A DNA stretch of 64,000 bases from an uncultured Nitrospiraceae bacterium (GTDB lineage: Bacteria; Nitrospirota; Thermodesulfovibrionia; Thermodesulfovibrionales; SM23-35). Positions within the stretch are counted from its first letter, which is position 1; each line of letters opens with the position of its first letter. This document shows, in pieces, positions 1-64,000 of the stretch. The position numbers and the translations under genes were made by a program. The notes below the pieces were generated by a model. That model was given only the letters and a program-made list of their open reading frames with translations, made no database searches and was not told where the DNA came from. The stretch spans positions 512,001 through 576,000 of the forward strand of contig CAVSHB010000002.1 of the NCBI GenBank assembly GCA_963727775.1, in the 5' to 3' direction.

Positions 1-122
1 GTGAGGTCTTGTTTTATTATCGCCCCATTAGTATTTATGTAGGTTCTATTATTTCTGCGGCAACCTTTATTGCCTGGTTTGGTTTTTTTATGATTTCGAG
101 GAGAAAGGCTAAACTCCGCTAA
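1..122 (+). CDS. Partial CDS (3' end), YfhO-like membrane glycosyltransferase C-terminus
   Basis: Frame from base 3 reads EVLFYYRPISIYVGSIISAATFIAWFGFFMISRRKAKLR* (TAA 120-122); the V-x-F-x-Y-x-P-x-S...G..IS + final TM helix + basic tail pattern resembles YfhO C-termini; glycan locus context. Not in ORF track. Confidence 0.55.
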   Translation, partial: EVLFYYRPISIYVGSIISAATFIAWFGFFMISRRKAKLR

Positions 123-155
123 TACCAGGATGGGCGGTCTCTGTATGAAATTGGA

Positions 156-1277
156 TTGAATGAAATAGGGATGAAGGAAAAAGAAGGACACAGAAAGATG
201 TCGGATGATTCGAGGAGATTCCTGAATGTCTTTATGGACCAGAACAACAAGTGTAATCTGAGATGCATAATGTGCGGATTCAGTGATCCCAGGGTGAGAA
301 GGGTGCGCAAATATGACATGCCCTTTTGGCTTTTTGAAAAGATTGCAAGGGAGGTTTTTCCTTCTGCGAAATACCTTGCGCTTTCATGTCTTACCGAACC
401 CCTCATGACCAGGGATTTCCCTCAGCGACTGGACCTGTTGAAGACATATACTGTCCCGTTTACTGAAATAATAACGAACGGTACATTGCTCACTGGATCC
501 GTCATAGCGAAGATGATCGATGCGCGTATTTCGAGGGTCGCAATATCATTGGACGGCGCCACTCCTATTATCTATGAATCTATTCGTCATGGGGCTAAGT
601 TTGATAAGGTGATCAATAATATCAGAATGTTGAATTCAATAAAGAAGGAGAAGAAATCGGACTTGCCCGGCCTTCGCATTAACCATGTGCTATCGGATTT
701 GAACATAGATGGATTTGACTTATTTCTCGACCTGGCGGAATCTCTCGAAGTCCATGCAATAGATGTGCGCACGATATCGCCGTTTCGGAATGTCAAGTAT
801 CGGAAAAAGGAAAATAAATCATTTTTCCAAAAAATAGAGCGCATCAGGGAGAAATTGCGGTACTGGACGCAAAAAAACGGGGTCGAAGATGTGGGATATT
901 TGAGACCCCGGGCTGAAGAGATCCAGTTGAAAGACGAAGCAGGCGAAAAGGTGACGTGCCGGCGTCCGTGGGATACTGTGGCTATCCATCCTAATGGAGA
1001 TGTATTTCCATGCGTAACGTGGTCCCGACAGGGGGGAGGCAATATATCCGAAAAGAGTTTTGAAGAGATATGGAATAGCTCTGCCTTTGGCGCGATACGA
1101 AGAGAGTTCGAAGAACGAAAACCCGGAATCGACTGTTTATATTGCACAATAAGGGAAAAAGACGGTGAGAGCGAAGACGATTGTTTCTTCACTATGTTAA
1201 ACAAACGCCCGCCCAAACGGCCCATACGTGAATCTCTCGCCGAATTAATCAGGGGAATGCTTCGAGCGCATAGATAA
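156..1277 (+). CDS. Radical SAM protein with SPASM/twitch domain
   Basis: CNLRCIMC (CxxxCxxC), ITNG, ISLDGA; C-terminal CRRPW...GDVFPC...GNI...EIWNS...CLYC. True start may be a downstream Met. Confidence 0.9.
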   Translation: MNEIGMKEKEGHRKMSDDSRRFLNVFMDQNNKCNLRCIMCGFSDPRVRRVRKYDMPFWLFEKIAREVFPSAKYLALSCLTEPLMTRDFPQRLDLLKTYTVPFTEIITNGTLLTGSVIAKMIDARISRVAISLDGATPIIYESIRHGAKFDKVINNIRMLNSIKKEKKSDLPGLRINHVLSDLNIDGFDLFLDLAESLEVHAIDVRTISPFRNVKYRKKENKSFFQKIERIREKLRYWTQKNGVEDVGYLRPRAEEIQLKDEAGEKVTCRRPWDTVAIHPNGDVFPCVTWSRQGGGNISEKSFEEIWNSSAFGAIRREFEERKPGIDCLYCTIREKDGESEDDCFFTMLNKRPPKRPIRESLAELIRGMLRAHR

Positions 1278-1464
1278 GCGAATAGAATTTAGTATTCACG
1301 GAGATAGCAAAAATGGCGACGATAAGGGAGCTGCGCAGATTACAATACTATTTTATCGATTTACCCTTGTGGACATATGGATACAGAAGCCATGCGATAG
1401 AACGACGCCGGAAGCTGTTTAACCCCGCCGAGCATTTGAGCGAACCTTTAGATCCGGTCCTAAA

Positions 1465-2538
1465 ATGATCTCGGTTGTGATCGTAAATTACCATTCTGTA
1501 AGACAGACAGAAAGGGCCATTAAGTCCCTTTTGCAGGGCGGGGTGGAAAGAGAAATCATCGTTGTCGATAACAGCTGCACAACCGGCGAGAGGGAAGTTC
1601 TTGATGAGATGCGGAGGTCGTACGGATTCAGTCTTATCTGCAACGACGAGAATCTTGGGTTTGCGAGAGCATGCAATCAGGCATATGCCCGCTCGCGGGG
1701 AAAGTATATCTTTCTCCTGAATCCGGATGCATTTGTCATACCCTCTTGCCTTGGCATATTGAGAGACTTCCTTGAGAATACGCCGACTGCCGGCTCGGCA
1801 TCTCCCCAAGTTTACTGGGATGACGAAATGCGATACTTTTTCCCCCATTACACTCTTCCGTCCCCGTCAATGGATCTTTGCGTGCGGCTGTCGTCCCTCT
1901 CCCGGATGTTCAGGACCATTTATTCGCTCTCCGAAAGACGGAGGAACCTTGAACTCTGGAAATCTTCAATTCCTGTTAGGGTAAAAAATCTCCATGGCGG
2001 AGTTGTCATGGTAAGAAGGGTTGCGACGGAACAATCCGGTGGACTCTTTGATGAGAGGTTTTTCTTGTTCTATGAAGATACCGATCTTTTTTTCCGACTG
2101 AGAAAGAGAGGGTACAGCCTTTACACTGTTCCTGAAGCAAAGGCGGTGCACAATTACAGCCACAGCGGGAAGAAGCTGGAGATCATGTCCCGTACGGCAC
2201 GTCTTTACTATGAAAAACATTTCAGCAGAAGCCTTCTTTTGAGGATCATGTCTTTCTTCCCCGAGGGGTCTCCTGAAGGCCCATGTCACGATTATGGGAT
2301 ATGGAATACCCCGCCGACATTCCCTGTCCCCAAAGCATTCCAGGACGGGTATCTCTTCGAGTGGAGCCCCAACCCATTATTTGTCCCTTCAATCGGCTGC
2401 TTCGGCAAAGGGGGAGAATTTACCCTTTCACGGCAGGTCTGGGATCTGCTTGATGACGGCAGGTATTTCAGTCGCTTTTCGCCTCCATCAAAGAGGATTG
2501 GGAAATATATAACAGGCTATTTGGAGAAGAGAGTATGA
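1465..2538 (+). CDS. Glycosyltransferase family 2
   Basis: ISVVIVNY, VVDNS, NLGFARACN, LLNPD, FLFYEDTD motifs. Confidence 0.9.
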   Translation: MISVVIVNYHSVRQTERAIKSLLQGGVEREIIVVDNSCTTGEREVLDEMRRSYGFSLICNDENLGFARACNQAYARSRGKYIFLLNPDAFVIPSCLGILRDFLENTPTAGSASPQVYWDDEMRYFFPHYTLPSPSMDLCVRLSSLSRMFRTIYSLSERRRNLELWKSSIPVRVKNLHGGVVMVRRVATEQSGGLFDERFFLFYEDTDLFFRLRKRGYSLYTVPEAKAVHNYSHSGKKLEIMSRTARLYYEKHFSRSLLLRIMSFFPEGSPEGPCHDYGIWNTPPTFPVPKAFQDGYLFEWSPNPLFVPSIGCFGKGGEFTLSRQVWDLLDDGRYFSRFSPPSKRIGKYITGYLEKRV

Positions 2539-3545
2539 ATTTCACTATTCGGAACTACCATCCCGGAGATGAAGATAAGATCATTGCAATGTTCAATGAG
2601 GTCTTCGGACAGAAGCGCGATCTCGCGTACTGGTACTGGAAATATAGAGACAATCCGTACGGATCTTACCGGATCAGCCTTGCTGTCTCGGAAGACGGTA
2701 AGCTCGGAGCCCACGGCGCCGGTTACCCAGTGAAGATTTATTCCTTTGTTCCCTCTGAAAAGCCTATGGAGATGAATACGTATCAGCTCGGCGACAAAAT
2801 GACGAGGAAAGCGTATCGGTCCGTTGGATTTGGGAAAAGCGCGTTAATCGCGCGTGTCTACGCTCAGTTCAGGGAATCATATGTGAATGATACTGTTCCT
2901 TTCTGTTATGCGTTCGTAGCGCATCATAGTTTGCGCTTTGGTTTGAAGGTCCTGCAGTATATGGATATGGAGCCTGTTCCCTACAGAAAAATCTCTCTCA
3001 GCCATTTGAAGAAATCGACCGGAGGCTGGCTAAAAAGAATCTTCTCACCGGCAAGAGTTATGGAGGCGTCCTCGATAGGAGCTCACTGGACGGATTTCTT
3101 CTATTCCGTTGCAGCCGACTACCAATGTCTTGTCAAGAGAGATGCTCCTTATCTTACCTGGCGGTATCTCGATAGGCCTGACAGGAAGTATCTTATTCTT
3201 TCGGTCAAGATAGGGTCTGCGCTTACGGGATGGGCAGTGTTTTTCAGAGAAGGCAAAAAACTGATTTGGGGAGATGCGCTCTTTAGGAAAGGAGATTCAG
3301 GATCCGTCAAAGCCATCCTTAACCACGTCTCCACTCATAAGGCTGCTCGCGGCGCAGATACTGTTGAATGCTGGTTTCCTCCGAGACCTCACTGGTGGGA
3401 TGGCATACTGGAAGAACTTGGTTTTAATAAAGAAGTTGAACCTAACAACATCCATTTCACCGTTCCCATGTATCATGATTCGCGGTCAGTTGAGATGATT
3501 AGAAAATATTTTTATTACACGGTCGGGGACAGCGACCTTTTTTAA
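2535..3545 (+). CDS. GNAT-family N-acyltransferase
   Basis: N-terminal IRNYHPGDE, WYWKYRDNP, YR-x-x-G-x-G acetyl-CoA loop, YLTWRY; 4-bp overlap with the GT2. Confidence 0.7.
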   Translation: MNFTIRNYHPGDEDKIIAMFNEVFGQKRDLAYWYWKYRDNPYGSYRISLAVSEDGKLGAHGAGYPVKIYSFVPSEKPMEMNTYQLGDKMTRKAYRSVGFGKSALIARVYAQFRESYVNDTVPFCYAFVAHHSLRFGLKVLQYMDMEPVPYRKISLSHLKKSTGGWLKRIFSPARVMEASSIGAHWTDFFYSVAADYQCLVKRDAPYLTWRYLDRPDRKYLILSVKIGSALTGWAVFFREGKKLIWGDALFRKGDSGSVKAILNHVSTHKAARGADTVECWFPPRPHWWDGILEELGFNKEVEPNNIHFTVPMYHDSRSVEMIRKYFYYTVGDSDLF

Positions 3546-3568
3546 TAAGGAAGATCGTTGAGAAGTTC

Positions 3569-5218
3569 TTAATCCTCATAATGACTGAACTCTATTTTCT
3601 GATTGCCGGGAATCTTCAGGACGAATTCGGGAGAGGTGACAGCCTCTCCTCTCTGTGAATGATAGAAGATTTTGATATAGACTATATCCGGCTCATCTTG
3701 ATTCACTTTGCCCAGCATAATCGAACCGTTAGGTCTCAGCACTGATTGATTATAATAAAGACCGCTCACTGGTCCGCGCAATACGGTATACAAAATGTGT
3801 TTGTCGGGGCCAAAATCCCAGGCGAGTTTATAGTCATCAACGATTATTCTGACCGAAAAAGGGCCTTGTTTAAACTTCTCCTGGGACGCCCGTATTTCTT
3901 TGTAGGGAATGTCAATGCCCGATTCTCTTATCTCTTTTAATTTTTCGGGAGCAGCATAATTAAGAAAGTTTGCCGGAGGGACAATGCGAGTTCTTATTTC
4001 CTTCCCGAAGAATTCGCGGTTTATCTTTTGAAGACTTTCATAAAACCAGAGTGGCTGTTCAGCACACATATATTTTTTCTCCGAAGCGACAAAGACAGCC
4101 CCTGTTTCTTTTGCTGCAAGTCTCTCGCTATGAATGGCGGACAAGAGCCGCGAATCCTGCCTGATGAATATCGCAAGAATAATGAGGTATGTCAAGAAAA
4201 GAGCGCCTTTGCATACCTTCATGTCCTTAACGGCCGGCAGCTCCATAAGAACGCAGACAGCGCAAATCAGGAAGACAGCTATGTGGAAAAAGTATCTACC
4301 GCTATAATAAGATTCATCCATTATGTTTGTGACCGGCAGTATAGGAAGGCTGAGAATTAGGAAGATGAGGAGCATTCTTCTGTACTTAAGAGAAAGGACA
4401 AAAGCGATGAAGAGGAAAACGTACAAGAAGATATAATAATCTCCAAACCAATGCGAAGAGAAGAAGCTGATCACCTTATAGAAAAGCGGCAACATTACGC
4501 TGAGATTAATGGACTCATTGCTCGGATAGCCCCCGATACCACCCATAATCCATACCCTCCAAGCCGTATAAAGCGCTAAGCCGAGCCAGAAGGGAAGGGT
4601 GTATTTAAGGCGTTTCAACATAGCCCCTGTTGAAAGCAGAATAGCGACCGCAGGAAGCACTACATAGACCTCCTTATTCAATGAGGCAAGGATATAGCAA
4701 ATGCCTGAAGCAACCGAAATCCTTTTCTTTCGCTCTCCCGTGACAAAAAAGGTGAGGCCGAGTAACGCCCAGAAAAGGCCTTCAAGGTAATGACGTGTAG
4801 AAAACCAGCTTGTAATGGTAAGGGTAATCGGGCTCAACAAGAAAAGCAAGACGCCGAAGAGCGCCGGGTTCCTCTGCACATAAAGCCTCAGGAAAAAATA
4901 CAATGCCACCGATGCTGCGACTAAAGAGAGCAGGCTGTGAATCGAATATCCGGTTGGATTTATTTTGAAAAGCATCCAGTCGATTCTGAAAGAAGCGCCG
5001 AGCATCGGTGTGAAATTGCTCGCCATTGACCTGTATCCCTCGGGGACGAAGAATATTTCCGTGAATCGGTGTGTCGCAGACGACCAAATCCATTGGATAT
5101 CGTCGGAGAAAAACCAGTTTTTCGTAAGCGGAAAGTAGAAAAGCATCAGAGTGACGGAAATCGCAATAAACAACATCGCTCTGACAAGTATTTCTCTTCT
5201 GGAAATTATTGGATCCAT
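3569..5218 (-). CDS. Polytopic membrane protein, putative GT-C glycosyltransferase
   Basis: Many TM segments, WFFSDD di-acidic motif after TM1, NKE motif, GRY, soluble C-terminal domain. Confidence 0.55.
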   Translation of the reverse strand: MDPIISRREILVRAMLFIAISVTLMLFYFPLTKNWFFSDDIQWIWSSATHRFTEIFFVPEGYRSMASNFTPMLGASFRIDWMLFKINPTGYSIHSLLSLVAASVALYFFLRLYVQRNPALFGVLLFLLSPITLTITSWFSTRHYLEGLFWALLGLTFFVTGERKKRISVASGICYILASLNKEVYVVLPAVAILLSTGAMLKRLKYTLPFWLGLALYTAWRVWIMGGIGGYPSNESINLSVMLPLFYKVISFFSSHWFGDYYIFLYVFLFIAFVLSLKYRRMLLIFLILSLPILPVTNIMDESYYSGRYFFHIAVFLICAVCVLMELPAVKDMKVCKGALFLTYLIILAIFIRQDSRLLSAIHSERLAAKETGAVFVASEKKYMCAEQPLWFYESLQKINREFFGKEIRTRIVPPANFLNYAAPEKLKEIRESGIDIPYKEIRASQEKFKQGPFSVRIIVDDYKLAWDFGPDKHILYTVLRGPVSGLYYNQSVLRPNGSIMLGKVNQDEPDIVYIKIFYHSQRGEAVTSPEFVLKIPGNQKIEFSHYED

Positions 5219-5399
5219 GTTATTGTTATACTGTAAGAACCGCCGGGAAGGATTTTCTATTCAAAGTCCCATCTTTTATAAATCTGATAATAGGTGTCGA
5301 TACTTTTCACCTTCTCATAGTTAGCCGACAGTTGGTTATCGAGGACAGTCTTGAAGTTTTCAAGGTGCTTCGGCCTGAGAAGCCTTTCAGTCTTATTCT

Positions 5400-6449
5400 T
5401 CATGCGCTCGAAGGTGTAGCGCCAGATTTAATCTTTTCGCAGGCGGCGATAAGTCTCTTCCCCACGTTCTCTTTAGTAAATTTTCCGGCAACCTCCAATC
5501 CCCGCCGCGCAAGTCTCTCTCGCAAGGGCCTGTTTCGCATTAGTTCGCCGATCGCCTCGGCGAGGGCGTCACTATCAGAAGGCTCGACGAACAGAGCGTA
5601 GTCCTGGGGCTCGTCAAAGGAAGTGTGGGAGGATATCCTGCTCAGTATGGTTGGTACTCTACAGCCTATCGCTTCCAGAGCAGGCAATCCAAACCCTTCT
5701 TCCTCTTTTGACATCGAGACGAGGATATCTGCATTCCTGTAAATTTCACCCATGGCAAGATACGGCACGTGGAAATGATATACGCTAGGTTTTATGATCT
5801 TTATTTCGTCATCCGAAAGGGGGAATTGAGAGACCCTTATGAGGTTGAGCGGAATGGAAAGACGAAGTCTGGCTATCGAGATCCCCTTGAGAGTTGTTCG
5901 GATATTTTTTACATCAGCCTCAAATGGGCCTATTACCAATACATTCGGGACATCGGGGTCACTGGGGGGACGTTTTTCTTTCGGTGGGTAAAAGATATCC
6001 CTGTTCACCATCTGGCCTACGTAATAGGTCTCTGCAGTGAATCTCTCCACAAGGAATTTGTTTATATGGGGTGAGACCGTGAGTTTTGGGATTCTATAGG
6101 AGTAGACTTCATCTATGGCTGCTTTAAAAGGGTGCAACTCTTTAAAAGCTCCTTCATATCCCTGGCACAGATGAATCACTATCCCCTTTTTCGCCTCATG
6201 GGCAGCCTTTACCGTCGGCCAGTAAGTTCCAACAACGATGTCGGATTCGGGTATAGTGGAAGCATCGAAATGAGGTACTTGTTTAACCCGTATTCTGAGG
6301 GGATACCAAGTCGGCCCTTTATCTTTTGAGAGAATGAGCACTTCGTAGCCCGCGTCGGAGAGGAGTTCGGCCTGTTCAAGGGCAACCTTGGTGCCGCCCC
6401 ATAGTTCGGTACTTTCAAGGAGATACGTTATCCTCAGCGGCGAGGACAT
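5400..6449 (-). CDS. Glycosyltransferase family 4
   Basis: GG-x-K N-terminal motif and EEEGFGLPALEA signature. Confidence 0.9.
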   Translation of the reverse strand: MSSPLRITYLLESTELWGGTKVALEQAELLSDAGYEVLILSKDKGPTWYPLRIRVKQVPHFDASTIPESDIVVGTYWPTVKAAHEAKKGIVIHLCQGYEGAFKELHPFKAAIDEVYSYRIPKLTVSPHINKFLVERFTAETYYVGQMVNRDIFYPPKEKRPPSDPDVPNVLVIGPFEADVKNIRTTLKGISIARLRLSIPLNLIRVSQFPLSDDEIKIIKPSVYHFHVPYLAMGEIYRNADILVSMSKEEEGFGLPALEAIGCRVPTILSRISSHTSFDEPQDYALFVEPSDSDALAEAIGELMRNRPLRERLARRGLEVAGKFTKENVGKRLIAACEKIKSGATPSSA

Positions 6450-7636
6450 CAGAACGGTTTCATCTGTTTGGCGACGACGTAATAGCCGTGGTAGAAAATA
6501 TCCTCGCTGATGTTTTCCAATCTTATGTATTTCTTCAGCATAGTCGATACCTGCTCTTTGAGGTGCAATGGAAAATCCTGAGGCCTCATTTCCTCTATAA
6601 AATATCCACTTTTAGTAAACATGTTCTCTATGGATGCCCTCGTAAAGAATCTTATGTGAGAGATGCATAGAAGTCCGAAGGGCACGTAATCCCATCTTCC
6701 TCTGAGGAGATCCAGGATTATCGAATAATGTCCGGTATTCGGAATAGAGGCAATTACAATTCCATCGGGCTTGAGCCATTTTCGGGCATTTTTCAGAACG
6801 CGCCAAGGGTCAAACAGATGTTCTATTATGTCGGCAAATATGATGACGTCCAGGTCTCCGTCAAACGGGAGGTCTGACTTCTCTATATCGACGCAGAAGA
6901 CTTTGTCGAGCTTTTCCATAGCAATCCGGGCCGCGTTCTTGTTGATTTCTGCACCGAAAACTTTGCACCCTCGCTCCTTCTTGATTAATTCTCCCGTTAG
7001 CCCTTTTGCGCAGCCGACATCAAGGACTTTTCCTATGCCATGCGGAATTAAAGGTAAGATGTCATCTCTTCGGAATGCGAAGTAGTCGCCGAATCTGTGC
7101 ACGAGGGATGAAGGCACAAGGGCGCTTTTCAAAAGAACGGGGATTTCGTCAAGCTTAGCTTCAAGCGGGAGCTTGAGAAGACTTTCAGTGCGCAGTACGT
7201 AAGCCAGGGGAGGGATCTTGGAATTGCGCACATAGGAGCCCGCATGTTTTTCCATCATCAGGGCCGCCACGTCGTTGAAGGTCAGGGGAGAAAAATACGG
7301 CATGTCCACTTCAAAGACGTCGCCGCAGACAGGCGAAACGAGCTCAAACTCTCTCTCCAAAGCCTCTTTTAAAGGTTTCAGCCAGTTTTCTGAGTAACAA
7401 ACCGTGTCATTCAGGGAAATGGCGACAAGAGGAGAATCGGACTTCTCCAGGATCTTCTTAATGGTTGTGTTTCCGGGTTTTTCTGAGACAATGGTTATGG
7501 GAGAATGATCGGGACAGAACGTCTCCCTTGACACCTTTTTGAGCAGTACCTCTTCCATTGAGGTCTCGGCGAGCGGCTTTTCCAAATAAATAAAGGTGAC
7601 CTCATCCCCTGCTGATCTCGTCATAATGTCAGACAA
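6449..7636 (-). CDS. Class I SAM-dependent methyltransferase with a degenerate GT2-like N-terminal region
   Basis: VLDVGCAKG, DIIEHLFDP, LKPDG, HIRFFT. Confidence 0.85.
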   Translation of the reverse strand: MSDIMTRSAGDEVTFIYLEKPLAETSMEEVLLKKVSRETFCPDHSPITIVSEKPGNTTIKKILEKSDSPLVAISLNDTVCYSENWLKPLKEALEREFELVSPVCGDVFEVDMPYFSPLTFNDVAALMMEKHAGSYVRNSKIPPLAYVLRTESLLKLPLEAKLDEIPVLLKSALVPSSLVHRFGDYFAFRRDDILPLIPHGIGKVLDVGCAKGLTGELIKKERGCKVFGAEINKNAARIAMEKLDKVFCVDIEKSDLPFDGDLDVIIFADIIEHLFDPWRVLKNARKWLKPDGIVIASIPNTGHYSIILDLLRGRWDYVPFGLLCISHIRFFTRASIENMFTKSGYFIEEMRPQDFPLHLKEQVSTMLKKYIRLENISEDIFYHGYYVVAKQMKPF

Positions 7637-7948
7637 ATATTTTCTTATCCGTTATTCCAGACAGACAAACTCATGATTGCGCATATTTTTTAGTATATCA
7701 CATGAAGGCAAACCATTGCCTACAGAGAACTCTTCGAAAGGACGAGATTCTTGGGTCTGTCAGCGGTCTTTACCGGGGCTTAAAGAGCCGTTGACATCAG
7801 GGGGAACCGACCTCGGTGACGGATTTCCCCGGACATGATCGGCAGGCTGTTTTCGCGAAAGCACAATATAGCGAGGTTGCCACGCAATTTGAAGATATGT
7901 TAAAACATACTGTAGAGAATTCTGAAGAGGGGAAAGCCAGAAGCAATT

Positions 7949-10576
7949 ATGAGTGGGAAGCGATCCATTAAACGAGAAGAAGAAAAAGGCAACATTTCAG
8001 GTAATAAGACTAATAATACGAATCTCTTTCCTGTTGTTCTCCTTTCGGGCTTAGTTCTCTTAACCTTTCTTGCTTATATAAGATCCCTCCATGCCCCTTT
8101 GTTCTTTGACGACCTCATATATATCAGGCCTTTGATGTTGAAAAGTATTATGCATAGCCTGTCGTTAAGTGTCCGTTCTGTTTCCGTGCTATCTTTTGCG
8201 CTGAACTACCACTTTTGGGGTATGAATCTTGTTGCGTTTAGGATTACGAACCTAATCTTTCATATTTCTTCTGCCCTTTCGGCCTCTTATCTGACCTATA
8301 TCACTTTAACCCTTCCCTCTGTGAGGGATATAAATAAGAAGTTTGGAGAGGGGGAAACCCCTCTGTATATAGCTCTTCTTGTTGCAACGCTCTTCTTGCT
8401 TCACCCTATACAGACTTCGACGGTGAATTATATCACTCAAAGAATGGCCATAATGGCCGCCATGTTTTCCTTTGTCGGCCTTATTTTCTATATAAAAGGG
8501 GTTACCAACAGAGGGAAGAAGTTCATGCTTTTTTATAGTCTCTCAGCCCTTTCATTTGTTCTCGCCATATTTTCGAAGGAAAACGCGACGATGGTTCTTC
8601 TTATGCTTCCGGTTTTTGACCTCTTTTTCCTTTCATCATTCCGGTGGTCGGAATTCAGAAAGAGGTTTATCACGCTGTCGGTCCTTCTAATATCCATGGC
8701 GTTGATCGTGACCTTCAGGCTGGGGGCGACCGGATTCATAGAAAAGATTATCGCCGTTCTCTCAAACCCAAATCGCCCGATGGAAGGATACGGATGGTCA
8801 GGGATGGGCATCAACTGGACCCCTATTGAATATCTGTTGACTGAATTAAGGGTGGTCTCAAGATATATCTTTCTCGTCCTAATCCCCGTCCCCTCATTTA
8901 TGACATTTGATTATTCCAATGCTTATCCTCTATCAAAGAGTCTGCTGAATCCTGTTACGACGCTGGTCTCCTTCTTTTTCCTCGCGTCGCTTTTGTTTTT
9001 GTCCCTGAGATACAGGAAGAAGATCCCCTTTATTTCTTTCGGGATATTGTGGTATCTGGTGACTATTTCACTCGAGAGTTTCATAGCGCTCGGACTGGAC
9101 CCATACTTTGAACATAGAAACTATCTGCCGAGTTACGGGCTTTTTCTTGCTTTGGCTACCCTTCTGTCGTATGTGGATAAGCCATGGATCAAAATAAGTA
9201 AAGAGAAGATCATCCTGTTTGCGGTGGTTTCTTTGTTTGTTCTGACTTTTGTGAGGAATGGTGTATGGAGGGAAGGAAGGCTCCTCTGGGAAGAAGCGGT
9301 TGAGAAAGCGCCAAACAATGTGAGGGCCCGTGTTAATCTGGGAGTTGCTTATGTGGATAATGGTCTGATAGACAAAGCGCTCGAACAATACCAGACTGTT
9401 TTAAAAATGCAGCCGGATAACCCGGAGGCCCATCTCAACCTGGGAGAGGTCTTTTTCAGGAAGGGTTTGGTAGATGAGGCGATTGAGGAATATCAAAAAG
9501 CCCTGAACTCAGCTCAACAGGTTCGTGCCCTTCATAAAACGGACACCTTGATAGAGAGAACCAATTCCGACATCTATTATAACCTGGGAACGGCTTTTCA
9601 AAAGAAAGGCTTGACGGATAAGGCTATTGAGCAGTATCAGACTGCCTTGAAAATAAGACCTGATTTTGCCGAAGCCTATGTAAATCTTGGAATTATTTAT
9701 GGGGAGCTGGGTTCCATGGATAAAGCGATGGAACATTTTCGGGCCGCTGTGCAACTGGATCCCGATTTTGCGAAGGCACATTATAATCTGGGAACCGCCT
9801 TGCATAAAAAAGGATTGGTGGAAGCAGCCGTTGAACAATATCGGATTGCTTTAAAGTTGTATCCCAAATACGCTGAGGCCCACAGCAATCTGGGCTCTGC
9901 TTATAGGGATCTGGGCTGGACCGATAAAGCGATAGAACATTTTCAGACCGCTATAAGATTAAAGCCCGATTTTGCTAATGCCCATGCAAACCTTGGGGCT
10001 GTTTTTTTTGAGAAAGGGTTAATAGATAAGGCAATTGAAGAGGACCAGGCCGCTTTAAAATTACAACCTGATCTCGTAGAAACGCGCAAGGAATTGGGGA
10101 ACGCCTTTTATAAGAAAGGGTTGATGGACAGGGCAATTGAGCAGTACCAAATTGCTTTAAAATTACAACCTGATCTCGTAGAAATGCACAAGAAACTGGG
10201 GAACACCTTTTATAAGAAAGGGTTGATGGACAGGGCAATTGAGCAGTACCAAATTGCTTTAAAATTACAACCCGATTCAGGTGAGATGCATTATAATTTG
10301 GGTGTCGCTTTTTATAATAAGAGGTTGATGAATAAGGCTATCGAACAGTATCAAATTGCCCTGAAATTAAAACCCGATTTTGCTCAAGCCCATAATAACC
10401 TTGGGAGCGCCTATGTTGAGTCAGGTTCGATAGACAAAGCGATTGAGCATTATCAGACAGCCATGAAATTAGATCCGTCCAATCCGCTTTTCCGCGATAA
10501 CTTGGCTAAAGCCTACGGAATGAAGAACTCAGTCGGCAAGGCTGGAGGCAGTTCAGGGAATTCGAAGAAGAAATGA
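7949..10576 (+). CDS. TMTC-like membrane protein (putative protein O-glycosyltransferase) with C-terminal TPR array
   Basis: FFDD, LHPIQT, SKE and EHRNYLPS motifs in the TM region, followed by about 11 TPR repeats. Confidence 0.8.
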   Translation: MSGKRSIKREEEKGNISGNKTNNTNLFPVVLLSGLVLLTFLAYIRSLHAPLFFDDLIYIRPLMLKSIMHSLSLSVRSVSVLSFALNYHFWGMNLVAFRITNLIFHISSALSASYLTYITLTLPSVRDINKKFGEGETPLYIALLVATLFLLHPIQTSTVNYITQRMAIMAAMFSFVGLIFYIKGVTNRGKKFMLFYSLSALSFVLAIFSKENATMVLLMLPVFDLFFLSSFRWSEFRKRFITLSVLLISMALIVTFRLGATGFIEKIIAVLSNPNRPMEGYGWSGMGINWTPIEYLLTELRVVSRYIFLVLIPVPSFMTFDYSNAYPLSKSLLNPVTTLVSFFFLASLLFLSLRYRKKIPFISFGILWYLVTISLESFIALGLDPYFEHRNYLPSYGLFLALATLLSYVDKPWIKISKEKIILFAVVSLFVLTFVRNGVWREGRLLWEEAVEKAPNNVRARVNLGVAYVDNGLIDKALEQYQTVLKMQPDNPEAHLNLGEVFFRKGLVDEAIEEYQKALNSAQQVRALHKTDTLIERTNSDIYYNLGTAFQKKGLTDKAIEQYQTALKIRPDFAEAYVNLGIIYGELGSMDKAMEHFRAAVQLDPDFAKAHYNLGTALHKKGLVEAAVEQYRIALKLYPKYAEAHSNLGSAYRDLGWTDKAIEHFQTAIRLKPDFANAHANLGAVFFEKGLIDKAIEEDQAALKLQPDLVETRKELGNAFYKKGLMDRAIEQYQIALKLQPDLVEMHKKLGNTFYKKGLMDRAIEQYQIALKLQPDSGEMHYNLGVAFYNKRLMNKAIEQYQIALKLKPDFAQAHNNLGSAYVESGSIDKAIEHYQTAMKLDPSNPLFRDNLAKAYGMKNSVGKAGGSSGNSKKK
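10052..10277 (+). repeat. Near-identical 102-bp tandem duplication encoding TPR units
   Basis: gctttaaaattacaacc begins at 10052, 10154 and 10256; the first two units differ at only a few bases. Confidence 0.9.
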
Positions 10577-10586
10577 GACTTATCGA

Positions 10587-11381
10587 GTGAAGGCGTTTTT
10601 TTTGAATGTTTTTAATGGCAGGCATATCCTCAGAGCTATGGTCATTAAAGACATAAAGTCAAGATACACAGGTTCTCTCTTTGGACCGCTCTGGATAATA
10701 GTTACCCCTCTTTATCAGATACTCCTTTATACGTTTCTTTTTTCCACTATATTGAGAGTCCGGTTCGACGAGGGCGCCGGGACCTCATCCTTTGTGGTTT
10801 ACCTTCTTGCAGGGATGATCCCATGGCTTTTCTTCTCGGAAGCGACGATGAGGGGAATTTCTGCCTTCATCGACAATGCGCATATAATAAAAAAGGTGAA
10901 ATTTCCGATGGAGGTTTGTGTTGTGACGGTGGTTATCTCATCTGCGGTCACCTTTCTCATATACATGATCTTTTATCTTGTCATGCTCATCTTTATGGGC
11001 GTTCTGAAACTCCAGACAGTTTCGCTCTTCATTTTGCCCGTAGCGATTCAGGTTCTGCTTACTCTCGGACTTTCACTCGGGCTGGGGAGTATCGCGGTTT
11101 TTTTTAGGGATATAACGACGGTGAGCGTTATGGTCCTGAACTTGGTATTTTTTTTGACGCCTATTGTTTACCCTGCAAACGTAATTCCTGAAAAGTTACG
11201 TGGGCTGTTCAATATCAACCCGTTTTATTTCATTGTCGAGATGTACCGGAGTGTGCTGGTGAGAGGAAAACTTCCTGACGCAGTTTCGATTTTTTATCCG
11301 TCCATCTTCGCGATAGTAATATTTCTTGCGGGGTATTACATTTTTAATAAGACAAAAGAGGCGTTTAAGGATATTCTGTGA
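10587..11381 (+). CDS. wzm: Polysaccharide ABC transporter permease (Wzm/TagG)
   Basis: DIKSRYTGS, FLTPIVYP, NP motifs; six TM segments. Confidence 0.9.
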   Translation: MKAFFLNVFNGRHILRAMVIKDIKSRYTGSLFGPLWIIVTPLYQILLYTFLFSTILRVRFDEGAGTSSFVVYLLAGMIPWLFFSEATMRGISAFIDNAHIIKKVKFPMEVCVVTVVISSAVTFLIYMIFYLVMLIFMGVLKLQTVSLFILPVAIQVLLTLGLSLGLGSIAVFFRDITTVSVMVLNLVFFLTPIVYPANVIPEKLRGLFNINPFYFIVEMYRSVLVRGKLPDAVSIFYPSIFAIVIFLAGYYIFNKTKEAFKDIL

Positions 11382-12571
11382 TGAACGGTTTCGGATTCTC
11401 AGTAAAGGCAGAAGGGCTTACAAAGGAATATCATATTTATGACCGTCCTTCGGAGAGACTGAAGGAACTGTTTCTTAAGATGAGAAAACACAGAGTTTTC
11501 AGGGCCCTCGGCGCTTTGGACATCGAGGTACGCAAGGGAGAGACGCTAGGTATCATAGGAGAAAACGGTGCCGGCAAGAGTACTTTCCTCAAACTCGTTG
11601 CAGGCGTTATCGAGCCGTCGTCAGGGATGATCAAGGTGGACGGCAAGATTTCATCGATACTGGAGCTCGGGACAGGGTTTAATCCTGAATTTACTGGAAG
11701 AGAAAATGTGCTTCTCAATGGCGCGCTCCTTGGCCTTTCATCCGGCGAAGTAAACAACAGGATGGAAAGTATAGTGAGATTCGCGGATATCGGGGATTTC
11801 TTTGATATGCCGGTGAAGATGTACTCATCGGGAATGTATATGAGGCTTGCTTTTTCCCTTGCCGTTCACGTCGATGCGGACATTGTTTTAATAGACGAAG
11901 CTCTTGCCGTCGGTGACGGTGCTTTTGAAAAGAAGTGTATTGACAGAATATGGGATTTGAAAAAGAATGGAATTACAATACTCTATTGTTCTCACTCTCT
12001 ATATACTGTGGTAAACTTCTGTGACAGGGCGGTTTGGTTCAAAGAAGGCAGCGTGCAGTGTATCGGCGGTACAAAGGAGGTAACCTCAAGATACGAGGAC
12101 TATTTAAGGGAGAAAGAACGTATCGAAGAGGCGGAAAGGCCCGTAGCTTTGAGCGAGGGCAGTGAGAAAAAAATAGCAGAGGTGAAAAATATCAGGCTCG
12201 TGACTGATGGGCATCCGGTGGGGATTTCTTTGCTGTATTCATCTGATATCGAGGTCGTCGTGGATTTTGAAATCCTTGAAGATGCAAAGGTTCATGTAGG
12301 CTTTGCGATAGACAGGAACGATGGCCTCTGTTGTTACGGGGGTAGTATGCTGAAGCGGGGAATCAAACCCTTTCATGGACCAGGCCATAAAAGGGTATCC
12401 ATCTTTTTCAAGAACCTTCCACTCCTGAACGGTGCATACAAGTTTGTCATTTTCCTGATGGACGAAACCGGTATATGTCTCTTTGACAGAAGGGAATCAC
12501 CCATCGTGAAGGTGAGCACGGAAGAAAAAGAGTGGGGTGTATGCTCTATGGACCATGAGTGGAAAAGGTGA
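11378..12571 (+). CDS. wzt: Polysaccharide ABC transporter ATPase with Wzt C-terminal domain
   Basis: GENGAGKST, YSSGM, IDEALAVGD, C-terminal extension. Confidence 0.92.
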   Translation: MMNGFGFSVKAEGLTKEYHIYDRPSERLKELFLKMRKHRVFRALGALDIEVRKGETLGIIGENGAGKSTFLKLVAGVIEPSSGMIKVDGKISSILELGTGFNPEFTGRENVLLNGALLGLSSGEVNNRMESIVRFADIGDFFDMPVKMYSSGMYMRLAFSLAVHVDADIVLIDEALAVGDGAFEKKCIDRIWDLKKNGITILYCSHSLYTVVNFCDRAVWFKEGSVQCIGGTKEVTSRYEDYLREKERIEEAERPVALSEGSEKKIAEVKNIRLVTDGHPVGISLLYSSDIEVVVDFEILEDAKVHVGFAIDRNDGLCCYGGSMLKRGIKPFHGPGHKRVSIFFKNLPLLNGAYKFVIFLMDETGICLFDRRESPIVKVSTEEKEWGVCSMDHEWKR

Positions 12572-12594
12572 TGTTACCCAATATTGACTGGCCG

Positions 12595-12623
12595 TTGCCT
12601 AAATAATTTTTAGAATCTATAAT
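12595..12623 (+). promoter_or_regulatory. Sigma-70-like promoter with no downstream + strand gene
   Basis: TTGCCT (12595-12600)-17 bp-TATAAT (12618-12623). Confidence 0.45.
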
Positions 12624-12690
12624 CGAATACGGTATGATGCATAATGAGGATTCACGTGTCTGTGGAGTGTGACAATTAGTTTTTCCGCTT

Positions 12691-13338
12691 TTATCTGGTA
12701 GGCGAAGGACGGGTACGCGTTGTCCCTGGTTGAGATCCCCTGCGCTGTATCGGGGGTGCCGCTCCCGGCGGTTGCGGGTGTCCGGGCGCGGGCGCAGCAG
12801 ATGCAGCGGGCGTGGAAGGCGCGGTTGTCCTTTCTCGTGGATGATCGCTGATCGCTACGATTATCTTTTCATTACCCCGTATCATGGTCACTTTATCGGG
12901 TTCTATCTCTTTTAGTGTAAAACCGCTGAGTGAGTCGCCTTTTTTCATGGCCGTTTGTCTTTTTCCCCTCCCTGCCGTATTCCTCGGCGCTTTAGCATCT
13001 TCGAGGTAAGCCAGGCTTACCCCATCCGTTATCAGAGTTCCGAACAGTAAAAAATCCGGCTTGGGCAAAGGTTCTTCAACCTTTTTCTCGACGGGGATCT
13101 TTCTTTCGGGGTGGAAGAGATTCTCGTCGGTGATTAAGGTATATTCCGCGATAGACGGGGTCTGTGCCTGTGTTTCTTCGTCCTCCACAGTTTCCACATT
13201 TTTTTTCGGGGAGGGCGTTGAAAATATGACTTTTACCTCAAGCAACGGCAAGAGGATGTAGGAAGCAAACAGCGTTGCAACAGATATTAATAGTATGTTA
13301 ATTAAACTTATATTTCTTATGACTGATTTTAGATACAT
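12691..13338 (-). CDS. Bitopic membrane protein, putative T2SS GspC/GspN-like component
   Basis: Start reassigned to MYLKSV (13338); N-terminal TM, NLFHPERK, LFGTLI...AYL...KGD-x-LSGFTLKEI, Pro-rich tail; same strand as the gsp genes. Confidence 0.5.
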   Translation of the reverse strand: MYLKSVIRNISLINILLISVATLFASYILLPLLEVKVIFSTPSPKKNVETVEDEETQAQTPSIAEYTLITDENLFHPERKIPVEKKVEEPLPKPDFLLFGTLITDGVSLAYLEDAKAPRNTAGRGKRQTAMKKGDSLSGFTLKEIEPDKVTMIRGNEKIIVAISDHPRERTTAPSTPAASAAPAPGHPQPPGAAPPIQRRGSQPGTTRTRPSPTR

Positions 13339-13500
13339 TTTAATGAACCGGATATAATAAATTTTACCACAAAGGGAGCCGGCAATGCTGTCACCCCTGC
13401 TTATTAAGATGCCCGGCATATTATGATAATCTTTAAAATTATGATAATATAAAAAACAAGCTCGTAATAATTGTAATAATAACGACATGAAATGTAAAAT

Positions 13501-13600
13501 CTCTCCTACCCTTCCTTATTCCAAAGGGAGGTCGAAGCGACTCTGCGCGAAGACTCGCTGCAATAATACCCCTCTTTGATAAAGAGGGGAAAGGGTAGTT
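13501..13600. repeat. Intergenic palindromic (REP-like) element
   Basis: Outer arms ctaccctt (13506)/aagggtag (13591) enclose two hairpins, including cccctcttt/aaagagggg (13569-13589). Confidence 0.55.
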
Positions 13601-13659
13601 TATGATTCATATCTGTCCGATTTTGAGACAATTAATAATCGGCTTAAGCATGAAAGGCG

Positions 13660-14979
13660 ATGATGAAAATATTAGTTGCTGACGACGACAAAAATCTTAG
13701 GAAAGTCCTTGTGAATGAACTTTCCGAGAGCGGCTTTGAGGTCTGTGAGACGGACAACGGCATTAAGGCGATGGAGTTTCTCGAAAAAGAAGAATATGAT
13801 ATTTTGCTTTTAGACCTGAATATGCCCGGGCTTGGCGGTATTGATGTCCTGAAAAAAGTTAAGGACCGGGAGATCCCTACTGAGGTAATAATCCTGACGG
13901 CCCATGCCACGGTATCTACAGCAGTCGATGCGATGAAGACAGGCGCGTATGATTATATGACGAAGCCCTTCCAGGTAGATGAACTCATGGCGATTATCGA
14001 GAAGGCATATGAGAAGAAGAAGCTCATTAATGAAAATCTTCTCCTGAAATCCCAGATAAAAAGACAGACGAAAACAAAGGAGATTATTTACAAGAGCCGG
14101 CTTATGTTCGAAGTCCTGGAAAATGTGAAAAAGTTTGCCGTATCGGATTTGCCGATTCTTATTTCCGGTGAAAGCGGCGTCGGCAAGGAACTCATCGCAA
14201 GTACTATACATGAGGTTTCAAAAAGATGTGACGGGCCCTTCATTCCGATTAATTGCGGCGCCATCCCCGACACAATGCTTGAAAGCGAACTTATGGGACA
14301 TGAGAAGGGCGCATTTACAGGCGCCTATATAAAAAAGTTAGGGTTATTGGAAATAGCCAACCACGGTACTTTGTTTCTTGATGAGATAAGCGAACTGGAT
14401 TTGCAACTTCAATCAAAACTTCTCAGGGTCATTGAGACGGGAAGCTTTTTCAGGGTAGGCGGCATTAAAGAAATTAAGGTTGATGTAAGGTTTGTATCCG
14501 CTACAAATAAAGACCTGAAAAAGGACATTGATTCCGGTGTTTTCAGGCCCGATCTTTATTACCGCATAAGCGCGTTGACTATCCAAATCCCTCCACTGAG
14601 GGACAGAAAAGAGGACATTCCGTTGATCGTTGATCATATCATCAGGAGTAATGCTTCCTTCAAGAACAAAAAAGTCAGCAGGAAGGCATTGGATATCCTT
14701 TCGGAATATTCATGGCCGGGGAATGTGAGAGAATTGCAGAATGTTATCCACAGGGCTTTATTTTTATCAAAAACTAACGTAATAGAACCCCATGATTTAC
14801 CACCCGATCTCATGTCCGACCGGAAGATTTCCGGGCAGAGACTCGAAGATATAGAAAGAGAACATATCCTTAAAGTTTTTAGGGAAGTGAACGGACAAAA
14901 AAGAAGGGCAGCCGAGGTACTCGGGATAGACCCAAAGACATTGTACAGGAAGTTATCTTTTTACGATATAAAGGAATAA
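13660..14979 (+). CDS. Sigma-54-dependent response regulator (NtrC family)
   Basis: REC (ADDD, LLD, KPF), GESGVGKE, GAFTGA, WPGNVREL, Fis HTH. Confidence 0.95.
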   Translation: MMKILVADDDKNLRKVLVNELSESGFEVCETDNGIKAMEFLEKEEYDILLLDLNMPGLGGIDVLKKVKDREIPTEVIILTAHATVSTAVDAMKTGAYDYMTKPFQVDELMAIIEKAYEKKKLINENLLLKSQIKRQTKTKEIIYKSRLMFEVLENVKKFAVSDLPILISGESGVGKELIASTIHEVSKRCDGPFIPINCGAIPDTMLESELMGHEKGAFTGAYIKKLGLLEIANHGTLFLDEISELDLQLQSKLLRVIETGSFFRVGGIKEIKVDVRFVSATNKDLKKDIDSGVFRPDLYYRISALTIQIPPLRDRKEDIPLIVDHIIRSNASFKNKKVSRKALDILSEYSWPGNVRELQNVIHRALFLSKTNVIEPHDLPPDLMSDRKISGQRLEDIEREHILKVFREVNGQKRRAAEVLGIDPKTLYRKLSFYDIKE

Positions 14980-15080
14980 GTATCAGCCCCTGTATTTACT
15001 GCTGTCTGTTCGGCCGTGTAGCGCAAAGCATGATACGGATACCGGTGTCATACTGAATATGTTTCATTATCAATAAAGAA

Positions 15081-17030
15081 ATGACTGACAACCCTATCAA
15101 AATTCTGTTGATCGAAGACAACCCGGCGGACGTCGAATTGGTAAAGGAAATGATCTACGACGTGAAATCAGTCCAATTCGAGTTTTCCCATTTTGACAAG
15201 TTGGGCTCTGCTTTAGACTTTTTATCCAACCGGAGTGTGGACATTATTCTGCTGGACCTTTCACTGCCGGATGCGCACGGGATCGATACCGTTATCAGAA
15301 CACGGACCGTTCTGCCGGGTGTCCCCATTGTGGTAATGAGCGGCCTGGGGGACGAAGAGACTGCAATCAAGGCAGTGCATGAAGGCGCGCAGGACTACCT
15401 TGTTAAGGGGCAGGTGGATAGCAATCTGCTGGTCCGCTCTGTGCTGTATTCGATTGAACGCAAACAGGCGGAAGAAGCGCTGCGTAAGTTGAACGATGAA
15501 CTGGAGACGCGGGTCCAGCAGAGGACTGAAGAACTGCTGAAGATGAACCGGGCGCTTCAGGAAAGCGAACGAAAGTACCGCATGCTGATAGAACAGGCAT
15601 CAGACGGAATATTTATTCTGGACCACCTGGGCAATATCGCTGATATCAATTCAACAGCATGCCGGATGCTCGGCTTTACCCGGGAAGAGCTTTTGCTCCT
15701 CAACATTAGAGAGCTTATCCCCGTAAAAGACCTTGCGGCTGTCCCGCTGCGTATTAATGATGTCCTCGCGGGAGAAAAAGTGGTCATTGAAAGGAGATTC
15801 CGGCGCAAAGACAATGCGTTAATCAATGTGGAAATAAGCGCTAATATACTCAATGACGGCAGGGTGCAAACCATCGTTCGGGACCTTACCGAGCGCAGGA
15901 AGGCTGATGAAGCGTTGCGCATGAGTAAGGCAAGTCTTGCCATGGCCCAGCGGATTGCACATGTCGGGAGTTGGGACTGGGATATACAAACAAAAGAATT
16001 GACATGGTCCGACGAGATCTATCGTATTTTCGGGCTGATACCCGGGCAATCTGTTGCGACATACGACGCGCTTGTAAATTCTGTTCATCCTGAAGACAGA
16101 GAATTTATGAAGAAGGCCTTGACTGAGGCATTATACGGTAAACCTTACAGTATAGAACACCGGATCGTACTCCCTGACGGCTCAATTCGGGTTGTCCATG
16201 AACAGGGAAAAGTTACCTTCGGAGAGAGCGGCGAACCGGTACGAATGCACGGAACAGTCCAGGACATTACAGATAAAAAAGAAAAAGAACTCCGACTTCA
16301 TATGACCGAAAAGCTTGCTGCTCTCGGACAGATGGCCTCCGGCATAGCGCACGAGATAAACAACCCCCTTGCGACCATAGGGGCATGCTCTGACGGTTTG
16401 CTTAACAGGCTGAAAAAAGGACGGTTTGACGATGAATTATTTGAAAACTATTTAAAAATCATTAATGAAGAAGTTATAAGGTGCAAGGGCATTACGACGA
16501 GCATGCTTTCTTTTGTAAGGGAAGCGACCTATGAAAGGAAAGATGTAGATATCCATTCTATCCTTGACAATACCCTTGAGTTGATCACTCTTCAAGGCAG
16601 GTTAAAAGATATTGAAGTAATAAAAAACTATGAAGGTATGTTAATCGTTCGTGGAAGCGAGGGGGAACTGAGACAGGTTATTTTGACAATTATTGTGAAT
16701 GCCCTCGACGCCATGAGAGACAGAGGCGCCCTCACCTTAAGCACAGGCATAATCCCTTATGGCCCTATTGCCCCGGACAGCTTTGAAAATGACGAAGAGA
16801 AAGGCGGAGACAGAGGTGTGTTCATAAAAATCTGCGATACAGGTCCGGGTGTGCCTCCCGATATTACGAGCAGGATCTTCGACCCATTTTTTACGACCAA
16901 ATCAACTGAAGGAGGGGTGGGACTCGGGCTTTCCATAGCTCATAAAATCATTAAAGACCATAGCGGCACTATCACAGTTGCCTCCGGGAAAGACAGAGGC
17001 ACTGTTTTTGAAATAATATTACCCGCATAA
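15081..17030 (+). CDS. REC-PAS-PAS histidine kinase
   Basis: N-terminal receiver, two PAS domains, AHEINNPL H-box, DTGPG, FDPFFTTK, GLGLS. Confidence 0.93.
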   Translation: MTDNPIKILLIEDNPADVELVKEMIYDVKSVQFEFSHFDKLGSALDFLSNRSVDIILLDLSLPDAHGIDTVIRTRTVLPGVPIVVMSGLGDEETAIKAVHEGAQDYLVKGQVDSNLLVRSVLYSIERKQAEEALRKLNDELETRVQQRTEELLKMNRALQESERKYRMLIEQASDGIFILDHLGNIADINSTACRMLGFTREELLLLNIRELIPVKDLAAVPLRINDVLAGEKVVIERRFRRKDNALINVEISANILNDGRVQTIVRDLTERRKADEALRMSKASLAMAQRIAHVGSWDWDIQTKELTWSDEIYRIFGLIPGQSVATYDALVNSVHPEDREFMKKALTEALYGKPYSIEHRIVLPDGSIRVVHEQGKVTFGESGEPVRMHGTVQDITDKKEKELRLHMTEKLAALGQMASGIAHEINNPLATIGACSDGLLNRLKKGRFDDELFENYLKIINEEVIRCKGITTSMLSFVREATYERKDVDIHSILDNTLELITLQGRLKDIEVIKNYEGMLIVRGSEGELRQVILTIIVNALDAMRDRGALTLSTGIIPYGPIAPDSFENDEEKGGDRGVFIKICDTGPGVPPDITSRIFDPFFTTKSTEGGVGLGLSIAHKIIKDHSGTITVASGKDRGTVFEIILPA

Positions 17031-17089
17031 CTTTTATCGGAAAAGAAGAAGCAGCTTGAACTGATAAAAATCCGGTATAAAAGGTTCTC

Positions 17090-17641
17090 TTATTTGCCGG
17101 TTGTTATGGCAGATATGTCTAATTTTACTACTTGATCTCTCGGGTCTCTGAAGTTTCTGACCCTGATATCAATATCTTTTACAACAAGATAAGGGGTCCT
17201 TGTCTCTATAGCGTAAAGTATGTCCCTCAGCGCCCTTGGATCCGGTAAAATCGTGTCCATACTTACCGTTACAACCTTGAACTTGCCGAGGTCTTCAGGT
17301 TTTACCGTCCGCTCGCTTGATATCGTTCCTCCGCTGCGGGTCACAATGTCTTTGACTGTGTCCTGCAATGTGGCGGCCACCAGAGAAAGGGTTTTCCCCT
17401 CTATAAGCTTCGAATTATTATCCTTTCTTTGTTCTTTCAGTGCGGCAAGTTTTTTCTCTAACTGGGGTTTTTCCGCTATAAGGGTTATGTATTTTTCGAG
17501 CGTCTTTGTTTTTACAGCCTGGCTTTCCTTAATGGAAGCCACCCCGGTCTGAATCCCCATAAAGACATACTGGTAAAAAAAGAAACCTGCTAATATAATC
17601 ATGACGGGGATGCCGATGATTAATGTCCTATTCTTCTTCAT
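17090..17641 (-). CDS. gspM: Type II secretion protein M-like
   Basis: N-terminal TM, coiled coil, IE-x-x-x-PYL-x-V pattern; operon position. Confidence 0.65.
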   Translation of the reverse strand: MKKNRTLIIGIPVMIILAGFFFYQYVFMGIQTGVASIKESQAVKTKTLEKYITLIAEKPQLEKKLAALKEQRKDNNSKLIEGKTLSLVAATLQDTVKDIVTRSGGTISSERTVKPEDLGKFKVVTVSMDTILPDPRALRDILYAIETRTPYLVVKDIDIRVRNFRDPRDQVVKLDISAITTGK

Positions 17642-19163
17642 CAGATGCCTCTTTTGTTTTTCCCGCGCCTTCTATCTCCATTTTTATGTTAAACCTGTCT
17701 GCGTTCATCCTTGTGTCCCTGAATGTAGGCGAAGAAAATTCAGCCTTTCTAAAATATTTTGACGCTTCGAGCTTTGAGAGAATTCCCGTGGCAGAAGCGG
17801 CATATCCCTCCAGTTCAACAGTTGTCGGTGAAATTCTCACCCTCGACAACCAGGCGCTTTTAGGCATAATTGACGTGAGTTCTTTGAGAATGTCTAATGC
17901 CATCGGCCTGTTTTCCTTGAAATTGTCGATGGTGGAAATTTCGGTATCCAGTGCTCCGATCTCTTTTTTCAAAGCCTCGACCTTTTTGACCTCTTCTTTC
18001 CTGAGCATAATCTGACGGTCGATTTGATGAAGCCTTTGTCCTTCTATCCTGAAAGGGGCGACTAAATAGAGTGCCCACATGACCAGTATTGAGATGATAA
18101 GGACTATGGTCAATGCCATGGGTGTCTTTGCTTTTTCATGATGCCCTTTGGAAAAAAGATTCAACCCTTTACCCTTAGGCCATAGTGATTCCAAAGCCCC
18201 GCCAAGTGCGGCATAAGGGATTTCTTTATTATCCCCTGGAAGGCCGATTTTTATGTCCGTATCATTCAGTATCTTTACAGGAAGATTTGCCTGTGATTTT
18301 AATAATTCTTTCATGGAAGAGCTTTTGTCTTTTAAAAGCGCTAAAATCTGCGACTGTTTTCCGCTCTGTTTAACGGCGTCTAAATGCGGAGCAATTTCCG
18401 TCAAAATCCGGGCTGTTTTTGCCTTGTCATCTTCTGTCGTAAAACTGCCGGTAACGACTCCGGATATTGAGCCGTTTAAAAAGAGCGCGCCCTCGTATCC
18501 GTCTTTCTTAATTTCCAAAAAAATAGAATTTGTATTGTTGTCCATGTAATTACACAAAGTTTTGATACCCGACAGATTTACTGTTAACCTTCCTGGGGAA
18601 ATCCCTTCTTCCCTGAGGGCATCGATATACCGCCTGATAATGTCGGCCTTTGTCGCCACGATCAAGATGGAAATCTTTCCGGCATTTTCGTTCAGTATCC
18701 TGAAATCATAGTATGCGTCTGCTGAAGCAAACGGAGTAATCCTATCCAGTTCATATGAGACAGCGTCTGACAGGTTTTCTTTTACCGCTGCCGGAAACTC
18801 AGCGGTCTTTATAACAGTCCATGCTTTCGGGATGCACAGAGAGACCTCAGCCCCCAGGGCGCCAAGGTCATTTATGGCTAAGGACAATGAAGATGCTACG
18901 GCGTCCGGCTGAGGATATTTCCCTTCTTCAAAGGGATATTCTCTTGTACCATTTATCCTGATCTTTGAAAGGAATCTTGAGCCGTAAACTGCGGATAAGT
19001 TGCCCTCCTTAAGAGAAGCGGATAATGCTTTTGCAGGATAGATGCTGTCGTCTCCAAGGTTAAAAGAGAGTATTTTCCATATCGGCGCAGAGAGCCTTTG
19101 AAAAAAGCTTGAGGAAGTTGAGGCAAAAGCCGTTAATTTGGTAGTGATGGTCGAGCTGTTCAT
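17628..19163 (-). CDS. gspL: Type II secretion protein L / PilN-domain protein
   Basis: Actin-like cytoplasmic region, NL motif before the TM, periplasmic ELEGYA...LEASKYF. Confidence 0.7.
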   Translation of the reverse strand: MNSSTITTKLTAFASTSSSFFQRLSAPIWKILSFNLGDDSIYPAKALSASLKEGNLSAVYGSRFLSKIRINGTREYPFEEGKYPQPDAVASSLSLAINDLGALGAEVSLCIPKAWTVIKTAEFPAAVKENLSDAVSYELDRITPFASADAYYDFRILNENAGKISILIVATKADIIRRYIDALREEGISPGRLTVNLSGIKTLCNYMDNNTNSIFLEIKKDGYEGALFLNGSISGVVTGSFTTEDDKAKTARILTEIAPHLDAVKQSGKQSQILALLKDKSSSMKELLKSQANLPVKILNDTDIKIGLPGDNKEIPYAALGGALESLWPKGKGLNLFSKGHHEKAKTPMALTIVLIISILVMWALYLVAPFRIEGQRLHQIDRQIMLRKEEVKKVEALKKEIGALDTEISTIDNFKENRPMALDILKELTSIMPKSAWLSRVRISPTTVELEGYAASATGILSKLEASKYFRKAEFSSPTFRDTRMNADRFNIKMEIEGAGKTKEASDEEE

Positions 19164-20152
19164 TGCTTTGAGGTCACAGGGCTTTTATAATAGACATACT
19201 TAAACAGATCGGAAGCGCTGATGTCGGATAGGTTAACCGTTGCCCTGATTGTATAGCCTCCTTTTTCATTCTCTTTGTAACCGGAAGCGTCTATCGTGAA
19301 GGTATTGGTCCCCTCAGTGCTGATATACGCCGACATCAAAGTATAGTTGCTGCCGAGAATTTCCTGGACATCCTGTATGCTTTGTATCTCCTTGGTCTGC
19401 CTGACGGCTATTATACCATCAGCAATGTCAGGAGACATACCGGGGATTGCCATCAGGACCTCTTTAGGCGCAGCATTTATATTAATCATGTTCGTCTTTG
19501 CATTGACAGTGAGGAAATCGATAAGGCCTCTTTTCTCGCTGTTTCCATAAAGAATTTCCGGCGTCACTCCTTTTACCAGAAGGAGCTCTTCTAAAGTATC
19601 AAAGTCGGAGTTTTTGGCTTTATAAGGATTCGGCAGTGACTGGTAATAATCACTCTCGGCCCCGTGAAGCCTGGTAAGGTCATCAGCGTCCTTCCAGTCC
19701 ATCACCGAGTCCACAATAGTATCTGCTTCTTCAGCCGTGACCCCATAGTTTAACAAGAGATTTTTTAATACTAACTCAGATGTATTGTTTATGTCCACTT
19801 TCCCGGACTCGTCCGTGATCTTTACAGTGTAGTAGCCGCTTCCGAACTGGTCTTTATAGGCTGTGCCGTCTGTTTTCCATATCCCCAGGCCTTCAAGTTC
19901 AACGGTCTCATTCTTATGTTGGTTCCTGTAATATAGTTCCATTATTCCTCTTTCAATACCAGCTTCCGCAATAAACTTCTTTTCCATGCCGCCTTTAAAA
20001 GCCAGCGTCGCATTTGTCTCCGTCCTTGCCATAAATGAAAACGACATGACAATAACCAAGAGTATTGTCAGCACCCATAGCACCATCATCAGCGCAATGC
20101 CTTCTTCAGATGCCGCCGGATTTTCAAGTAATAATTTATTTTGCATGTTCAT
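19160..20152 (-). CDS. gspK: Minor pseudopilin GspK
   Basis: GIALMMVLW, DESGKVDIN, DWKDADD, GAE-x-x-YY, EELLLVKG, ININAAP. Confidence 0.9.
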   Translation of the reverse strand: MNMQNKLLLENPAASEEGIALMMVLWVLTILLVIVMSFSFMARTETNATLAFKGGMEKKFIAEAGIERGIMELYYRNQHKNETVELEGLGIWKTDGTAYKDQFGSGYYTVKITDESGKVDINNTSELVLKNLLLNYGVTAEEADTIVDSVMDWKDADDLTRLHGAESDYYQSLPNPYKAKNSDFDTLEELLLVKGVTPEILYGNSEKRGLIDFLTVNAKTNMININAAPKEVLMAIPGMSPDIADGIIAVRQTKEIQSIQDVQEILGSNYTLMSAYISTEGTNTFTIDASGYKENEKGGYTIRATVNLSDISASDLFKYVYYKSPVTSKQ

Positions 20153-20162
20153 TATAATTGCA

Positions 20163-20822
20163 TTAATTTCCTGCTGCGCGAATAGAAGCGCCGGCGCCAG
20201 CCAGACCCTCAGCTGTCCCTTGTGCCCGTAAGGGGATTATAAGTGCAAGGTCTCTCCCCCCTTCAATGAGATGCAACCTAACCTCTTTGGGGGTATTTGC
20301 ATCGTCTGTCCATTGCTCTACCCATTTGCCTTCTTCTTCTGTCGGGTCTTTAAAAAAATATTCGAAATATATCCTTTCGAATGTATCGAAAAGCTTTGTC
20401 TCCCTTGTTCCTTCAAGTCCTACAACATTTTCCGAAGCATATAAAACCTGTCTTCCGTTATCTCCGGATTTCACTGAATAGGTGACGAGCACGTAACCTT
20501 TTTCCCCGCCCCATATGGAATAATTTGACGAAAACTGCATAAGCTCTCTCTCTCCCTTGAAATAGTATTTCTTGTTTTCGCCGTCTTCATAGGTGAGAGG
20601 AATATATGACTGGACCTGTGAGTCTATGAGGGTGAGCGATGACCTGGCCCTCTCGGATGTCTCAATTTTTTTCCCTCCCGATTCTACAGCCCGTGATCCG
20701 AGTCTCATGGCGCCCATGACAATCAATGTAATAATCCCGATTAATGCGATGGAAATAGTTAATTCAAGGAGGGTGAACCCTCTGTTTCCCCCGCTGATCA
20801 TCCTGCACCGTGAACAAATCAT
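20163..20822 (-). CDS. gspJ: Minor pseudopilin GspJ
   Basis: Prepilin motif RGFTLLEL; position in operon. Confidence 0.75.
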   Translation of the reverse strand: MICSRCRMISGGNRGFTLLELTISIALIGIITLIVMGAMRLGSRAVESGGKKIETSERARSSLTLIDSQVQSYIPLTYEDGENKKYYFKGERELMQFSSNYSIWGGEKGYVLVTYSVKSGDNGRQVLYASENVVGLEGTRETKLFDTFERIYFEYFFKDPTEEEGKWVEQWTDDANTPKEVRLHLIEGGRDLALIIPLRAQGTAEGLAGAGASIRAAGN

Positions 20823-21232
20823 ATCTCTTTCTTTATCACCTTCATTGTTCTGAGTGTGAGCGCCCTTTCTTTTGAACCTTTTATCCAGCGGACTGTTAAG
20901 TCTATTTGAAGAAGCCTTACCTGCTGCAGGTTTTCGGTCCTCTCTTTCACGGCGTCGTTTATCGATACATCCATCCTGTAACCGTCATCAGTCGCCTCGC
21001 TGAATGATTTCTCGGTGAGTTTATCATCGCTCATTATCTCTCTCATCTTCAACTCCGCTCTGACGGCAGCTTTTACATAGTCTTCCGAGGCGGCAATAGA
21101 CCTCAGATTTGCCGAGAAAAGTTGAAATACAACTGTTACCGCGATAGCCAAGATTGCCATGGCTACAAGGACTTCAAGAAGAGTGAACCCATTGTGTGCG
21201 CGTCTCTGTTGTCTCTGTTTCCGCTTCAGCAA
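20819..21232 (-). CDS. gspI: Minor pseudopilin GspI
   Basis: NGFTLLEVLVAMAI; 137 aa; position. Confidence 0.75.
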   Translation of the reverse strand: MLKRKQRQQRRAHNGFTLLEVLVAMAILAIAVTVVFQLFSANLRSIAASEDYVKAAVRAELKMREIMSDDKLTEKSFSEATDDGYRMDVSINDAVKERTENLQQVRLLQIDLTVRWIKGSKERALTLRTMKVIKKEI

Positions 21233-21256
21233 CTTGTGTCCTTTTTCTGTCTCATC

Positions 21257-21700
21257 TCACTTGATTACCACCGAGCCCACTACCGGGTCTGCCTGTATAC
21301 TCGCCTGTCTTTTGGTGTCCCATAATACAACGGTCCCTCCTTCTACACTACCGGTGGCCTCTACTGTAAAATAATATTTCCCGGTTTGAATCTCTCCGGA
21401 GATCGGGTCTATGACTTTGATATAGATACCGGCAGGGATGTTTTTTGACTCATGCCCCTCTATCCCGTACTGTTTTGCATCCAGGTCTATTGTGACGGTT
21501 TGTCTTTCACCGTGGATCTGTGCGAGGTACCTGGCTTGTCTGATAGTGGTGGATATGCTCCTGACCGTGGCATTGAACTTATTTGAAGGAAGCGCGTTCG
21601 CAAAAAAAACCGCCGACAGGCCGAGGATTAAAGTCATCAGGAAAAGAACTATTATCAGTTCGAGTAAAGTGAACCCCTTATTATTCTTTTTTTTCGTCAT
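21257..21700 (-). CDS. gspH: Minor pseudopilin GspH
   Basis: KGFTLLELIIV, AR-x-x-A, G-x-x-x-GG motifs. Confidence 0.75.
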   Translation of the reverse strand: MTKKKNNKGFTLLELIIVLFLMTLILGLSAVFFANALPSNKFNATVRSISTTIRQARYLAQIHGERQTVTIDLDAKQYGIEGHESKNIPAGIYIKVIDPISGEIQTGKYYFTVEATGSVEGGTVVLWDTKRQASIQADPVVGSVVIK

Positions 21701-21812
21701 ATAAAAACACTAAATTTTGTTAAACAGGATTCAAGGGCTCAAGTATCAACGGAAAGAAAAAAGAATTCATTAATAACACTTTCACTTGAATCCCCGGACC
21801 CTTGGCTCTTTT

Positions 21813-23006
21813 CTACATAGGCAGGTCTGTTATGCTGAAAATGGCTAAAAGCATTGAGATGACAATAAACCCTATGATCATTCCCATGGTAAGAATCATC
21901 GCGGGTTCAAGAAGGTTCACGAGTTTTTTTATCGCCACATTCAGACTCTTTTCATAAGTGTAAGCTACTTTCATGAGCATGGTATCAAGCTGTCCGGTCT
22001 CCTCTCCAACCTTAATCATGGAGAGGGCCAAAGGCGGAAAGACGTTTGTCCCGGATAAAGGGCCCGCGATCCCTTTGCCCTCTTTTGCGCCTGCGGAGAC
22101 AGTATCAATGGCGGCGGCGATTACCTGGTTGGTTATTACATCTTTCGCATTGTTTAACGCCTGAAGCAGCGGGACCCCGCTTTTGATAAGCGTCCCGAGC
22201 GTCCTGCAAAATCTCGCTGTCTCCAGTTTTTTAATAACGTCTCCTACCAGCTTGAGTTTGAAAGCGTCCCATTGGTATCTTCCCTTATCGGATTTGATAT
22301 AACCCTTGAACATAATCCATCCGATTATTATCGCTGACAAAACAATCCACCAGAATGATTTCAGCGTATTGCTGAATGAGAGCAGGATCTTTGTCGGCAG
22401 CGGTAATGAACCGCCGAGTTCGGCGAATATGACGGAAAACTTCGGAAGCACAAAAGTCAGGAGCACTATGATCGACGCCCCTCCCGTTAAAAGAAGGATA
22501 GTGGGGTATATCATGACCGAAAGCACGTGGTCTTTTAAAGCCTTTGAAGATTCCAGGAATTCATTCAGTTTGTCCAGAACAACATCGAGCACGCCGCCGG
22601 CTTCACCTGCCCGTATCATGTTTATGTAAAGCTTGGTGAATACTTTCGGATGTTTCTGCAGCGCGTCGGAAAAAGAACTCCCTTCCCTGATTGACTTGAG
22701 GATGGACTGGACGACGTTTTTCATCTCTTTGTTTTCAGAGATTTCAGTGAGTATATTCAGACTCCGGTCCAGGGGCAGTCCTGCGGTCAGGAGCGCGGAC
22801 AGTTCTGTTGTGAACGTCAGCAGGTCGGCTTTTGACGACCTCAGGGATATTTTATTTTGTATGCCTTCTTTGGGTGAAGCGACTTTTAACGGGATTACGC
22901 CTGTATTTTTCAGTCTTTCTATGGCAGACAGCTCGTCGGCAGCTTCGATGACGCCTTCAACAATTGTCCCGTCAACTGTGGTTGCCCTGTACGAAAAGAC
23001 GGGCAT
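21813..23006 (-). CDS. gspF: Type II secretion inner-membrane platform protein F
   Basis: AGEAGG-x-L, YP, GEETG-x-L, LLEP motifs. Confidence 0.93.
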   Translation of the reverse strand: MPVFSYRATTVDGTIVEGVIEAADELSAIERLKNTGVIPLKVASPKEGIQNKISLRSSKADLLTFTTELSALLTAGLPLDRSLNILTEISENKEMKNVVQSILKSIREGSSFSDALQKHPKVFTKLYINMIRAGEAGGVLDVVLDKLNEFLESSKALKDHVLSVMIYPTILLLTGGASIIVLLTFVLPKFSVIFAELGGSLPLPTKILLSFSNTLKSFWWIVLSAIIIGWIMFKGYIKSDKGRYQWDAFKLKLVGDVIKKLETARFCRTLGTLIKSGVPLLQALNNAKDVITNQVIAAAIDTVSAGAKEGKGIAGPLSGTNVFPPLALSMIKVGEETGQLDTMLMKVAYTYEKSLNVAIKKLVNLLEPAMILTMGMIIGFIVISMLLAIFSITDLPM

Positions 23007-24526
23007 CAGGCCTCCTGCGTTACTCTGAGGACCTCACTCAGGGTCGTCATGCCCTGAACGATCTTCTCTGCGCCGTCTTCGAGTAAGGTCCTCATCCCGC
23101 GCTGTTTTGCGACAGCCCTTATCTGGTTTGCATCCGCGATTTTCAGTATGAGCTTCCGTATATCATCATCAACCACAAGCAGTTCAAATATGCCGGCCCT
23201 GCTGTAGTAGCCCGTGAAAGCGCATTTCTCGCACCCTTTCCCATGATAAAGGGACGCAGTGCTGTCGATCCCGAAGAGCTTTAGTTCTTCGATATCTGCA
23301 GTGGACGGATCTACTTCTTTGCAGGAAGGACAGATGATTCTTACGAGCCTCTGGGCGAGGATCCCTCTGACAGTGGAAGAAAGCAGGAAATTTTCAACCC
23401 CCATATCGAGGAGTCGAGTTATCGCGCTGGGCGCGTCATTGGTATGCAAGGTCGAAAATACGAGATGCCCTGTGAGTGCAGATTGTATTGCTATCTCTGC
23501 TGTTTCAAGGTCCCTGATCTCTCCGATCATAATGATGTCGGGGTCCTGTCTGACTATATGTCTCAGTGTATTGGCGAAGTTCAAACCTATCTGCGGTTTG
23601 ACCTGGATTTGGTTGACCCCCTTGAGCTGATACTCGACCGGGTCTTCAACGGTTATTATCTTCTTGTCCGGAGAGTTTATTTTGTCCAGTGCGCCATAGA
23701 GCGTGGTAGTCTTTCCGCTTCCTGTAGGACCGGTGACAAGGAAGATGCCGTTAGGTTTATTGATGAGCTGATTAAATATTTGTAATGTCCGGGGTGGGAA
23801 ACCGAGAACGTCAAGGTCTATTGTTATCCCTTCTTTGCGGAGTATCCTCATCACAACGCTTTCGCCGTAAATAACAGGGATTGTGGATACCCTCAGGTCT
23901 ATCTCTCTTTCGCCGACCTTAAGGCGTATGCGTCCGTCCTGCGGCAGCCTTCTCTCCGCTATATTTAGTTTTGCCATGATTTTTATCCTCGAAATAATAG
24001 CGGCCTGGAGCCTTTTGGGAGTTGACTCTATATCATGCAATACACCGTCTATACGGTATCTTACCTTCAATTCATCTTCAAAAGGCTCTATGTGGATATC
24101 GCTTGCCCTGCCCTCTACGGCCCTTGTTATGAACATATTTACAAGCCTTATGATCGGCGCTTCCGAGGCAAGGTCTTTCAAGTGCCCGATGTCCTCTTCT
24201 TCCTTGCGGAATTCGATGCCCTTCTCGCCCAGGTCTTCAATTATTCTGTTTATGTTTTGAGATTCCTGTTCATAAAACTTGGATATGTATTCTTCAACCG
24301 CCTTATTATCACATGCATATGTCATTACGTCCGCCGATGTTGCCACCCTGAGCGCGTCGATCACCGAGTTATCATCAGGGTTTGCCATTACCACCTTAAG
24401 GACATTATTTTTCATGTCTAAGGGAATGATCCTGTTTTCACGGATGAAACGCGATGATATCCCGTTGATGACAAACGGCACTTTGGGCAGATCTTCAGAG
24501 TTTAAGTAAGGGATGTTCTTAGTCAT
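23006..24526 (-). CDS. gspE: Type II secretion ATPase GspE
   Basis: ASDIHIEP, RLPQDGR, GPTGSGKTT, EDPVE, RQDPD, tetracysteine CPSC/CEKC. Confidence 0.95.
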   Translation of the reverse strand: MTKNIPYLNSEDLPKVPFVINGISSRFIRENRIIPLDMKNNVLKVVMANPDDNSVIDALRVATSADVMTYACDNKAVEEYISKFYEQESQNINRIIEDLGEKGIEFRKEEEDIGHLKDLASEAPIIRLVNMFITRAVEGRASDIHIEPFEDELKVRYRIDGVLHDIESTPKRLQAAIISRIKIMAKLNIAERRLPQDGRIRLKVGEREIDLRVSTIPVIYGESVVMRILRKEGITIDLDVLGFPPRTLQIFNQLINKPNGIFLVTGPTGSGKTTTLYGALDKINSPDKKIITVEDPVEYQLKGVNQIQVKPQIGLNFANTLRHIVRQDPDIIMIGEIRDLETAEIAIQSALTGHLVFSTLHTNDAPSAITRLLDMGVENFLLSSTVRGILAQRLVRIICPSCKEVDPSTADIEELKLFGIDSTASLYHGKGCEKCAFTGYYSRAGIFELLVVDDDIRKLILKIADANQIRAVAKQRGMRTLLEDGAEKIVQGMTTLSEVLRVTQEA

Positions 24527-24557
24527 GAAATTTGATTTATTATATCACAAGCATTAT

Positions 24558-26003
24558 TCAATACGCGCCTTCCGCTTTAAAAACCACTTTTATGGTCTTG
24601 AAGATTATTACGATATCAAGCCACAAAGACCAATTCATGACGTACCATGTGTCAAGCTTTACCCTGTATTTATTCCCGGTATTGCTCCTTCCTGATACCT
24701 GCCAAAGTCCTGTGATGCCCGGTTTCGCGCTAGAGATTACTTTGATGTTTTTTCCAATGTCTGTCCTTTCCCTCGGAAGGTAGGGTCTCGGACCGACAAG
24801 ACTCATTTCCCCTTTAAGGACATTGAATATTTGCGGGAGCTCGTCGAGCGAGCTTTTTCTCAGGAGATTTCCGATCCTTGTGACGCGCGGGTCTTCTTTC
24901 AGCTTCCACGAATTTTCCCATTCCGTGCGGAATATTTCGCTGCTTTCGAGCATCTCTTTCAGTTTTTCTTCAGCGTCTTTCCGCATCGTCCTGAATTTAT
25001 AGCACCTAAAGTTGTTCCCGTTCTTCCCGATCCTGTCATGAGAGTAAATTGCAAAGCCCGGCGTCTCCAGCCTTATGATTATTCCGATGATTCCGATAAC
25101 CGGGAGAAGTAAAGGCATTAAGAGGACGGATACGGTAATATCAAAGAGTCTCTTTATAAACTTGTTCGGAATAGATTTCAGATTGTTCTTTATGTTCATG
25201 AGAAACAGCTCTTCGTGAAAAAGGTGAAGCAGCTCCGTGTTTACCAATGCGATACCTTTTAGATCAGGTATGACCATGGTGTTTGCGGTTGTGTTCTGGA
25301 CGAGCGCGGTCAAAGCAGAAAGTTTTTCCGGCGGGAAGGACGGAATTGCAATGACGGCGGTTTTGATGTCCAGTTCTTTTATAAATCTGGGGAAATCGAC
25401 AACTTTTCCGAATACCTTTCTACCGTAGACGGTTTTCCCTATTTTAAGTTCATCGTCATCGAGGAAACCGATCACATCGTATCCCATATGCTTTTCTCTC
25501 TGTAGACCTTCTGTTACCAGCTTGCCTGCATTGCCTGCGCCGATGACCAGTATCCTTTCCCTCCACATCCCTATCGCGTCAAGAAATTTTTTGCCCCAGA
25601 GACGAAATATGGGAAATATGAAAAAGGAAAGTAACCACATGCCGAGCAAAACAAGACGTGAAACCCTGTCTCCCATTTTACCCAATGTAACAATGGCCAT
25701 CAGCGTAATACTCGCAAGAGAGACAGCTTTAACAATACTTCTCACTTCGTCCCAGAAAGGGAGGTTTCTGTCATAAAGCCCCTCATAAAATATAAAGAAT
25801 ATGAATATGGCCGGTATCCACCAAAAAGATACAAAATGTATGTAAGAAAAATTCAAGACCGGTAAGCCTGACATGAAGTACGGCATGATTTCGGCCCTTA
25901 CTATCCAGGCTATAAGCAAAGAGGTATACAAGGAAAACAGATCAATGAAAATAAGACAAAAAGTCTTAAACAGATTTTTTATAAGCTTTATTACCTCTGT
26001 CAT
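24558..26003 (-). CDS. wbaP: Undecaprenyl-phosphate sugar phosphotransferase (WbaP family)
   Basis: KFRTM, DPRVT, SLDELPQ, GEMSLVGPRP, KPGITGLWQVSGR; start placed at MTEVIK (ATGA overlap with upstream GT2). Confidence 0.9.
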   Translation of the reverse strand: MTEVIKLIKNLFKTFCLIFIDLFSLYTSLLIAWIVRAEIMPYFMSGLPVLNFSYIHFVSFWWIPAIFIFFIFYEGLYDRNLPFWDEVRSIVKAVSLASITLMAIVTLGKMGDRVSRLVLLGMWLLSFFIFPIFRLWGKKFLDAIGMWRERILVIGAGNAGKLVTEGLQREKHMGYDVIGFLDDDELKIGKTVYGRKVFGKVVDFPRFIKELDIKTAVIAIPSFPPEKLSALTALVQNTTANTMVIPDLKGIALVNTELLHLFHEELFLMNIKNNLKSIPNKFIKRLFDITVSVLLMPLLLPVIGIIGIIIRLETPGFAIYSHDRIGKNGNNFRCYKFRTMRKDAEEKLKEMLESSEIFRTEWENSWKLKEDPRVTRIGNLLRKSSLDELPQIFNVLKGEMSLVGPRPYLPRERTDIGKNIKVISSAKPGITGLWQVSGRSNTGNKYRVKLDTWYVMNWSLWLDIVIIFKTIKVVFKAEGAY

Positions 26004-26851
26004 CCTGCAATCAATCCAATCTTGAACCCTGCGTATTTTGTCACAGATTCCAAAAAAATATAAGGTATCCAAAAGGACCTGCGTTGGTCAACGACAAATC
26101 TAATCTGTTCTTTGATGAATCGCAGCCCCTCTCCTTCAGGACGCGCATAGTTGAAAATCCATCTGTTTACCTTCAGAGACGAGCCGATATTGAAATAACG
26201 CCTGAATTGCTTTAAGAGGGAATAGTTATGGGAATGAATGACCTTTGCCTCGGGGACATATGCCACTTTATAACCGTTTACAATTAATTTTGCAGCAATC
26301 AGCATATCTTCATTGGCCTTAATTCCTTCAGAGAACATCCCGACCTTAAAAAAAGACTTTGTCTTAATGGCTGAGCAGACATCACTGAAAAAAAAAGTTT
26401 TTATGCCGTATTTTTTCAGATCGTCCATCCCTTTTATCACCCCTATCTCCGGGTAATTGAAATGTCTGGCAAACACCTCCAGGGGTAATGCATCATCTTT
26501 GGGGATATGTCTTCCGTACGCTGCGGCAATATCAGGTCTTTTAAGAGGCTCGGTCAGTCTGTTGATGAGAGTATTATCCATGGGCAAGGCATCTTGCGTT
26601 ACAAAAACGAGTATATCTCCTTTTGCTTCTACGGCAGCCGTATTTCTTGTCTTCCCGTGATTGAAAGAACGTCTCGGGATTACTATTGTCTTTGCGCCCA
26701 ACCCTTTTGCAATATCAACGGTATTGTCTTCTGATGAAGAGTCTATTATTATTATTTCCAGTGGTTTAATGTCCTGGGACAGGAGTTTAGAAAGGAGTTT
26801 GCCTATATCAGCGCCGGCATTTAGTGTAGGTATAATAACGGAAATTCTCAT
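26000..26851 (-). CDS. Glycosyltransferase family 2 (rhamnosyltransferase-like)
   Basis: ISVIIPTLNA, IDSSSED, FNHGKTRN, TQDA, HSHNY. Confidence 0.85.
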   Translation of the reverse strand: MRISVIIPTLNAGADIGKLLSKLLSQDIKPLEIIIIDSSSEDNTVDIAKGLGAKTIVIPRRSFNHGKTRNTAAVEAKGDILVFVTQDALPMDNTLINRLTEPLKRPDIAAAYGRHIPKDDALPLEVFARHFNYPEIGVIKGMDDLKKYGIKTFFFSDVCSAIKTKSFFKVGMFSEGIKANEDMLIAAKLIVNGYKVAYVPEAKVIHSHNYSLLKQFRRYFNIGSSLKVNRWIFNYARPEGEGLRFIKEQIRFVVDQRRSFWIPYIFLESVTKYAGFKIGLIAG

Positions 26852-26996
26852 GAGTATCTATTTTATCACAGGAACGAAAACAATCGGCATTCTGGATTGA
26901 TGAAAATTATTTTTCCAAAGGTCAGGCGGAAATTGCAGAATTATAAAAAAAGTGACCACTCTATATAGTATGTAATGTAAAATATATAAAGTTCAG

Positions 26997-27473
26997 ATGA
27001 AGGCAAAGGACAAAAAACCGTTTGTAGAAATATTTGCAGACGGCGCATGCAGCGGCAATCCCGGGGTAGGCGGGTACGGAGCTATTTTGAGATCGGGCAT
27101 ACGGCAAAGGGAACTCTCCGGATGCGACGCGATGACCACGAACAACCGGATGGAACTGACTGCGATTATTAAGGCGCTGGAGGCGTTAAAAAGACCCTGT
27201 AAAGTCAGGGTGGTTACCGATTCAAACTATGTTGTACAGGGAATGACTTCCTGGATATTTAATTGGCTGAAGAACAACTGGAAAAACAGCCAGAAACAGC
27301 AGGTTGTCAATAAGGACCTATGGGAAAAACTCTTTCATTCTTCGAATGTCCACGATATTCAATGGCAATGGGTAAAAGGACATAATGGACATACCGAAAA
27401 CGAACGGTGCGACGAACTTGCAAGACTTGCAATCGAGAGATGCAGGATGAAGCCGGCACAGGATGCGAAATGA
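26997..27473 (+). CDS. rnhA: Ribonuclease HI
   Basis: [33 protein letters not shown]. Confidence 0.97.
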
Positions 27474-28036
27474 AAGACATTGATATCGGAAATATGACGG
27501 GAATGTTTCTGATAGCGGTCCCGGGTTTAAAGGACCCGAATTTTGAACGTACTGTCGTGCTTATCTGCGACCATTCAAAAGACGGGGCATTCGGGCTTGT
27601 TATAAACCGTATTCTGCTGAGCAGTTTTGTCCCGCTCCACGGAGGGCTTGATATAAAAGATTGCCTGATAGACCTGCCGGTTTATTGCGGCGGGCCAGTC
27701 AAGCCCGAGCAGGGCTATATCCTCTATTTGTCTTCACATATTTACTGTCCTTCAATAAAGATCGGCGAAAGCCTTTCATTGACCACATCCAAGGAGGTCC
27801 TCGTTGATATCGCGGCAGGAAAGGGGCCGGAAAAGTTTCTTTTTACCCTGGGGTTTGCAGGTTGGTCGCCCGGACAGCTTGAGTATGAGGTCATGATAGA
27901 CAGCTGGTTGGTCGCCCCTTCGCATAATAGGATCATCTTTGATATACCGGCCGGTGAACGCTGGAAGGCCGCTGCAGACTTAATAGGGGTCGACTTGACG
28001 AGAGTGGTCTGCAGGCATGGTATAATAGAGAGTTGA
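27470..28036 (+). CDS. YqgE/AlgH family protein
   Basis: [24 protein letters not shown]-x-x-GQLE-x-E; start at ATGA overlap with rnhA. Confidence 0.9.
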
Positions 28037-28061
28037 CAATTTCCTTTAAATTTATTACGCT
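28033..28061 (+). promoter_or_regulatory. Sigma-70 promoter of rplM-rpsI
   Basis: TTGACA-17 bp-TACGCT upstream of the GGAAGG RBS. Confidence 0.5.
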
Positions 28062-28094
28062 ATAAGTTCTAAATTATCATAGGAAGGTGATGAG

Positions 28095-28523
28095 ATGAGG
28101 ACTCTTTTTGCCAAAAAAGAAGATGTCGACCGGAAGTGGTATTTGGTTGACGCAAAAGATGCTGTCCTTGGACGGCTTTCGGTAAAGATTGCAACTTGCC
28201 TGACAGGTAAGAACAAACCCATATTTACCCCGAACGCGGATACAGGTGATTTCGTTATCGTTATAAACGCAGAAAAAATAAAGTTTACAGGCAAGAAGCT
28301 TGATAACAAGGTTTATTACAGTCATTCGAATTATCCCGGCGGTATAAAGGCTGAAACAGCGAGGGAACGTCTTAGCAGATGCCCGGAAAAGATCATCACG
28401 GACGCCGTATGGGGTATGATTCCGAAGGGCAGGCTCGGCAGAGCGATGATAAAAAAGCTTAAGGTGTACAAGGGAGCTGAACACCCTCATGAAGCTCAGA
28501 AACCGGAAAAACTGTCCGTATAA
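28095..28523 (+). CDS. rplM: 50S ribosomal protein L13
   Basis: [29 protein letters not shown]. Confidence 0.98.
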
Positions 28524-28557
28524 ACAAGCGGGCGAGTCTGATAAAAAGGAGTTTTAA

Positions 28558-28950
28558 ATGGTCGAGATTCAATACAATGCAACTGGTAGGAGAAAGACTT
28601 CTATAGCGAGAGTTACAATGACGCCAGGGAACGGGCAGATAACCGTTAACAAGAAACCTGCCGATGACTACTTCCCGAGGGAGACATTGAGGATGGTGAT
28701 ACGCCAGCCGATTGAGCTTGCCGGGATAACCGGTAAATATGATGTTCTTGCGTTAGTAAACGGCGGCGGGCTTACCGGCCAGGCTGAAGCCTTAAGGCAT
28801 GGGATATCACGGGCGATTATTGACATGAACAGCGACCTTCGTTCAAGACTCAAAAAGGAAGGTTTTCTCAGGAGAGACCCGAGGGAAAAAGAAAGAAAGA
28901 AATACGGGCAGAAGGGCGCCCGCAAGAGATTCCAGTTCTCCAAGAGATAA
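28558..28950 (+). CDS. rpsI: 30S ribosomal protein S9
   Basis: [26 protein letters not shown]. Confidence 0.98.
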
Positions 28951-28971
28951 AAAATAGTCATTTTTTGTGCC

Positions 28972-29047
28972 TTCATTCCCGCAGTCTTCAGGCGGGGATC
29001 CTCAGTTTCAAAGCCCTGGATGCCCGACTAAGAACCTCGGGCATGAC
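28972..29047. repeat. REP-like double-hairpin element
   Basis: TCATTCCCGC...GCGGGGATCC...GGATGCCCG...CGGGCATGAC. Confidence 0.65.
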
Positions 29048-29118
29048 GAATAAAGAAAGGCAGTCTGCATGCTCTATTTCCCCCGACATCTGCTTGTTCT
29101 TTAAAGTATAATTAAATT

Positions 29119-30159
29119 ATGTTAAAGGTTTTCATATGCGGCGGCAGCGGGTATGCGGGAGGTGAACTACTCCGCATCCTTTCGAATCACCCTGAAGTTG
29201 TTGTCGCAGGAGTCACTTCAGAACGGTCCGCAGGAAAATCCGTAGCCGGGCTTTTTCCCCATCTCAATAAATATTCAAACCTCATTTATGAACACATGCT
29301 CAAAGAAAAGGTCCTCGGAAAAGCCGATCTTTTCTTTATGGCATTGCCGCACGGAGAATCCCAGGAAGCGGTGGATTTCTTTTTCAGGAACGGAAAGACG
29401 GTCATTGACCTTTCTGCCGATTACAGGCTTAGAGCTGCAGACACTTACGAGAAATGGTACAACGTGCCGCACAGGTTTCAGGCGACGCTGAAAAAGGCCG
29501 TCTTCGGCCTGCCCGAAATTTACCGTGGTCGGATTAAAAAGGCGAGGCTGATAGCAAATCCCGGATGTTACCCAACGGGCGCTATTCTCGGACTCATGCC
29601 CGCTGTAAAAAATAATCTTATCGATACCGCCTCTATCGTTATTGATTCGAAATCGGGCACGAGCGGGGCCGGGAGAAAGGCCGATATATCAGTGGCATTC
29701 TGTGAGGTAAACGAAGGGTTCAGGGCATACTCAATCGGCGTACACAGGCATACGCCTGAAATTGAGCAGGAACTGTCTCTCTTATGCGGCAAGGAGATCA
29801 CTGTCAATTTCACCCCTCATCTCTTGCCGGTCGATAGGGGCATATTGACAACCATATACGCCAGGCTCGAAAAGAAGATGTCGGCGGCGGATGTAGAAAA
29901 AATATATCATAATTCGTACAAAAAAGAACCCTTTGTCAGGTTATTGGAGTATGGAAAGTATCCGAATATTAAAAATGTCAGGGGTACAAACTTCTGTGAA
30001 ATCGGTCTGAAATTGAACGAAAGGACGAATACGCTGATTGTAATAACCGCGATTGATAACCTTGTAAAAGGCGCTTCAGGTCAGGCTGTGCATAACATGA
30101 ATATCATGATGGGCTTTGATGAAAAGACGGCTTTGGACGCCCTATCAGTGTTCCCATGA
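29119..30159 (+). CDS. argC: N-acetyl-gamma-glutamyl-phosphate reductase
   Basis: GGSGYAG, DLSADYR, ANPGCYPT, DNLVKGASGQA. Confidence 0.97.
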   Translation: MLKVFICGGSGYAGGELLRILSNHPEVVVAGVTSERSAGKSVAGLFPHLNKYSNLIYEHMLKEKVLGKADLFFMALPHGESQEAVDFFFRNGKTVIDLSADYRLRAADTYEKWYNVPHRFQATLKKAVFGLPEIYRGRIKKARLIANPGCYPTGAILGLMPAVKNNLIDTASIVIDSKSGTSGAGRKADISVAFCEVNEGFRAYSIGVHRHTPEIEQELSLLCGKEITVNFTPHLLPVDRGILTTIYARLEKKMSAADVEKIYHNSYKKEPFVRLLEYGKYPNIKNVRGTNFCEIGLKLNERTNTLIVITAIDNLVKGASGQAVHNMNIMMGFDEKTALDALSVFP

Positions 30160-31331
30160 TTCCCAGAGGATTTCTTTTTTCTACTGTAGAGGCCGCGATA
30201 AAAAAACCGGGACGGAAAGACCTTGCACTCATATATTCTGAAGTGGAAGCCAACGCAGCCGGGGCATTTACCACGAATAAGGTCAAGGCCGCGCCTGTCA
30301 AACTCGATATGAAGAAAATGATATCAGGAAAAGGACAGGCGATAATAGTAAACAGCGGAAATGCAAATGCATGCACAGGAAAACAGGGAATGCTGGACGC
30401 AGGTGCAACGGCAGGGCTGACTGCCCGGATACTCGGGATAAAGCCGCATCTCGTTTATACCTGCTCAACAGGTGTTATCGGCACGCCGATGCCCATGGAT
30501 AGAATAAAGCCGAAGATTCCCAAACTGTTGAACGGTCTCGGGCGGTCTACTGTTGAAGATGTCGCTGCTGCGATTATGACGACTGATACGTTCCCCAAGG
30601 TTGTTCGGAAGAGCGTTAGGGTCGGCGGTAAGACAGGGACTGTTACCGGTATCTGTAAAGGCGCCGGCATGATATGCCCTAACATGGCTACGATGCTATG
30701 CTTCGTCATGACGGATATTGCAGTGCATCAAAAAGCGCTGGACAGGGCATTGAAGGATTCGGTCAAAAAGACCTTCAACAGAATTACTATCGATGGAGAT
30801 ATGTCAACCAATGACACTGTGATTATTATGGCAAACGGGCTGCTTGGAAACCCGGAGCTCACGGAAAAATCAGAATCATATGCTGCATTTAGAAATGCAC
30901 TGTATGAAGTTATGTATGAGTTATCAAGGCTGATCGTCAAGGACGGCGAAGGCGCAACCAAGGTTATTGAGATTGAGGTAAAAGGCGCAAGTAATGATTC
31001 GGATGCTGAAAAGGCCGCTTTTGCTGCGGCAAACTCGAATCTTGTTAAAACAGCCGTTTATGGCAATGACGCAAACTGGGGCAGGATAATGGCAGCCATC
31101 GGCTATTCAGGGGTTGAGATCAAAGAAGAAAAGACCGATATCTATTTTGGAAAGGTGAAAGTGGCCAAGGGAGGACTGTCTACAGGCAAAGACAAAGAAG
31201 CAGGCGATGTCTTAAAGGGGAAGCACATAAAGATAGTCGTCGACCTTCACTACGGAAAGGCTTCTGCCAAGGTACTGACCTGTGATATGACGGAAGAATA
31301 TATCAGGATTAACGCGGATTACAGAACTTAG
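30156..31331 (+). CDS. argJ: Bifunctional ornithine acetyltransferase / N-acetylglutamate synthase
   Basis: NSGNANA, STGVIG, TTDT, KGAGMICPNMAT, DGEGATK. Confidence 0.97.
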   Translation: MIPRGFLFSTVEAAIKKPGRKDLALIYSEVEANAAGAFTTNKVKAAPVKLDMKKMISGKGQAIIVNSGNANACTGKQGMLDAGATAGLTARILGIKPHLVYTCSTGVIGTPMPMDRIKPKIPKLLNGLGRSTVEDVAAAIMTTDTFPKVVRKSVRVGGKTGTVTGICKGAGMICPNMATMLCFVMTDIAVHQKALDRALKDSVKKTFNRITIDGDMSTNDTVIIMANGLLGNPELTEKSESYAAFRNALYEVMYELSRLIVKDGEGATKVIEIEVKGASNDSDAEKAAFAAANSNLVKTAVYGNDANWGRIMAAIGYSGVEIKEEKTDIYFGKVKVAKGGLSTGKDKEAGDVLKGKHIKIVVDLHYGKASAKVLTCDMTEEYIRINADYRT

Positions 31332-31376
31332 TAAGTTTTTTGCCTGACTATTTTCCTGACAAACGATTTTCCGCTT

Positions 31377-32498
31377 CTACGACAATTCGATAAATTCAAA
31401 TTTTCTGCTGCCCAACCCGAGTCTCTCTGTCTCTTCAACCTGGATATGGTATGGTTTCCCGCTGAGTTTAAAAAGTATGTCGTCTCCTTTTGAGATAAGT
31501 TTCTCGTCGGAAGCGGCCTGCGGCAGGGGTGGCGCTTTCAGCAGAATATCGATACTCGCCTGTTCAATCGCGACGATATCGTCGGATATCAGTATCCCCT
31601 GGTCCTGTATTACAGGCACATCGGCCATAGGCATGCAGTCGCATTCAGGCTGTATCTCGGTAAGGAAATTTATATAGATTACCTTGCGGGGTTTAAATGT
31701 GCTGAGGACCGTCTTTGCCGCCTCTGCCAGTGCCCGCATAAACCTTTCCGGGTCGCCCGGCAATGAAAGCGCCCCCGACTGGCAGACGCGCTCGCACCTG
31801 CCGCATCGCCAGCACTCATTGCTGTCCCACTGCAGTTTCTCATCGACAAATTTGATAACGCCGAGCGGGCATATCTCCATGCACTGATAACAGAGTTCAC
31901 ATTTTTTATCGTCCCAGGACAATATCCCTTCTCCTATCGTATGCATCGAGCCCCTGCCGCATTTCCAGCCGCATTCCCTGTGTCTTGAACTGATTCCCCC
32001 CATCGCAATGTTCTTAATTGCGCCCGCATAACCCGCCTGTATGTGCCCTTTTACATGGGAACATACAACCATCGCGGGAACGTCGTGTATGACACTTGCT
32101 ACTGCAATCTCCCCGAGTATCTCGCCTGCCTTTACCATGATGCTGTCGTTCCCATAAAGTCCGTCCCCAAGCACAACAGGGGCCCCGACGGAAAGGTGGT
32201 TTATCCCGTTCTGGTTAGCTACCTCAAGGTAATCGAGGCCTTTAATCCGCACAGTATCGGTGACAAAAGGTTTTGCTCCAAGCCTGTTTAACGCATCGAC
32301 GACCTTCCTCAAAAAGACCGGCCTCACTATTCTGTGGGCGCCTTCGGACCCTAAATGTGTTTTCACGGCAACCCATTCATTGGGCTCAAAATAATCGGAC
32401 AGGTTAATTTTTTCAAGAAGCTGTTCAAGCTTTCCCGGCATGCTTTCATCATATTTCCATTTCATGGCGCGCGCGGAAGCGAAATAAACTTTTGACAT
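31377..32498 (-). CDS. DUF362 Fe-S protein with ferredoxin-like insert
   Basis: SHVKGH, GAIKN, CxxCxxCxxxCP-type clusters, PECDC. Confidence 0.85.
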   Translation of the reverse strand: MSKVYFASARAMKWKYDESMPGKLEQLLEKINLSDYFEPNEWVAVKTHLGSEGAHRIVRPVFLRKVVDALNRLGAKPFVTDTVRIKGLDYLEVANQNGINHLSVGAPVVLGDGLYGNDSIMVKAGEILGEIAVASVIHDVPAMVVCSHVKGHIQAGYAGAIKNIAMGGISSRHRECGWKCGRGSMHTIGEGILSWDDKKCELCYQCMEICPLGVIKFVDEKLQWDSNECWRCGRCERVCQSGALSLPGDPERFMRALAEAAKTVLSTFKPRKVIYINFLTEIQPECDCMPMADVPVIQDQGILISDDIVAIEQASIDILLKAPPLPQAASDEKLISKGDDILFKLSGKPYHIQVEETERLGLGSRKFEFIELS

Positions 32499-32609
32499 AT
32501 TCCCTCCTTTAAATCCGTATAGGTGGCTGCTGGTTCTATTATATCAATTTTATAGGTTCAAATTTGGATAGTTTCCGTGTAAAATGGAACAAAAAAGGAA
32601 AGGAAGGCC

Positions 32610-33329
32610 ATGTATATTTTAGAGAACATAACCATGAGTGAGTTCAAGAAATACCTGAAACTGACAAAGACCATTGTGTTCCCCTTTGGGACGATTGAAG
32701 AGCATGGAAGTCATCTGCCCCTGAATACCGATACTTTCATTGTCCAAGAGGTCCTTAAGCTGGTTGCAAAAAGGAAGAAATTCTTTCTTGCTCCGGTCCT
32801 TCAGTACGGCGTGTGCACTACAACGAAAGACCATCCCGGAACTATAAGCATTGCCCCGGAGACATTGCGGAGATTTTCGTTCGACCTTGTGAATGAAGCG
32901 TATAAAAAAGGATTGAGGAACTTCCTGCTTATTTCAGGCCACGGCGGAAGCCTCCATATGTCGGCGCTGAAGGAGACGGCAGAAATATTGATAGAAAATT
33001 TGGAAGGCATAAAAATTGGTGTATTGTCACCTTATGATGTCTTATGGAAGGAACTTTCTGGGATCGCTGAAACTCCGAATGATTCTCACGCAGGCGAGCT
33101 CGAAACATCGATAATGCTCTATTTATCGCCTGACCTGGTAAAGGGAAGGGCAGCTGAAGAGTATCCCAATATTCCAAAACCTTTTGTCGTAAAGGATAAG
33201 GTCGGATACTGGCCGGGGGGCGTATGGGGGAACCCGAAAAAGGCATCGCCGGAAAAAGGGGAAAAGGCGATGAAGCTTATTGCCGATAAGATCGTTGAAA
33301 TATTGGACAAGATCGAGTCGATGAAATAG
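32610..33329 (+). CDS. Creatininase family protein
   Basis: EEHGSHLP-x-x-TD, HPGT, GHGG, HAGELETS. Confidence 0.9.
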   Translation: MYILENITMSEFKKYLKLTKTIVFPFGTIEEHGSHLPLNTDTFIVQEVLKLVAKRKKFFLAPVLQYGVCTTTKDHPGTISIAPETLRRFSFDLVNEAYKKGLRNFLLISGHGGSLHMSALKETAEILIENLEGIKIGVLSPYDVLWKELSGIAETPNDSHAGELETSIMLYLSPDLVKGRAAEEYPNIPKPFVVKDKVGYWPGGVWGNPKKASPEKGEKAMKLIADKIVEILDKIESMK

Positions 33330-33490
33330 CAGTTATCCCGGATACTCTATATATCAATAAAGAATAGCAATATTATAGAATTTTAAGCCTCCTATCAGTA
33401 TTCAGCTCGTTCTGCGTAAATAAATTATACCCATATTAATACCCATATATTGGTATTGCTATGTTAGCCTATCTATGGTATAGTGGACAT

Positions 33491-33778
33491 ATGAGGAAAG
33501 TCCGTTTTGAATGGGATGAGCAGAAAGATAAGGAAAACCAAGCGAAACACAATATCGCTTTTTCATTAGCTCAACATGCTTTTCTTGATCCCAACCGTGT
33601 GATAGTTGAAGATGTTAATCATAGCACAGAAGAGGAACGATTTTACTGCATTGGCCGCGTAGGTGATGGCATAATGACCGTAAGGTTTTCTTATAGAGGT
33701 AACGTTATCCGCAGCCATGGTGCGGGATATTGGAGAAAAGGGAGGAAAATATATGAAGACCAAAATAAAGTACACTGA
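33491..33778 (+). CDS. BrnT family toxin
   Basis: FEWDEQK-x-x-x-N-x-x-KH, HS-x-x-EER, VIR; start at MRKVRFEWD. Confidence 0.85.
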   Translation: MRKVRFEWDEQKDKENQAKHNIAFSLAQHAFLDPNRVIVEDVNHSTEEERFYCIGRVGDGIMTVRFSYRGNVIRSHGAGYWRKGRKIYEDQNKVH

Positions 33779-33992
33779 AGAACCACTGGGAGAATTGAGG
33801 ATCGTTAAGGATTTTCTTCCTAGACCGGAACAGTTAGCATTGAAGGAAGAAAACGTCAAGATTACAATTTCCCTGAAGAAATCAAGCATTGAATTTTTCA
33901 AAAAAAAGGCTAAAGAGCAGCATACGTCGTATCAGAAAATGATCCGTCGGCTTGTAGATTGGTATACCTCACAACATCAAAAGAACGCATAA
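33753..33992 (+). CDS. BrnA/CopG-like antitoxin
   Basis: DFLP-x-PE-x-L, KITISL, FFK, YQKMIR; overlaps the toxin, GGAGG RBS. Confidence 0.8.
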   Translation: MKTKIKYTEEPLGELRIVKDFLPRPEQLALKEENVKITISLKKSSIEFFKKKAKEQHTSYQKMIRRLVDWYTSQHQKNA

Positions 33993-34052
33993 CAAATCAG
34001 TTTACAGGTTGCGGCAATACTGCCGCCGCATCTGTGAGTTCAGTCGTTATGC
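33987..34052 (+). mobile_element. attC-like integron cassette recombination site
   Basis: GCATAAC (contains the antitoxin stop) ... GTTATGC perfectly complementary ends, 66 bp, internal arms acag/ctgt and gcggca/tgccgc. Confidence 0.7.
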
Positions 34053-34122
34053 CAGGCAATAACAACAAACAGGTCATTCAAGCGGCTTGATTTCCTGCGC
34101 GTCATCCTTTATCCTTCTTGGT

Positions 34123-35739
34123 ATGACAGAAGAGACCACGGATTTCCTCATCATCGGGAGCGGCGTCGCGGGGCTCAGGGCCGCTATAGAGCTTGCGCCG
34201 CACGGGAACGTCCTCGTCGTAACAAAAGACAGGACCGCGGAAAGCAGCACCGAATATGCGCAGGGTGGAATCGCTGTAGCGCTGAGTGATGAAGACGAGG
34301 TCGGTATCCACTTCGAAGATACATTAAGAGCAGGTGACGGGCTTTGCAGGGAAGACGCCGTAAAAATACTCGTTGAAGAAGGACCTGAAAGGATACTCGA
34401 ACTCATATCATGGGGGGCCGAGTTTGACAAGGAAGGGACAAAGCTTGATTTTACTATGGAGGCCGCTCATTCAAGGAAGAGGGTGCTCCACGCGCACGGT
34501 GATTCCACCGGGAAAGAGCTTGAAAGGGCGCTGCTCAGTAAGGTCCGGTCATTCCCCTCCGTTAAGAAATATCCCTTTGCCTTTACGGAAGCCCTCATCG
34601 TAAATGATGGGAAGTGCTGCGGGGCAAATATCCTGGCCGGCGGCGAGACAATCGCTCTATTCGCAAAGGCGACAATTCTTGCTACGGGCGGCAGCGGTCA
34701 GATATTTTCGAAGACGACAAACCCTGCGGTAGCAACCGGAGACGGAATGGCCATTGCTTTTCGGGCGGGTGCCATCCTTAAGGACCTGGAATTTATCCAG
34801 TTCCACCCTACAGTCCTTTTTGCTCCGTCTGCCCCACAGTTTTTGTTGAGTGAAGCGATGAGAGGGGAAGGAGCAGTTTTAAGGAATATTTACAGAGAGA
34901 CATTTATGAAAGATTATCACCCCGATGCCGAGCTTGCGCCGAGGGATATAGTCACAAGGGCAATATTGTCACAGATGGTAAGGACAAAAAGCGCTCATGT
35001 TTACCTGGACCTTACTCATCTTAATGCGGATTTTATAAAGAACAGGTTCCCGAGGATTTATTCAACCTGTCTGCAATATGACATAGACATTACCAAAGAG
35101 CTCGTCCCGGTATCTCCTGCCGCCCATTATATTATGGGTGGAGTGGAAACGGACACGGACGGCGCTACGAGTATCGGAGGACTCTACGCAGCCGGTGAGG
35201 TCGCGTGCACCGGCGTGCACGGCGCCAACAGACTTGCTTCAAATAGTCTCCTTGAAGGGCTTGTCTTTGGAGCGAGGGCGGGAAAAGCCTCGGCTGAATA
35301 CGGATTGAGGGTTACGGCCGGCATGTTGCAGCATTCAGCGGCTGTCCTCAGTAAAGATGAAATGTCCCCGGATTTTCCGCGTGCAAGGGAAAGACTTCAT
35401 GCGCCGAATTTTAATTTTGACATGGAAGAGATAAGGCATTCATTAAGGAAAATAATGTGGGAGAGGGCGGGGATAATAAGGTGTGAGGAATCTCTGGGGG
35501 AAGCGAGGAAAAAACTTGCTGAATGGTCGTTTATCCTCAGCCGGGAATTTGATAAAAGGCGTGAACTCGAGCTGAAGAATATGCTTGAATTATCAATGCT
35601 GATAACGGAGTCTGCCAGTCTGAGGAGGGGCAGTGTCGGCGCGCACTACAGGTCTGATTTCCCGCAAAAAGGCGCGGGCTGGGAAAAGCATATAACTTGC
35701 AAAAAGGAAACAGAAGGAGTTGCCTGTGAGTTTGTTTAA
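34123..35739 (+). CDS. nadB: L-aspartate oxidase
   Basis: GSGVAGL, AQGGIA, EAAHS, QFHPT, LAPRDIV, HGANRLASNSLLE; start at MTEETT. Confidence 0.95.
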   Translation: MTEETTDFLIIGSGVAGLRAAIELAPHGNVLVVTKDRTAESSTEYAQGGIAVALSDEDEVGIHFEDTLRAGDGLCREDAVKILVEEGPERILELISWGAEFDKEGTKLDFTMEAAHSRKRVLHAHGDSTGKELERALLSKVRSFPSVKKYPFAFTEALIVNDGKCCGANILAGGETIALFAKATILATGGSGQIFSKTTNPAVATGDGMAIAFRAGAILKDLEFIQFHPTVLFAPSAPQFLLSEAMRGEGAVLRNIYRETFMKDYHPDAELAPRDIVTRAILSQMVRTKSAHVYLDLTHLNADFIKNRFPRIYSTCLQYDIDITKELVPVSPAAHYIMGGVETDTDGATSIGGLYAAGEVACTGVHGANRLASNSLLEGLVFGARAGKASAEYGLRVTAGMLQHSAAVLSKDEMSPDFPRARERLHAPNFNFDMEEIRHSLRKIMWERAGIIRCEESLGEARKKLAEWSFILSREFDKRRELELKNMLELSMLITESASLRRGSVGAHYRSDFPQKGAGWEKHITCKKETEGVACEFV

Positions 35740-37150
35740 TAAGAAACAGAGAAAGGCAAAGATAATCTGCACCATCGGACCAGCATCGGCGAATAGAGAG
35801 ATTATCTCCTCCTTAATAAAGAACGGGATGGACGTTGCACGGTTAAATTTTTCTCATGGAGACCATGCTGCTCATCAGAAAAGCATAGAGCTTATCCGCG
35901 ATATTTCCGGGAAATACGATAAGCCGGTTGCAATACTGCAAGATCTTCAGGGGGTGAAGATCAGGGCGGGACGTATCGAAGGAGGCGCTATTGAACTGAA
36001 AAAAGGCGGGAAACTTCTCCTGATGCCCGGCGATGGCATCGGGAATCAGGACCGGATATTTATTTCTTATCCCGCGCTTCTGAAGGACGTTAAGAAGGGA
36101 GACGGAATCCTCCTGGACGACGGCCTGATCCAGCTTGCCGTTATCGGAAAGGCAATAAACGCCTTGAGGACAAAGGTAATAGAAGGGGGTACATTAAGAG
36201 ACAGAAAGGGGGTCAATTTCCCCGGGCTGAAATTGTCCGTCAGATCGTTTACCGCAAAGGACAAAGAGGACCTGCTGTTTGGAATTCATATGGGAATAGA
36301 TTACGTCGCCATATCTTTTGTGCGGGAGGCCGGTGATATAAGAAAGGTCAGAGATTTGCTTAAAAGAAAGAATCAGCATGTCCCAATCATTGCGAAAATA
36401 GAGAAGCCCGAGGCATTGGATAATATTGATGAAATACTCTCAGAGGCTGACGGAATAATGATAGCAAGGGGAGACCTCGGCGTGGAGATGCCCCCTGAAG
36501 AAGTCCCGCTGATTCAGAAAGGGCTGATTGAAAAGGCCAACAACAAAGGTAAGACCGTGATCACCGCAACACAAATGCTCGAATCAATGACGGAACATCT
36601 TAGGCCGACAAGAGCGGAGGCAACGGACGTCGCCAATGCGGTGCTTGACGGGACAGATGCGTTAATGCTCTCTGCTGAAACGGCAACCGGGAATTACCCT
36701 GTTGAGACGGTAAGAATGATGGACAGGATTATACGGCATACAGAGTATATGAAGGCGGGCGCGGCTTCATATACGCGTGGCAATACATATGCAGAAGCTA
36801 CTGCGGATGCGGCCTGCAGGGCTGCCGAGGATATAGATGCAAAAGTGCTGGTTGCCTTTACCCAATCGGGTTTTACTGCAAGGCTTTTGTCGAAGTTCAG
36901 ACCCGGAGTCCCGATTATTGCTTTTGCCCCTGATGAAAAAATAAGAAACAGGGGATGCATCTATTGGGGAGTCACGCCGAAAATAATGAAGCTGCCCGCA
37001 ACTACTGACGAGATGATATCCGAAGTGGAAAGGCTGCTGGTGAAGGAGCATATTGTGAGAAAAGGCGACAGCATCGTAATTACGTCGAGTTCGCCGTTAT
37101 CAACGCAAGGAAAGACTAATTTCATGAAACTCCACAGGATAGAAGAATAA
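35720..37150 (+). CDS. pyk: Pyruvate kinase
   Basis: [43 protein letters not shown]. Confidence 0.97.
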
Positions 37151-37172
37151 AATTGTATTATATCGAGGAGAG

Positions 37173-39173
37173 ATGAATATCTTCAAAAAATCGGATGACA
37201 AACAACAGCTTGCCGCCATAGAAGAATTCCGGCAAAAGATCGCCTCGGCAAATATGCCGCCCAATGTCCTGCAGATCGCCGAGAAAGAACTTGATATGCT
37301 GTCGAAGATAAGCCCGGCAACAGCGGAATATACAATAAGTCTCACTTATATTGATTATCTGGTCGGCCTTCCCTGGAACAAAAAGACATCCGACAATCTC
37401 GATCTCGAAAGGGCCGAAAGTATTTTGAATGAAAGGCATTATGGCCTGAGTGAAGTCAAGGAAAGGATCATCGAGCACCTGGCGGTCAAGATACTGGTGA
37501 TGAACAAAAGACCCGTGATCCTGGTGGTTGATGATGAGGAGATTGCGAGGAACAATCTTGAGCATATCCTGGAAAAAGAAGACTATACGGTGGTCGTCGC
37601 AAAAAACGGGATGGAGGCCGTTGAAAAGATAGAGACCTCTGTTTTTGATGTTGTCCTGACCGATCTTAAGATGGAAAAAGTCAACGGGATCGACGTTCTT
37701 GAAAAGACAAAAAGCAAATATCCGGACACACAGGTCATTATGATTACCGCTTATGCAGCGGTTGATACGGCCATAGAGGCCATGAAAAGAGGTGCGTTCC
37801 ATTATATCGCAAAACCGTTCAGGCTTGAAGAGGTAAGATCGACCGTTAAACAGGCGCTTGACAGGAAGCTTTCTTCGGTTTCCGCAAAGGGATCTATCCT
37901 TTGTTTCTCAGGTCCTCCAGGTACCGGCAAGACTTCGCTGGGCAAGTCCGTTGCGGAGGCTTTGGGTAGAAAATTCGCGAGGATTTCGGTTGGAGGTATG
38001 AAAGACGAGGCCGAGATAAGAGGCCATAGGAGGACATACGCCGGCGCGATGCCCGGACGGATCATCGAAGAAATCCGCCGCGCGGAGTTTTCCAACCCCG
38101 TCATCATGCTGGATGAAGCAGACAAAATCGGTCAGGATTTTAAAGGGGATCCCGCTTCTGCATTGCTGGAGGTCCTCGATCCGGAGCAGAACCGGAGTTT
38201 CATCGACCATTACCTGGACGTGCCGTTTGATCTTTCAAATGTCATGTTTATTGTGACGGCCAATATTGCAGACAATATCCAGGAACCCCTCAGGGACCGC
38301 ATGGAAATAATAGATTTCTCCGGTTATACGGAAGATGAAAAAACGAAGATAGCGATGCGCCACCTGGTACCTAAACAGATCCGGGAACAGGGACTGTCGG
38401 ATTATCCGCCTGAATTTGACGTTGAGGCAGTAGTTAAGGTAATCAACGATTATACCAGGGAGGCCGGCACAAGGAACCTTGAAAGGCAGATTTCCACTAT
38501 CTGCCGGAAGATTGCGACGGAGTTTGTACATCACAGAGAAACGAAACGGAGTATTAAGGTGACACCGGAGCTGGTCCAGAGGTTTTTAGGCCCGAGAAGG
38601 TATTACCTTGAGGTCGCGGATGAAAAGAATAAGGTCGGTGTTGTGACGGGTCTCGTATGGACCGAGGCAGGCGGGGATATAATCTTTGTAGAGGCGGCGC
38701 GGATGAAAGGCGGGAGAGACCTCATCCTCACCGGGTCGCTCGGAAACGTTATGCGCGAATCCGCCCAGGCGGCCTTAAGCTATATACGTAGCAACGCCGC
38801 TTTTTTCAATATCCCGGAAGATGTGTTCGAGAATAGCGATATACACATCCACGTCCCTGCCGGAGCCATTCCGAAGGACGGCCCTTCCGCCGGCGTTACA
38901 ATAGCGGCTTCCCTCATCTCGCTTTTAAAGGGAAGTCCCGCAAGACGCGACGTCGCGATTTCAGGCGAGATAACCTTGAGCGGCCGGATACTTCCGGTCG
39001 GAGGGGTCAAAGAAAAATTGCTTGCAGCGCGGCGGGCAGGGGTCAGGGTTGTAATATTGCCTTTCAAAAATAAAGTGGATGTAGAAAATCTCGCCGGGGA
39101 TGTTAAAGCCGGATTGGAAATCTTCCTTGTGGACAAGATAGAAGAGATTGTTGATAGGGTGCTGACAAAGTAA
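37173..39173 (+). CDS. lon: Lon protease variant lacking the N-terminal domain, with an internal receiver (REC) domain
   Basis: [49 protein letters not shown] (VVDDE, LTDLKM, ITAY, AKPF) at about 37510-37870. Confidence 0.93.
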
Positions 39174-39240
39174 CTTCACTCTGAAATCTGTGGCTTTTAC
39201 TCTGCCGGCACCTTACCAACAATCTCTTCTGCGGTCTGTT

Positions 39241-39420
39241 TTATTGCCTTTGTATACCGGGGGCCCTGAGTTCTTTTCTGCTCCTGGCCGCAGGCGATAT
39301 TCGGTCTGTTTTTTGCGGTTGTGCCTGTCCCAGCAATTCTCTGGCGGTGTTGAAATCCCCTTCTTCCGCAAAGGCCGCTGCTGCGAACATTGTTTCTAAC
39401 TTTTTTGCTAATCCTTTCAT
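39241..39420 (-). CDS. Small protein (59 aa) with AAAFAEEG motif
   Basis: MKGLAKKLETMFAAAAFAEEGDFNTARELLGQAQPQKTDRISPAARSRKELRAPGIQRQ*; just under the ORF-track cutoff; fills the gap behind a sigma-54-like promoter. Confidence 0.7.
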   Translation of the reverse strand: MKGLAKKLETMFAAAAFAEEGDFNTARELLGQAQPQKTDRISPAARSRKELRAPGIQRQ

Positions 39421-39450
39421 ATCTATTCTACTTTCTGACCTGTTATATAC

Positions 39451-39466
39451 TCATTTTTCATGCCAG
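39451..39466 (-). promoter_or_regulatory. Sigma-54-like -24/-12 promoter
   Basis: Minus strand CTGGCATGAAAAATGA: GG-N10-GA (GC to GA variant), 30 bp upstream of the small ORF. Confidence 0.5.
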
Positions 39467-39544
39467 CATTTTTATTGTTATGTAACATATTGTTTAATAT
39501 TATTTTATTTGGATTGTGGGACATGCCGGCCTTCAATACAGACT

Positions 39545-39561
39545 TGATGCACAATGCAACA
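39545..39561. promoter_or_regulatory. Candidate enhancer-binding-protein upstream site
   Basis: Near-palindrome TGATGCA-CAA-TGCAACA about 80 bp upstream of the sigma-54-like promoter. Confidence 0.4.
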
Positions 39562-39697
39562 AAACCGCCGGTCACAATTTTCAAGGGGAGCATGGGGAGT
39601 AAAGACCGGTATCCTACTAAGCGGTTTTCGTACTATTACCTACTGTGTTGCAGAAAAAAGGTTAAGCATTGCTTTTTGCAATAGGAGGGTGTAAAAT

Positions 39698-41203
39698 TTG
39701 AATATGTTCAGATATAAGCCTAGCATAAGGAAAAAAATCATATTCGGATATTATGCCGGGATCGCCGTAATCATCTGGCTTTCTCTGTTTACCGTTATAG
39801 AGCTTTGGTATATAGAGAAAAAGGTGCAGTTCGGAGACGTCGTTACTGAATTCTTCGATACTACTCTTGAAATGAGGAGGTTCGAAAAAAATTTCTTTTT
39901 ATACGAAAAAAATGAAGACTATCTGGAAAATATGCAATACGTTGTGAAGGCACAGAACATACTCGACAAAAATATTAAGGGATATAAAGGGCTCGTAATC
40001 GCCCAGCAATTGGACATACTGCATGAGGACCTTAATGAATACGGATCGTTGATGGAGCGGTTCGCCGTGCTTGGCGGGAACAATGTCGACGTTAAGTCAA
40101 ATTTGGAGAAAGCGATACGGGCAAAGGGCAAGGAGATCATAACGATTTCCGAAGAAGTCTCAAAGATCGAGAAAGAAAGGCTCCAGGCATTGTTGAATAA
40201 AACCCGGAAGGTGCTCATCTTCTCGTTTATCTCCCTCTCTCTGTTGGGGATTGCAATAGGTCAGCTTCTGTCGAGGATGGTAGTAAAACCCTTGAAGGCG
40301 CTGGAAGAAAGGATGAAGCTGATATCAGAGGGGAAACTCGAGACCGTGTCGATAAAGTCAAAGGACCAGGAGATCGTGTCACTTACAAACGCCTTCAACA
40401 AAATGCTGAAGGAACTCGAAGTGAGACGGAAACATCTTGTCCAGAGAGAAAAGCTTGCATCGCTCGGGACATTGCTGTCAGGTGTCGCCCATGAGCTAAA
40501 CAACCCGTTGTCAAATATCTCATCCTCGTGCCAGATACTCATCGAAGAATTCGGCGACCCCGATATTGAATATCAGAAGGAGCTTCTCGGGCAGATCGAC
40601 GAACAGACGGACAGGGCAAAAAATATTGTCCGGTCATTGCTGGATTTTTCGAGGGACAAGGACTTCAAGAAGGAATACCTGCCGCTGAAGAAGATTTTTG
40701 AAGAGACAATCCTGTTCATTAGAGGTGAAATCCCGTCGAAGGTGCAAACCGTCCTCGATATCCCGGACGATATTGTTGTTTTTGCCGACAAGCAGAGGCT
40801 CGAACAGGCATTTTTGAACCTGATAAAAAACGCCGTCGATTCCATCCCGGACGAAGGCGGCGTGGTCATTAAGGCGAGAAAGCGGGCTTTCAGACCTGAG
40901 CAAGGAGAGAAAGCAGCGGGGTGTGTTTATGAAAGATACAAGGGGAAGTGCACAGGCACCTGCCCTTCTGAAGAGGACACTGTCGATATCGAGATCAGCG
41001 ACACAGGGGAAGGGATCCCTCCGGAGGTCCTTTCGAGAATATTCGACCCGTTTTTTACCACAAAGGATGTCGGAAAGGGTTCAGGTCTCGGACTTTTTAT
41101 AGTGCAGGAAATAATAGAAGAGCATGACGGCTGTATCGGGGTCGACAGCGAGTTCGGGAAAGGGACTTCTTTTTTAATAATATTACCTGTGAAGGAGCGA
41201 TGA
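39698..41203 (+). CDS. HAMP-domain sensor histidine kinase
   Basis: Two TMs flanking a periplasmic domain (RRFEKNFFLY), HAMP, AHELNNPL, DTGEGI, GSGLGL; start TTG 39698 or ATG 39704. Confidence 0.93.
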   Translation: MNMFRYKPSIRKKIIFGYYAGIAVIIWLSLFTVIELWYIEKKVQFGDVVTEFFDTTLEMRRFEKNFFLYEKNEDYLENMQYVVKAQNILDKNIKGYKGLVIAQQLDILHEDLNEYGSLMERFAVLGGNNVDVKSNLEKAIRAKGKEIITISEEVSKIEKERLQALLNKTRKVLIFSFISLSLLGIAIGQLLSRMVVKPLKALEERMKLISEGKLETVSIKSKDQEIVSLTNAFNKMLKELEVRRKHLVQREKLASLGTLLSGVAHELNNPLSNISSSCQILIEEFGDPDIEYQKELLGQIDEQTDRAKNIVRSLLDFSRDKDFKKEYLPLKKIFEETILFIRGEIPSKVQTVLDIPDDIVVFADKQRLEQAFLNLIKNAVDSIPDEGGVVIKARKRAFRPEQGEKAAGCVYERYKGKCTGTCPSEEDTVDIEISDTGEGIPPEVLSRIFDPFFTTKDVGKGSGLGLFIVQEIIEEHDGCIGVDSEFGKGTSFLIILPVKER

Positions 41204-42567
41204 GCATGCAAGGCGCAATAAAGATATTAATTGTGGATGACGAAAGGGTAGCTCTCAAAAACCTTGAGCATGTTATGAAAAAAGAGGGTTATGACGTGAC
41301 AGGGACTGAAAGCGGGCAGAACGCCCTGAAGCTCCTTGAAGACCGGCAATTTGAAGTTGTGCTTACTGATTTGCGGATGGAAAAGGTCGACGGGATGCAG
41401 ATACTGAAAAAATGCCGTGAGCTTTATCCTGACGCCGAGGTGATAATGATAACCGGTTATGCAACGCTTGAGACCGCAGTCGAAGCCATGAAGAAAGGCG
41501 CTTTCCACTACGTTGCAAAGCCGTTCAAACTGGACGTGGTACGAAACGTCGTCAAGGAAGCCGTTGAGAAAGTGAGACTAAAGATGGAAAACAGGCTACT
41601 CAGGGAGCAGATAGAAACTTATCAGGGAAAGGTAAAGATTATCACACAGGACGGTAATATGCAGAGGCTTCTTGATACTGCAAGGCAGATCGCGCCTACC
41701 GATTGCAATGTCCTCCTCAGCGGCGAAAGCGGCACCGGAAAAGAGTTGTTTGCAAAGTATATCCATTTGAACAGCAGCCGCACGGAAGGGCCTTTTTTTG
41801 CCATAAATTGCGGGGCGTTCACAGAGGAGCTTCTGTCTAATGAACTCTTCGGCCATGAAAAGGGCGCTTTTACCGGAGCGATGAGCATGAAGCGCGGGTT
41901 GGTTGAAATGGCGTCAGGCGGTACATTGTTTCTTGATGAAATAACCGAAATGCCGCCTTCAATGCAGGTAAAACTTCTGAGAGTCATTCAGGAAAAGGAA
42001 GTCCTGAGGGTCGGCGGAACAGAATCCTTAAAGGTAGATGTCAGATTTATTGCGGCAAGCAACAGGGACATTCATGACGCTATAAAGAACGGAAGGTTCC
42101 GGCAGGACCTATATTTCAGACTGAATGTCGTTTCCCTGCATATTCCGCCTTTGTCGGAAAGAAGGGACGATATCCCGCTCTTGAGCTATTATTTCCTGAA
42201 GAAATATGCGGCCGTAATGAAAAAAGATGTTACCGAGATATCCGAGGACGCAATGGGTCTGCTCATGAATTATGATCTGCCCGGCAACGTCAGGGAGCTT
42301 GAAAATATCATTGAAAGAGGAGTTGCCCTTGCCAACGGGAGAACCATAGAGATAGCCCATCTGCCCGAAGACCTGAGAGAACTGAGGATACAGACATTCA
42401 GAAAGAAGGAAGGCAAGATCCCTTCCCTTGAAGACCAGGAGACGGCCTACATAAAATGGGTCTTAAATGAGGTCGGCGGCAATAAAACCATCGCGGCCCA
42501 GATATTGGGAATAGACAGGGTATCACTCTGGAGGAAGCTCAAGAAATACGGACTGGACCCTGAATGA
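41200..42567 (+). CDS. Sigma-54-dependent response regulator (NtrC family)
   Basis: REC, GESGTGKE, GAFTGA, PGNVRELEN, Fis HTH; overlaps the kinase stop. Confidence 0.95.
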   Translation: MSMQGAIKILIVDDERVALKNLEHVMKKEGYDVTGTESGQNALKLLEDRQFEVVLTDLRMEKVDGMQILKKCRELYPDAEVIMITGYATLETAVEAMKKGAFHYVAKPFKLDVVRNVVKEAVEKVRLKMENRLLREQIETYQGKVKIITQDGNMQRLLDTARQIAPTDCNVLLSGESGTGKELFAKYIHLNSSRTEGPFFAINCGAFTEELLSNELFGHEKGAFTGAMSMKRGLVEMASGGTLFLDEITEMPPSMQVKLLRVIQEKEVLRVGGTESLKVDVRFIAASNRDIHDAIKNGRFRQDLYFRLNVVSLHIPPLSERRDDIPLLSYYFLKKYAAVMKKDVTEISEDAMGLLMNYDLPGNVRELENIIERGVALANGRTIEIAHLPEDLRELRIQTFRKKEGKIPSLEDQETAYIKWVLNEVGGNKTIAAQILGIDRVSLWRKLKKYGLDPE

Positions 42568-42590
42568 AGCAACGACCTGCCCCGGGCGTT

Positions 42591-44405
42591 TTACATATCC
42601 ACCCTTGTCATGACCCCGTGGAGTTTATATGGCGGCAGTTTGTAGAATTGAACGAACGCCGGGGTGAGCTTCTTGATAAACGAGAATATTTTCCAGACCG
42701 GATTTTCCGTCACGATGTCCTCAAGCCCGTAAAAAATCGTCTTTTCGTCGATCCCTGATTCCTTCAGGAGATCTTCAATATCAGGCACCTCCATATACCC
42801 CACCTGAATTTCGAATACCCGCAAGCCGTGCCCGGGGTCTTCTTTAAAAAAGCCTGTCAGACCAAAGGGATCATCCCGCTTTATTATGGAAACCATGATA
42901 TTTTCTTCATAAAGGATATTATTTACGAACATGCTTCGTATCATAAAAGGAGGTATCTCATTGGGATCCTTCAGAAAAAAGAGGGAAACCCCTCTTAATT
43001 TAGGCATGGTTTTGTAAGCAAGATTGTATCTTTCAAGAAAGTTATGAAGCGGCACGGGTTTCAATATTTTATAAAGCCTTTTTTGGCCGCTGGTATAAAT
43101 GATAACGGTGATGAAAGGGAAGGCCCCGATGATAATCGACCAGTAACCCCCGTGAGGTATCTTGTAAAAATTCGACACGAGGAACGCAATATCTACGCAC
43201 GTGACGAGAAATGATGCAATGGCCAGTCCGTTTTTCCTCTTCAGGTGAAAAATCCATGTCATCATGATTCCCGTGAGGGTCATTGTTCCGGTGACCGCCA
43301 AACCGTAGGCGGCGGCAAGCCGGCTGGATTCCCTGAATTCAACCATAATAAACAAAACGGATATGAGAAGAAACCAGTTAACAAAACCTATGTAAATCTG
43401 TGACCTCAATTCGGTGGATGTATAGTCGATCTTGAAAAGCGGCATTATATGGGTGGTTATCCCCTGGTAAACAATCGAGAACATCCCGCTGATCATGGCC
43501 TGAGAGGCTATCACAGTCGCAATAATACTGAGGACCAGGAAGGGTATATACAGTGTCCGGGTGGTATGGAATATCATTTCAAAAAGGACATTCTTAGAAG
43601 CAGGGTGCCCGATGAGGAACGCTCCCTGTCCGAGATAATTGATCAAAAGGGCAACAAATACAAGATACCATGCATGGATGATGGGCTTCCGTCCCAAATG
43701 TCCCATATCGGCATATAACGCCTCACCTCCTGTTGCACAGAGTATGACTTCAGAAAGCACAAAAAATCCTGTGAGGCCGTTTTCATAAAGAAATCTTAAG
43801 GCATAGTATGGGTTTATAGCCCGTATCACAACCGGGGAATCAGCGATTGACATTAAGCCGGAGACAGACAAAGATGTAAACCAAACCAGCATCAAAGGTC
43901 CGAACGCCCAGGACACTTTCTCTGTGCCCTTTTTCTGGAAGGAGAACAGCACTATTGCAATTATCCCGGCGGCAAGAATAAGTAATTCCTGTTTTGTGCC
44001 TTCCAGTCCGGGGATTAAGAGTGATCCCTCAACGGCGCTCAGGATACTGATGGCAGGCGTAATTACACCATCGCCGATGAGCAGGGATATGCCGATAAAA
44101 GAAAGAAAAGATACAAATGCCGCCTTCCTGCCTGACTTGAGCAACGGCACAAGTATTTCCTTAAGGACTATGGTGCCACCCTCACCCTTTTTCCCGAGGC
44201 TCATTGCAAGCCATGCGTACTCAACAGTGACGAGTATTACAAGGGTCCATACTATAAGGGAAAGGACCCCCATTACATGGGCTTCAGTAGGCTTTGTGAG
44301 GAGAAAGATAACCGTCAGTGTATAGATCGGGCTGGTTCCGATATCACCGAAGACAAGGCCAAGGGATTTTATTATTCCTCTGAAAGAAGGCTCTTTGCTG
44401 ATCAT
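42591..44405 (-). CDS. kup: KUP/HAK/KT potassium transporter
   Basis: GDIGTSPIY, GEGG, GDGVITPAIS, EALYADMGHLG, AAAYGLAVTG. Confidence 0.95.
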   Translation of the reverse strand: MISKEPSFRGIIKSLGLVFGDIGTSPIYTLTVIFLLTKPTEAHVMGVLSLIVWTLVILVTVEYAWLAMSLGKKGEGGTIVLKEILVPLLKSGRKAAFVSFLSFIGISLLIGDGVITPAISILSAVEGSLLIPGLEGTKQELLILAAGIIAIVLFSFQKKGTEKVSWAFGPLMLVWFTSLSVSGLMSIADSPVVIRAINPYYALRFLYENGLTGFFVLSEVILCATGGEALYADMGHLGRKPIIHAWYLVFVALLINYLGQGAFLIGHPASKNVLFEMIFHTTRTLYIPFLVLSIIATVIASQAMISGMFSIVYQGITTHIMPLFKIDYTSTELRSQIYIGFVNWFLLISVLFIMVEFRESSRLAAAYGLAVTGTMTLTGIMMTWIFHLKRKNGLAIASFLVTCVDIAFLVSNFYKIPHGGYWSIIIGAFPFITVIIYTSGQKRLYKILKPVPLHNFLERYNLAYKTMPKLRGVSLFFLKDPNEIPPFMIRSMFVNNILYEENIMVSIIKRDDPFGLTGFFKEDPGHGLRVFEIQVGYMEVPDIEDLLKESGIDEKTIFYGLEDIVTENPVWKIFSFIKKLTPAFVQFYKLPPYKLHGVMTRVDM

Positions 44406-44423
44406 ATTTTAAATCTGCAAACT

Positions 44424-44453
44424 AAAAGGTAGTGGGATTTCCCACTACCTTTT
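44424..44453. terminator. Bidirectional intrinsic terminator between hup and kup
   Basis: aaaaggtagtggga / tcccactacctttt perfect inverted repeat. Confidence 0.7.
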
Positions 44454-44497
44454 GCAATTCCAGAAAAGGACGAATACCAGGCTAATACAAAAAGGCA

Positions 44498-44770
44498 TTA
44501 CTTAACAGCGTCTTTAAAAGCCTTCCCCGCAGAGAACTTGGGGACCTTGGCAGCTTTAATGGTGATTGTTTCGCCCGTCCTCGGGTTTCTTCCCTTCCGG
44601 GCTTTTCTCTTTGAGAGAGAGAATGTGCCGAAACCGACGAGAGCAACTTTGTTCCCTTTCTTCACGGATTTCTCAACCCCGTCGATGAAAGAGTCCAGCG
44701 CTTCTCCTGCAACAGCCTTTGAAATCCCTGCATCCTTAGCCATTTTTTCTATCAGGTCAGCTTTTGTCAT
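44498..44770 (-). CDS. hup: DNA-binding protein HU
   Basis: [30 protein letters not shown] before ATG 44770. Confidence 0.97.
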
Positions 44771-44949
44771 AAATACCTCCTCTAAATATTTTTTTAAGTA
44801 TACACGATTATTCATTTAATGAAAATACTTTTTAGTATACGGAAAAGATTTTCCCGATAAAAAAATATTTTGGATGGAGGTGGGCAGCCAGTAGGGAGGG
44901 GCCTGACTGGCTGCCGGAAAGATGCAGAAAGCTTGTTCTTTCACTTTTT

Positions 44950-45003
44950 AGAATATAAGAAAAATATGAAGAAATGACGAAGAAAATATGAAGAAATTAT
45001 GAA
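44950..45003 (-). promoter_or_regulatory. Four 11-bp-spaced direct repeats (OmpR/PhoB-type box) adjacent to a -10 element
   Basis: tatgaa at 44965, 44987, 44998 and gacgaa at 44976; minus-strand TATTCT at 44950-44955. Confidence 0.5.
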
Positions 45004-45062
45004 TGTCCTGTTTAAGGCTGCCTCAGCAAATTACTGGCTTTGTAACGATTACCTTTGCCGGG

Positions 45063-46085
45063 TCATATCAATTCATTACTCACTAATTCATCTTTCAGAT
45101 AGGCATAGTAAATCGGCGCGGCAATTAGACCCGGTATTCCGAAGGCTGCTTCCATTATGACCATGGCCAATAGGAGTTCCCATGCTTTAGATTTTATCCT
45201 TGAACCGACAATTTTGGCATTCAGGAAGTATTCGAATTTGTGGATAACAATCAAGAATACAAGCGAAGATATCACAATATTCAATGAATGGCTGAAGCTT
45301 ACTATAACGATTATTGTATTAGAGATCAGGTTTCCGATTACCGGAAGCAGCCCTGCAATAAAAGTGATTACTATCAAGGTCTTGGCAAAAGGCAAATGAA
45401 CGCCGAACAAAGGCAATATGATGGCGAGGTAGGTTAGGGTGAATAAAGTATTAATGGCCGAGATGCGCACCTGGGAAAAGACAATACGTCGAAAAGCCGC
45501 ACATAGCCGGTACATGCGGTCTGTCAGTGCCCGTGACAGGGGACGATATTCATGCGCCGGCCGGACTTCGTTAAGCGCTATTAAAGCGCCTATGATCATT
45601 CCGACAAAGATGTGCGCAGTAATCCGCACTGCTTCTTTTCCCACTAACTGCAATTCTCCCGCGTGTTGGCGCAGCCATGATGCAACTGCGGTCTTCAGTC
45701 CATCCGCGTCGGGAGGCAGGTATCCTATAGCCCATACCGGCAGGCTTCTCAAAGATCCTTCGACGATATCTGCCATTTTCTGAAATAAAGACGACAAATT
45801 ACCGCTTCCCCTCAGGAAAATAATGACGCCGAAAACCAAGAAGGACAAGCCAGCGATGACGATGGAGGCGAGTAGCGTTACAATTACGATTTTCGACCTG
45901 TATCCGCTCATGCCCTTAAAGTTGAGGAACGGTGAAAAAATGTGGACAAGTTCAAATACGAGAAGTCCGGCCAACAGCGCAGGCAATAAATGCATCCTGA
46001 GCGCCGATAGTAGGGATACAGCTACAATCAGATAGGCAGCGGTTTCATAGGCCGAGATATGAGATCTGGTAATATCTTTATTCAT
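45063..46085 (-). CDS. AI-2E family transporter
   Basis: Multi-TM; LLPVIGN, EYFLNAKIVG, FGIPGLIAAP. Confidence 0.8.
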   Translation of the reverse strand: MNKDITRSHISAYETAAYLIVAVSLLSALRMHLLPALLAGLLVFELVHIFSPFLNFKGMSGYRSKIVIVTLLASIVIAGLSFLVFGVIIFLRGSGNLSSLFQKMADIVEGSLRSLPVWAIGYLPPDADGLKTAVASWLRQHAGELQLVGKEAVRITAHIFVGMIIGALIALNEVRPAHEYRPLSRALTDRMYRLCAAFRRIVFSQVRISAINTLFTLTYLAIILPLFGVHLPFAKTLIVITFIAGLLPVIGNLISNTIIVIVSFSHSLNIVISSLVFLIVIHKFEYFLNAKIVGSRIKSKAWELLLAMVIMEAAFGIPGLIAAPIYYAYLKDELVSNELI

Positions 46086-46249
46086 TTCTTACAGACAACT
46101 TAGTTATTCGCTTTTTTGTTAAGTATATCATACGGCCAAATTACAATAAGCAAACAATAAATATGGTGCAGTTCCCAAAAGTTATGATATACTTTTATCA
46201 ATTGCAAAAAGGAAAAATTCATATTTATTCATTAAAAGGGGGTTTTACG

Positions 46250-46651
46250 ATGAAGACGCAAAGGTTGCCGGTTATGATGTTTTTCATTATTTTTATGTTT
46301 TTTGTAACGAGTGTATGTTATGGCTTTGACAAGCCGCAGCTGGAAAAATTCCTGAAAACCAAGAAATGTCAGAAATGCGATCTGAGCGGGGCGGATTTGA
46401 GCGGGAGGAACTTGAACGGAGCGAACCTTAATGGCGCTAATCTGGCCAGTGCGGACTTGACAGGCACAAAACTACAGGGCGCGGATTTGGCCGGTACTGA
46501 TATGACCCTGGCGAACCTGGCTAGGGCAAACCTGACAAAGGCGAAGTTGAATAAGGCGAATCTGGCTGGGGCGAATCTGGCCGGCGCAGTATGGACGGAT
46601 GGGAAAAAGTGTAAAGAGCGTTCTGTCGGGATGTGTAAATCAAGAAGGTGA
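46250..46651 (+). CDS. Exported pentapeptide-repeat protein
   Basis: Signal peptide, CQKCDLSGADL then A(N/D)L-x-x repeats, WTDG-x-x-C end; GGGGG RBS before ATG 46250. Confidence 0.9.
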   Translation: MKTQRLPVMMFFIIFMFFVTSVCYGFDKPQLEKFLKTKKCQKCDLSGADLSGRNLNGANLNGANLASADLTGTKLQGADLAGTDMTLANLARANLTKAKLNKANLAGANLAGAVWTDGKKCKERSVGMCKSRR

Positions 46652-47545
46652 TTCAGACCTCCTGCCGATTTCTCCCATTCTGCATACCTCGCCTTCATAT
46701 TCGATTTCGACCGTACTATGGGTGAAATCCATCGCATCGGTCAATAATCTTATTGCGCATTTTGTATCAAGCATGTCGTCCTTCGATGCCTTTCCGTCTA
46801 TGACCACATGGGTCGTCAGTACGTGATGTATGCCGTCCAGAGACCAGACATTCGTATGATGCACGGATTTCACCTTGTCTATTGACAGCAGTCTGCTCTC
46901 CACTTCCTCTATATTAATATTTTCAGGAACGGCTTGCAGGAAAACGGACAATGTTCTTTTCATGTTCCCAGCCACATTATACAGGACATAAGATGCGATC
47001 AATATGGACAGTACCGGGTCAAGCACAGGTATATTTTTGAACAATAATGTAATGCCGACAACCAGTACCGCTACCCATCCCAGTACATCTTCCACAAAAT
47101 GCCAGATAACGACACGGGCAACAAATGTTTTCCCGCCTCTCAATCGTAAAGCCGCCAGACCATTCACAATGATCCCGACAACCGCGAAAACCAACAGGCC
47201 TTCAACTTTGGAATGTTCCGGGCGAACAAGTCTCGGGATGGCTTCAGACAAAATGAAAAGCGAGCCGCCGATCAGAATGATCGTATTGACCAATGCAGCC
47301 AATAACGAAAATCGCTGGTATCCATAAGAAAATAATCTGTCTTTTCTTTTCTTTGAATACTTCTCAAGATACCACGACAAGCCGAGGGAAAGACTGTCTC
47401 CGACATCGTGCAAGGCGTTTGAGAGGATCGCCAGGCTGTTTGTCCAGAAGCCGCCTGAAATCTCGAATAGCGTAAAGACAAGATTCAGGAAAAAAGCCGC
47501 CCTGATATTATTATTGTCGTTATGCTGTGAATGTGCGTGGGCCAT
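46640..47545 (-). CDS. Cation diffusion facilitator (CzcD-like)
   Basis: His-containing N-terminus, ALHDVGD, SYGY-x-R, HFVED, HHTNVWSLDG. Confidence 0.9.
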   Translation of the reverse strand: MAHAHSQHNDNNNIRAAFFLNLVFTLFEISGGFWTNSLAILSNALHDVGDSLSLGLSWYLEKYSKKRKDRLFSYGYQRFSLLAALVNTIILIGGSLFILSEAIPRLVRPEHSKVEGLLVFAVVGIIVNGLAALRLRGGKTFVARVVIWHFVEDVLGWVAVLVVGITLLFKNIPVLDPVLSILIASYVLYNVAGNMKRTLSVFLQAVPENINIEEVESRLLSIDKVKSVHHTNVWSLDGIHHVLTTHVVIDGKASKDDMLDTKCAIRLLTDAMDFTHSTVEIEYEGEVCRMGEIGRRSESPS

Positions 47546-47565
47546 CTTTTGTTTTAAGGCGGTCG

Positions 47566-50268
47566 CTACAGATCAAGGACTACTTTTACAGCATCTTCAT
47601 CTGAAGATTCTTTCTTAAATCCCATTTTCTCAGCACTATGCAACATTCTCGCGTTGATCTGCAGGATTTCCATGTACATCTTCTTTATCCCTAATTCTTT
47701 GGCTATTTTCAGACAGTGCAAGCAAAGCGCTTTGCCGATACCCTGTCCCTGCCACTGGTCTCCGACTACAACGGCCATTTCAGCGCTCTCGAGATCGGGG
47801 AGCCTGCTCATCCTTACCTCGCCTATCATTCGTTCACGTCCGCCGTTTCTCATGATTGCCACGAAAGAAAGCTCCCTGTCGTAATCTACATGACAAAATC
47901 TCGTCAACTGTTCATGCGACATTTCAGATATCTTGCGGAAGAACCTCATCATAAGGGTTTGTTCAGAGGAGGTCTTTAATAACTCTTCCATGAGGGGTTC
48001 GTCCTCAGGACGGATAGGCCTTATGACTGCCGCGGGTCCTTCTCTTAATTTGAAGATATCGATATATTGGTCCGGATAGGGGCATATGGAAAGATGAGGG
48101 GGACAGAAAGCTCCTCTCACAGGCACGAAACCTTCAAGGACATCCGCCTCAAGTATGATATTGGCGTCCAGCACAAACCCGTCCTCACTCGAAATAAAGA
48201 AAGGATTTATATCTATTTCCTTGATGTGCGGGAAATGGATAATCAGGTGCGAAAACCGCACGAGGATTTCTTCCAGATATCTCAAATTACTCTCGAAGTC
48301 CTTCTGTTTCATAAGGTGCTTGTAGATTTTTGTCTTGTTCATCATACGCCTTGCCAATATCTGGTTCAACGGCGGGAGTCCTATCGAATAATCCTCTACC
48401 GCCTCAAGGAGCACCCCGCCGGTCCCGAACACTATTACCGAACCGAAAGTAGGGTCCTTTTTAGCGCCGATTACAATTTCATATCCGCGTTTTATAACCA
48501 TCGGCTGAATGATCACCTGTGCCTTCGGATCATCTAATGAGGAGGCCAGTTCTTTCAACTGCCGGAACGCGTCCTTTACCGAATCCCGGTCTCTCAGGTT
48601 TAACGCGACTCCACCCGATTCAGTCTTATGCAGGATTTTCTGTGAGTCTATCTTCAAAACAACGGGATACCCTATAAAATCTGCGATCTCAATCGCTTCT
48701 TCATGGCTTTGGACGACCTTCGTGGGGATTACCGGTATGCCGTATGACAAGAGTATGTCTTTGACCTCGTTTAAATTCAGGAGGAGCCTTTGCTCTTCCG
48801 ATGCCTTTTTTATGATCTCCTCAGCCCTGTCCTCATCCGGCTCGAAGTCTTTGAGGATGACCTCGGGGGTCTCGAGGAGGAGCCGCAAGTTGTAGTCATA
48901 CCGGTACATGTATATGAAGCTCTTCACCGCCTGCTCGGTCGATACGGAAGTCGGTATGCCCTGATCGCTGAGGAATTCTCTCGAAGGGATCACCCGTTCT
49001 CCACCCATCCATGTAGTAAATATCGGTTTGTAGGGGTATTCCCTGGCTGCAGAGGCCACCGCTTCCGCAATCTCTTTTGAATTAGACAGATAAGAGGGTG
49101 TATGGATAACAAGAACACTGTCCACCTGTTTGTCTTTTAAACAGCTTTTTACTGCTATTTCATAATCCTGGGGAGACGCCTCGATAAGGAGGTCAACAGG
49201 ATTCCGGGCCTGCTTTAAGTATTTAAAGTAAGACTGTAGAATATTAACTGTTTCCGGGCTTAAGGTTGCAAGCTCTCCGTCCAGCTGCAGGAGTGTGTCT
49301 ACGGCGATTATCGCGGGACCGCCTGAATTTGTAATAAGCGCGAGACGGTTCCCTTTGGGACGGCGCTGTTTGGATAAAGATTCGGCCAAATAAAACAGGT
49401 CAAGGGTTTCGTGAACTCTGATGGCGCCGGCCCTTTCGAAAGCCGCATCATAAACCTTATCTTCACCGGCCATATAGCCTGAGTGTGTTAGCGCTACATG
49501 GGCGGAGACATCGAATTTTCCGGACTTGATCACCATGATGGGTTTACTGGAAGCGAAACTTCTTACAGCGGTCATGAATCTGCGGCCGTTCTTTATGGAT
49601 TCGATATAGAGGATAATGGCCCTTGTTTCAGGATCAACACCCAAGAAATCGATGAGATCGGCGAGCTTAATGTCGATTTTGGCGCCTATGGAGATGAAAT
49701 GACTAAACCCGATGTTCTTGCTGACAGCCCAGTCCAGCAAAGCTGTTGAGAGTGTTGCGCTCTGTGCAATAAGCGCTATGTTGCCCTTCGGCGGAAGTTG
49801 CGGGAAAAGGCTGGCGTTCAGATTCAGGCTCGGCTTTATGAATCCCATGGAATCAGGTCCTAAAACCCTGAACCCGTACTTCCGGGATATCTGACTTATT
49901 GTTGTTATGAGCAGTTCTGAATTTTCGACCCTGTTCTTCAAATCAAAACAGAGTATGGACACGCCTTTCACGCCTTTGAGTCCGCAGTCTTCAAGCGCTT
50001 CGGGTATCTCCGGACAGGGCACCGCCAATATGGCCAAATCTATTTCACGCTGGATATCTGTAATCTTAGGATAAGCTTCAACCCCCTGTACGGCTTCCAT
50101 CCGGGGATTAACGGGATATACCGATCCTTTGAAGCCTTTCCCTAAAAGATTCTTAAATATGTAATAACCGATAGACGCCTTATCTTCATTTGCGCCTATA
50201 ACTGCAATTCTTCGGGGATTAAAGAAATATTCAAGGTTTTTTACCGACACAGTAAATCTCCTTATCAA
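47566..50268 (-). CDS. Acetate-CoA ligase-like / GNAT fusion (Pat/PatZ-type protein lysine acetyltransferase)
   Basis: CoA-binding N-terminus, ATP-grasp-like region (HK-x-x-x-GGV, DINP), C-terminal GNAT (IRPIRPED, DYDRE, WQGQGIG). Confidence 0.9.
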   Translation of the reverse strand: MIRRFTVSVKNLEYFFNPRRIAVIGANEDKASIGYYIFKNLLGKGFKGSVYPVNPRMEAVQGVEAYPKITDIQREIDLAILAVPCPEIPEALEDCGLKGVKGVSILCFDLKNRVENSELLITTISQISRKYGFRVLGPDSMGFIKPSLNLNASLFPQLPPKGNIALIAQSATLSTALLDWAVSKNIGFSHFISIGAKIDIKLADLIDFLGVDPETRAIILYIESIKNGRRFMTAVRSFASSKPIMVIKSGKFDVSAHVALTHSGYMAGEDKVYDAAFERAGAIRVHETLDLFYLAESLSKQRRPKGNRLALITNSGGPAIIAVDTLLQLDGELATLSPETVNILQSYFKYLKQARNPVDLLIEASPQDYEIAVKSCLKDKQVDSVLVIHTPSYLSNSKEIAEAVASAAREYPYKPIFTTWMGGERVIPSREFLSDQGIPTSVSTEQAVKSFIYMYRYDYNLRLLLETPEVILKDFEPDEDRAEEIIKKASEEQRLLLNLNEVKDILLSYGIPVIPTKVVQSHEEAIEIADFIGYPVVLKIDSQKILHKTESGGVALNLRDRDSVKDAFRQLKELASSLDDPKAQVIIQPMVIKRGYEIVIGAKKDPTFGSVIVFGTGGVLLEAVEDYSIGLPPLNQILARRMMNKTKIYKHLMKQKDFESNLRYLEEILVRFSHLIIHFPHIKEIDINPFFISSEDGFVLDANIILEADVLEGFVPVRGAFCPPHLSICPYPDQYIDIFKLREGPAAVIRPIRPEDEPLMEELLKTSSEQTLMMRFFRKISEMSHEQLTRFCHVDYDRELSFVAIMRNGGRERMIGEVRMSRLPDLESAEMAVVVGDQWQGQGIGKALCLHCLKIAKELGIKKMYMEILQINARMLHSAEKMGFKKESSDEDAVKVVLDL

Positions 50269-50330
50269 CGAACTTATATATTGTAACTTTAACGAAGCAA
50301 AAAATGCAGGTCAAAGAGGATAAGAAAAAT

Positions 50331-50358
50331 AGCAGGGGCCTATGTTTGGACCCCTGCT
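50331..50358 (-). terminator. Intrinsic terminator after acs
   Basis: agcagggg/cccctgct stem followed on the minus strand by ATTTTTCTT. Confidence 0.6.
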
Positions 50359-50366
50359 TAATTTGT

Positions 50367-52337
50367 TTATTGTTTTCCCTTCAGAATTTCATTTACAACA
50401 GAAGGGTCTGCGAGGGTTGAGGTATCTCCGAGATCCTCGGTATCGCCCCTCGCAATCTTTCTGAGAATTCGCCGCATGATCTTTCCGCTTCTGGTCTTGG
50501 GAAGGCCGGGAGCGAACTGGATTTTATCAGGGCTCGCTATCGGACCGATTACATGTCTGACGTGCCCTACAAGTATCTTTTTAAGTTCAGGTGTCGGATC
50601 GTAACCTTCTTTAAGGGTCACATACACATAGATGCCTTCACCTTTAATGTCATGGGGATACCCGACTGTTGCAGCCTCTGCAACTGCTTCATGGCTGACC
50701 AAGGCGGATTCGATCTCCGCGGTACCGATCCTGTGCCCGGAGACATTAATGACATCGTCGATCCTTCCCATGAGCCAGTAATCTCCGTCCTCGTCCAACC
50801 GTGCGCCGTCGCCGGTGAAGTATTTCCCGGGGAAGCGGGAGAAATACACTTCCTTGATTCTCTTGTTTTCCGGATCTCCGTAAGTTCCGCGCAATATTCC
50901 GGGCCACGGTCTGTCAATACAGAGGTAACCGCCTTCGTTGATTCCTGCCGGTGATCCATCCTCCTTTAAAATTATTGGGACAAGGCCAGGAAATGGTTTG
51001 CTTGCGGACCCCGGTTTTGTAGTCATCGCACCCGGCAAAGGTGTTATGAGTATTCCGCCTGTTTCAGTCTGCCACCAGGTGTCGACAATGGGCAGCTTGC
51101 CTTTCCCCACATTGTTGTGGTACCACATCCACGCTTCGGGATTTATCGGTTCTCCCACAGTACCGAGCAATCTTAATGAGGAGAGGTCGTGTTTTTGGAC
51201 CCAACTCTCACCTTCCCTCATGAGGGCCCTGATTGCAGTGGGAGCTGTATAAAAGATACTTATCTTATGCTTTTCAACGATCTTCCAGAACCTGCCGGGA
51301 TCAGGATAGGTTGGAATACCTTCAAACATGAAGCTGGTGGCTCCATTGCTTAGAGGTCCGTAAACGATATAACTGTGGCCTGTTACCCAGCCGATGTCGG
51401 CAGTGCAGAAATGGATATCTTCAGGGCGGTAATCAAAAATCCATTTGAAGGTGAGGTTTGTGAAGAGCATATAACCGCCTATCGTATGAAGGACTCCCTT
51501 TGGCTTTCCTGTAGAACCGGAAGTGTAGAGGATAAACAGCGGGTCTTCAGCGTCCATCTGTTCAGGTTCACAGTAGTCTTTAATCTCCGGGTCATTCATC
51601 TCATCGTGCCACCAGAAATCTCTCTCCGGCTCCATATCAACACTGCCGACCCTCTTGACCACGATCATTCTGTCTACTGTCGGGCATTCCTGGACTGCTT
51701 CATCGGCATTTGACTTAAGGGGAACATATCTGCTGCCCCTGACGCCTTTGTCCGCAGTAATCACGAGCTTTGACTTGCAGTCCTGAATCCTGTCCTTTAA
51801 GGCCTGTGCGCTGAAACCGCCGAAAACAATGCTGTGAATCGCGCCGATACGTGCGCAGGCAAGCATCGATATAACAAGTTCGGGTATCATCGGCAGATAG
51901 ATTGTTACCCTGTCACCTTTTGTGACGCCATACTTTTTAAGGACATTCGCAAATCTGTTTACTTCATAGAAAAGCTGCTGGTAGGTGTACGTTTTGTAGG
52001 TACCGTCGTCAGCTTCCCATATGATGGCTGCCTTGTTCCTTGTGGCAGTGTTCATAAACCTGTCCAGGCAGTTATAGGAAGCATTCAGTTTTCCTCCAAC
52101 AAACCATTTGATATACGGTTTATTAAAATCCCAATCAGATACCTTGTCCCATTTCTTATACCAGATCAGTTGTGTTTCTGCCATTTCCGCCCAAAAACCC
52201 TCAGGGTCTTCGACTGATCTTCTATAAAGCTTTTCGTAAGCTTCTATGTTTTTGATATGAGCTTTTTCGCTGAATTCTTTTGACGGCGGGAATGTCCTTT
52301 TTTCCGTCGACAATACATCAATACTTTCTTTCGACAT
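50367..52337 (-). CDS. acs: Acetyl-CoA synthetase (AMP-forming)
   Basis: [31 protein letters not shown] with the acetylatable Lys. Confidence 0.97.
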
Positions 52338-52387
52338 CCTTTATACTCCCTCCTTTACGAAATTGGAATATTGAGTTTTATTATGTT

Positions 52388-54271
52388 CTATTCTGCTCCG
52401 ATTCCTACATAACTCCTGACCTTCTCATCTTCGAATTTTATATCAGCCCCTTTCTCGGGCGCCAGAAGCGACACAAGAATGCCGATCAGGAAAGCGAGCC
52501 CCATGGATATGACTGCAGGGTTCTTCATCGGGAATATGGCCTTTGGTTTCGGTGATACCAGGGTAACAGCTTCGATTTTGTCTTTGTATACACTCGGGGC
52601 CACGGTCGTGAGGATTTGGTCTATCTGACCATTAATCTGTTTGTTGCTGTCTACGTCAGCAGATGAGAGGACAGTGCCTTCGGCTGCAGTCTTGATGCCC
52701 TTTTGGAGTGTGCCGATTTTGCTCTTTGCATCTTTGTCCGCTGCTATTATCTCAAGTGCAGCGGCTTTCTCGATTTTCTTGTTTGCAGCCTCATCTTCAG
52801 AACTCAATGTCTGTCCGGGCGCAGCTATTTTAATATCCTTCTTGATCTTGTCGACTTTTTCCTTTATATCCCAGGCTGTCTTCTCCTTCAGGTGAACAAT
52901 ATCAACCCAGACCGTAGGGCTCAAAATAATAAGCCCGGCAGCGAGGATGAGGCCAGTATAGATGCTCGCTACAGCGCCTTTTGTCGTGAATTTCTTCCAT
53001 GTGATCGATAAGAGAAGGGCTGGGAAATTGGCGCTGCACGCGACAGCAAAAGCCAGTCCGACCATGAAAGCGACATTCTGCCCTTTAAACAGGATGCCGA
53101 GCAGGATAGCCGAGACCCCGAGAATGATCGTAGCAATTTTTGCGACTTTGACCTCTTCTTTTTCTGCAGCCTGCCCGCGTCTTATAACACCGACATAAAG
53201 GTCATGTGAAAGGGCCGATGCCCCGGCAAGAGTCAGACCGGAAACAACCGCGAGGATTGTTGCGAAGGCTACAGCAGCGAGAAATCCAAGAAAGAAAGTC
53301 CCACCCAATGCTTCTGCGAGCAGCGGAGCAGCCATGTTGCCGCCTGCATCGATACCGGTAATAATCTTCTTCCCGACGAGGATAGCGGCGCCAAATCCTA
53401 TCGTAACGGTAAGTATATAAAAATAACCGATAAAACCTGTTGCATAAAATACCGACTTTCTGGCTGTTTTTGCATCAGGCACCGTATAGAACCTCATCAA
53501 TATGTGAGGGAGTCCAGCAGTTCCGAACATAAGAGCAAGTCCGAGAGAGAATGCCTCGAGAGGGCTGGTGATGAGGCCGCCGGGCTGGAGGAACGTGTCG
53601 CCATATTTAGTTGCCGCCTGGTGAAAAAGGTCTCCATAACTGAAGCCGAACGTCAAGAGCGTAAGAAAAACGAGAACCGTAGCGCCGCCGAGGAGGAGCG
53701 CCGCTTTGATGATCTGAACCCATGTGGTTGCGATCATCCCGCCGAAAAGCACGTAGGATATCATAAGGGCTCCCACCGCTATGACCGCGACCTCAAACGG
53801 CAACCCGAACATCAGTTTCACCAATGTCCCTGCGCCGACCATCTGTGCTATCAGATAAAATAGGACCGTAACGAGAGAGCCTGCTGCTGCCGCTCCTCTT
53901 ATCGGCCTCTGATTTAACCTGTATGCTACGACATCGGCAAACGTATATTTGCCGAGATTCCTCAGGGGTTCCGCGATGAGGAACATGATAATAGGCCATC
54001 CCACAAGCCAGCCGACGGAATAGATAAGCCCGTCATAGCCCTTTGTCGAGACCAGCCCGGCTATTCCCAGAAAGGAAGCCGCACTCATATAGTCACCTGC
54101 GAGCGCGAGGCCGTTCTGCAGTCCCGTTACGCTCCTGCCTGCCGCATAAAAATCTTTTGTCGTCCTTGTCCTCTTTGCCGCCCAGTACGTTATTGCGAGT
54201 GTGGTCATAACAAATACAAAAAAGAAAATAATCGATGTAATATGCACCTGTCCTATAGTAGTCTGTTGCAT
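52388..54271 (-). CDS. actP: Cation/acetate symporter ActP with a hydrophilic insertion
   Basis: [38 protein letters not shown]. Confidence 0.92.
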
Positions 54272-54273
54272 TT

Positions 54274-54591
54274 CTACCCTCCTATCTTGTCTCTCAGGTT
54301 TTTAACCATGCCGTCATATTTAGTATTGGCCCATCGGATATAGATTCCGGTAAATATCCATGAAAGCACAATAGTGCCGACTGCTATAGGAATCCCGACC
54401 GTGATTGCCCCGTAAATTTTCTGGGAAAGGAAGTCCTTGTTAAAGGCGATAAGGGCTATAAACCCGAAATAGAGAACCAGTTCCAGCACGGTGAGGATTA
54501 TTGATATGGAATTCTTCTGACTGCGCAATGCTTTGAAATCATCGTCGTTGAGGATATCTTCAGTGGTTATTTTGCCGCTTTTAGTGCTCAT
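54274..54591 (-). CDS. DUF485 membrane protein (YjcH-like)
   Basis: Two TMs, [13 protein letters not shown], directly upstream of actP. Confidence 0.88.
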
Positions 54592-54627
54592 TCTTAACCC
54601 CCCTCATTTGCTTAAATTTTTTTAAGA

Positions 54628-55332
54628 CTAAAAATTGCTTATTTCACTTGATCCCTTGTGTTTATCACCTCCTTCGAAAGGATGCCCTATTTCCAATAGG
54701 TCTCCTATATGATTTACTCCGATATCAATGAGAACCTGCATAAAACGTTGTAAGAGTTGCGCTGTGATGAATGCATCAACAAGCGCATTGTGCGCACCGC
54801 GAACGGCGATGCTGAAACATTGCGCAATTTCGTAAAGTGATGAATCTTTTGGTGATGACGAGAAACAGGTTCGGGTCGGAACTTTATTCCTCAACCAGTC
54901 ATAGACGTTATAGGTATCTATTACGGGATTTTGCACCGTATTTCCCGAAATCCGCTTCGTCTCCCGGTTAATAAAACTCAGGTCTATCGAAACGCAGTGC
55001 CCTACAATGACATCATCATCACAGAAGCGGAGAAACTCTGAGAGAACTGCATCGATATTCGGCTTTTCTAAAACATCCGATGGTGTGATTTCGTGCACTA
55101 CTACACTTTTAGGCTGAAATTTACTCTCCGGTCTTACCAGTTGATGGAAGCTGTCGGCAAGTTCAATCCTTGTCCCGTTCATACGAACAGCCCCCATGGA
55201 GATTATGGAATCTTTTTTCTCATTCAGCCCCGTAAGCTCTGTATCTATGACCGTGTATTGGACATCCATAATGGATTTGTTTTTGTCGATATTAAGCGGA
55301 GCCTGTTTCCTGAGTTTAAAAAAATCAATCAT
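54628..55332 (-). CDS. DEDDh 3'-5' exonuclease (DnaQ-like)
   Basis: VIDTELTG, GH-x-x-x-ID, HNALVDA. Confidence 0.88.
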   Translation of the reverse strand: MIDFFKLRKQAPLNIDKNKSIMDVQYTVIDTELTGLNEKKDSIISMGAVRMNGTRIELADSFHQLVRPESKFQPKSVVVHEITPSDVLEKPNIDAVLSEFLRFCDDDVIVGHCVSIDLSFINRETKRISGNTVQNPVIDTYNVYDWLRNKVPTRTCFSSSPKDSSLYEIAQCFSIAVRGAHNALVDAFITAQLLQRFMQVLIDIGVNHIGDLLEIGHPFEGGDKHKGSSEISNF

Positions 55333-55337
55333 TTCCT

Positions 55338-57236
55338 TTACCAGATCATCGCTTTATAGCGTTCAATAATCAGGTCCTGAATCTTCGATACGAGCTGAAA
55401 CGTCTCCTTCGCGATACGCTTCTCGAGGTTGCTCAGGTTATTGGGATTAATGAAATTATCAATATCTTTTCCGTCTTTCAACTGCTCCAACTGGTGTTGA
55501 ATTCTGAGGAGCATAATAAATTCAAAGGCGTGAATAAGCTCGTCCGCGTATTCTTTTACAATCGTGTGTTTGTCTCTCAGGATATTGATCCTTTCGATAG
55601 TGGAGGTTTCTCTAAGGCCTTTTTCCAGGGCAAAAAGTCTTACTATGTCCACCAGTGGAGCAAGACCCTTAATCTTCATATTCAATTTGTCTTTGTGTTC
55701 TCCGCTCTTTTCGACCACAAAGGTCTTCAGGAAACCTATGGGCGGCATGTTCTTTATCGCCAGGTTTGCTATATAACCGAGGAAAATTTTTGAGTCTTTT
55801 GCCATCGACAGTGTGAAATCCTTCAGCCAATCCAGGAGCCTTGTCTCACCATAAACGGCCCTGACGTCGAAAAATGTGACGGAATTTAATACTGCATCCG
55901 AGGTCGGCGTGGATATCCAGTTTGTAAAATATTTTCTCCAGACATGCAGAGGCTGCCGCCACATCGGGTTTGTGGCCATAAAATCGGCGGGGCATAACGG
56001 GAACCCGCACTTGAGCAAGCCATCCCGGACAAATGACGTGAAAATCCTGAAATATTCCTGTGCGGCCGCTTCCATTTCAGCGTCAGCCGGATCATGATAG
56101 ATGAGCGCGTTGTCCTGGTCGGTTTTAAAGGTCTGCTCCTTCCGTCCCTCGCTCCCGAATGAGACCCAGCAGTAAGGGACAGGAGGTTCACCAAAACGCT
56201 CTTCGGCGATCTCGAGTATTTTCTTTACCAGCCTATCGTTGATCTCGGTAATGATCCTCGTAATGCTGCTTGCCTTCGCACCCTCATTCAGCAATAAGCC
56301 AACGATATTGTTAATTTTTTTTGAGACAGGGATGAGGGCATCGACGGTACTCTGGCTTTCGATATCTTTAACGACCGAAAGCGGAGAGGTCCCCTGTATA
56401 AGCATAAGGTCGTGGTTGGTCAAAATTCCCGTGAGTTTATTGTCTTTCATAACCAGCAGATGGTGGACATTATGTTTAACCATTTTCAGGATTGCTTCAA
56501 AACAATATTCCTTCACATCGGCCTGCACGTGGGGAACGCTCATGATATCCGTGACAGGGTCCCGGCAGTCCTTTCCTTTCGAGACCACCTTGTCTCTGAG
56601 GTCCCTGTCGGTGATTATCCCCGTCGCAAGTCCTTTTGCATCGATCAGGATCAATGAACTGATCCTGTAATTAGACATTATCTCTGCCGCCTCTTGAATG
56701 GACAGGTTCTCGGAAGCCTTTATGATGTTCCTGGACGCAAGCTCCCCTACGGGCATGGTGAAAAGGATCTTGTCCCCTCCCGCATAAACCAAATTTTTGT
56801 TCTGAATCTCCTTAAACGTCTTGTCCAGATATTTGCTCAGGAAGGATTTATTGAAGAATTCTCTGATGACGGGATTTGAATACATAAGATTCTGTATCGT
56901 TTCCCGGTTTATCAGGTAACAGATCGTATCATCGAGCGCAACAACATTTGCCCTTGCTTCGGCGCCGCCGAAAATAAGGAGATAGCCTATTAAATCACCT
57001 TCGCCCCTGTAATCAACGAATACCTCTTCATTCTCGTTCGTGATAAAGACTTTTACTTCGCCCTTTTTGATGACGTAAAGATATCCGGGCGCAGGACCCC
57101 CCTGAGATTGAATTAACGTCCCTTTCGGGTAAAATTCCATCGAGACGCCGCCGGTTATATTTTTTAAAGTAGTATCATCAAGAAACTGGAAAGGAGGTAT
57201 TTTTTTGAGGAATTCTATGACATCTTCGATAAGCAT
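55338..57236 (-). CDS. cNMP-binding / CBS / DUF294 nucleotidyltransferase protein
   Basis: N-terminal cNMP-binding domain, two CBS (GIITDRDLR), GSEGRKEQ-x-x-x-TDQDNAL. Confidence 0.92.
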   Translation of the reverse strand: MLIEDVIEFLKKIPPFQFLDDTTLKNITGGVSMEFYPKGTLIQSQGGPAPGYLYVIKKGEVKVFITNENEEVFVDYRGEGDLIGYLLIFGGAEARANVVALDDTICYLINRETIQNLMYSNPVIREFFNKSFLSKYLDKTFKEIQNKNLVYAGGDKILFTMPVGELASRNIIKASENLSIQEAAEIMSNYRISSLILIDAKGLATGIITDRDLRDKVVSKGKDCRDPVTDIMSVPHVQADVKEYCFEAILKMVKHNVHHLLVMKDNKLTGILTNHDLMLIQGTSPLSVVKDIESQSTVDALIPVSKKINNIVGLLLNEGAKASSITRIITEINDRLVKKILEIAEERFGEPPVPYCWVSFGSEGRKEQTFKTDQDNALIYHDPADAEMEAAAQEYFRIFTSFVRDGLLKCGFPLCPADFMATNPMWRQPLHVWRKYFTNWISTPTSDAVLNSVTFFDVRAVYGETRLLDWLKDFTLSMAKDSKIFLGYIANLAIKNMPPIGFLKTFVVEKSGEHKDKLNMKIKGLAPLVDIVRLFALEKGLRETSTIERINILRDKHTIVKEYADELIHAFEFIMLLRIQHQLEQLKDGKDIDNFINPNNLSNLEKRIAKETFQLVSKIQDLIIERYKAMIW

Positions 57237-57616
57237 CTTACATCACATTCTTCGTGCACTGTTCAGGGTTAATTTGCAAAAAGAAGCGCCACAATTTATG
57301 TCGTAAGCTTAGCAATCGCATACAGTATGGTAAATCAATATAAAATAGCCTCTGTATTGGAATGCAGCGTGACGTGATCGGGTGGTATACGCCCAATACA
57401 TGAGGCCAATGGAAGTAAGTATAACAAAAAAAAAAATATTTTTGTCAACTATTGATGCAATTGCTAAGATTGCCGGATTTTTTGTCTGTACGTATGAAAA
57501 TACTTGAATATCAAACGGTTATAGTTTCAGGGAGAAATCCCCTATTGTAATCGTGGGAAATATCATTATAATTATTACAAGCTGGAAATTTTTATACACT
57601 TAATGGAGGTATTCTT

Positions 57617-58831
57617 ATGCCCGTCATTAAAAGAATCGGCGTCATAACAAGCGGCGGAGATTGCGGCGGCCTGAATGCGGTGATCAAAGGGATTGCGCGG
57701 GAGGCCTACGACCTGGGGATCGAATCAGTCGTTATTCCTCACGGATATGCAGGTCTCTATAATCTGGTCAAGATGGATAAGGTGGTTTCATTAAACGCCG
57801 AGCGGGTAAGTAAAATAGAAGCGTCCCTCGCGGGCTCGGAGGCGGGCCACTCGCGGGTCAAGATCAGCAAGATAGCGGACCCTAACAAATATGAGCGGAT
57901 TAAGGAAGGACTGAAAAAATTTGCGATCGATGCGCTGATTATAAGCGGAGGGGATGATACGGGAAGCGTGGTCGTAGACCTTACTTCCAAGGGCATCCCG
58001 TGTATTCATGTCCCTAAAACTATGGACCTTGATCTCCAGTCTTACAGCGTCGGAGGTGATTCGGCGATTAACAGGATAGCGGTTTTTACAAGAGACCTCA
58101 AGACCACAGGCTTGAGTCATAACCGCATCCTTGCGATAGAGGTGTTCGGAAGGTATGTGGGACACACCGCCCTTCGCGGGGGTATAGGCGCTGAGGCCGA
58201 CTGTATATTGATACCGGAAATACCCGTTGATTTCGATGAGGTATATGAGCATATGAAGACCACATACTTTGCCAGGATCGAGAGAAGCGATGTGAAATCA
58301 GGCACCTACATTATTGTTGTTGCCGAAGGTATTAAAATTGCGGGCGGAGAAATGCTCTACGACGAATCCATCCCGCCCGATGCCTTCGGACACAGGAAGC
58401 TCGCGGGCGCCGGGAGATACGTGCGGCAGCAACTGGAAAAGAGACTGAAGGGCGACCCGGAGGTGTCGGATTTTATGCAGAGGACAGGCATGTTTGCGCC
58501 CGGGGTTTATGAGATACCGGAGGTGAGGGAGGTGGTCCCGGGACACCTCGTGCGCTCAGGCCAGTCATCAGCTTTTGATGTGAACTTCGGCTATAAGGCT
58601 GGAGCGGCAGCAGTTTTTCTTTTGAAAGAAGCCAAATTCGGGAATACTGTCGTGAGCGTTGAAGGGAACCATATCCTCTACCAGCCGACAGCGGAAGTGA
58701 TAAAGAGAAGAGAGGTAGACCTCAAGGAAATCGCCATTTTCGAGAGCCTCGGTACCTGTTTCGGAAGGAAACCGCAGAAGTTTGATTATGAACTCCTTGA
58801 GGTCAAGGGCACCATAGACAGGCATTTGTAA
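57617..58831 (+). CDS. 6-phosphofructokinase, probably PPi-dependent
   Basis: TSGGDCGGLNA, GGDD (not GGDG), PKTMD, EVFGR, D-x-FGH. Confidence 0.85.
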   Translation: MPVIKRIGVITSGGDCGGLNAVIKGIAREAYDLGIESVVIPHGYAGLYNLVKMDKVVSLNAERVSKIEASLAGSEAGHSRVKISKIADPNKYERIKEGLKKFAIDALIISGGDDTGSVVVDLTSKGIPCIHVPKTMDLDLQSYSVGGDSAINRIAVFTRDLKTTGLSHNRILAIEVFGRYVGHTALRGGIGAEADCILIPEIPVDFDEVYEHMKTTYFARIERSDVKSGTYIIVVAEGIKIAGGEMLYDESIPPDAFGHRKLAGAGRYVRQQLEKRLKGDPEVSDFMQRTGMFAPGVYEIPEVREVVPGHLVRSGQSSAFDVNFGYKAGAAAVFLLKEAKFGNTVVSVEGNHILYQPTAEVIKRREVDLKEIAIFESLGTCFGRKPQKFDYELLEVKGTIDRHL

Positions 58832-58940
58832 GAGTCAAATTCTCTTGTGTAGCGCCAATACTTTCAGAAAACCGAAACTCCGGCAATAGTACACTCGGAA
58901 TAAAACTCCATCGAAAAAACATGAGGGCGAGAAGTACAGC

Positions 58941-59319
58941 CATTATGTTGAGTTCCCCGTTATGTGGAGTAAACGTTGCAACCATATGAATCACAACAGT
59001 TCTCGCTCAATCTACTTCACATAATGAGGGATCTTCCATTGCCTCAAGTTCAATGGAACTGGTATTTTTGGCAGAGCACCGATGAATCCCTTGAAGAATC
59101 AGAGACCCCGTGTGAAGCAAGGATTGATAAACCTTTTTGCAATTCCATCCCTTATGCTTTTGATACGAATACCTTTGCTATCTACTCCCTAATTTAGGTA
59201 TTTCAATAAGGAATGCATCTAGGGCCGCCTCATTATTATGTGCAGTAAATTTGTTTAGAATACTTATGCAGTAAGGATTTGGAGCGACTACTTCACATAA
59301 CGGGGAACTCCACATAATG
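58941..59319. mobile_element. Miniature gene-less element with RIT-like tyrosine-recombinase ends
   Basis: 31-bp inverted repeats 58941-58971 / 59289-59319 (29/31), each with two TTATGT-x-x-AGT sites, plus inner inverted sites at 59013 and 59236, each 41 bp from its outer repeat. Confidence 0.7.
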
Positions 59320-59623
59320 AATAGTGTTTTATCCGTAGTGCCGAAAGGCATTGCGGATAAAACAAATTGAGCTGAGCCGCCCGGGGGAGTGTGAACAAAG
59401 AGTATGGGGATTGTAAAGGATGAGAATTATTCTATGAAGCAGTATTTGGTGGCTATAAGGAATATTTTCGCTGAGGTTCTCGAACTTATTGACTGGATAT
59501 CAGCTTTGAAGCCACCGGAAATAGAGACTGTTTGCTGACAAGCAGGCTGAGGAAACAGAACTTTCCGTTGACTTGTTGCAAAGCCTTTTCGGTTCTTCTG
59601 TTTCCGAAAGACAATATCCATGA

Positions 59624-60853
59624 TCATGACGAGTCCTTGTGCCCGCTATGGGAATAACTATATGCCCTTCTTGAAGGATATGGCATTTCCATCACGGTGA
59701 TCATGGTGCCTTCCCTGCAGCAGGGGCATCTGGTAATATCTATGCCTGTAAGCTCGATCATCAGTTCAGTTGCGGTCTTCTTTTCTCGCTCGGGATGTTC
59801 AGTGTTGTCGTCCATAAGTTCTCTGCAGAGCTGTATAGTTTCTTTCTTTTGCTTGTTGGCCAGGAAACCGAAATGCCGTATCTTCATGAAACCAGGAGGA
59901 AGCACGTGAAGAAGAAACCGTCTGATGAATTCTCCTGAATCCACCGTCGTCAATTTAAGGGTATTGTTATCTTTTCTGTCTCTGTAGGTAAAGGTGACCA
60001 TACCGTTCTGAACATCCACTATGCGGTTATTCGATATGGCCACCCTGTGTGTATATCTGCCAATATACTCGAGAACCTGTTGAGGCCCTGCAAAGGGCTT
60101 TTTGGAAAATACCACCCAGTTCTTTGCCCCGAGGTCTTTTATCAACCCCGAAAATCCATCAGGAGTTGCATACTTTGCAATGGTTCCGGGGAAATCCAGT
60201 TCACCCTTTGCATGAGCCTTCTGCAGGTGTTCAATGAACTTTCCCCTGAATACCATAGAGAGAGCCTCTACATTGAAGAGATAGTTCTCTGCCGAGGAGA
60301 TCCACCTTGTTTTGTCTGGGGACACAGCGCCTCCTGCTATTACACAATGCAGGTGAATATGGTCCAGAAGTCTCTGGTCCCATGTGTGCAGTATGGCTGT
60401 AAAGCCAAGCGTGCCACCAAGATTATTGATGCCGAATTGAAGAAGGGTTTCGGAGACTGCCTTGAACAGGATAGAGAAGATCGCTTTCCTGTTACTGAGG
60501 GCAATAGGATTCAATTCATGTGGCAGGGTAAAGACATTGTGGAAGTACGGCACCGGCAGAAGCTCAGCCTTGCGGTCTTCAAGCCATCTTGCTTTTGTCA
60601 GACACTGACACTTTGGGCAATGACGGTTGCGGCAGGAGTTGTATGCGTGTTGCTCGAATCCGCATTTGTTGCACTTCTCCACATGACCACCGAGATATGA
60701 GGTCCGGCATACGGCAATTGCCCGCATAACTTTACGCTGAGCATAAGGCACTGAGTTCTCACGCCTATAGACCTTTCCGAATTCCCGGAAGATATCGGCC
60801 ACTTCCCACTTCTTTACTACCTCCGACGGCAGGGCTTCCGTGGACGACGACAT
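59624..60853 (-). CDS. IS91-family (HUH/Y2) transposase with zinc-binding domain
   Basis: CRT-x-x-LGG...C-x-x-C...NSCRNRHCPKC, HIHLH (HUH), YIGRY (Y2), RHFGFLAN. Confidence 0.93.
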   Translation of the reverse strand: MSSSTEALPSEVVKKWEVADIFREFGKVYRRENSVPYAQRKVMRAIAVCRTSYLGGHVEKCNKCGFEQHAYNSCRNRHCPKCQCLTKARWLEDRKAELLPVPYFHNVFTLPHELNPIALSNRKAIFSILFKAVSETLLQFGINNLGGTLGFTAILHTWDQRLLDHIHLHCVIAGGAVSPDKTRWISSAENYLFNVEALSMVFRGKFIEHLQKAHAKGELDFPGTIAKYATPDGFSGLIKDLGAKNWVVFSKKPFAGPQQVLEYIGRYTHRVAISNNRIVDVQNGMVTFTYRDRKDNNTLKLTTVDSGEFIRRFLLHVLPPGFMKIRHFGFLANKQKKETIQLCRELMDDNTEHPEREKKTATELMIELTGIDITRCPCCREGTMITVMEMPYPSRRAYSYSHSGHKDSS

Positions 60854-60858
60854 CGAGA

Positions 60859-61722
60859 TTACACTTCAATCGACCTCTTATCGCCGGGTATCTCTATAAG
60901 GTCCAGCGGGCTCTTTGTGGCGGCCAGCTTCTTGCTGGTTATCCGCATATAGCGCGTCGTAGTCGTTATTGAGGAATGACCCATCAACAACTGGATGGTC
61001 CTCAAGTCCACTCCTGCTTCAAGAAGATGCGATGCAAAGCAATGGCGCAGGCTATGAATACAACCTCCCTTAGTTATGCCTGCCCTCTCTTTTGCACTGT
61101 AGTATATCCTCTCTGGCGTAGCTCTGTTCATCGGCCTATCAGAGAATGCTCCGGGGAAAAGCCAGAAACGTGGCTTGTACTTTCTCCAGTAAATTCGCAG
61201 TTCCGCCAATAAACGGGTTGACAGAATCGTATAGCGGTCTTTGTTTCCCTTGCCCTGACATACCCTGATCATCATTCTGCCGCTGTCTATGTCTTTAATC
61301 TTCAGATTTACTACTTCACTTACGCGCAGCCCGGCTGCGTATGTGGTCATCAATATCGTCCTGTGTTTAAGGTTTTGAGTGCATTGGAACAGTCTTGTAA
61401 GCTCCTCGACACTCAGAACCTCGGGAAGCTTTGTCTGCGGTTTCATAGGCGGGATCCCCAGATGCATCGAGTCCATCCCCAGCGTTTGCGTGTAGAAAAA
61501 CCTTAGCCCCGATACGACGACATTGCAGCTGCCCCATGAGAGTTTACGTCCCTCCATGAGATACAGAAGATATGCCTGTATCTTCTCCTTGTCAAGCAGG
61601 TCTGGTGACTGCTTATAGTACTTGGCCAGGCCTGCTACAGCCGACACGTACCCTTCCTGCGTACTCGGTGCAAACCTCCTTAGTTTCATTTCGTTGAGCA
61701 TCTTTTGACGTAGCGGTTTCAT
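60859..61722 (-). CDS. Tyrosine recombinase with N-terminal SAM-like domain
   Basis: GLRVSE, GKGNKDR, HSLRH, LMGH, TTRY catalytic set; GGAGG RBS. Confidence 0.93.
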   Translation of the reverse strand: MKPLRQKMLNEMKLRRFAPSTQEGYVSAVAGLAKYYKQSPDLLDKEKIQAYLLYLMEGRKLSWGSCNVVVSGLRFFYTQTLGMDSMHLGIPPMKPQTKLPEVLSVEELTRLFQCTQNLKHRTILMTTYAAGLRVSEVVNLKIKDIDSGRMMIRVCQGKGNKDRYTILSTRLLAELRIYWRKYKPRFWLFPGAFSDRPMNRATPERIYYSAKERAGITKGGCIHSLRHCFASHLLEAGVDLRTIQLLMGHSSITTTTRYMRITSKKLAATKSPLDLIEIPGDKRSIEV

Positions 61723-61951
61723 ACAATACCTCCTTGGTTTGGGTTATAGGGATATTGTATGAATATCTGCCGGAGGAATAAATTGTGAGATTACTTCTGG
61801 CGGAGGGCCTTATAGCTTTGACTGTTCATCCTGCCGCGTCAGCGGCTTAGTTCAATGGCTGTTATGTGGAGCTACACATAACAGCCACAAGTCTTTTTTT
61901 TTCACATCGGCCGATGAGTCACGATTACGGAATGAAGAACGCTTATTCGAA

Positions 61952-62520
61952 GTTGTTAGAAATGTTCCTGTCCTTTGGATGCTCTTATTACTTCACGGAA
62001 TCCCTTGATGTAATCAGCACAATGCCCCGTCCCGGCTGCAGGCTATAAGAAAAAGGCGTAGGGATATAGTTCACGGGGTACCCTGGAGATATATCGATTA
62101 AAGGAACCCCTGCCTGTAAATATTTCTGAAGATTTTCCTCATAAAAAGACTGTCTGTTGTGGAAGTCCTTATTGAGAATAAGCAGGGCTTCTTCCTGTGT
62201 GCGGATGGATGCCTTCCACATGAGCAGGACTTGCGCGTTCTTGCAGGGCAGCATCTCTGTGGGGGCTTCTTCCTCTTCTAAGGAAGAAGTCAAGTTTTTT
62301 TCTTGCCTTTCTCTGTTAAAGCTGAAATGGTTGTGGTGTTACTTCAACCTTTTACCTTTTCACCTAACCTCTTTTGTTCTACGAGCCTTATAGCTCAACT
62401 TACCTTATTCAGGTCGAAAGGATGGTGGAAGTTGACCAAGCTGAATCCTACAAGCCTTCTTTTTAGCTTACGAAGAAGCACGGTCCTTCTTCCACCACAA
62501 CCACTGTTTACTCCCATATA
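61952..62520 (-). ncRNA. Candidate IS110 bridge/seek RNA region
   Basis: Non-coding 3' end of the IS110 gene with many stems, e.g. 11-bp tggttgtggtg (62328)/caccacaacca (62493) closing 176 nt; function inferred from family knowledge. Confidence 0.4.
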
Positions 62521-63798
62521 CTAAGCAGCAATTGTTACCGTATCCTGAAATCTCCGTTTGTCTCTTAAGAGTGCAAAGATTAGCTTGATCAGCTTTATTG
62601 CTACTGCGCACAGGATCTCTTTCTTCCTCGGCAGTTGACCAAACCGGTTCTTTGTCTGCAATTTTCGTTGATAATATTCTTGAAAATAGTTGGTGAGGAC
62701 TACCACCCTCATGCTCATAAAGAAAAGACACTTCCTTAAGAGCCAGCGTCCCTTTTTGGATATGAACTTGCGGCTTATCCTATAACCGGAATCGCTCTCC
62801 TGTGGATCATATCCTGCATATTTGACGATCTGACGGGCGTTTTGAAAATACGCCGGGTCTCCTAACTCTCCTAAGAAGATAGCGGCTGAAAGGGGGCCTA
62901 TACCTGGGATGCTCAATAAATACTCCGAATAGGGGATCTCCTTTAGTGTGCTTTTCATCTGTCGGTCAATATCCTTGAGCATCAGTACGGTCCGTTTCAC
63001 TTCTTCCAGACATATCTTTACCCTGTAGCGATCCGTACTGCCGATTCGTTTTACTCCAATGCTCTTTATTGCTGCCTGCTGGAGAGCTTTTGCTTTTTCG
63101 GCTGCTCCCGCCTTCTTCCTTGAGCTGTGGGCGATCAGTTCCTTGATAACTGCGTGTTTCATCGATACCACATCCTCGGGAAACGGACACAAATCAAGGA
63201 TTGCCCATAAACTCCGGGAATTCATTGACCAAAATATCTCATGCAGCTCAGGGAAATAGTCATCCAGTGCAGCATGAAGCGCATTTTTCGCTCCCACGCT
63301 ATATCTCAAGAGTCTCTCCCTTACTTTCGACAATGTCCTTAGCTGTCTTACCACCCCGTCTTCAATTACGGTATCGATATATTTACCCTCTCTGGTGATA
63401 TTCGCTATGGTCAATGCATCTCTTTTATCGCTCTTTGCAGAGGAACTCTCGTCAAGTTCCCGATGATGCTTCAGGGCCGTAGTCCGTACAAACCGAACTT
63501 CATAACCCTTCTCTTTTCCAAAGTAGGCAAGCTTCCTCCAGTAGTGCCCTGTCGGTTCCATCCCAATGAGCACGCTGTTCATGCCATACTTTGCTTTAAA
63601 ACCCTCTGTCATCTTTACAAACTGCTCAAATCCTTCACGGTTGTTGTACAGTTTGGCGCAACTCCCCAACACGTTGCCCTCTTTGTTCATGAACCCCACC
63701 GCATTCCATGCATTCCCTACGTCCACTCCTATGACCAGGGTCTCCCTACTAATCCTTTCACGCTTTGCTACCTGCTTGTTATAATCTTTCTCAGACAT
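62521..63798 (-). CDS. IS110-family transposase/recombinase
   Basis: DEDD RuvC-like (GVDV, GMEPTG, KSDKRD), SIPGIG, catalytic SG motif (QESDSG). Confidence 0.95.
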   Translation of the reverse strand: MSEKDYNKQVAKRERISRETLVIGVDVGNAWNAVGFMNKEGNVLGSCAKLYNNREGFEQFVKMTEGFKAKYGMNSVLIGMEPTGHYWRKLAYFGKEKGYEVRFVRTTALKHHRELDESSSAKSDKRDALTIANITREGKYIDTVIEDGVVRQLRTLSKVRERLLRYSVGAKNALHAALDDYFPELHEIFWSMNSRSLWAILDLCPFPEDVVSMKHAVIKELIAHSSRKKAGAAEKAKALQQAAIKSIGVKRIGSTDRYRVKICLEEVKRTVLMLKDIDRQMKSTLKEIPYSEYLLSIPGIGPLSAAIFLGELGDPAYFQNARQIVKYAGYDPQESDSGYRISRKFISKKGRWLLRKCLFFMSMRVVVLTNYFQEYYQRKLQTKNRFGQLPRKKEILCAVAIKLIKLIFALLRDKRRFQDTVTIAA

Positions 63799-64000
63799 GG
63801 TGATCTCTCCTTTCTGTTATGTTGTTTGGATATTCAACTTTAACAGTTCGAGATTGCCATGTCTTTCCCTCTTCCTTATAGTAAGCTGAAAGCAACACCC
63901 AAGCTCTGATTGGAAAGTCTGTGAAGTACTTATTCGAAATCAACAAAAGACCAATTTCTCATATTATCCGAGGTTCACTTTTAATGCATGTTACCGAAAA

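Follow-up and report, generated by a model that had tools for sequence, protein, structure and literature searches.

A Lon protease with an inserted receiver and a candidate arginine-rich recognition tag in a DVU3303-3305-type module of a Nitrospiraceae bacterium

In Caulobacter, the receiver domain of CpdR, a separate adaptor for the ClpXP protease, couples a kinase to regulated proteolysis. In the locus described here a receiver would likewise tie a kinase to proteolysis, whereas this receiver is built into the Lon protease itself (Lon-REC). The closest described system is the DVU3303-3305 module of Desulfovibrio vulgaris Hildenborough, comprising a Lon with a receiver, a kinase and a sigma-54 regulator (available parts of PMC3333781, PMC4641369 and PMC10102598). 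The original prediction had put forward the present locus as its best candidate for an undescribed system, which does not hold, as the available portions of PMC3333781 (2011) already present kinase, sigma-54 regulator and Lon-receiver as a three-component system, propose a phosphorylation-dependent protease activity and name Thermodesulfovibrio orthologs; kdp is also given there among the DVU3305 targets. In the accessible sections of PMC10102598, DVU3302 is a 180-nt gene divergent from DVU3303 (supplementary table 5), and DVU3303-3305 have a cofitness of >0.9, with a sign opposite to that of the target DVU3299. Known Lon regulators are described in the available text of PMC11882793 to work via C-terminal degrons; LarA and HspQ each act as a substrate and as an activator of Lon, and LarA binds the N-domain groove via its terminal aromatic residue. 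In our literature search, no biochemical study of the Lon-REC module and no named substrate or tag was found.

The window analysed is a stretch of 64,000 nucleotides from an uncultured Nitrospiraceae bacterium. All four genes of the original prediction were found as ORFs (Table 1), as were the peptide pairs quoted in it, and these genes are real and conserved. On comparison of architecture, gene sizes and site motif, the locus matches the DVU3303/DVU3304/DVU3305 module: its three large genes measure 2001/1506/1368 nt against 2109/1479/1356 nt, and it shares the binding-site motif of the DVU3305 system as well as a first target gene of 180 nt. This small gene is likely to be the DVU3302 counterpart on the basis of size, position and promoter, not of sequence. 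The target operon DVU3302-DVU3298 (three hypothetical genes, a TSUP/TauE transporter and Usp) is matched in trans at C2:675441-672273, where a paralog 61% identical to the 59-aa protein heads a five-gene operon encoding proteins of 59, 159 and 102 aa, TauE (361 aa) and Usp (285 aa). Unlike the DVU3303 system, the locus is rearranged. The small gene, which in relatives is the first gene of the regulator's target operon, stands by itself, in convergent orientation to lon; the TauE/Usp operons lie elsewhere (C2:672-675 kb and C1:331-338 kb); and the regulator carries GAFTGA in place of the GAFSGA of DVU3305. The lon gene starts 22 bp behind a pyruvate kinase gene.

Table 1. Coordinates of the features of the locus within the window
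Feature	Position	Strand	Remarks
lon-REC ORF	37173-39173	+	666 aa
Receiver domain of Lon-REC	37518-37847	+	residues 116-225; phospho-acceptor D164; PF00072 E 5e-30
59-aa ORF (small gene)	39241-39420	-	likely DVU3302 counterpart
Arg-rich C-terminal tail	39244-39324	-	ends R-x-x-L-R-x; candidate Lon-REC recognition tag
Hairpin module, ~32 residues	39325-39420	-	core AxFAExGExxxAR; predicted helical hairpin
Sigma-54 -24/-12 site, weak	39450-39465	-	45 bp before small gene
Activator site, DVU3305-type	39545-39561	.	TGTTGC-N5-GCAACA, 1 mismatch; 141 bp before small gene
Second activator site, weaker	39667-39683	.	3 mismatches; overlaps ribosome-binding region of kinase gene
Sensor kinase gene	39698-41203	+	HAMP, HisKA, HATPase_c (domain search); membrane protein; DVU3304 counterpart
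Sigma-54 activator gene	41200-42567	+	receiver, AAA+ with GAFTGA, Fis-type HTH; DVU3305 counterpart

Among 44 Lon-REC loci with enough flank, the regulator is present in 32, the kinase in 28 and the small gene in 38, so that Lon-REC does co-occur with this kinase/regulator family, as originally supposed. Lon-REC is an accessory, since the kinase/regulator module works in many genomes that lack it. A link to the adjoining kup potassium transporter, suggested by the targeting of kdp by DVU3305, was dropped and the adjacency left as chance, because the activator site is absent before kup.

Lon-REC is a LonA-type protease (742 bits against TIGR00763, endopeptidase La, with a cutoff of 608) which shares with LonA the three-helix bundle, the AAA+ module, the Ser-Lys dyad of the protease domain and the fold. 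The structure model, built with an alignment, has a pLDDT of 84.6, and its best fold matches are the LonA structures of E. coli, Yersinia, Meiothermus and human Lon. Unlike LonA, it carries a receiver insert of 120 residues, situated after the first AAA+ helix and before the Walker A strand. Pairwise alignment with the separate canonical Lon (807 aa) kept by the same genome showed that Lon-REC lacks a globular N-domain and has kept little of the long helix, and no N-domain family match was obtained in a Pfam domain search. The catalytic residues were directly seen to be intact: Walker A/B, sensor-1, the arginine finger, the pore-loop Tyr and the Ser-Lys dyad are all present, and K253, D314/E315, Y289, N364, R376, S572 and K615 are invariant in 50/50 Lon-RECs. 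The receiver residues are equally intact, the acidic pocket, phospho-Asp, Thr/Ser and Lys-Pro (D121, D164, T/S192, K214, P215) being kept in 79/79 Lon-REC receivers.

The original prediction regarded the Lon receiver as a look-alike of that of the neighbouring regulator. The resemblance is confirmed (54% identity, against 40% to the regulator at 13660) but is not exclusive, as a third receiver, in a receiver-kinase fusion at C2:670218-671411, is equally close (56% to the Lon receiver and 78% to that of the neighbouring regulator). Lon-REC and regulator receivers share a helix-1 signature. At the presumed specificity positions, cognate pairs gave no signal of co-evolution beyond relatedness (cognate 0.56 vs non-cognate 0.53). 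One kinase serving both receivers is plausible from these sequence comparisons. The close relationship of the two receivers and the accessory nature of Lon-REC would also suit a role as phosphate sink or as negative-feedback protease for the kinase/activator, with the tagged proteins described below being incidental or protease inhibitors. We consider this quite improbable, since it leaves the tag pattern unexplained and since the effect of losing DVU3303 agrees in sign with that of losing the kinase and the regulator, unless it is polar. Normalised insertion reads, in which depth per gene is a crude proxy of fitness, were 3.16, 3.58 and 2.97 for DVU3303/3304/3305 against 0.67, 0.35 and 0.58 for DVU3302/3300/3299 in one D. 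vulgaris library, and 1.53, 1.54 and 1.45 against 0.43, 0.13 and 0.19 in a second. The cofitness may be polar, as DVU3303 heads an overlapping operon; the word 'polar' is absent from the main text of PMC10102598.

That the regulator induces the small gene is well supported by the DVU3305-type site, whose motif was taken from the available supplements of PMC4641369 and PMC3333781. The site before the small gene was directly observed, and the 3.43-Mb genome has 8 sites of this type in all; 47/64 homologs have it, against 0.7% of shuffles. No such site with up to 2 mismatches precedes lon (37173), in which the locus differs from the DVU3303-3305 system, and the weaker site before the kinase gene has an offset (about -260) shared with close relatives. 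The sigma-54-like promoter originally proposed for the small gene is in the right place, and it was accepted because homologs have it (55/64, shuffles 0.2%, and strong there) and because of the neighbouring activator site. In the window it is weak: a strict sigma-54 pattern did not pick it up, it scores below all 55 homologous training sites, and 98 genome sites score equally well. As the paralog owns the genome's best-scoring sigma-54 site and the window gene is monocistronic, the latter might be a decaying duplicate, the working target being the paralogous operon. This is very improbable in view of its full-length ORF, good activator site and intact tail (rank 2 of 4187 C-termini), and the same placement downstream of lon recurs in loci L003, L004 and L006.

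New here is the make-up of the small protein, a predicted and conserved helical hairpin followed by an Arg-rich tail. The protein has 2254 relatives of 29-111 aa, and 0/47 family members score above any curated Pfam/NCBIfam cutoff; weak matches to TPR_4 (12/47), FimV and PTS-IIA were rejected as below cutoffs. An Atlas look-up with a homologue returned hypothetical-protein clusters only. The hairpin module gave 161 matches in 80 loci and the own genome; it recurs in Usp-like proteins, terminates some single receivers and also exists in tandem copies.

The tail was found to track Lon-REC. A genome was scored as tagged if the final 22 residues of the small protein or of the membrane protein included at least 4 Arg; this threshold was set after the data were seen, and the sample was partly picked from matches. 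On this basis a tagged operon product occurs in 61/63 Lon-REC genomes vs 3/37 with a look-alike regulator module and no Lon-REC. This statistical tie, a direct observation, is found both in the Nitrospirota sample (39/41 vs 3/30) and in a second phylum (22/22 vs 0/7), against a background of about 5-6% of ORFs. G197, with a frameshifted Lon-REC beside the gene, and G179, with stops inside, were counted as Lon-REC-positive; G197 was accordingly rejected as a Lon-less exception. For the small protein alone, with at least 5 Arg in the tail as a threshold likewise set after inspection of the data, the counts are 37/38 with and 2/23 without Lon-REC. A contrast in profile length was left out of the counts, since the profile had been derived from neighbours of Lon-REC. 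The unrelated ~100-aa membrane protein of the operon bears the same tail in 25/61 Lon-REC sequences vs 0/31 Lon-less ones, and in 7/7 G-handle Lon-REC genomes in which it was found but the small gene was not. With a tail profile whose training set left out this genome, its four tail-bearing regulon products came 1st, 2nd, 4th and 5th of 4187 C-termini, ranks which are inflated by relatives in the training set. Genome pairs within one genus whose regulators are nearly identical differ in tail as well as in Lon-REC. Because the tail is found almost only where Lon-REC is encoded, it likely marks protease targets.

The correlation could instead be an artefact of linkage and shared ancestry of a small gene and lon cassette, or the tail might, being basic, only anchor the protein to membranes or nucleic acid. 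The small gene usually adjoins lon, some Lon-less tails form a related set of their own, and independent contrasts are few: for the small-gene tail only 4 well-supported ones exist in the tree, all in one direction (p=0.125; 2 in a separate analysis). Without Lon-REC, the tail is retained in G205 (100% complete, with a canonical Lon as its only one) and in G152; G293 and G175 keep partial tails, and among the loci listed G491 and G380 showed Lon-REC with no tagged protein next to it. Such an explanation is nevertheless improbable, as the tail occurs on two unrelated proteins and in two phyla, and persists in small genes remote from Lon-REC (G193, G263, G285 and the own second locus). Moreover, Lon-less membrane proteins end in a short Lys-rich tail, which would already serve topology.

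The original suggestion of the small protein as substrate or adaptor gains comparative support from the tail pattern. As an adaptor or activator replacing the lost N-domain, it would dock on Lon-REC by the tail and use the hairpin to bind and deliver either other proteins with a hairpin (Usp-like ones and receivers) or the kinase/regulator. Its two-part anatomy, the recurrence and tandem copies of the hairpin, and the double role of LarA and HspQ (PMC11882793, available text) speak for this, as do L005 and L117 among the loci listed, where loss of the small gene goes with a decayed hairpin in the Usp-like neighbour. The tag is, however, also borne by the membrane protein, systems that lack Lon-REC keep the hairpin as well, and Lon-REC genomes without a hairpin match exist (G249, G269 and 5/5 tested in a later check). 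We regard this role as unlikely, and an obligatory adaptor is unlikely given that some Lon-REC systems lack the small gene.

Taken as a whole, we give an even chance to a DVU3303-3305-type module in which the N-domain-less Lon degrades Arg-tagged operon products. The kinase would phosphorylate both look-alike receivers, a transfer that is probable; the sigma-54 activator would induce the 59-aa protein and the transporter/Usp operon; and Lon-REC would then degrade the products with the Arg-rich C-terminal tag. Recognition of the tail by Lon-REC is, from the comparative pattern, as probable as this phosphotransfer, and the tagged proteins are rather likely to be substrates and not pure adaptors. 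The small protein and the ~100-aa membrane protein may restrain the circuit; their removal by phosphorylated Lon-REC would therefore sustain the response. For this self-induced brake with phosphorylation-gated release the chances appear evenly balanced. Like LarA, HspQ and SmiA, the small protein may be a small stress-linked protein tied to Lon by a C-terminal degron, a likeness of working only. Unlike LarA, it has a basic tail, a Lon without N-domain as partner and no family match, and the tail-binding site has no precedent because the known degron regulators bind the N-domain, which Lon-REC lacks. More tentatively, Lon-REC can be speculated to be a phosphorylation-switched protease that gave up the N-domain for general substrate binding in favour of a private Arg-rich C-terminal degron. 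In evolution this degron would have moved between a soluble hairpin protein and a small membrane protein, each of which would be induced by the very kinase circuit that it inhibits.

The module has been known from the literature since 2011, together with an open guess that phosphorylation switches the protease on; what is new here is that the tail tracks Lon-REC among the sequences compared. This pattern points to DVU3302-like and DVU3300-like proteins as candidate substrates and to the tail as a candidate degron, and the question becomes testable in a genetically tractable organism. If true, it would mean direct kinase control of an AAA+ protease via an inserted receiver, and substrate recognition by a Lon without N-domain; the more tentative reading would add a two-component system that, as its second output, selectively destroys its own brakes, together with a degron/protease pair that is orthogonal and signal-gated.

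The four reading frames and quoted peptides of the original prediction were confirmed as real. Lon-REC, the 666-residue Lon with a receiver, lies above the curated LonA cutoff. Prediction of its structure with 50 homologs gave a confident model (pLDDT 84.6) that matches LonA structures. ATPase, pore-loop and Ser-Lys residues are unchanged in 50/50 homologs and the phospho-Asp is kept in 79/79 receivers. The enzyme has a predicted LonA-like fold and the LonA catalytic residues but differs from LonA in architecture: aligned with the genome's own 807-aa Lon, it has no N-domain and retains little of the long helix, and the receiver sits inside the AAA+ module, with the first helix before it and the pre-Walker A strand after it. 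An F-K/R-K motif near the truncated N-terminus is absent from canonical Lon. Two Lon-REC copies per genome were also observed (L058; G302, G356).

As predicted, the Lon receiver is nearer to that of the neighbouring regulator (54% identity) than to the one at 13660 (40%); a receiver-kinase fusion elsewhere in the genome is equally near (56%). At selected helix-1 and beta5-alpha5 positions, neighbour and fusion each have 55% in common with the Lon receiver, and other well-aligned receivers of the genome at most 36%, one poor partial match excepted.

The arrangement had been proposed as an undescribed system, but the module is already known, because in Desulfovibrio vulgaris a Lon-receiver (DVU3303), kinase (DVU3304) and sigma-54 regulator (DVU3305) were named a three-component system, with protease activation by phosphorylation suggested, DVU3302-3298 mapped as the target operon, and orthologs reported from Thermodesulfovibrio, Thioalkalivibrio and Dechloromonas, where the sites are conserved too (PMC3333781). 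The DVU3305 site and gene functions are given in PMC4641369, and according to PMC10102598 the three genes show cofitness >0.9 and, under chlorate, a phenotype that is the reverse of the one seen for the transporter DVU3299. The nearest named relatives of the window's Lon-REC are from Thermodesulfovibrionales/Nitrospirota. Our literature search, with subscription journals largely outside its scope, found no study of the substrates of the Lon-REC system.

The 59-aa small protein is one of 2254 members of a large family that has no name and matches no curated family. It has two parts, a module of ~32 residues (a predicted hairpin), recurring in Usp-like proteins though the Usp match itself is weak, and an Arg-rich tail ending R-x-x-L-R-x. 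A stand-alone small gene, usually leading a divergent operon, occurs at 60/80 Lon-REC loci and at 38/44 of those with enough flank. The sigma-54-like promoter claimed for it recurs among homologs, with sites before 55/64 (shuffles 0.2%), although the window's own site is weak; a DVU3305-type site precedes 47/64 (shuffles 0.7%), and the window has a good activator site, one of 8 that the genome carries at one mismatch. A paralog, 61% identical, leads an operon elsewhere in the genome (59, 159, 102 aa, TauE, Usp) which matches DVU3302 (180 nt), 3301, 3300, 3299 and 3298 in order and size. From position and size, not sequence, we infer that the small gene is the DVU3302 counterpart.

An intact Lon-REC junction was found in 49/301 genomes of the same phylum (broken in two more), and many others of the 301 carry the kinase/regulator module without Lon-REC. 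Regions were taken from 40/50 other Lon-REC genomes and 39 Lon-less genomes, some of the latter chosen for long matches, a choice biased toward exceptions. Of these, 38/40 versus 23/39 showed the small gene, and its tail had at least five Arg in 37/38 versus 2/23. A second phylum, with 251 genomes, was sampled by 24 regions with Lon-REC and 16 without; a small gene with basic tail was present in 17 of the 24, whereas in the Lon-less set it lacked a matching terminal motif. Where Lon-REC systems lack the small gene, this tail is carried by the ~100-aa membrane protein of the operon, either separate or fused behind a Usp-like domain; over all loci this extension occurs in 25/61 Lon-REC versus 0/31 Lon-less sequences. 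At least one tagged product (either protein with at least four Arg in the last 22 residues) was counted in 39/41 Lon-REC versus 3/30 Lon-less genomes of the first phylum and 22/22 versus 0/7 of the second, leaving out genomes with neither protein in the region (9 Lon-less; 2 Lon-REC and 9 Lon-less, respectively); about 5-6% of ordinary ORFs reach this Arg count, and the thresholds were fixed only after data inspection. With a tail profile from other genomes, four tail-bearing regulon products of the window's genome rank 1, 2, 4 and 5 among 4187.

Related genomes are not independent data points: on the regulator-plus-kinase tree (45 rows) small-gene tail and Lon-REC both change 8 times, and the 4 contrasts on well-supported branches all have the same direction (p=0.125). 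G205 is a clean exception, without Lon-REC but with the tail kept; G152 is also tail-bearing without Lon-REC, but this genome is incomplete. No tagged neighbour was seen beside Lon-REC in the G491 and G380 loci.

Most likely, the kinase would phosphorylate both receivers, the activator would induce the small protein plus the transporter/Usp operon, and phosphorylated Lon-REC would remove the tagged products. Two D. vulgaris insertion libraries contain an excess of mutants in lon, the kinase and the regulator and a deficit of those in DVU3302, 3300 and 3299 (PMC10102598), read depth being a crude fitness measure to which lon-operon polarity may contribute. Mutants of DVU3301, located between under-represented genes, are over-represented (PMC10102598), which speaks against simple polar effects within the target operon. 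These data fit a circuit in which the tagged proteins would be brakes and Lon-REC their release. Lon regulators described in PMC11882793 carry C-terminal degrons and dock on the N-domain; Lon-REC lacks that domain, so the binding site would be new. The window's lon lies 22 bp behind pyruvate kinase with no activator site upstream; its production therefore probably needs no induction, and phosphorylation is probably its main control.

Among other observations, at least three Cys occur at the kinase insertion, a possible metal or redox site, in 12/128 homologs parsed, and many others have a one-Cys version; the pattern missed many rows. No activator site was found before the window's kup; kdp is a DVU3305 target in D. 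vulgaris (PMC3333781).

Location of the features observed in the window and at related loci
Feature	Position	Remarks
Lon-REC receiver domain	residues 116-225	
F-K/R-K motif of Lon-REC	window 37173-37190	F4 49/50, K6 47/50
Kinase cysteine insertion	window 40900-40990	C-x8-C-x-G-x-C-P, in ATP-binding domain
Kup potassium transporter	window 42591-44405	convergent with regulator
Two small overlapping ORFs	window 33461-33992	resemble a BrnT/BrnA-type toxin-antitoxin pair
Acetate-uptake-like cluster	window 47566-57236	acetyl-CoA synthetase, solute symporter, CBS/DUF294 protein, exonuclease, GNAT/CoA-ligase-fold protein
Transposases	window 59624-63798	IS91-type with integrase-like partner; IS110
Small proteins with tandem hairpin modules (two) ahead of tail	L016 6383-6667; L020 2192-2464; L021 2764-3033	
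Second regulon locus (L201)	G000 C2:668628-675441	small-gene paralog, Usp-like, membrane protein, TauE, Usp; then fragments of paralogous kinase and receiver-kinase fusion (receiver 78% identical to window regulator's); single receiver with hairpin motif at its end
Integrase-like ORFs	G000 C2:675903-680524	break region between two TauE/Usp operons
Third related locus (L202)	G000 C1:328263-337706	own kinase/sigma-54 regulator, two TauE and several Usp genes, split hairpin/Usp-like gene, tagged membrane protein; DVU3305-type sites upstream

The main contribution of our study is a candidate tag which tracks Lon-REC over two unrelated proteins and two phyla, and this pattern opens a direct experiment on a described system.

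Follow-up and report, generated by a model that had tools for sequence, protein, structure and literature searches.

What does a Lon protease do with a receiver domain built into its own chain, and which signal would reach it? The gene raising this question (P0001, 37173..39173, + strand) lies in a window of 64,000 nucleotides, the whole stretch of DNA that was analysed, and encodes 666 aa from ATG to TAA. Pfam reports Response_reg at 116-225 (E 5e-30), AAA at 243-380, Lon_lid at 405-458, and Lon_C at 462-665, with zero matches to the Lon N-domain families anywhere on the 666-aa protein. In the alignment to E. coli Lon, residues 17, 108, and 238 correspond to 252, 343, and 347, respectively, and the N-terminus falls at about residue 236; thus, the three-helix bundle is the first element of the chain, and the loop leading from helix alpha0 to the Walker A strand holds the insert. 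According to this alignment and the AlphaFold2 model, the bundle and helix alpha0 take up aa 12-111 (37206..37505, +), and nothing of the N-terminal globular domain or the long helix of Lon precedes aa 12. The inserted receiver follows at aa 115-236 (37515..37880, +; Pfam, homologue alignments, and AlphaFold2 model), then the AAA+ core with the lid at aa 242-458 (37896..38546, +) and the S16 protease domain (38556..39167, +). Between helix alpha0 and Walker A the protein has 136 aa, versus 10 aa in the ordinary Lon of the same genome (807 aa, contig C4).

The functional residues are intact according to the alignment. The receiver has its acidic pair (D120 and D121), the predicted phospho-acceptor D164 (37662-37664, +), T192, and K214-P215; the AAA+ module has Walker A K253, an aromatic pore loop (Y289), Walker B D314/E315, sensor-1 N364, the Arg finger R376, and R434; and the Ser-Lys dyad consists of S572 (38886-38888, +) and K615 (39015-39017, +). 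The AlphaFold2 model (mean pLDDT 82, pTM 0.70) contains a complete receiver fold at aa 115-236; a short, lower-confidence linker joins the last helix of this fold to the Walker A strand. The best fold matches of the model are LonA throughout (7yuh, TM-score 0.91 on target), and of 45 PDB sequences matched at E<=1e-20, not one spans both the receiver and the Lon parts. The first-pass annotation had read the chain as starting at the helical region before the ATPase with no N-terminal substrate domain, as enclosing a complete receiver, and as keeping Walker A/B and the dyad; Pfam, the alignments, and the model bear out all three statements.

As for classification, the protein scores 742.5 for TIGR00763 (lon), above the cut-off of 608.05, and 595.9 for PRK10787, under the cut-off of 891. 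It is LonA-derived but not a canonical LonA, since the N-terminal globular domain and the long helix are missing. The defining trait of LonB proteases is a set of membrane segments lying between the two Walker motifs. A LonB identity was considered and rejected, the insert being a receiver ahead of Walker A and the TIGR00764 (LonB) score being 107 against a cut-off of 516.6. Two further features of the chain were observed. Pore loop 1 (aa 289-291, window 38037-38045) reads Y-A-G where the usual form is Y-V-G, which is a subclade trait (118/119 close homologues vs 1/237 distant ones). An N-terminal hydrophobic-aromatic-basic motif (I-F-K-K here, window 37173-37196), kept in 280 of 318 full-length homologues, is possibly a membrane or partner anchor.

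This architecture has been in print since 2011. Rajeev et al. (PMC3333781) describe DVU3303 as a response regulator 'containing a lon protease' that, with the kinase DVU3304 and the sigma-54 regulator DVU3305, forms a 'three-component system' of Desulfovibrio vulgaris Hildenborough, propose that phosphorylation may be required for DVU3303 activity, and note orthologues in Thermodesulfovibrio and others. The present locus is a member of this DVU3303-type system, so both its architecture and the hypothesis attached to it were published earlier. The case for orthology is built on architecture and neighbours, together with a small gene of 180 nt and a palindrome; DVU3303 by name is not among the listed matches of the homologue searches, where the named relatives are Solidesulfovibrio fructosivorans, Desulfobulbus propionicus, Fundidesulfovibrio, and Megalodesulfovibrio. 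The earlier statement that no experimental characterisation of such a fusion is known agrees with the outcome of paper searches, whose coverage left most subscription journals outside: they returned no biochemistry on the receiver-Lon family.

The odd architecture, together with the TIGR label 'truncation' given to DVU3303 (PMC3333781), might suggest an assembly chimera or a decayed gene fusion. This reading can practically be dismissed. An independent wetland metagenome run yielded a contig of 11,994 bases that covers window 35700-41300 unbroken, with 299 differing letters over 5.6 kb, and because it spans the locus, the receiver-Lon gene is not a misassembly, which answers the refuting condition of a chimeric assembly named in the first-pass annotation. 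The distribution check proposed there gives the same answer: the fusion occurs in 60/201 genomes sampled from the same order and in 21/101 genomes of the class-level sample centred on a deltaproteobacterial genome, and the family is thus common in Nitrospirota and Desulfobacterota. Its active sites are invariant as well. Among 80 related loci, 79 of which have an alignable protein, D120, D121, D164, and K214 are each kept in 79/79, position 192 is T or S in 79/79, and S572 and K615 are found in 74/79 and 73/79, respectively, the misses being mostly truncations. D164, T192 (T or S), and K214 are also invariant in 119 close homologues and in 237 distant ones (42-61% identity). None of the 237 has more than about 150 residues ahead of position 12, and the five with at least 60 extra N-terminal residues probably have over-called starts. 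A profile search of 50% representatives returned mostly multi-receiver proteins; 18 junction-spanning or partial matches were aligned, several of them frameshifted.

A tree of the ATPase-protease core, drawn with a midpoint and no outgroup, splits 27 receiver-Lons from 21 ordinary Lons by a 100/100 branch, and judged by this tree the receiver-Lons are one ancient clade. Among 30 relatives the receiver form was seen in 10, and since 9 of these 10 have an ordinary Lon too, the receiver-Lon is, by gene content, a second, accessory LonA. The presence of both forms in this genome and in those relatives allows a different role, in which the receiver-Lon joins rings of ordinary Lon and lends them phospho-control or inhibits them, and engineered N-domain-less protomers do enter Lon rings (PMC10643698). 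Yet the two cores separated long ago and share only ~55% identity, and every catalytic residue is kept, unlike in a designed inhibitor, which makes mixed rings very improbable.

Two candidate partners, which the first-pass annotation had left out along with a tail-bearing small protein, lie downstream. A membrane sensor histidine kinase with HAMP, HisKA, and HATPase_c domains (39698..41203, +; Pfam and related loci) is the DVU3304 counterpart, and a sigma-54-dependent response regulator with REC, AAA+, and HTH_8 domains (41200..42567, +; Pfam and receiver comparison) is the DVU3305 counterpart. A kinase-like and a regulator-like gene were each found in 53 of the 80 related loci, many of whose contigs are short.

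The receivers themselves point to a common input. Within the genome, the closest matches to the protease receiver are the receivers of the neighbouring sigma-54 regulator (54% identity) and of a hybrid kinase encoded elsewhere (56%). The exact helix-1 specificity positions compared depend on a mapping through OmpR numbering. The pattern A125/N128/H131 occurs in 2 of the 38 other receivers of the genome, namely the same two. Across loci, 36/42 partner regulators have the N128/H131 pair, as do 2/10 sigma-54 regulators that are more distant and 1/34 of the other receivers encoded there. A quick tree of receivers places 24 protease and 19 partner-type receivers apart from 39 others (branch SH-aLRT 96). 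According to PMC2991266, kinase specificity is carried on one face of receiver helix 1. Since the receivers group together and have the kinase-facing residues in common, it is highly probable that the same kinase feeds both the protease and the regulator. The simplest reading of these comparisons is that the regulator's receiver was copied into Lon once and then kept tuned to one kinase.

Some observations on the surroundings are recorded separately. The ATPase domain of the kinase carries a Cys-rich insertion (C-x9-C-x3-C, window about 40900-40990), and a close Cys pair is present in 10/17 of its near orthologues; it is a possible metal or redox input. The kup potassium transporter gene (window 42591-44405, −) converges on the regulator gene, and the kdp operon is also a DVU3305 target in D. 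vulgaris (PMC3333781), but a potassium-uptake link via the neighbouring kup was rejected, kup being found in 0/80 related loci. Scans for sigma-70 promoters and terminators gave results at chance level, and the sequencing runs listed for the locus include none of RNA. Upstream of the protease gene, two small overlapping ORFs of 105 and 91 aa (window 33461-33992) resemble a BrnT/BrnA-type toxin-antitoxin pair.

Even if phosphorylated, the receiver may not gate the motor. It may instead be a docking site for the kinase, the regulator, or a substrate, replacing the lost N-domain, or a phosphate sink tuning the regulator. The insert occupies a loop that is short and variable, its receiver mimics the helix with which the regulator faces the kinase, as a competitor would, and LonA lacking the N-domain is active by itself: in an engineered form of this kind (AAAP, Meiothermus 242-793), ATPase and peptidase activity persist (PMC8087443). 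The insert length, however, is fixed at 135-137 aa in all three homologue sets (79, 119, and 237 proteins), which suggests strict geometric coupling, and family-specific residues are conserved outside the receiver (Y53, G56, E300, R303, and S522); for a phosphate sink, moreover, an intact protease would be unnecessary. Phosphorylation without motor gating is hence regarded as unlikely. Protease activity is probably gated by phosphorylation, with activation likelier than inhibition. The first-pass annotation had proposed exactly such a direct aspartate switch, and with the phosphorylation residues invariant and the helix matching the regulator's this stands as the best reading; the gating itself we infer, and nothing in the sequence gives its sign.

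Regarding the sign, phosphorylation could also switch the protease off, so that regulon products are spared during the signal and cleared once the kinase is silent. This would be a logical reset circuit, and it needs the same conserved residues and shared kinase. The mutant phenotypes of D. vulgaris speak against it. In Trotter et al. 2023 (PMC10102598), DVU3303, 3304, and 3305 have pairwise cofitness >0.9, and under chlorate their mutants gain fitness, whereas loss of the target transporter DVU3299 costs fitness. Kinase and protease mutants thus move alike, where an off-switch would be expected to give opposite signs, unless polarity hides them. The signs fit activation by phosphorylation, since losing the kinase, the protease, or the regulator would each spare the protective transporter module, whose genes have a second regulator, DVU2394 (PMC3333781). 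The cofitness may stem from polar insertions, as lon is the first gene of the D. vulgaris operon. Taken with the fitness data, inhibition by phosphorylation appears improbable, and activation is the reading followed below.

If the protease is switched on, what would it remove? Between the protease and kinase genes, on the opposite strand, lies the gene of a 59-aa protein (39241..39420, −), by size and place the probable DVU3302 counterpart. It has two N-terminal helices with an A-x-F-A-E motif, followed by a low-confidence Arg-rich tail ending in R-K-E-L-R-A-P; it matches no Pfam family, and the ESM Atlas gives unnamed clusters only. The A-x-F-A-E helix, of ~25 residues, has six copies in this genome; apart from small proteins, it is met in Usp-like ones and at the C-terminal tails of single receivers. 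As a protease tag it was rejected, because it is also present in genomes without the protease (71/141 genomes in which no receiver-Lon was found, vs 56/60 with one). Its likely role is docking onto some partner, not the protease, that these proteins have in common.

The tail shows another distribution. Loci chosen by the protease alone contributed 61 short motif proteins (59 loci), whose tails have a median charge of +5, with 50/61 at +4 or more, whereas the best-scoring small motif proteins of genomes in which no protease was found have a median of 0, with 3/30 at +4 or more. Protease loci that lack the small gene encode a membrane-hairpin protein with a long basic tail in 14/18 cases; the corresponding figures are 7/21 for protease loci that have the small gene and 0/18 for protease-less clusters (duplicates were removed and the loci counted manually). 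With all loci taken together, 70/81 protease loci have an Arg-rich tail vs 5/26 protease-less ones; this count leaves out 14 protease loci and 1 protease-less locus having neither gene, some of the protease loci represent one genome twice, and 1 of the 5 is a false pattern match. An early count of 52/60 vs 6/141 genomes, based on top-scoring matches, is weakened by a profile made from protease loci and by its restriction to the best 150 of 412 matches. After correction for the tree, well-supported branches leave 3 independent pairs for the tail-protease link, which falls short of significance (sign test, p 0.5). There are exceptions in both directions: 3 genomes (G163, G193, and G040) keep a basic or intact tail with no protease found, and in one locus with the protease (L036) no tail was seen. 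In two Desulfocapsaceae-type loci (L042 7460-7756 and L046 7081-7377), the gene immediately ahead of the protease encodes 98 aa that start with a hydrophobic stretch and end in an R-P-x-x-R-R-Y tail, a possible third tag carrier. From these patterns, the Arg-rich tail of the 59-aa protein is a candidate degron, and the protein itself a candidate substrate or regulator of the protease. As architecture and hypothesis were already published, what this locus contributes is a candidate substrate through which the 2011 idea can be tested directly.

A palindrome fitting the published DVU3305 binding sites (39546..39560, +) lies between the small gene and the kinase gene, in the divergent promoter where such a site would be expected, and is the sole exact match to the DVU3305-type site in the window. 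With one mismatch allowed there are 5 matches vs 2.15 expected, a count reached by 6/100 shuffles and thus not beyond chance. No match to the site was found ahead of the protease gene, which starts 22 bases past the stop of pyruvate kinase (pyk; window 37150-37173), with nadB before pyk. Neither pyk nor nadB is near the protease in any of the 80 related loci (0/80), and the nadB-pyk-protease order is repeated in an independent close relative, the wetland contig; it represents a lineage-specific rearrangement that may have uncoupled protease transcription from the regulator. With its position behind pyk and no site upstream, the protease may have left the regulator's regulon.

As for the other genes of the system, TauE and Usp genes are each present in 31/80 related loci. 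In this genome a Usp/TauE/Usp-like/small-gene block lies ~120 kb from the protease (L001 10219-15442; G000 C2, about 670-675 kb), adjoining the REC-HisKA-HATPase hybrid kinase whose receiver was compared above, a kinase fragment, two integrase-like genes, and a transposase. It encodes a second small protein with an Arg-rich tail, and the tail of its hairpin protein stops short.

Put together, the account we lean towards, with some reserve, is that of an accessory LonA whose receiver is phosphorylated by the adjacent kinase, which likely switches proteolysis on against tail-bearing substrates. The sensor kinase would phosphorylate the protease at D164 in parallel with the sigma-54 regulator. 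The resulting shift would pass through receiver helix alpha5 directly into the Walker A strand, or would alter ring assembly, and the protease thus activated would remove tail-bearing products of the regulator's operon, so that a single signal would govern how parts of a stress-linked transporter module are made and how they are removed. Regarding substrates, the N-domain-less Meiothermus LonA degrades disordered casein and leaves damaged folded proteins uncut (PMC8087443), and by analogy a narrow set of disordered-tail substrates would be expected. That the protease acts on such tails, of the small or the membrane-hairpin protein, and has no part in general quality control is plausible but short of probable. 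More tentative is the extension in which the kinase-gated Lon reads a portable Arg-rich C-terminal tag (R-x-x-L/M-R type) on regulator-operon products, the tag vanishing with loss of the protease; its carriers would be the 59-aa protein, the membrane-hairpin protein, or a small membrane protein. If gating is true, aspartate phosphorylation within the chain itself would switch an AAA+ protease, and this Lon would choose substrates without an N-domain. It would also offer a simple model of how a receiver drives an AAA+ ring and might serve as an orthogonal, inducible tool for degradation. The family has a stress phenotype in D. vulgaris (PMC10102598).

In comparison with known systems, the locus is closest to DVU3303-3305. 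Both have a receiver and Lon in one chain, with a histidine kinase and a sigma-54 regulator adjacent, and a small gene alongside (180 nt here and 180 nt for DVU3302). The palindrome is a candidate for the published type of regulator site, and most relatives have Usp and TauE-type membrane genes. Unlike in D. vulgaris, the protease gene follows nadB-pyk, the opposite-strand small gene separates it from the kinase gene, and the Usp/TauE block is displaced. With LonA, or endopeptidase La (E. coli, B. subtilis, Meiothermus, and mitochondrial LONP1), the protein shares the three-helix bundle, the AAA+ motifs, and the Ser-Lys dyad; it differs in having no N-terminal globular domain or long helix and ~126 extra residues, the receiver, ahead of Walker A. 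The engineered Meiothermus LonA (PMC8087443) has a nearly identical start point but is a laboratory construct without a receiver.

As for tails, PMC10665427 and PMC11986505 report portable C-terminal tails of the LarA, HspQ, SmiA, and SulA type that bind or activate Lon, and according to the former the N-domain is the presumed reader of such degrons. Such small stress proteins are the closest functional model for the 59-aa neighbour. The SulA/LarA-type degrons end in His and presumably bind at the N-domain, whereas the tail of the 59-aa protein is Arg-rich and the receiver-Lon has no N-domain. Control of proteolysis by aspartate phosphorylation is itself familiar from RssB and CpdR, receiver-type adaptors of ClpXP. 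These are separate proteins acting in trans, whereas here the receiver lies within the protease chain.
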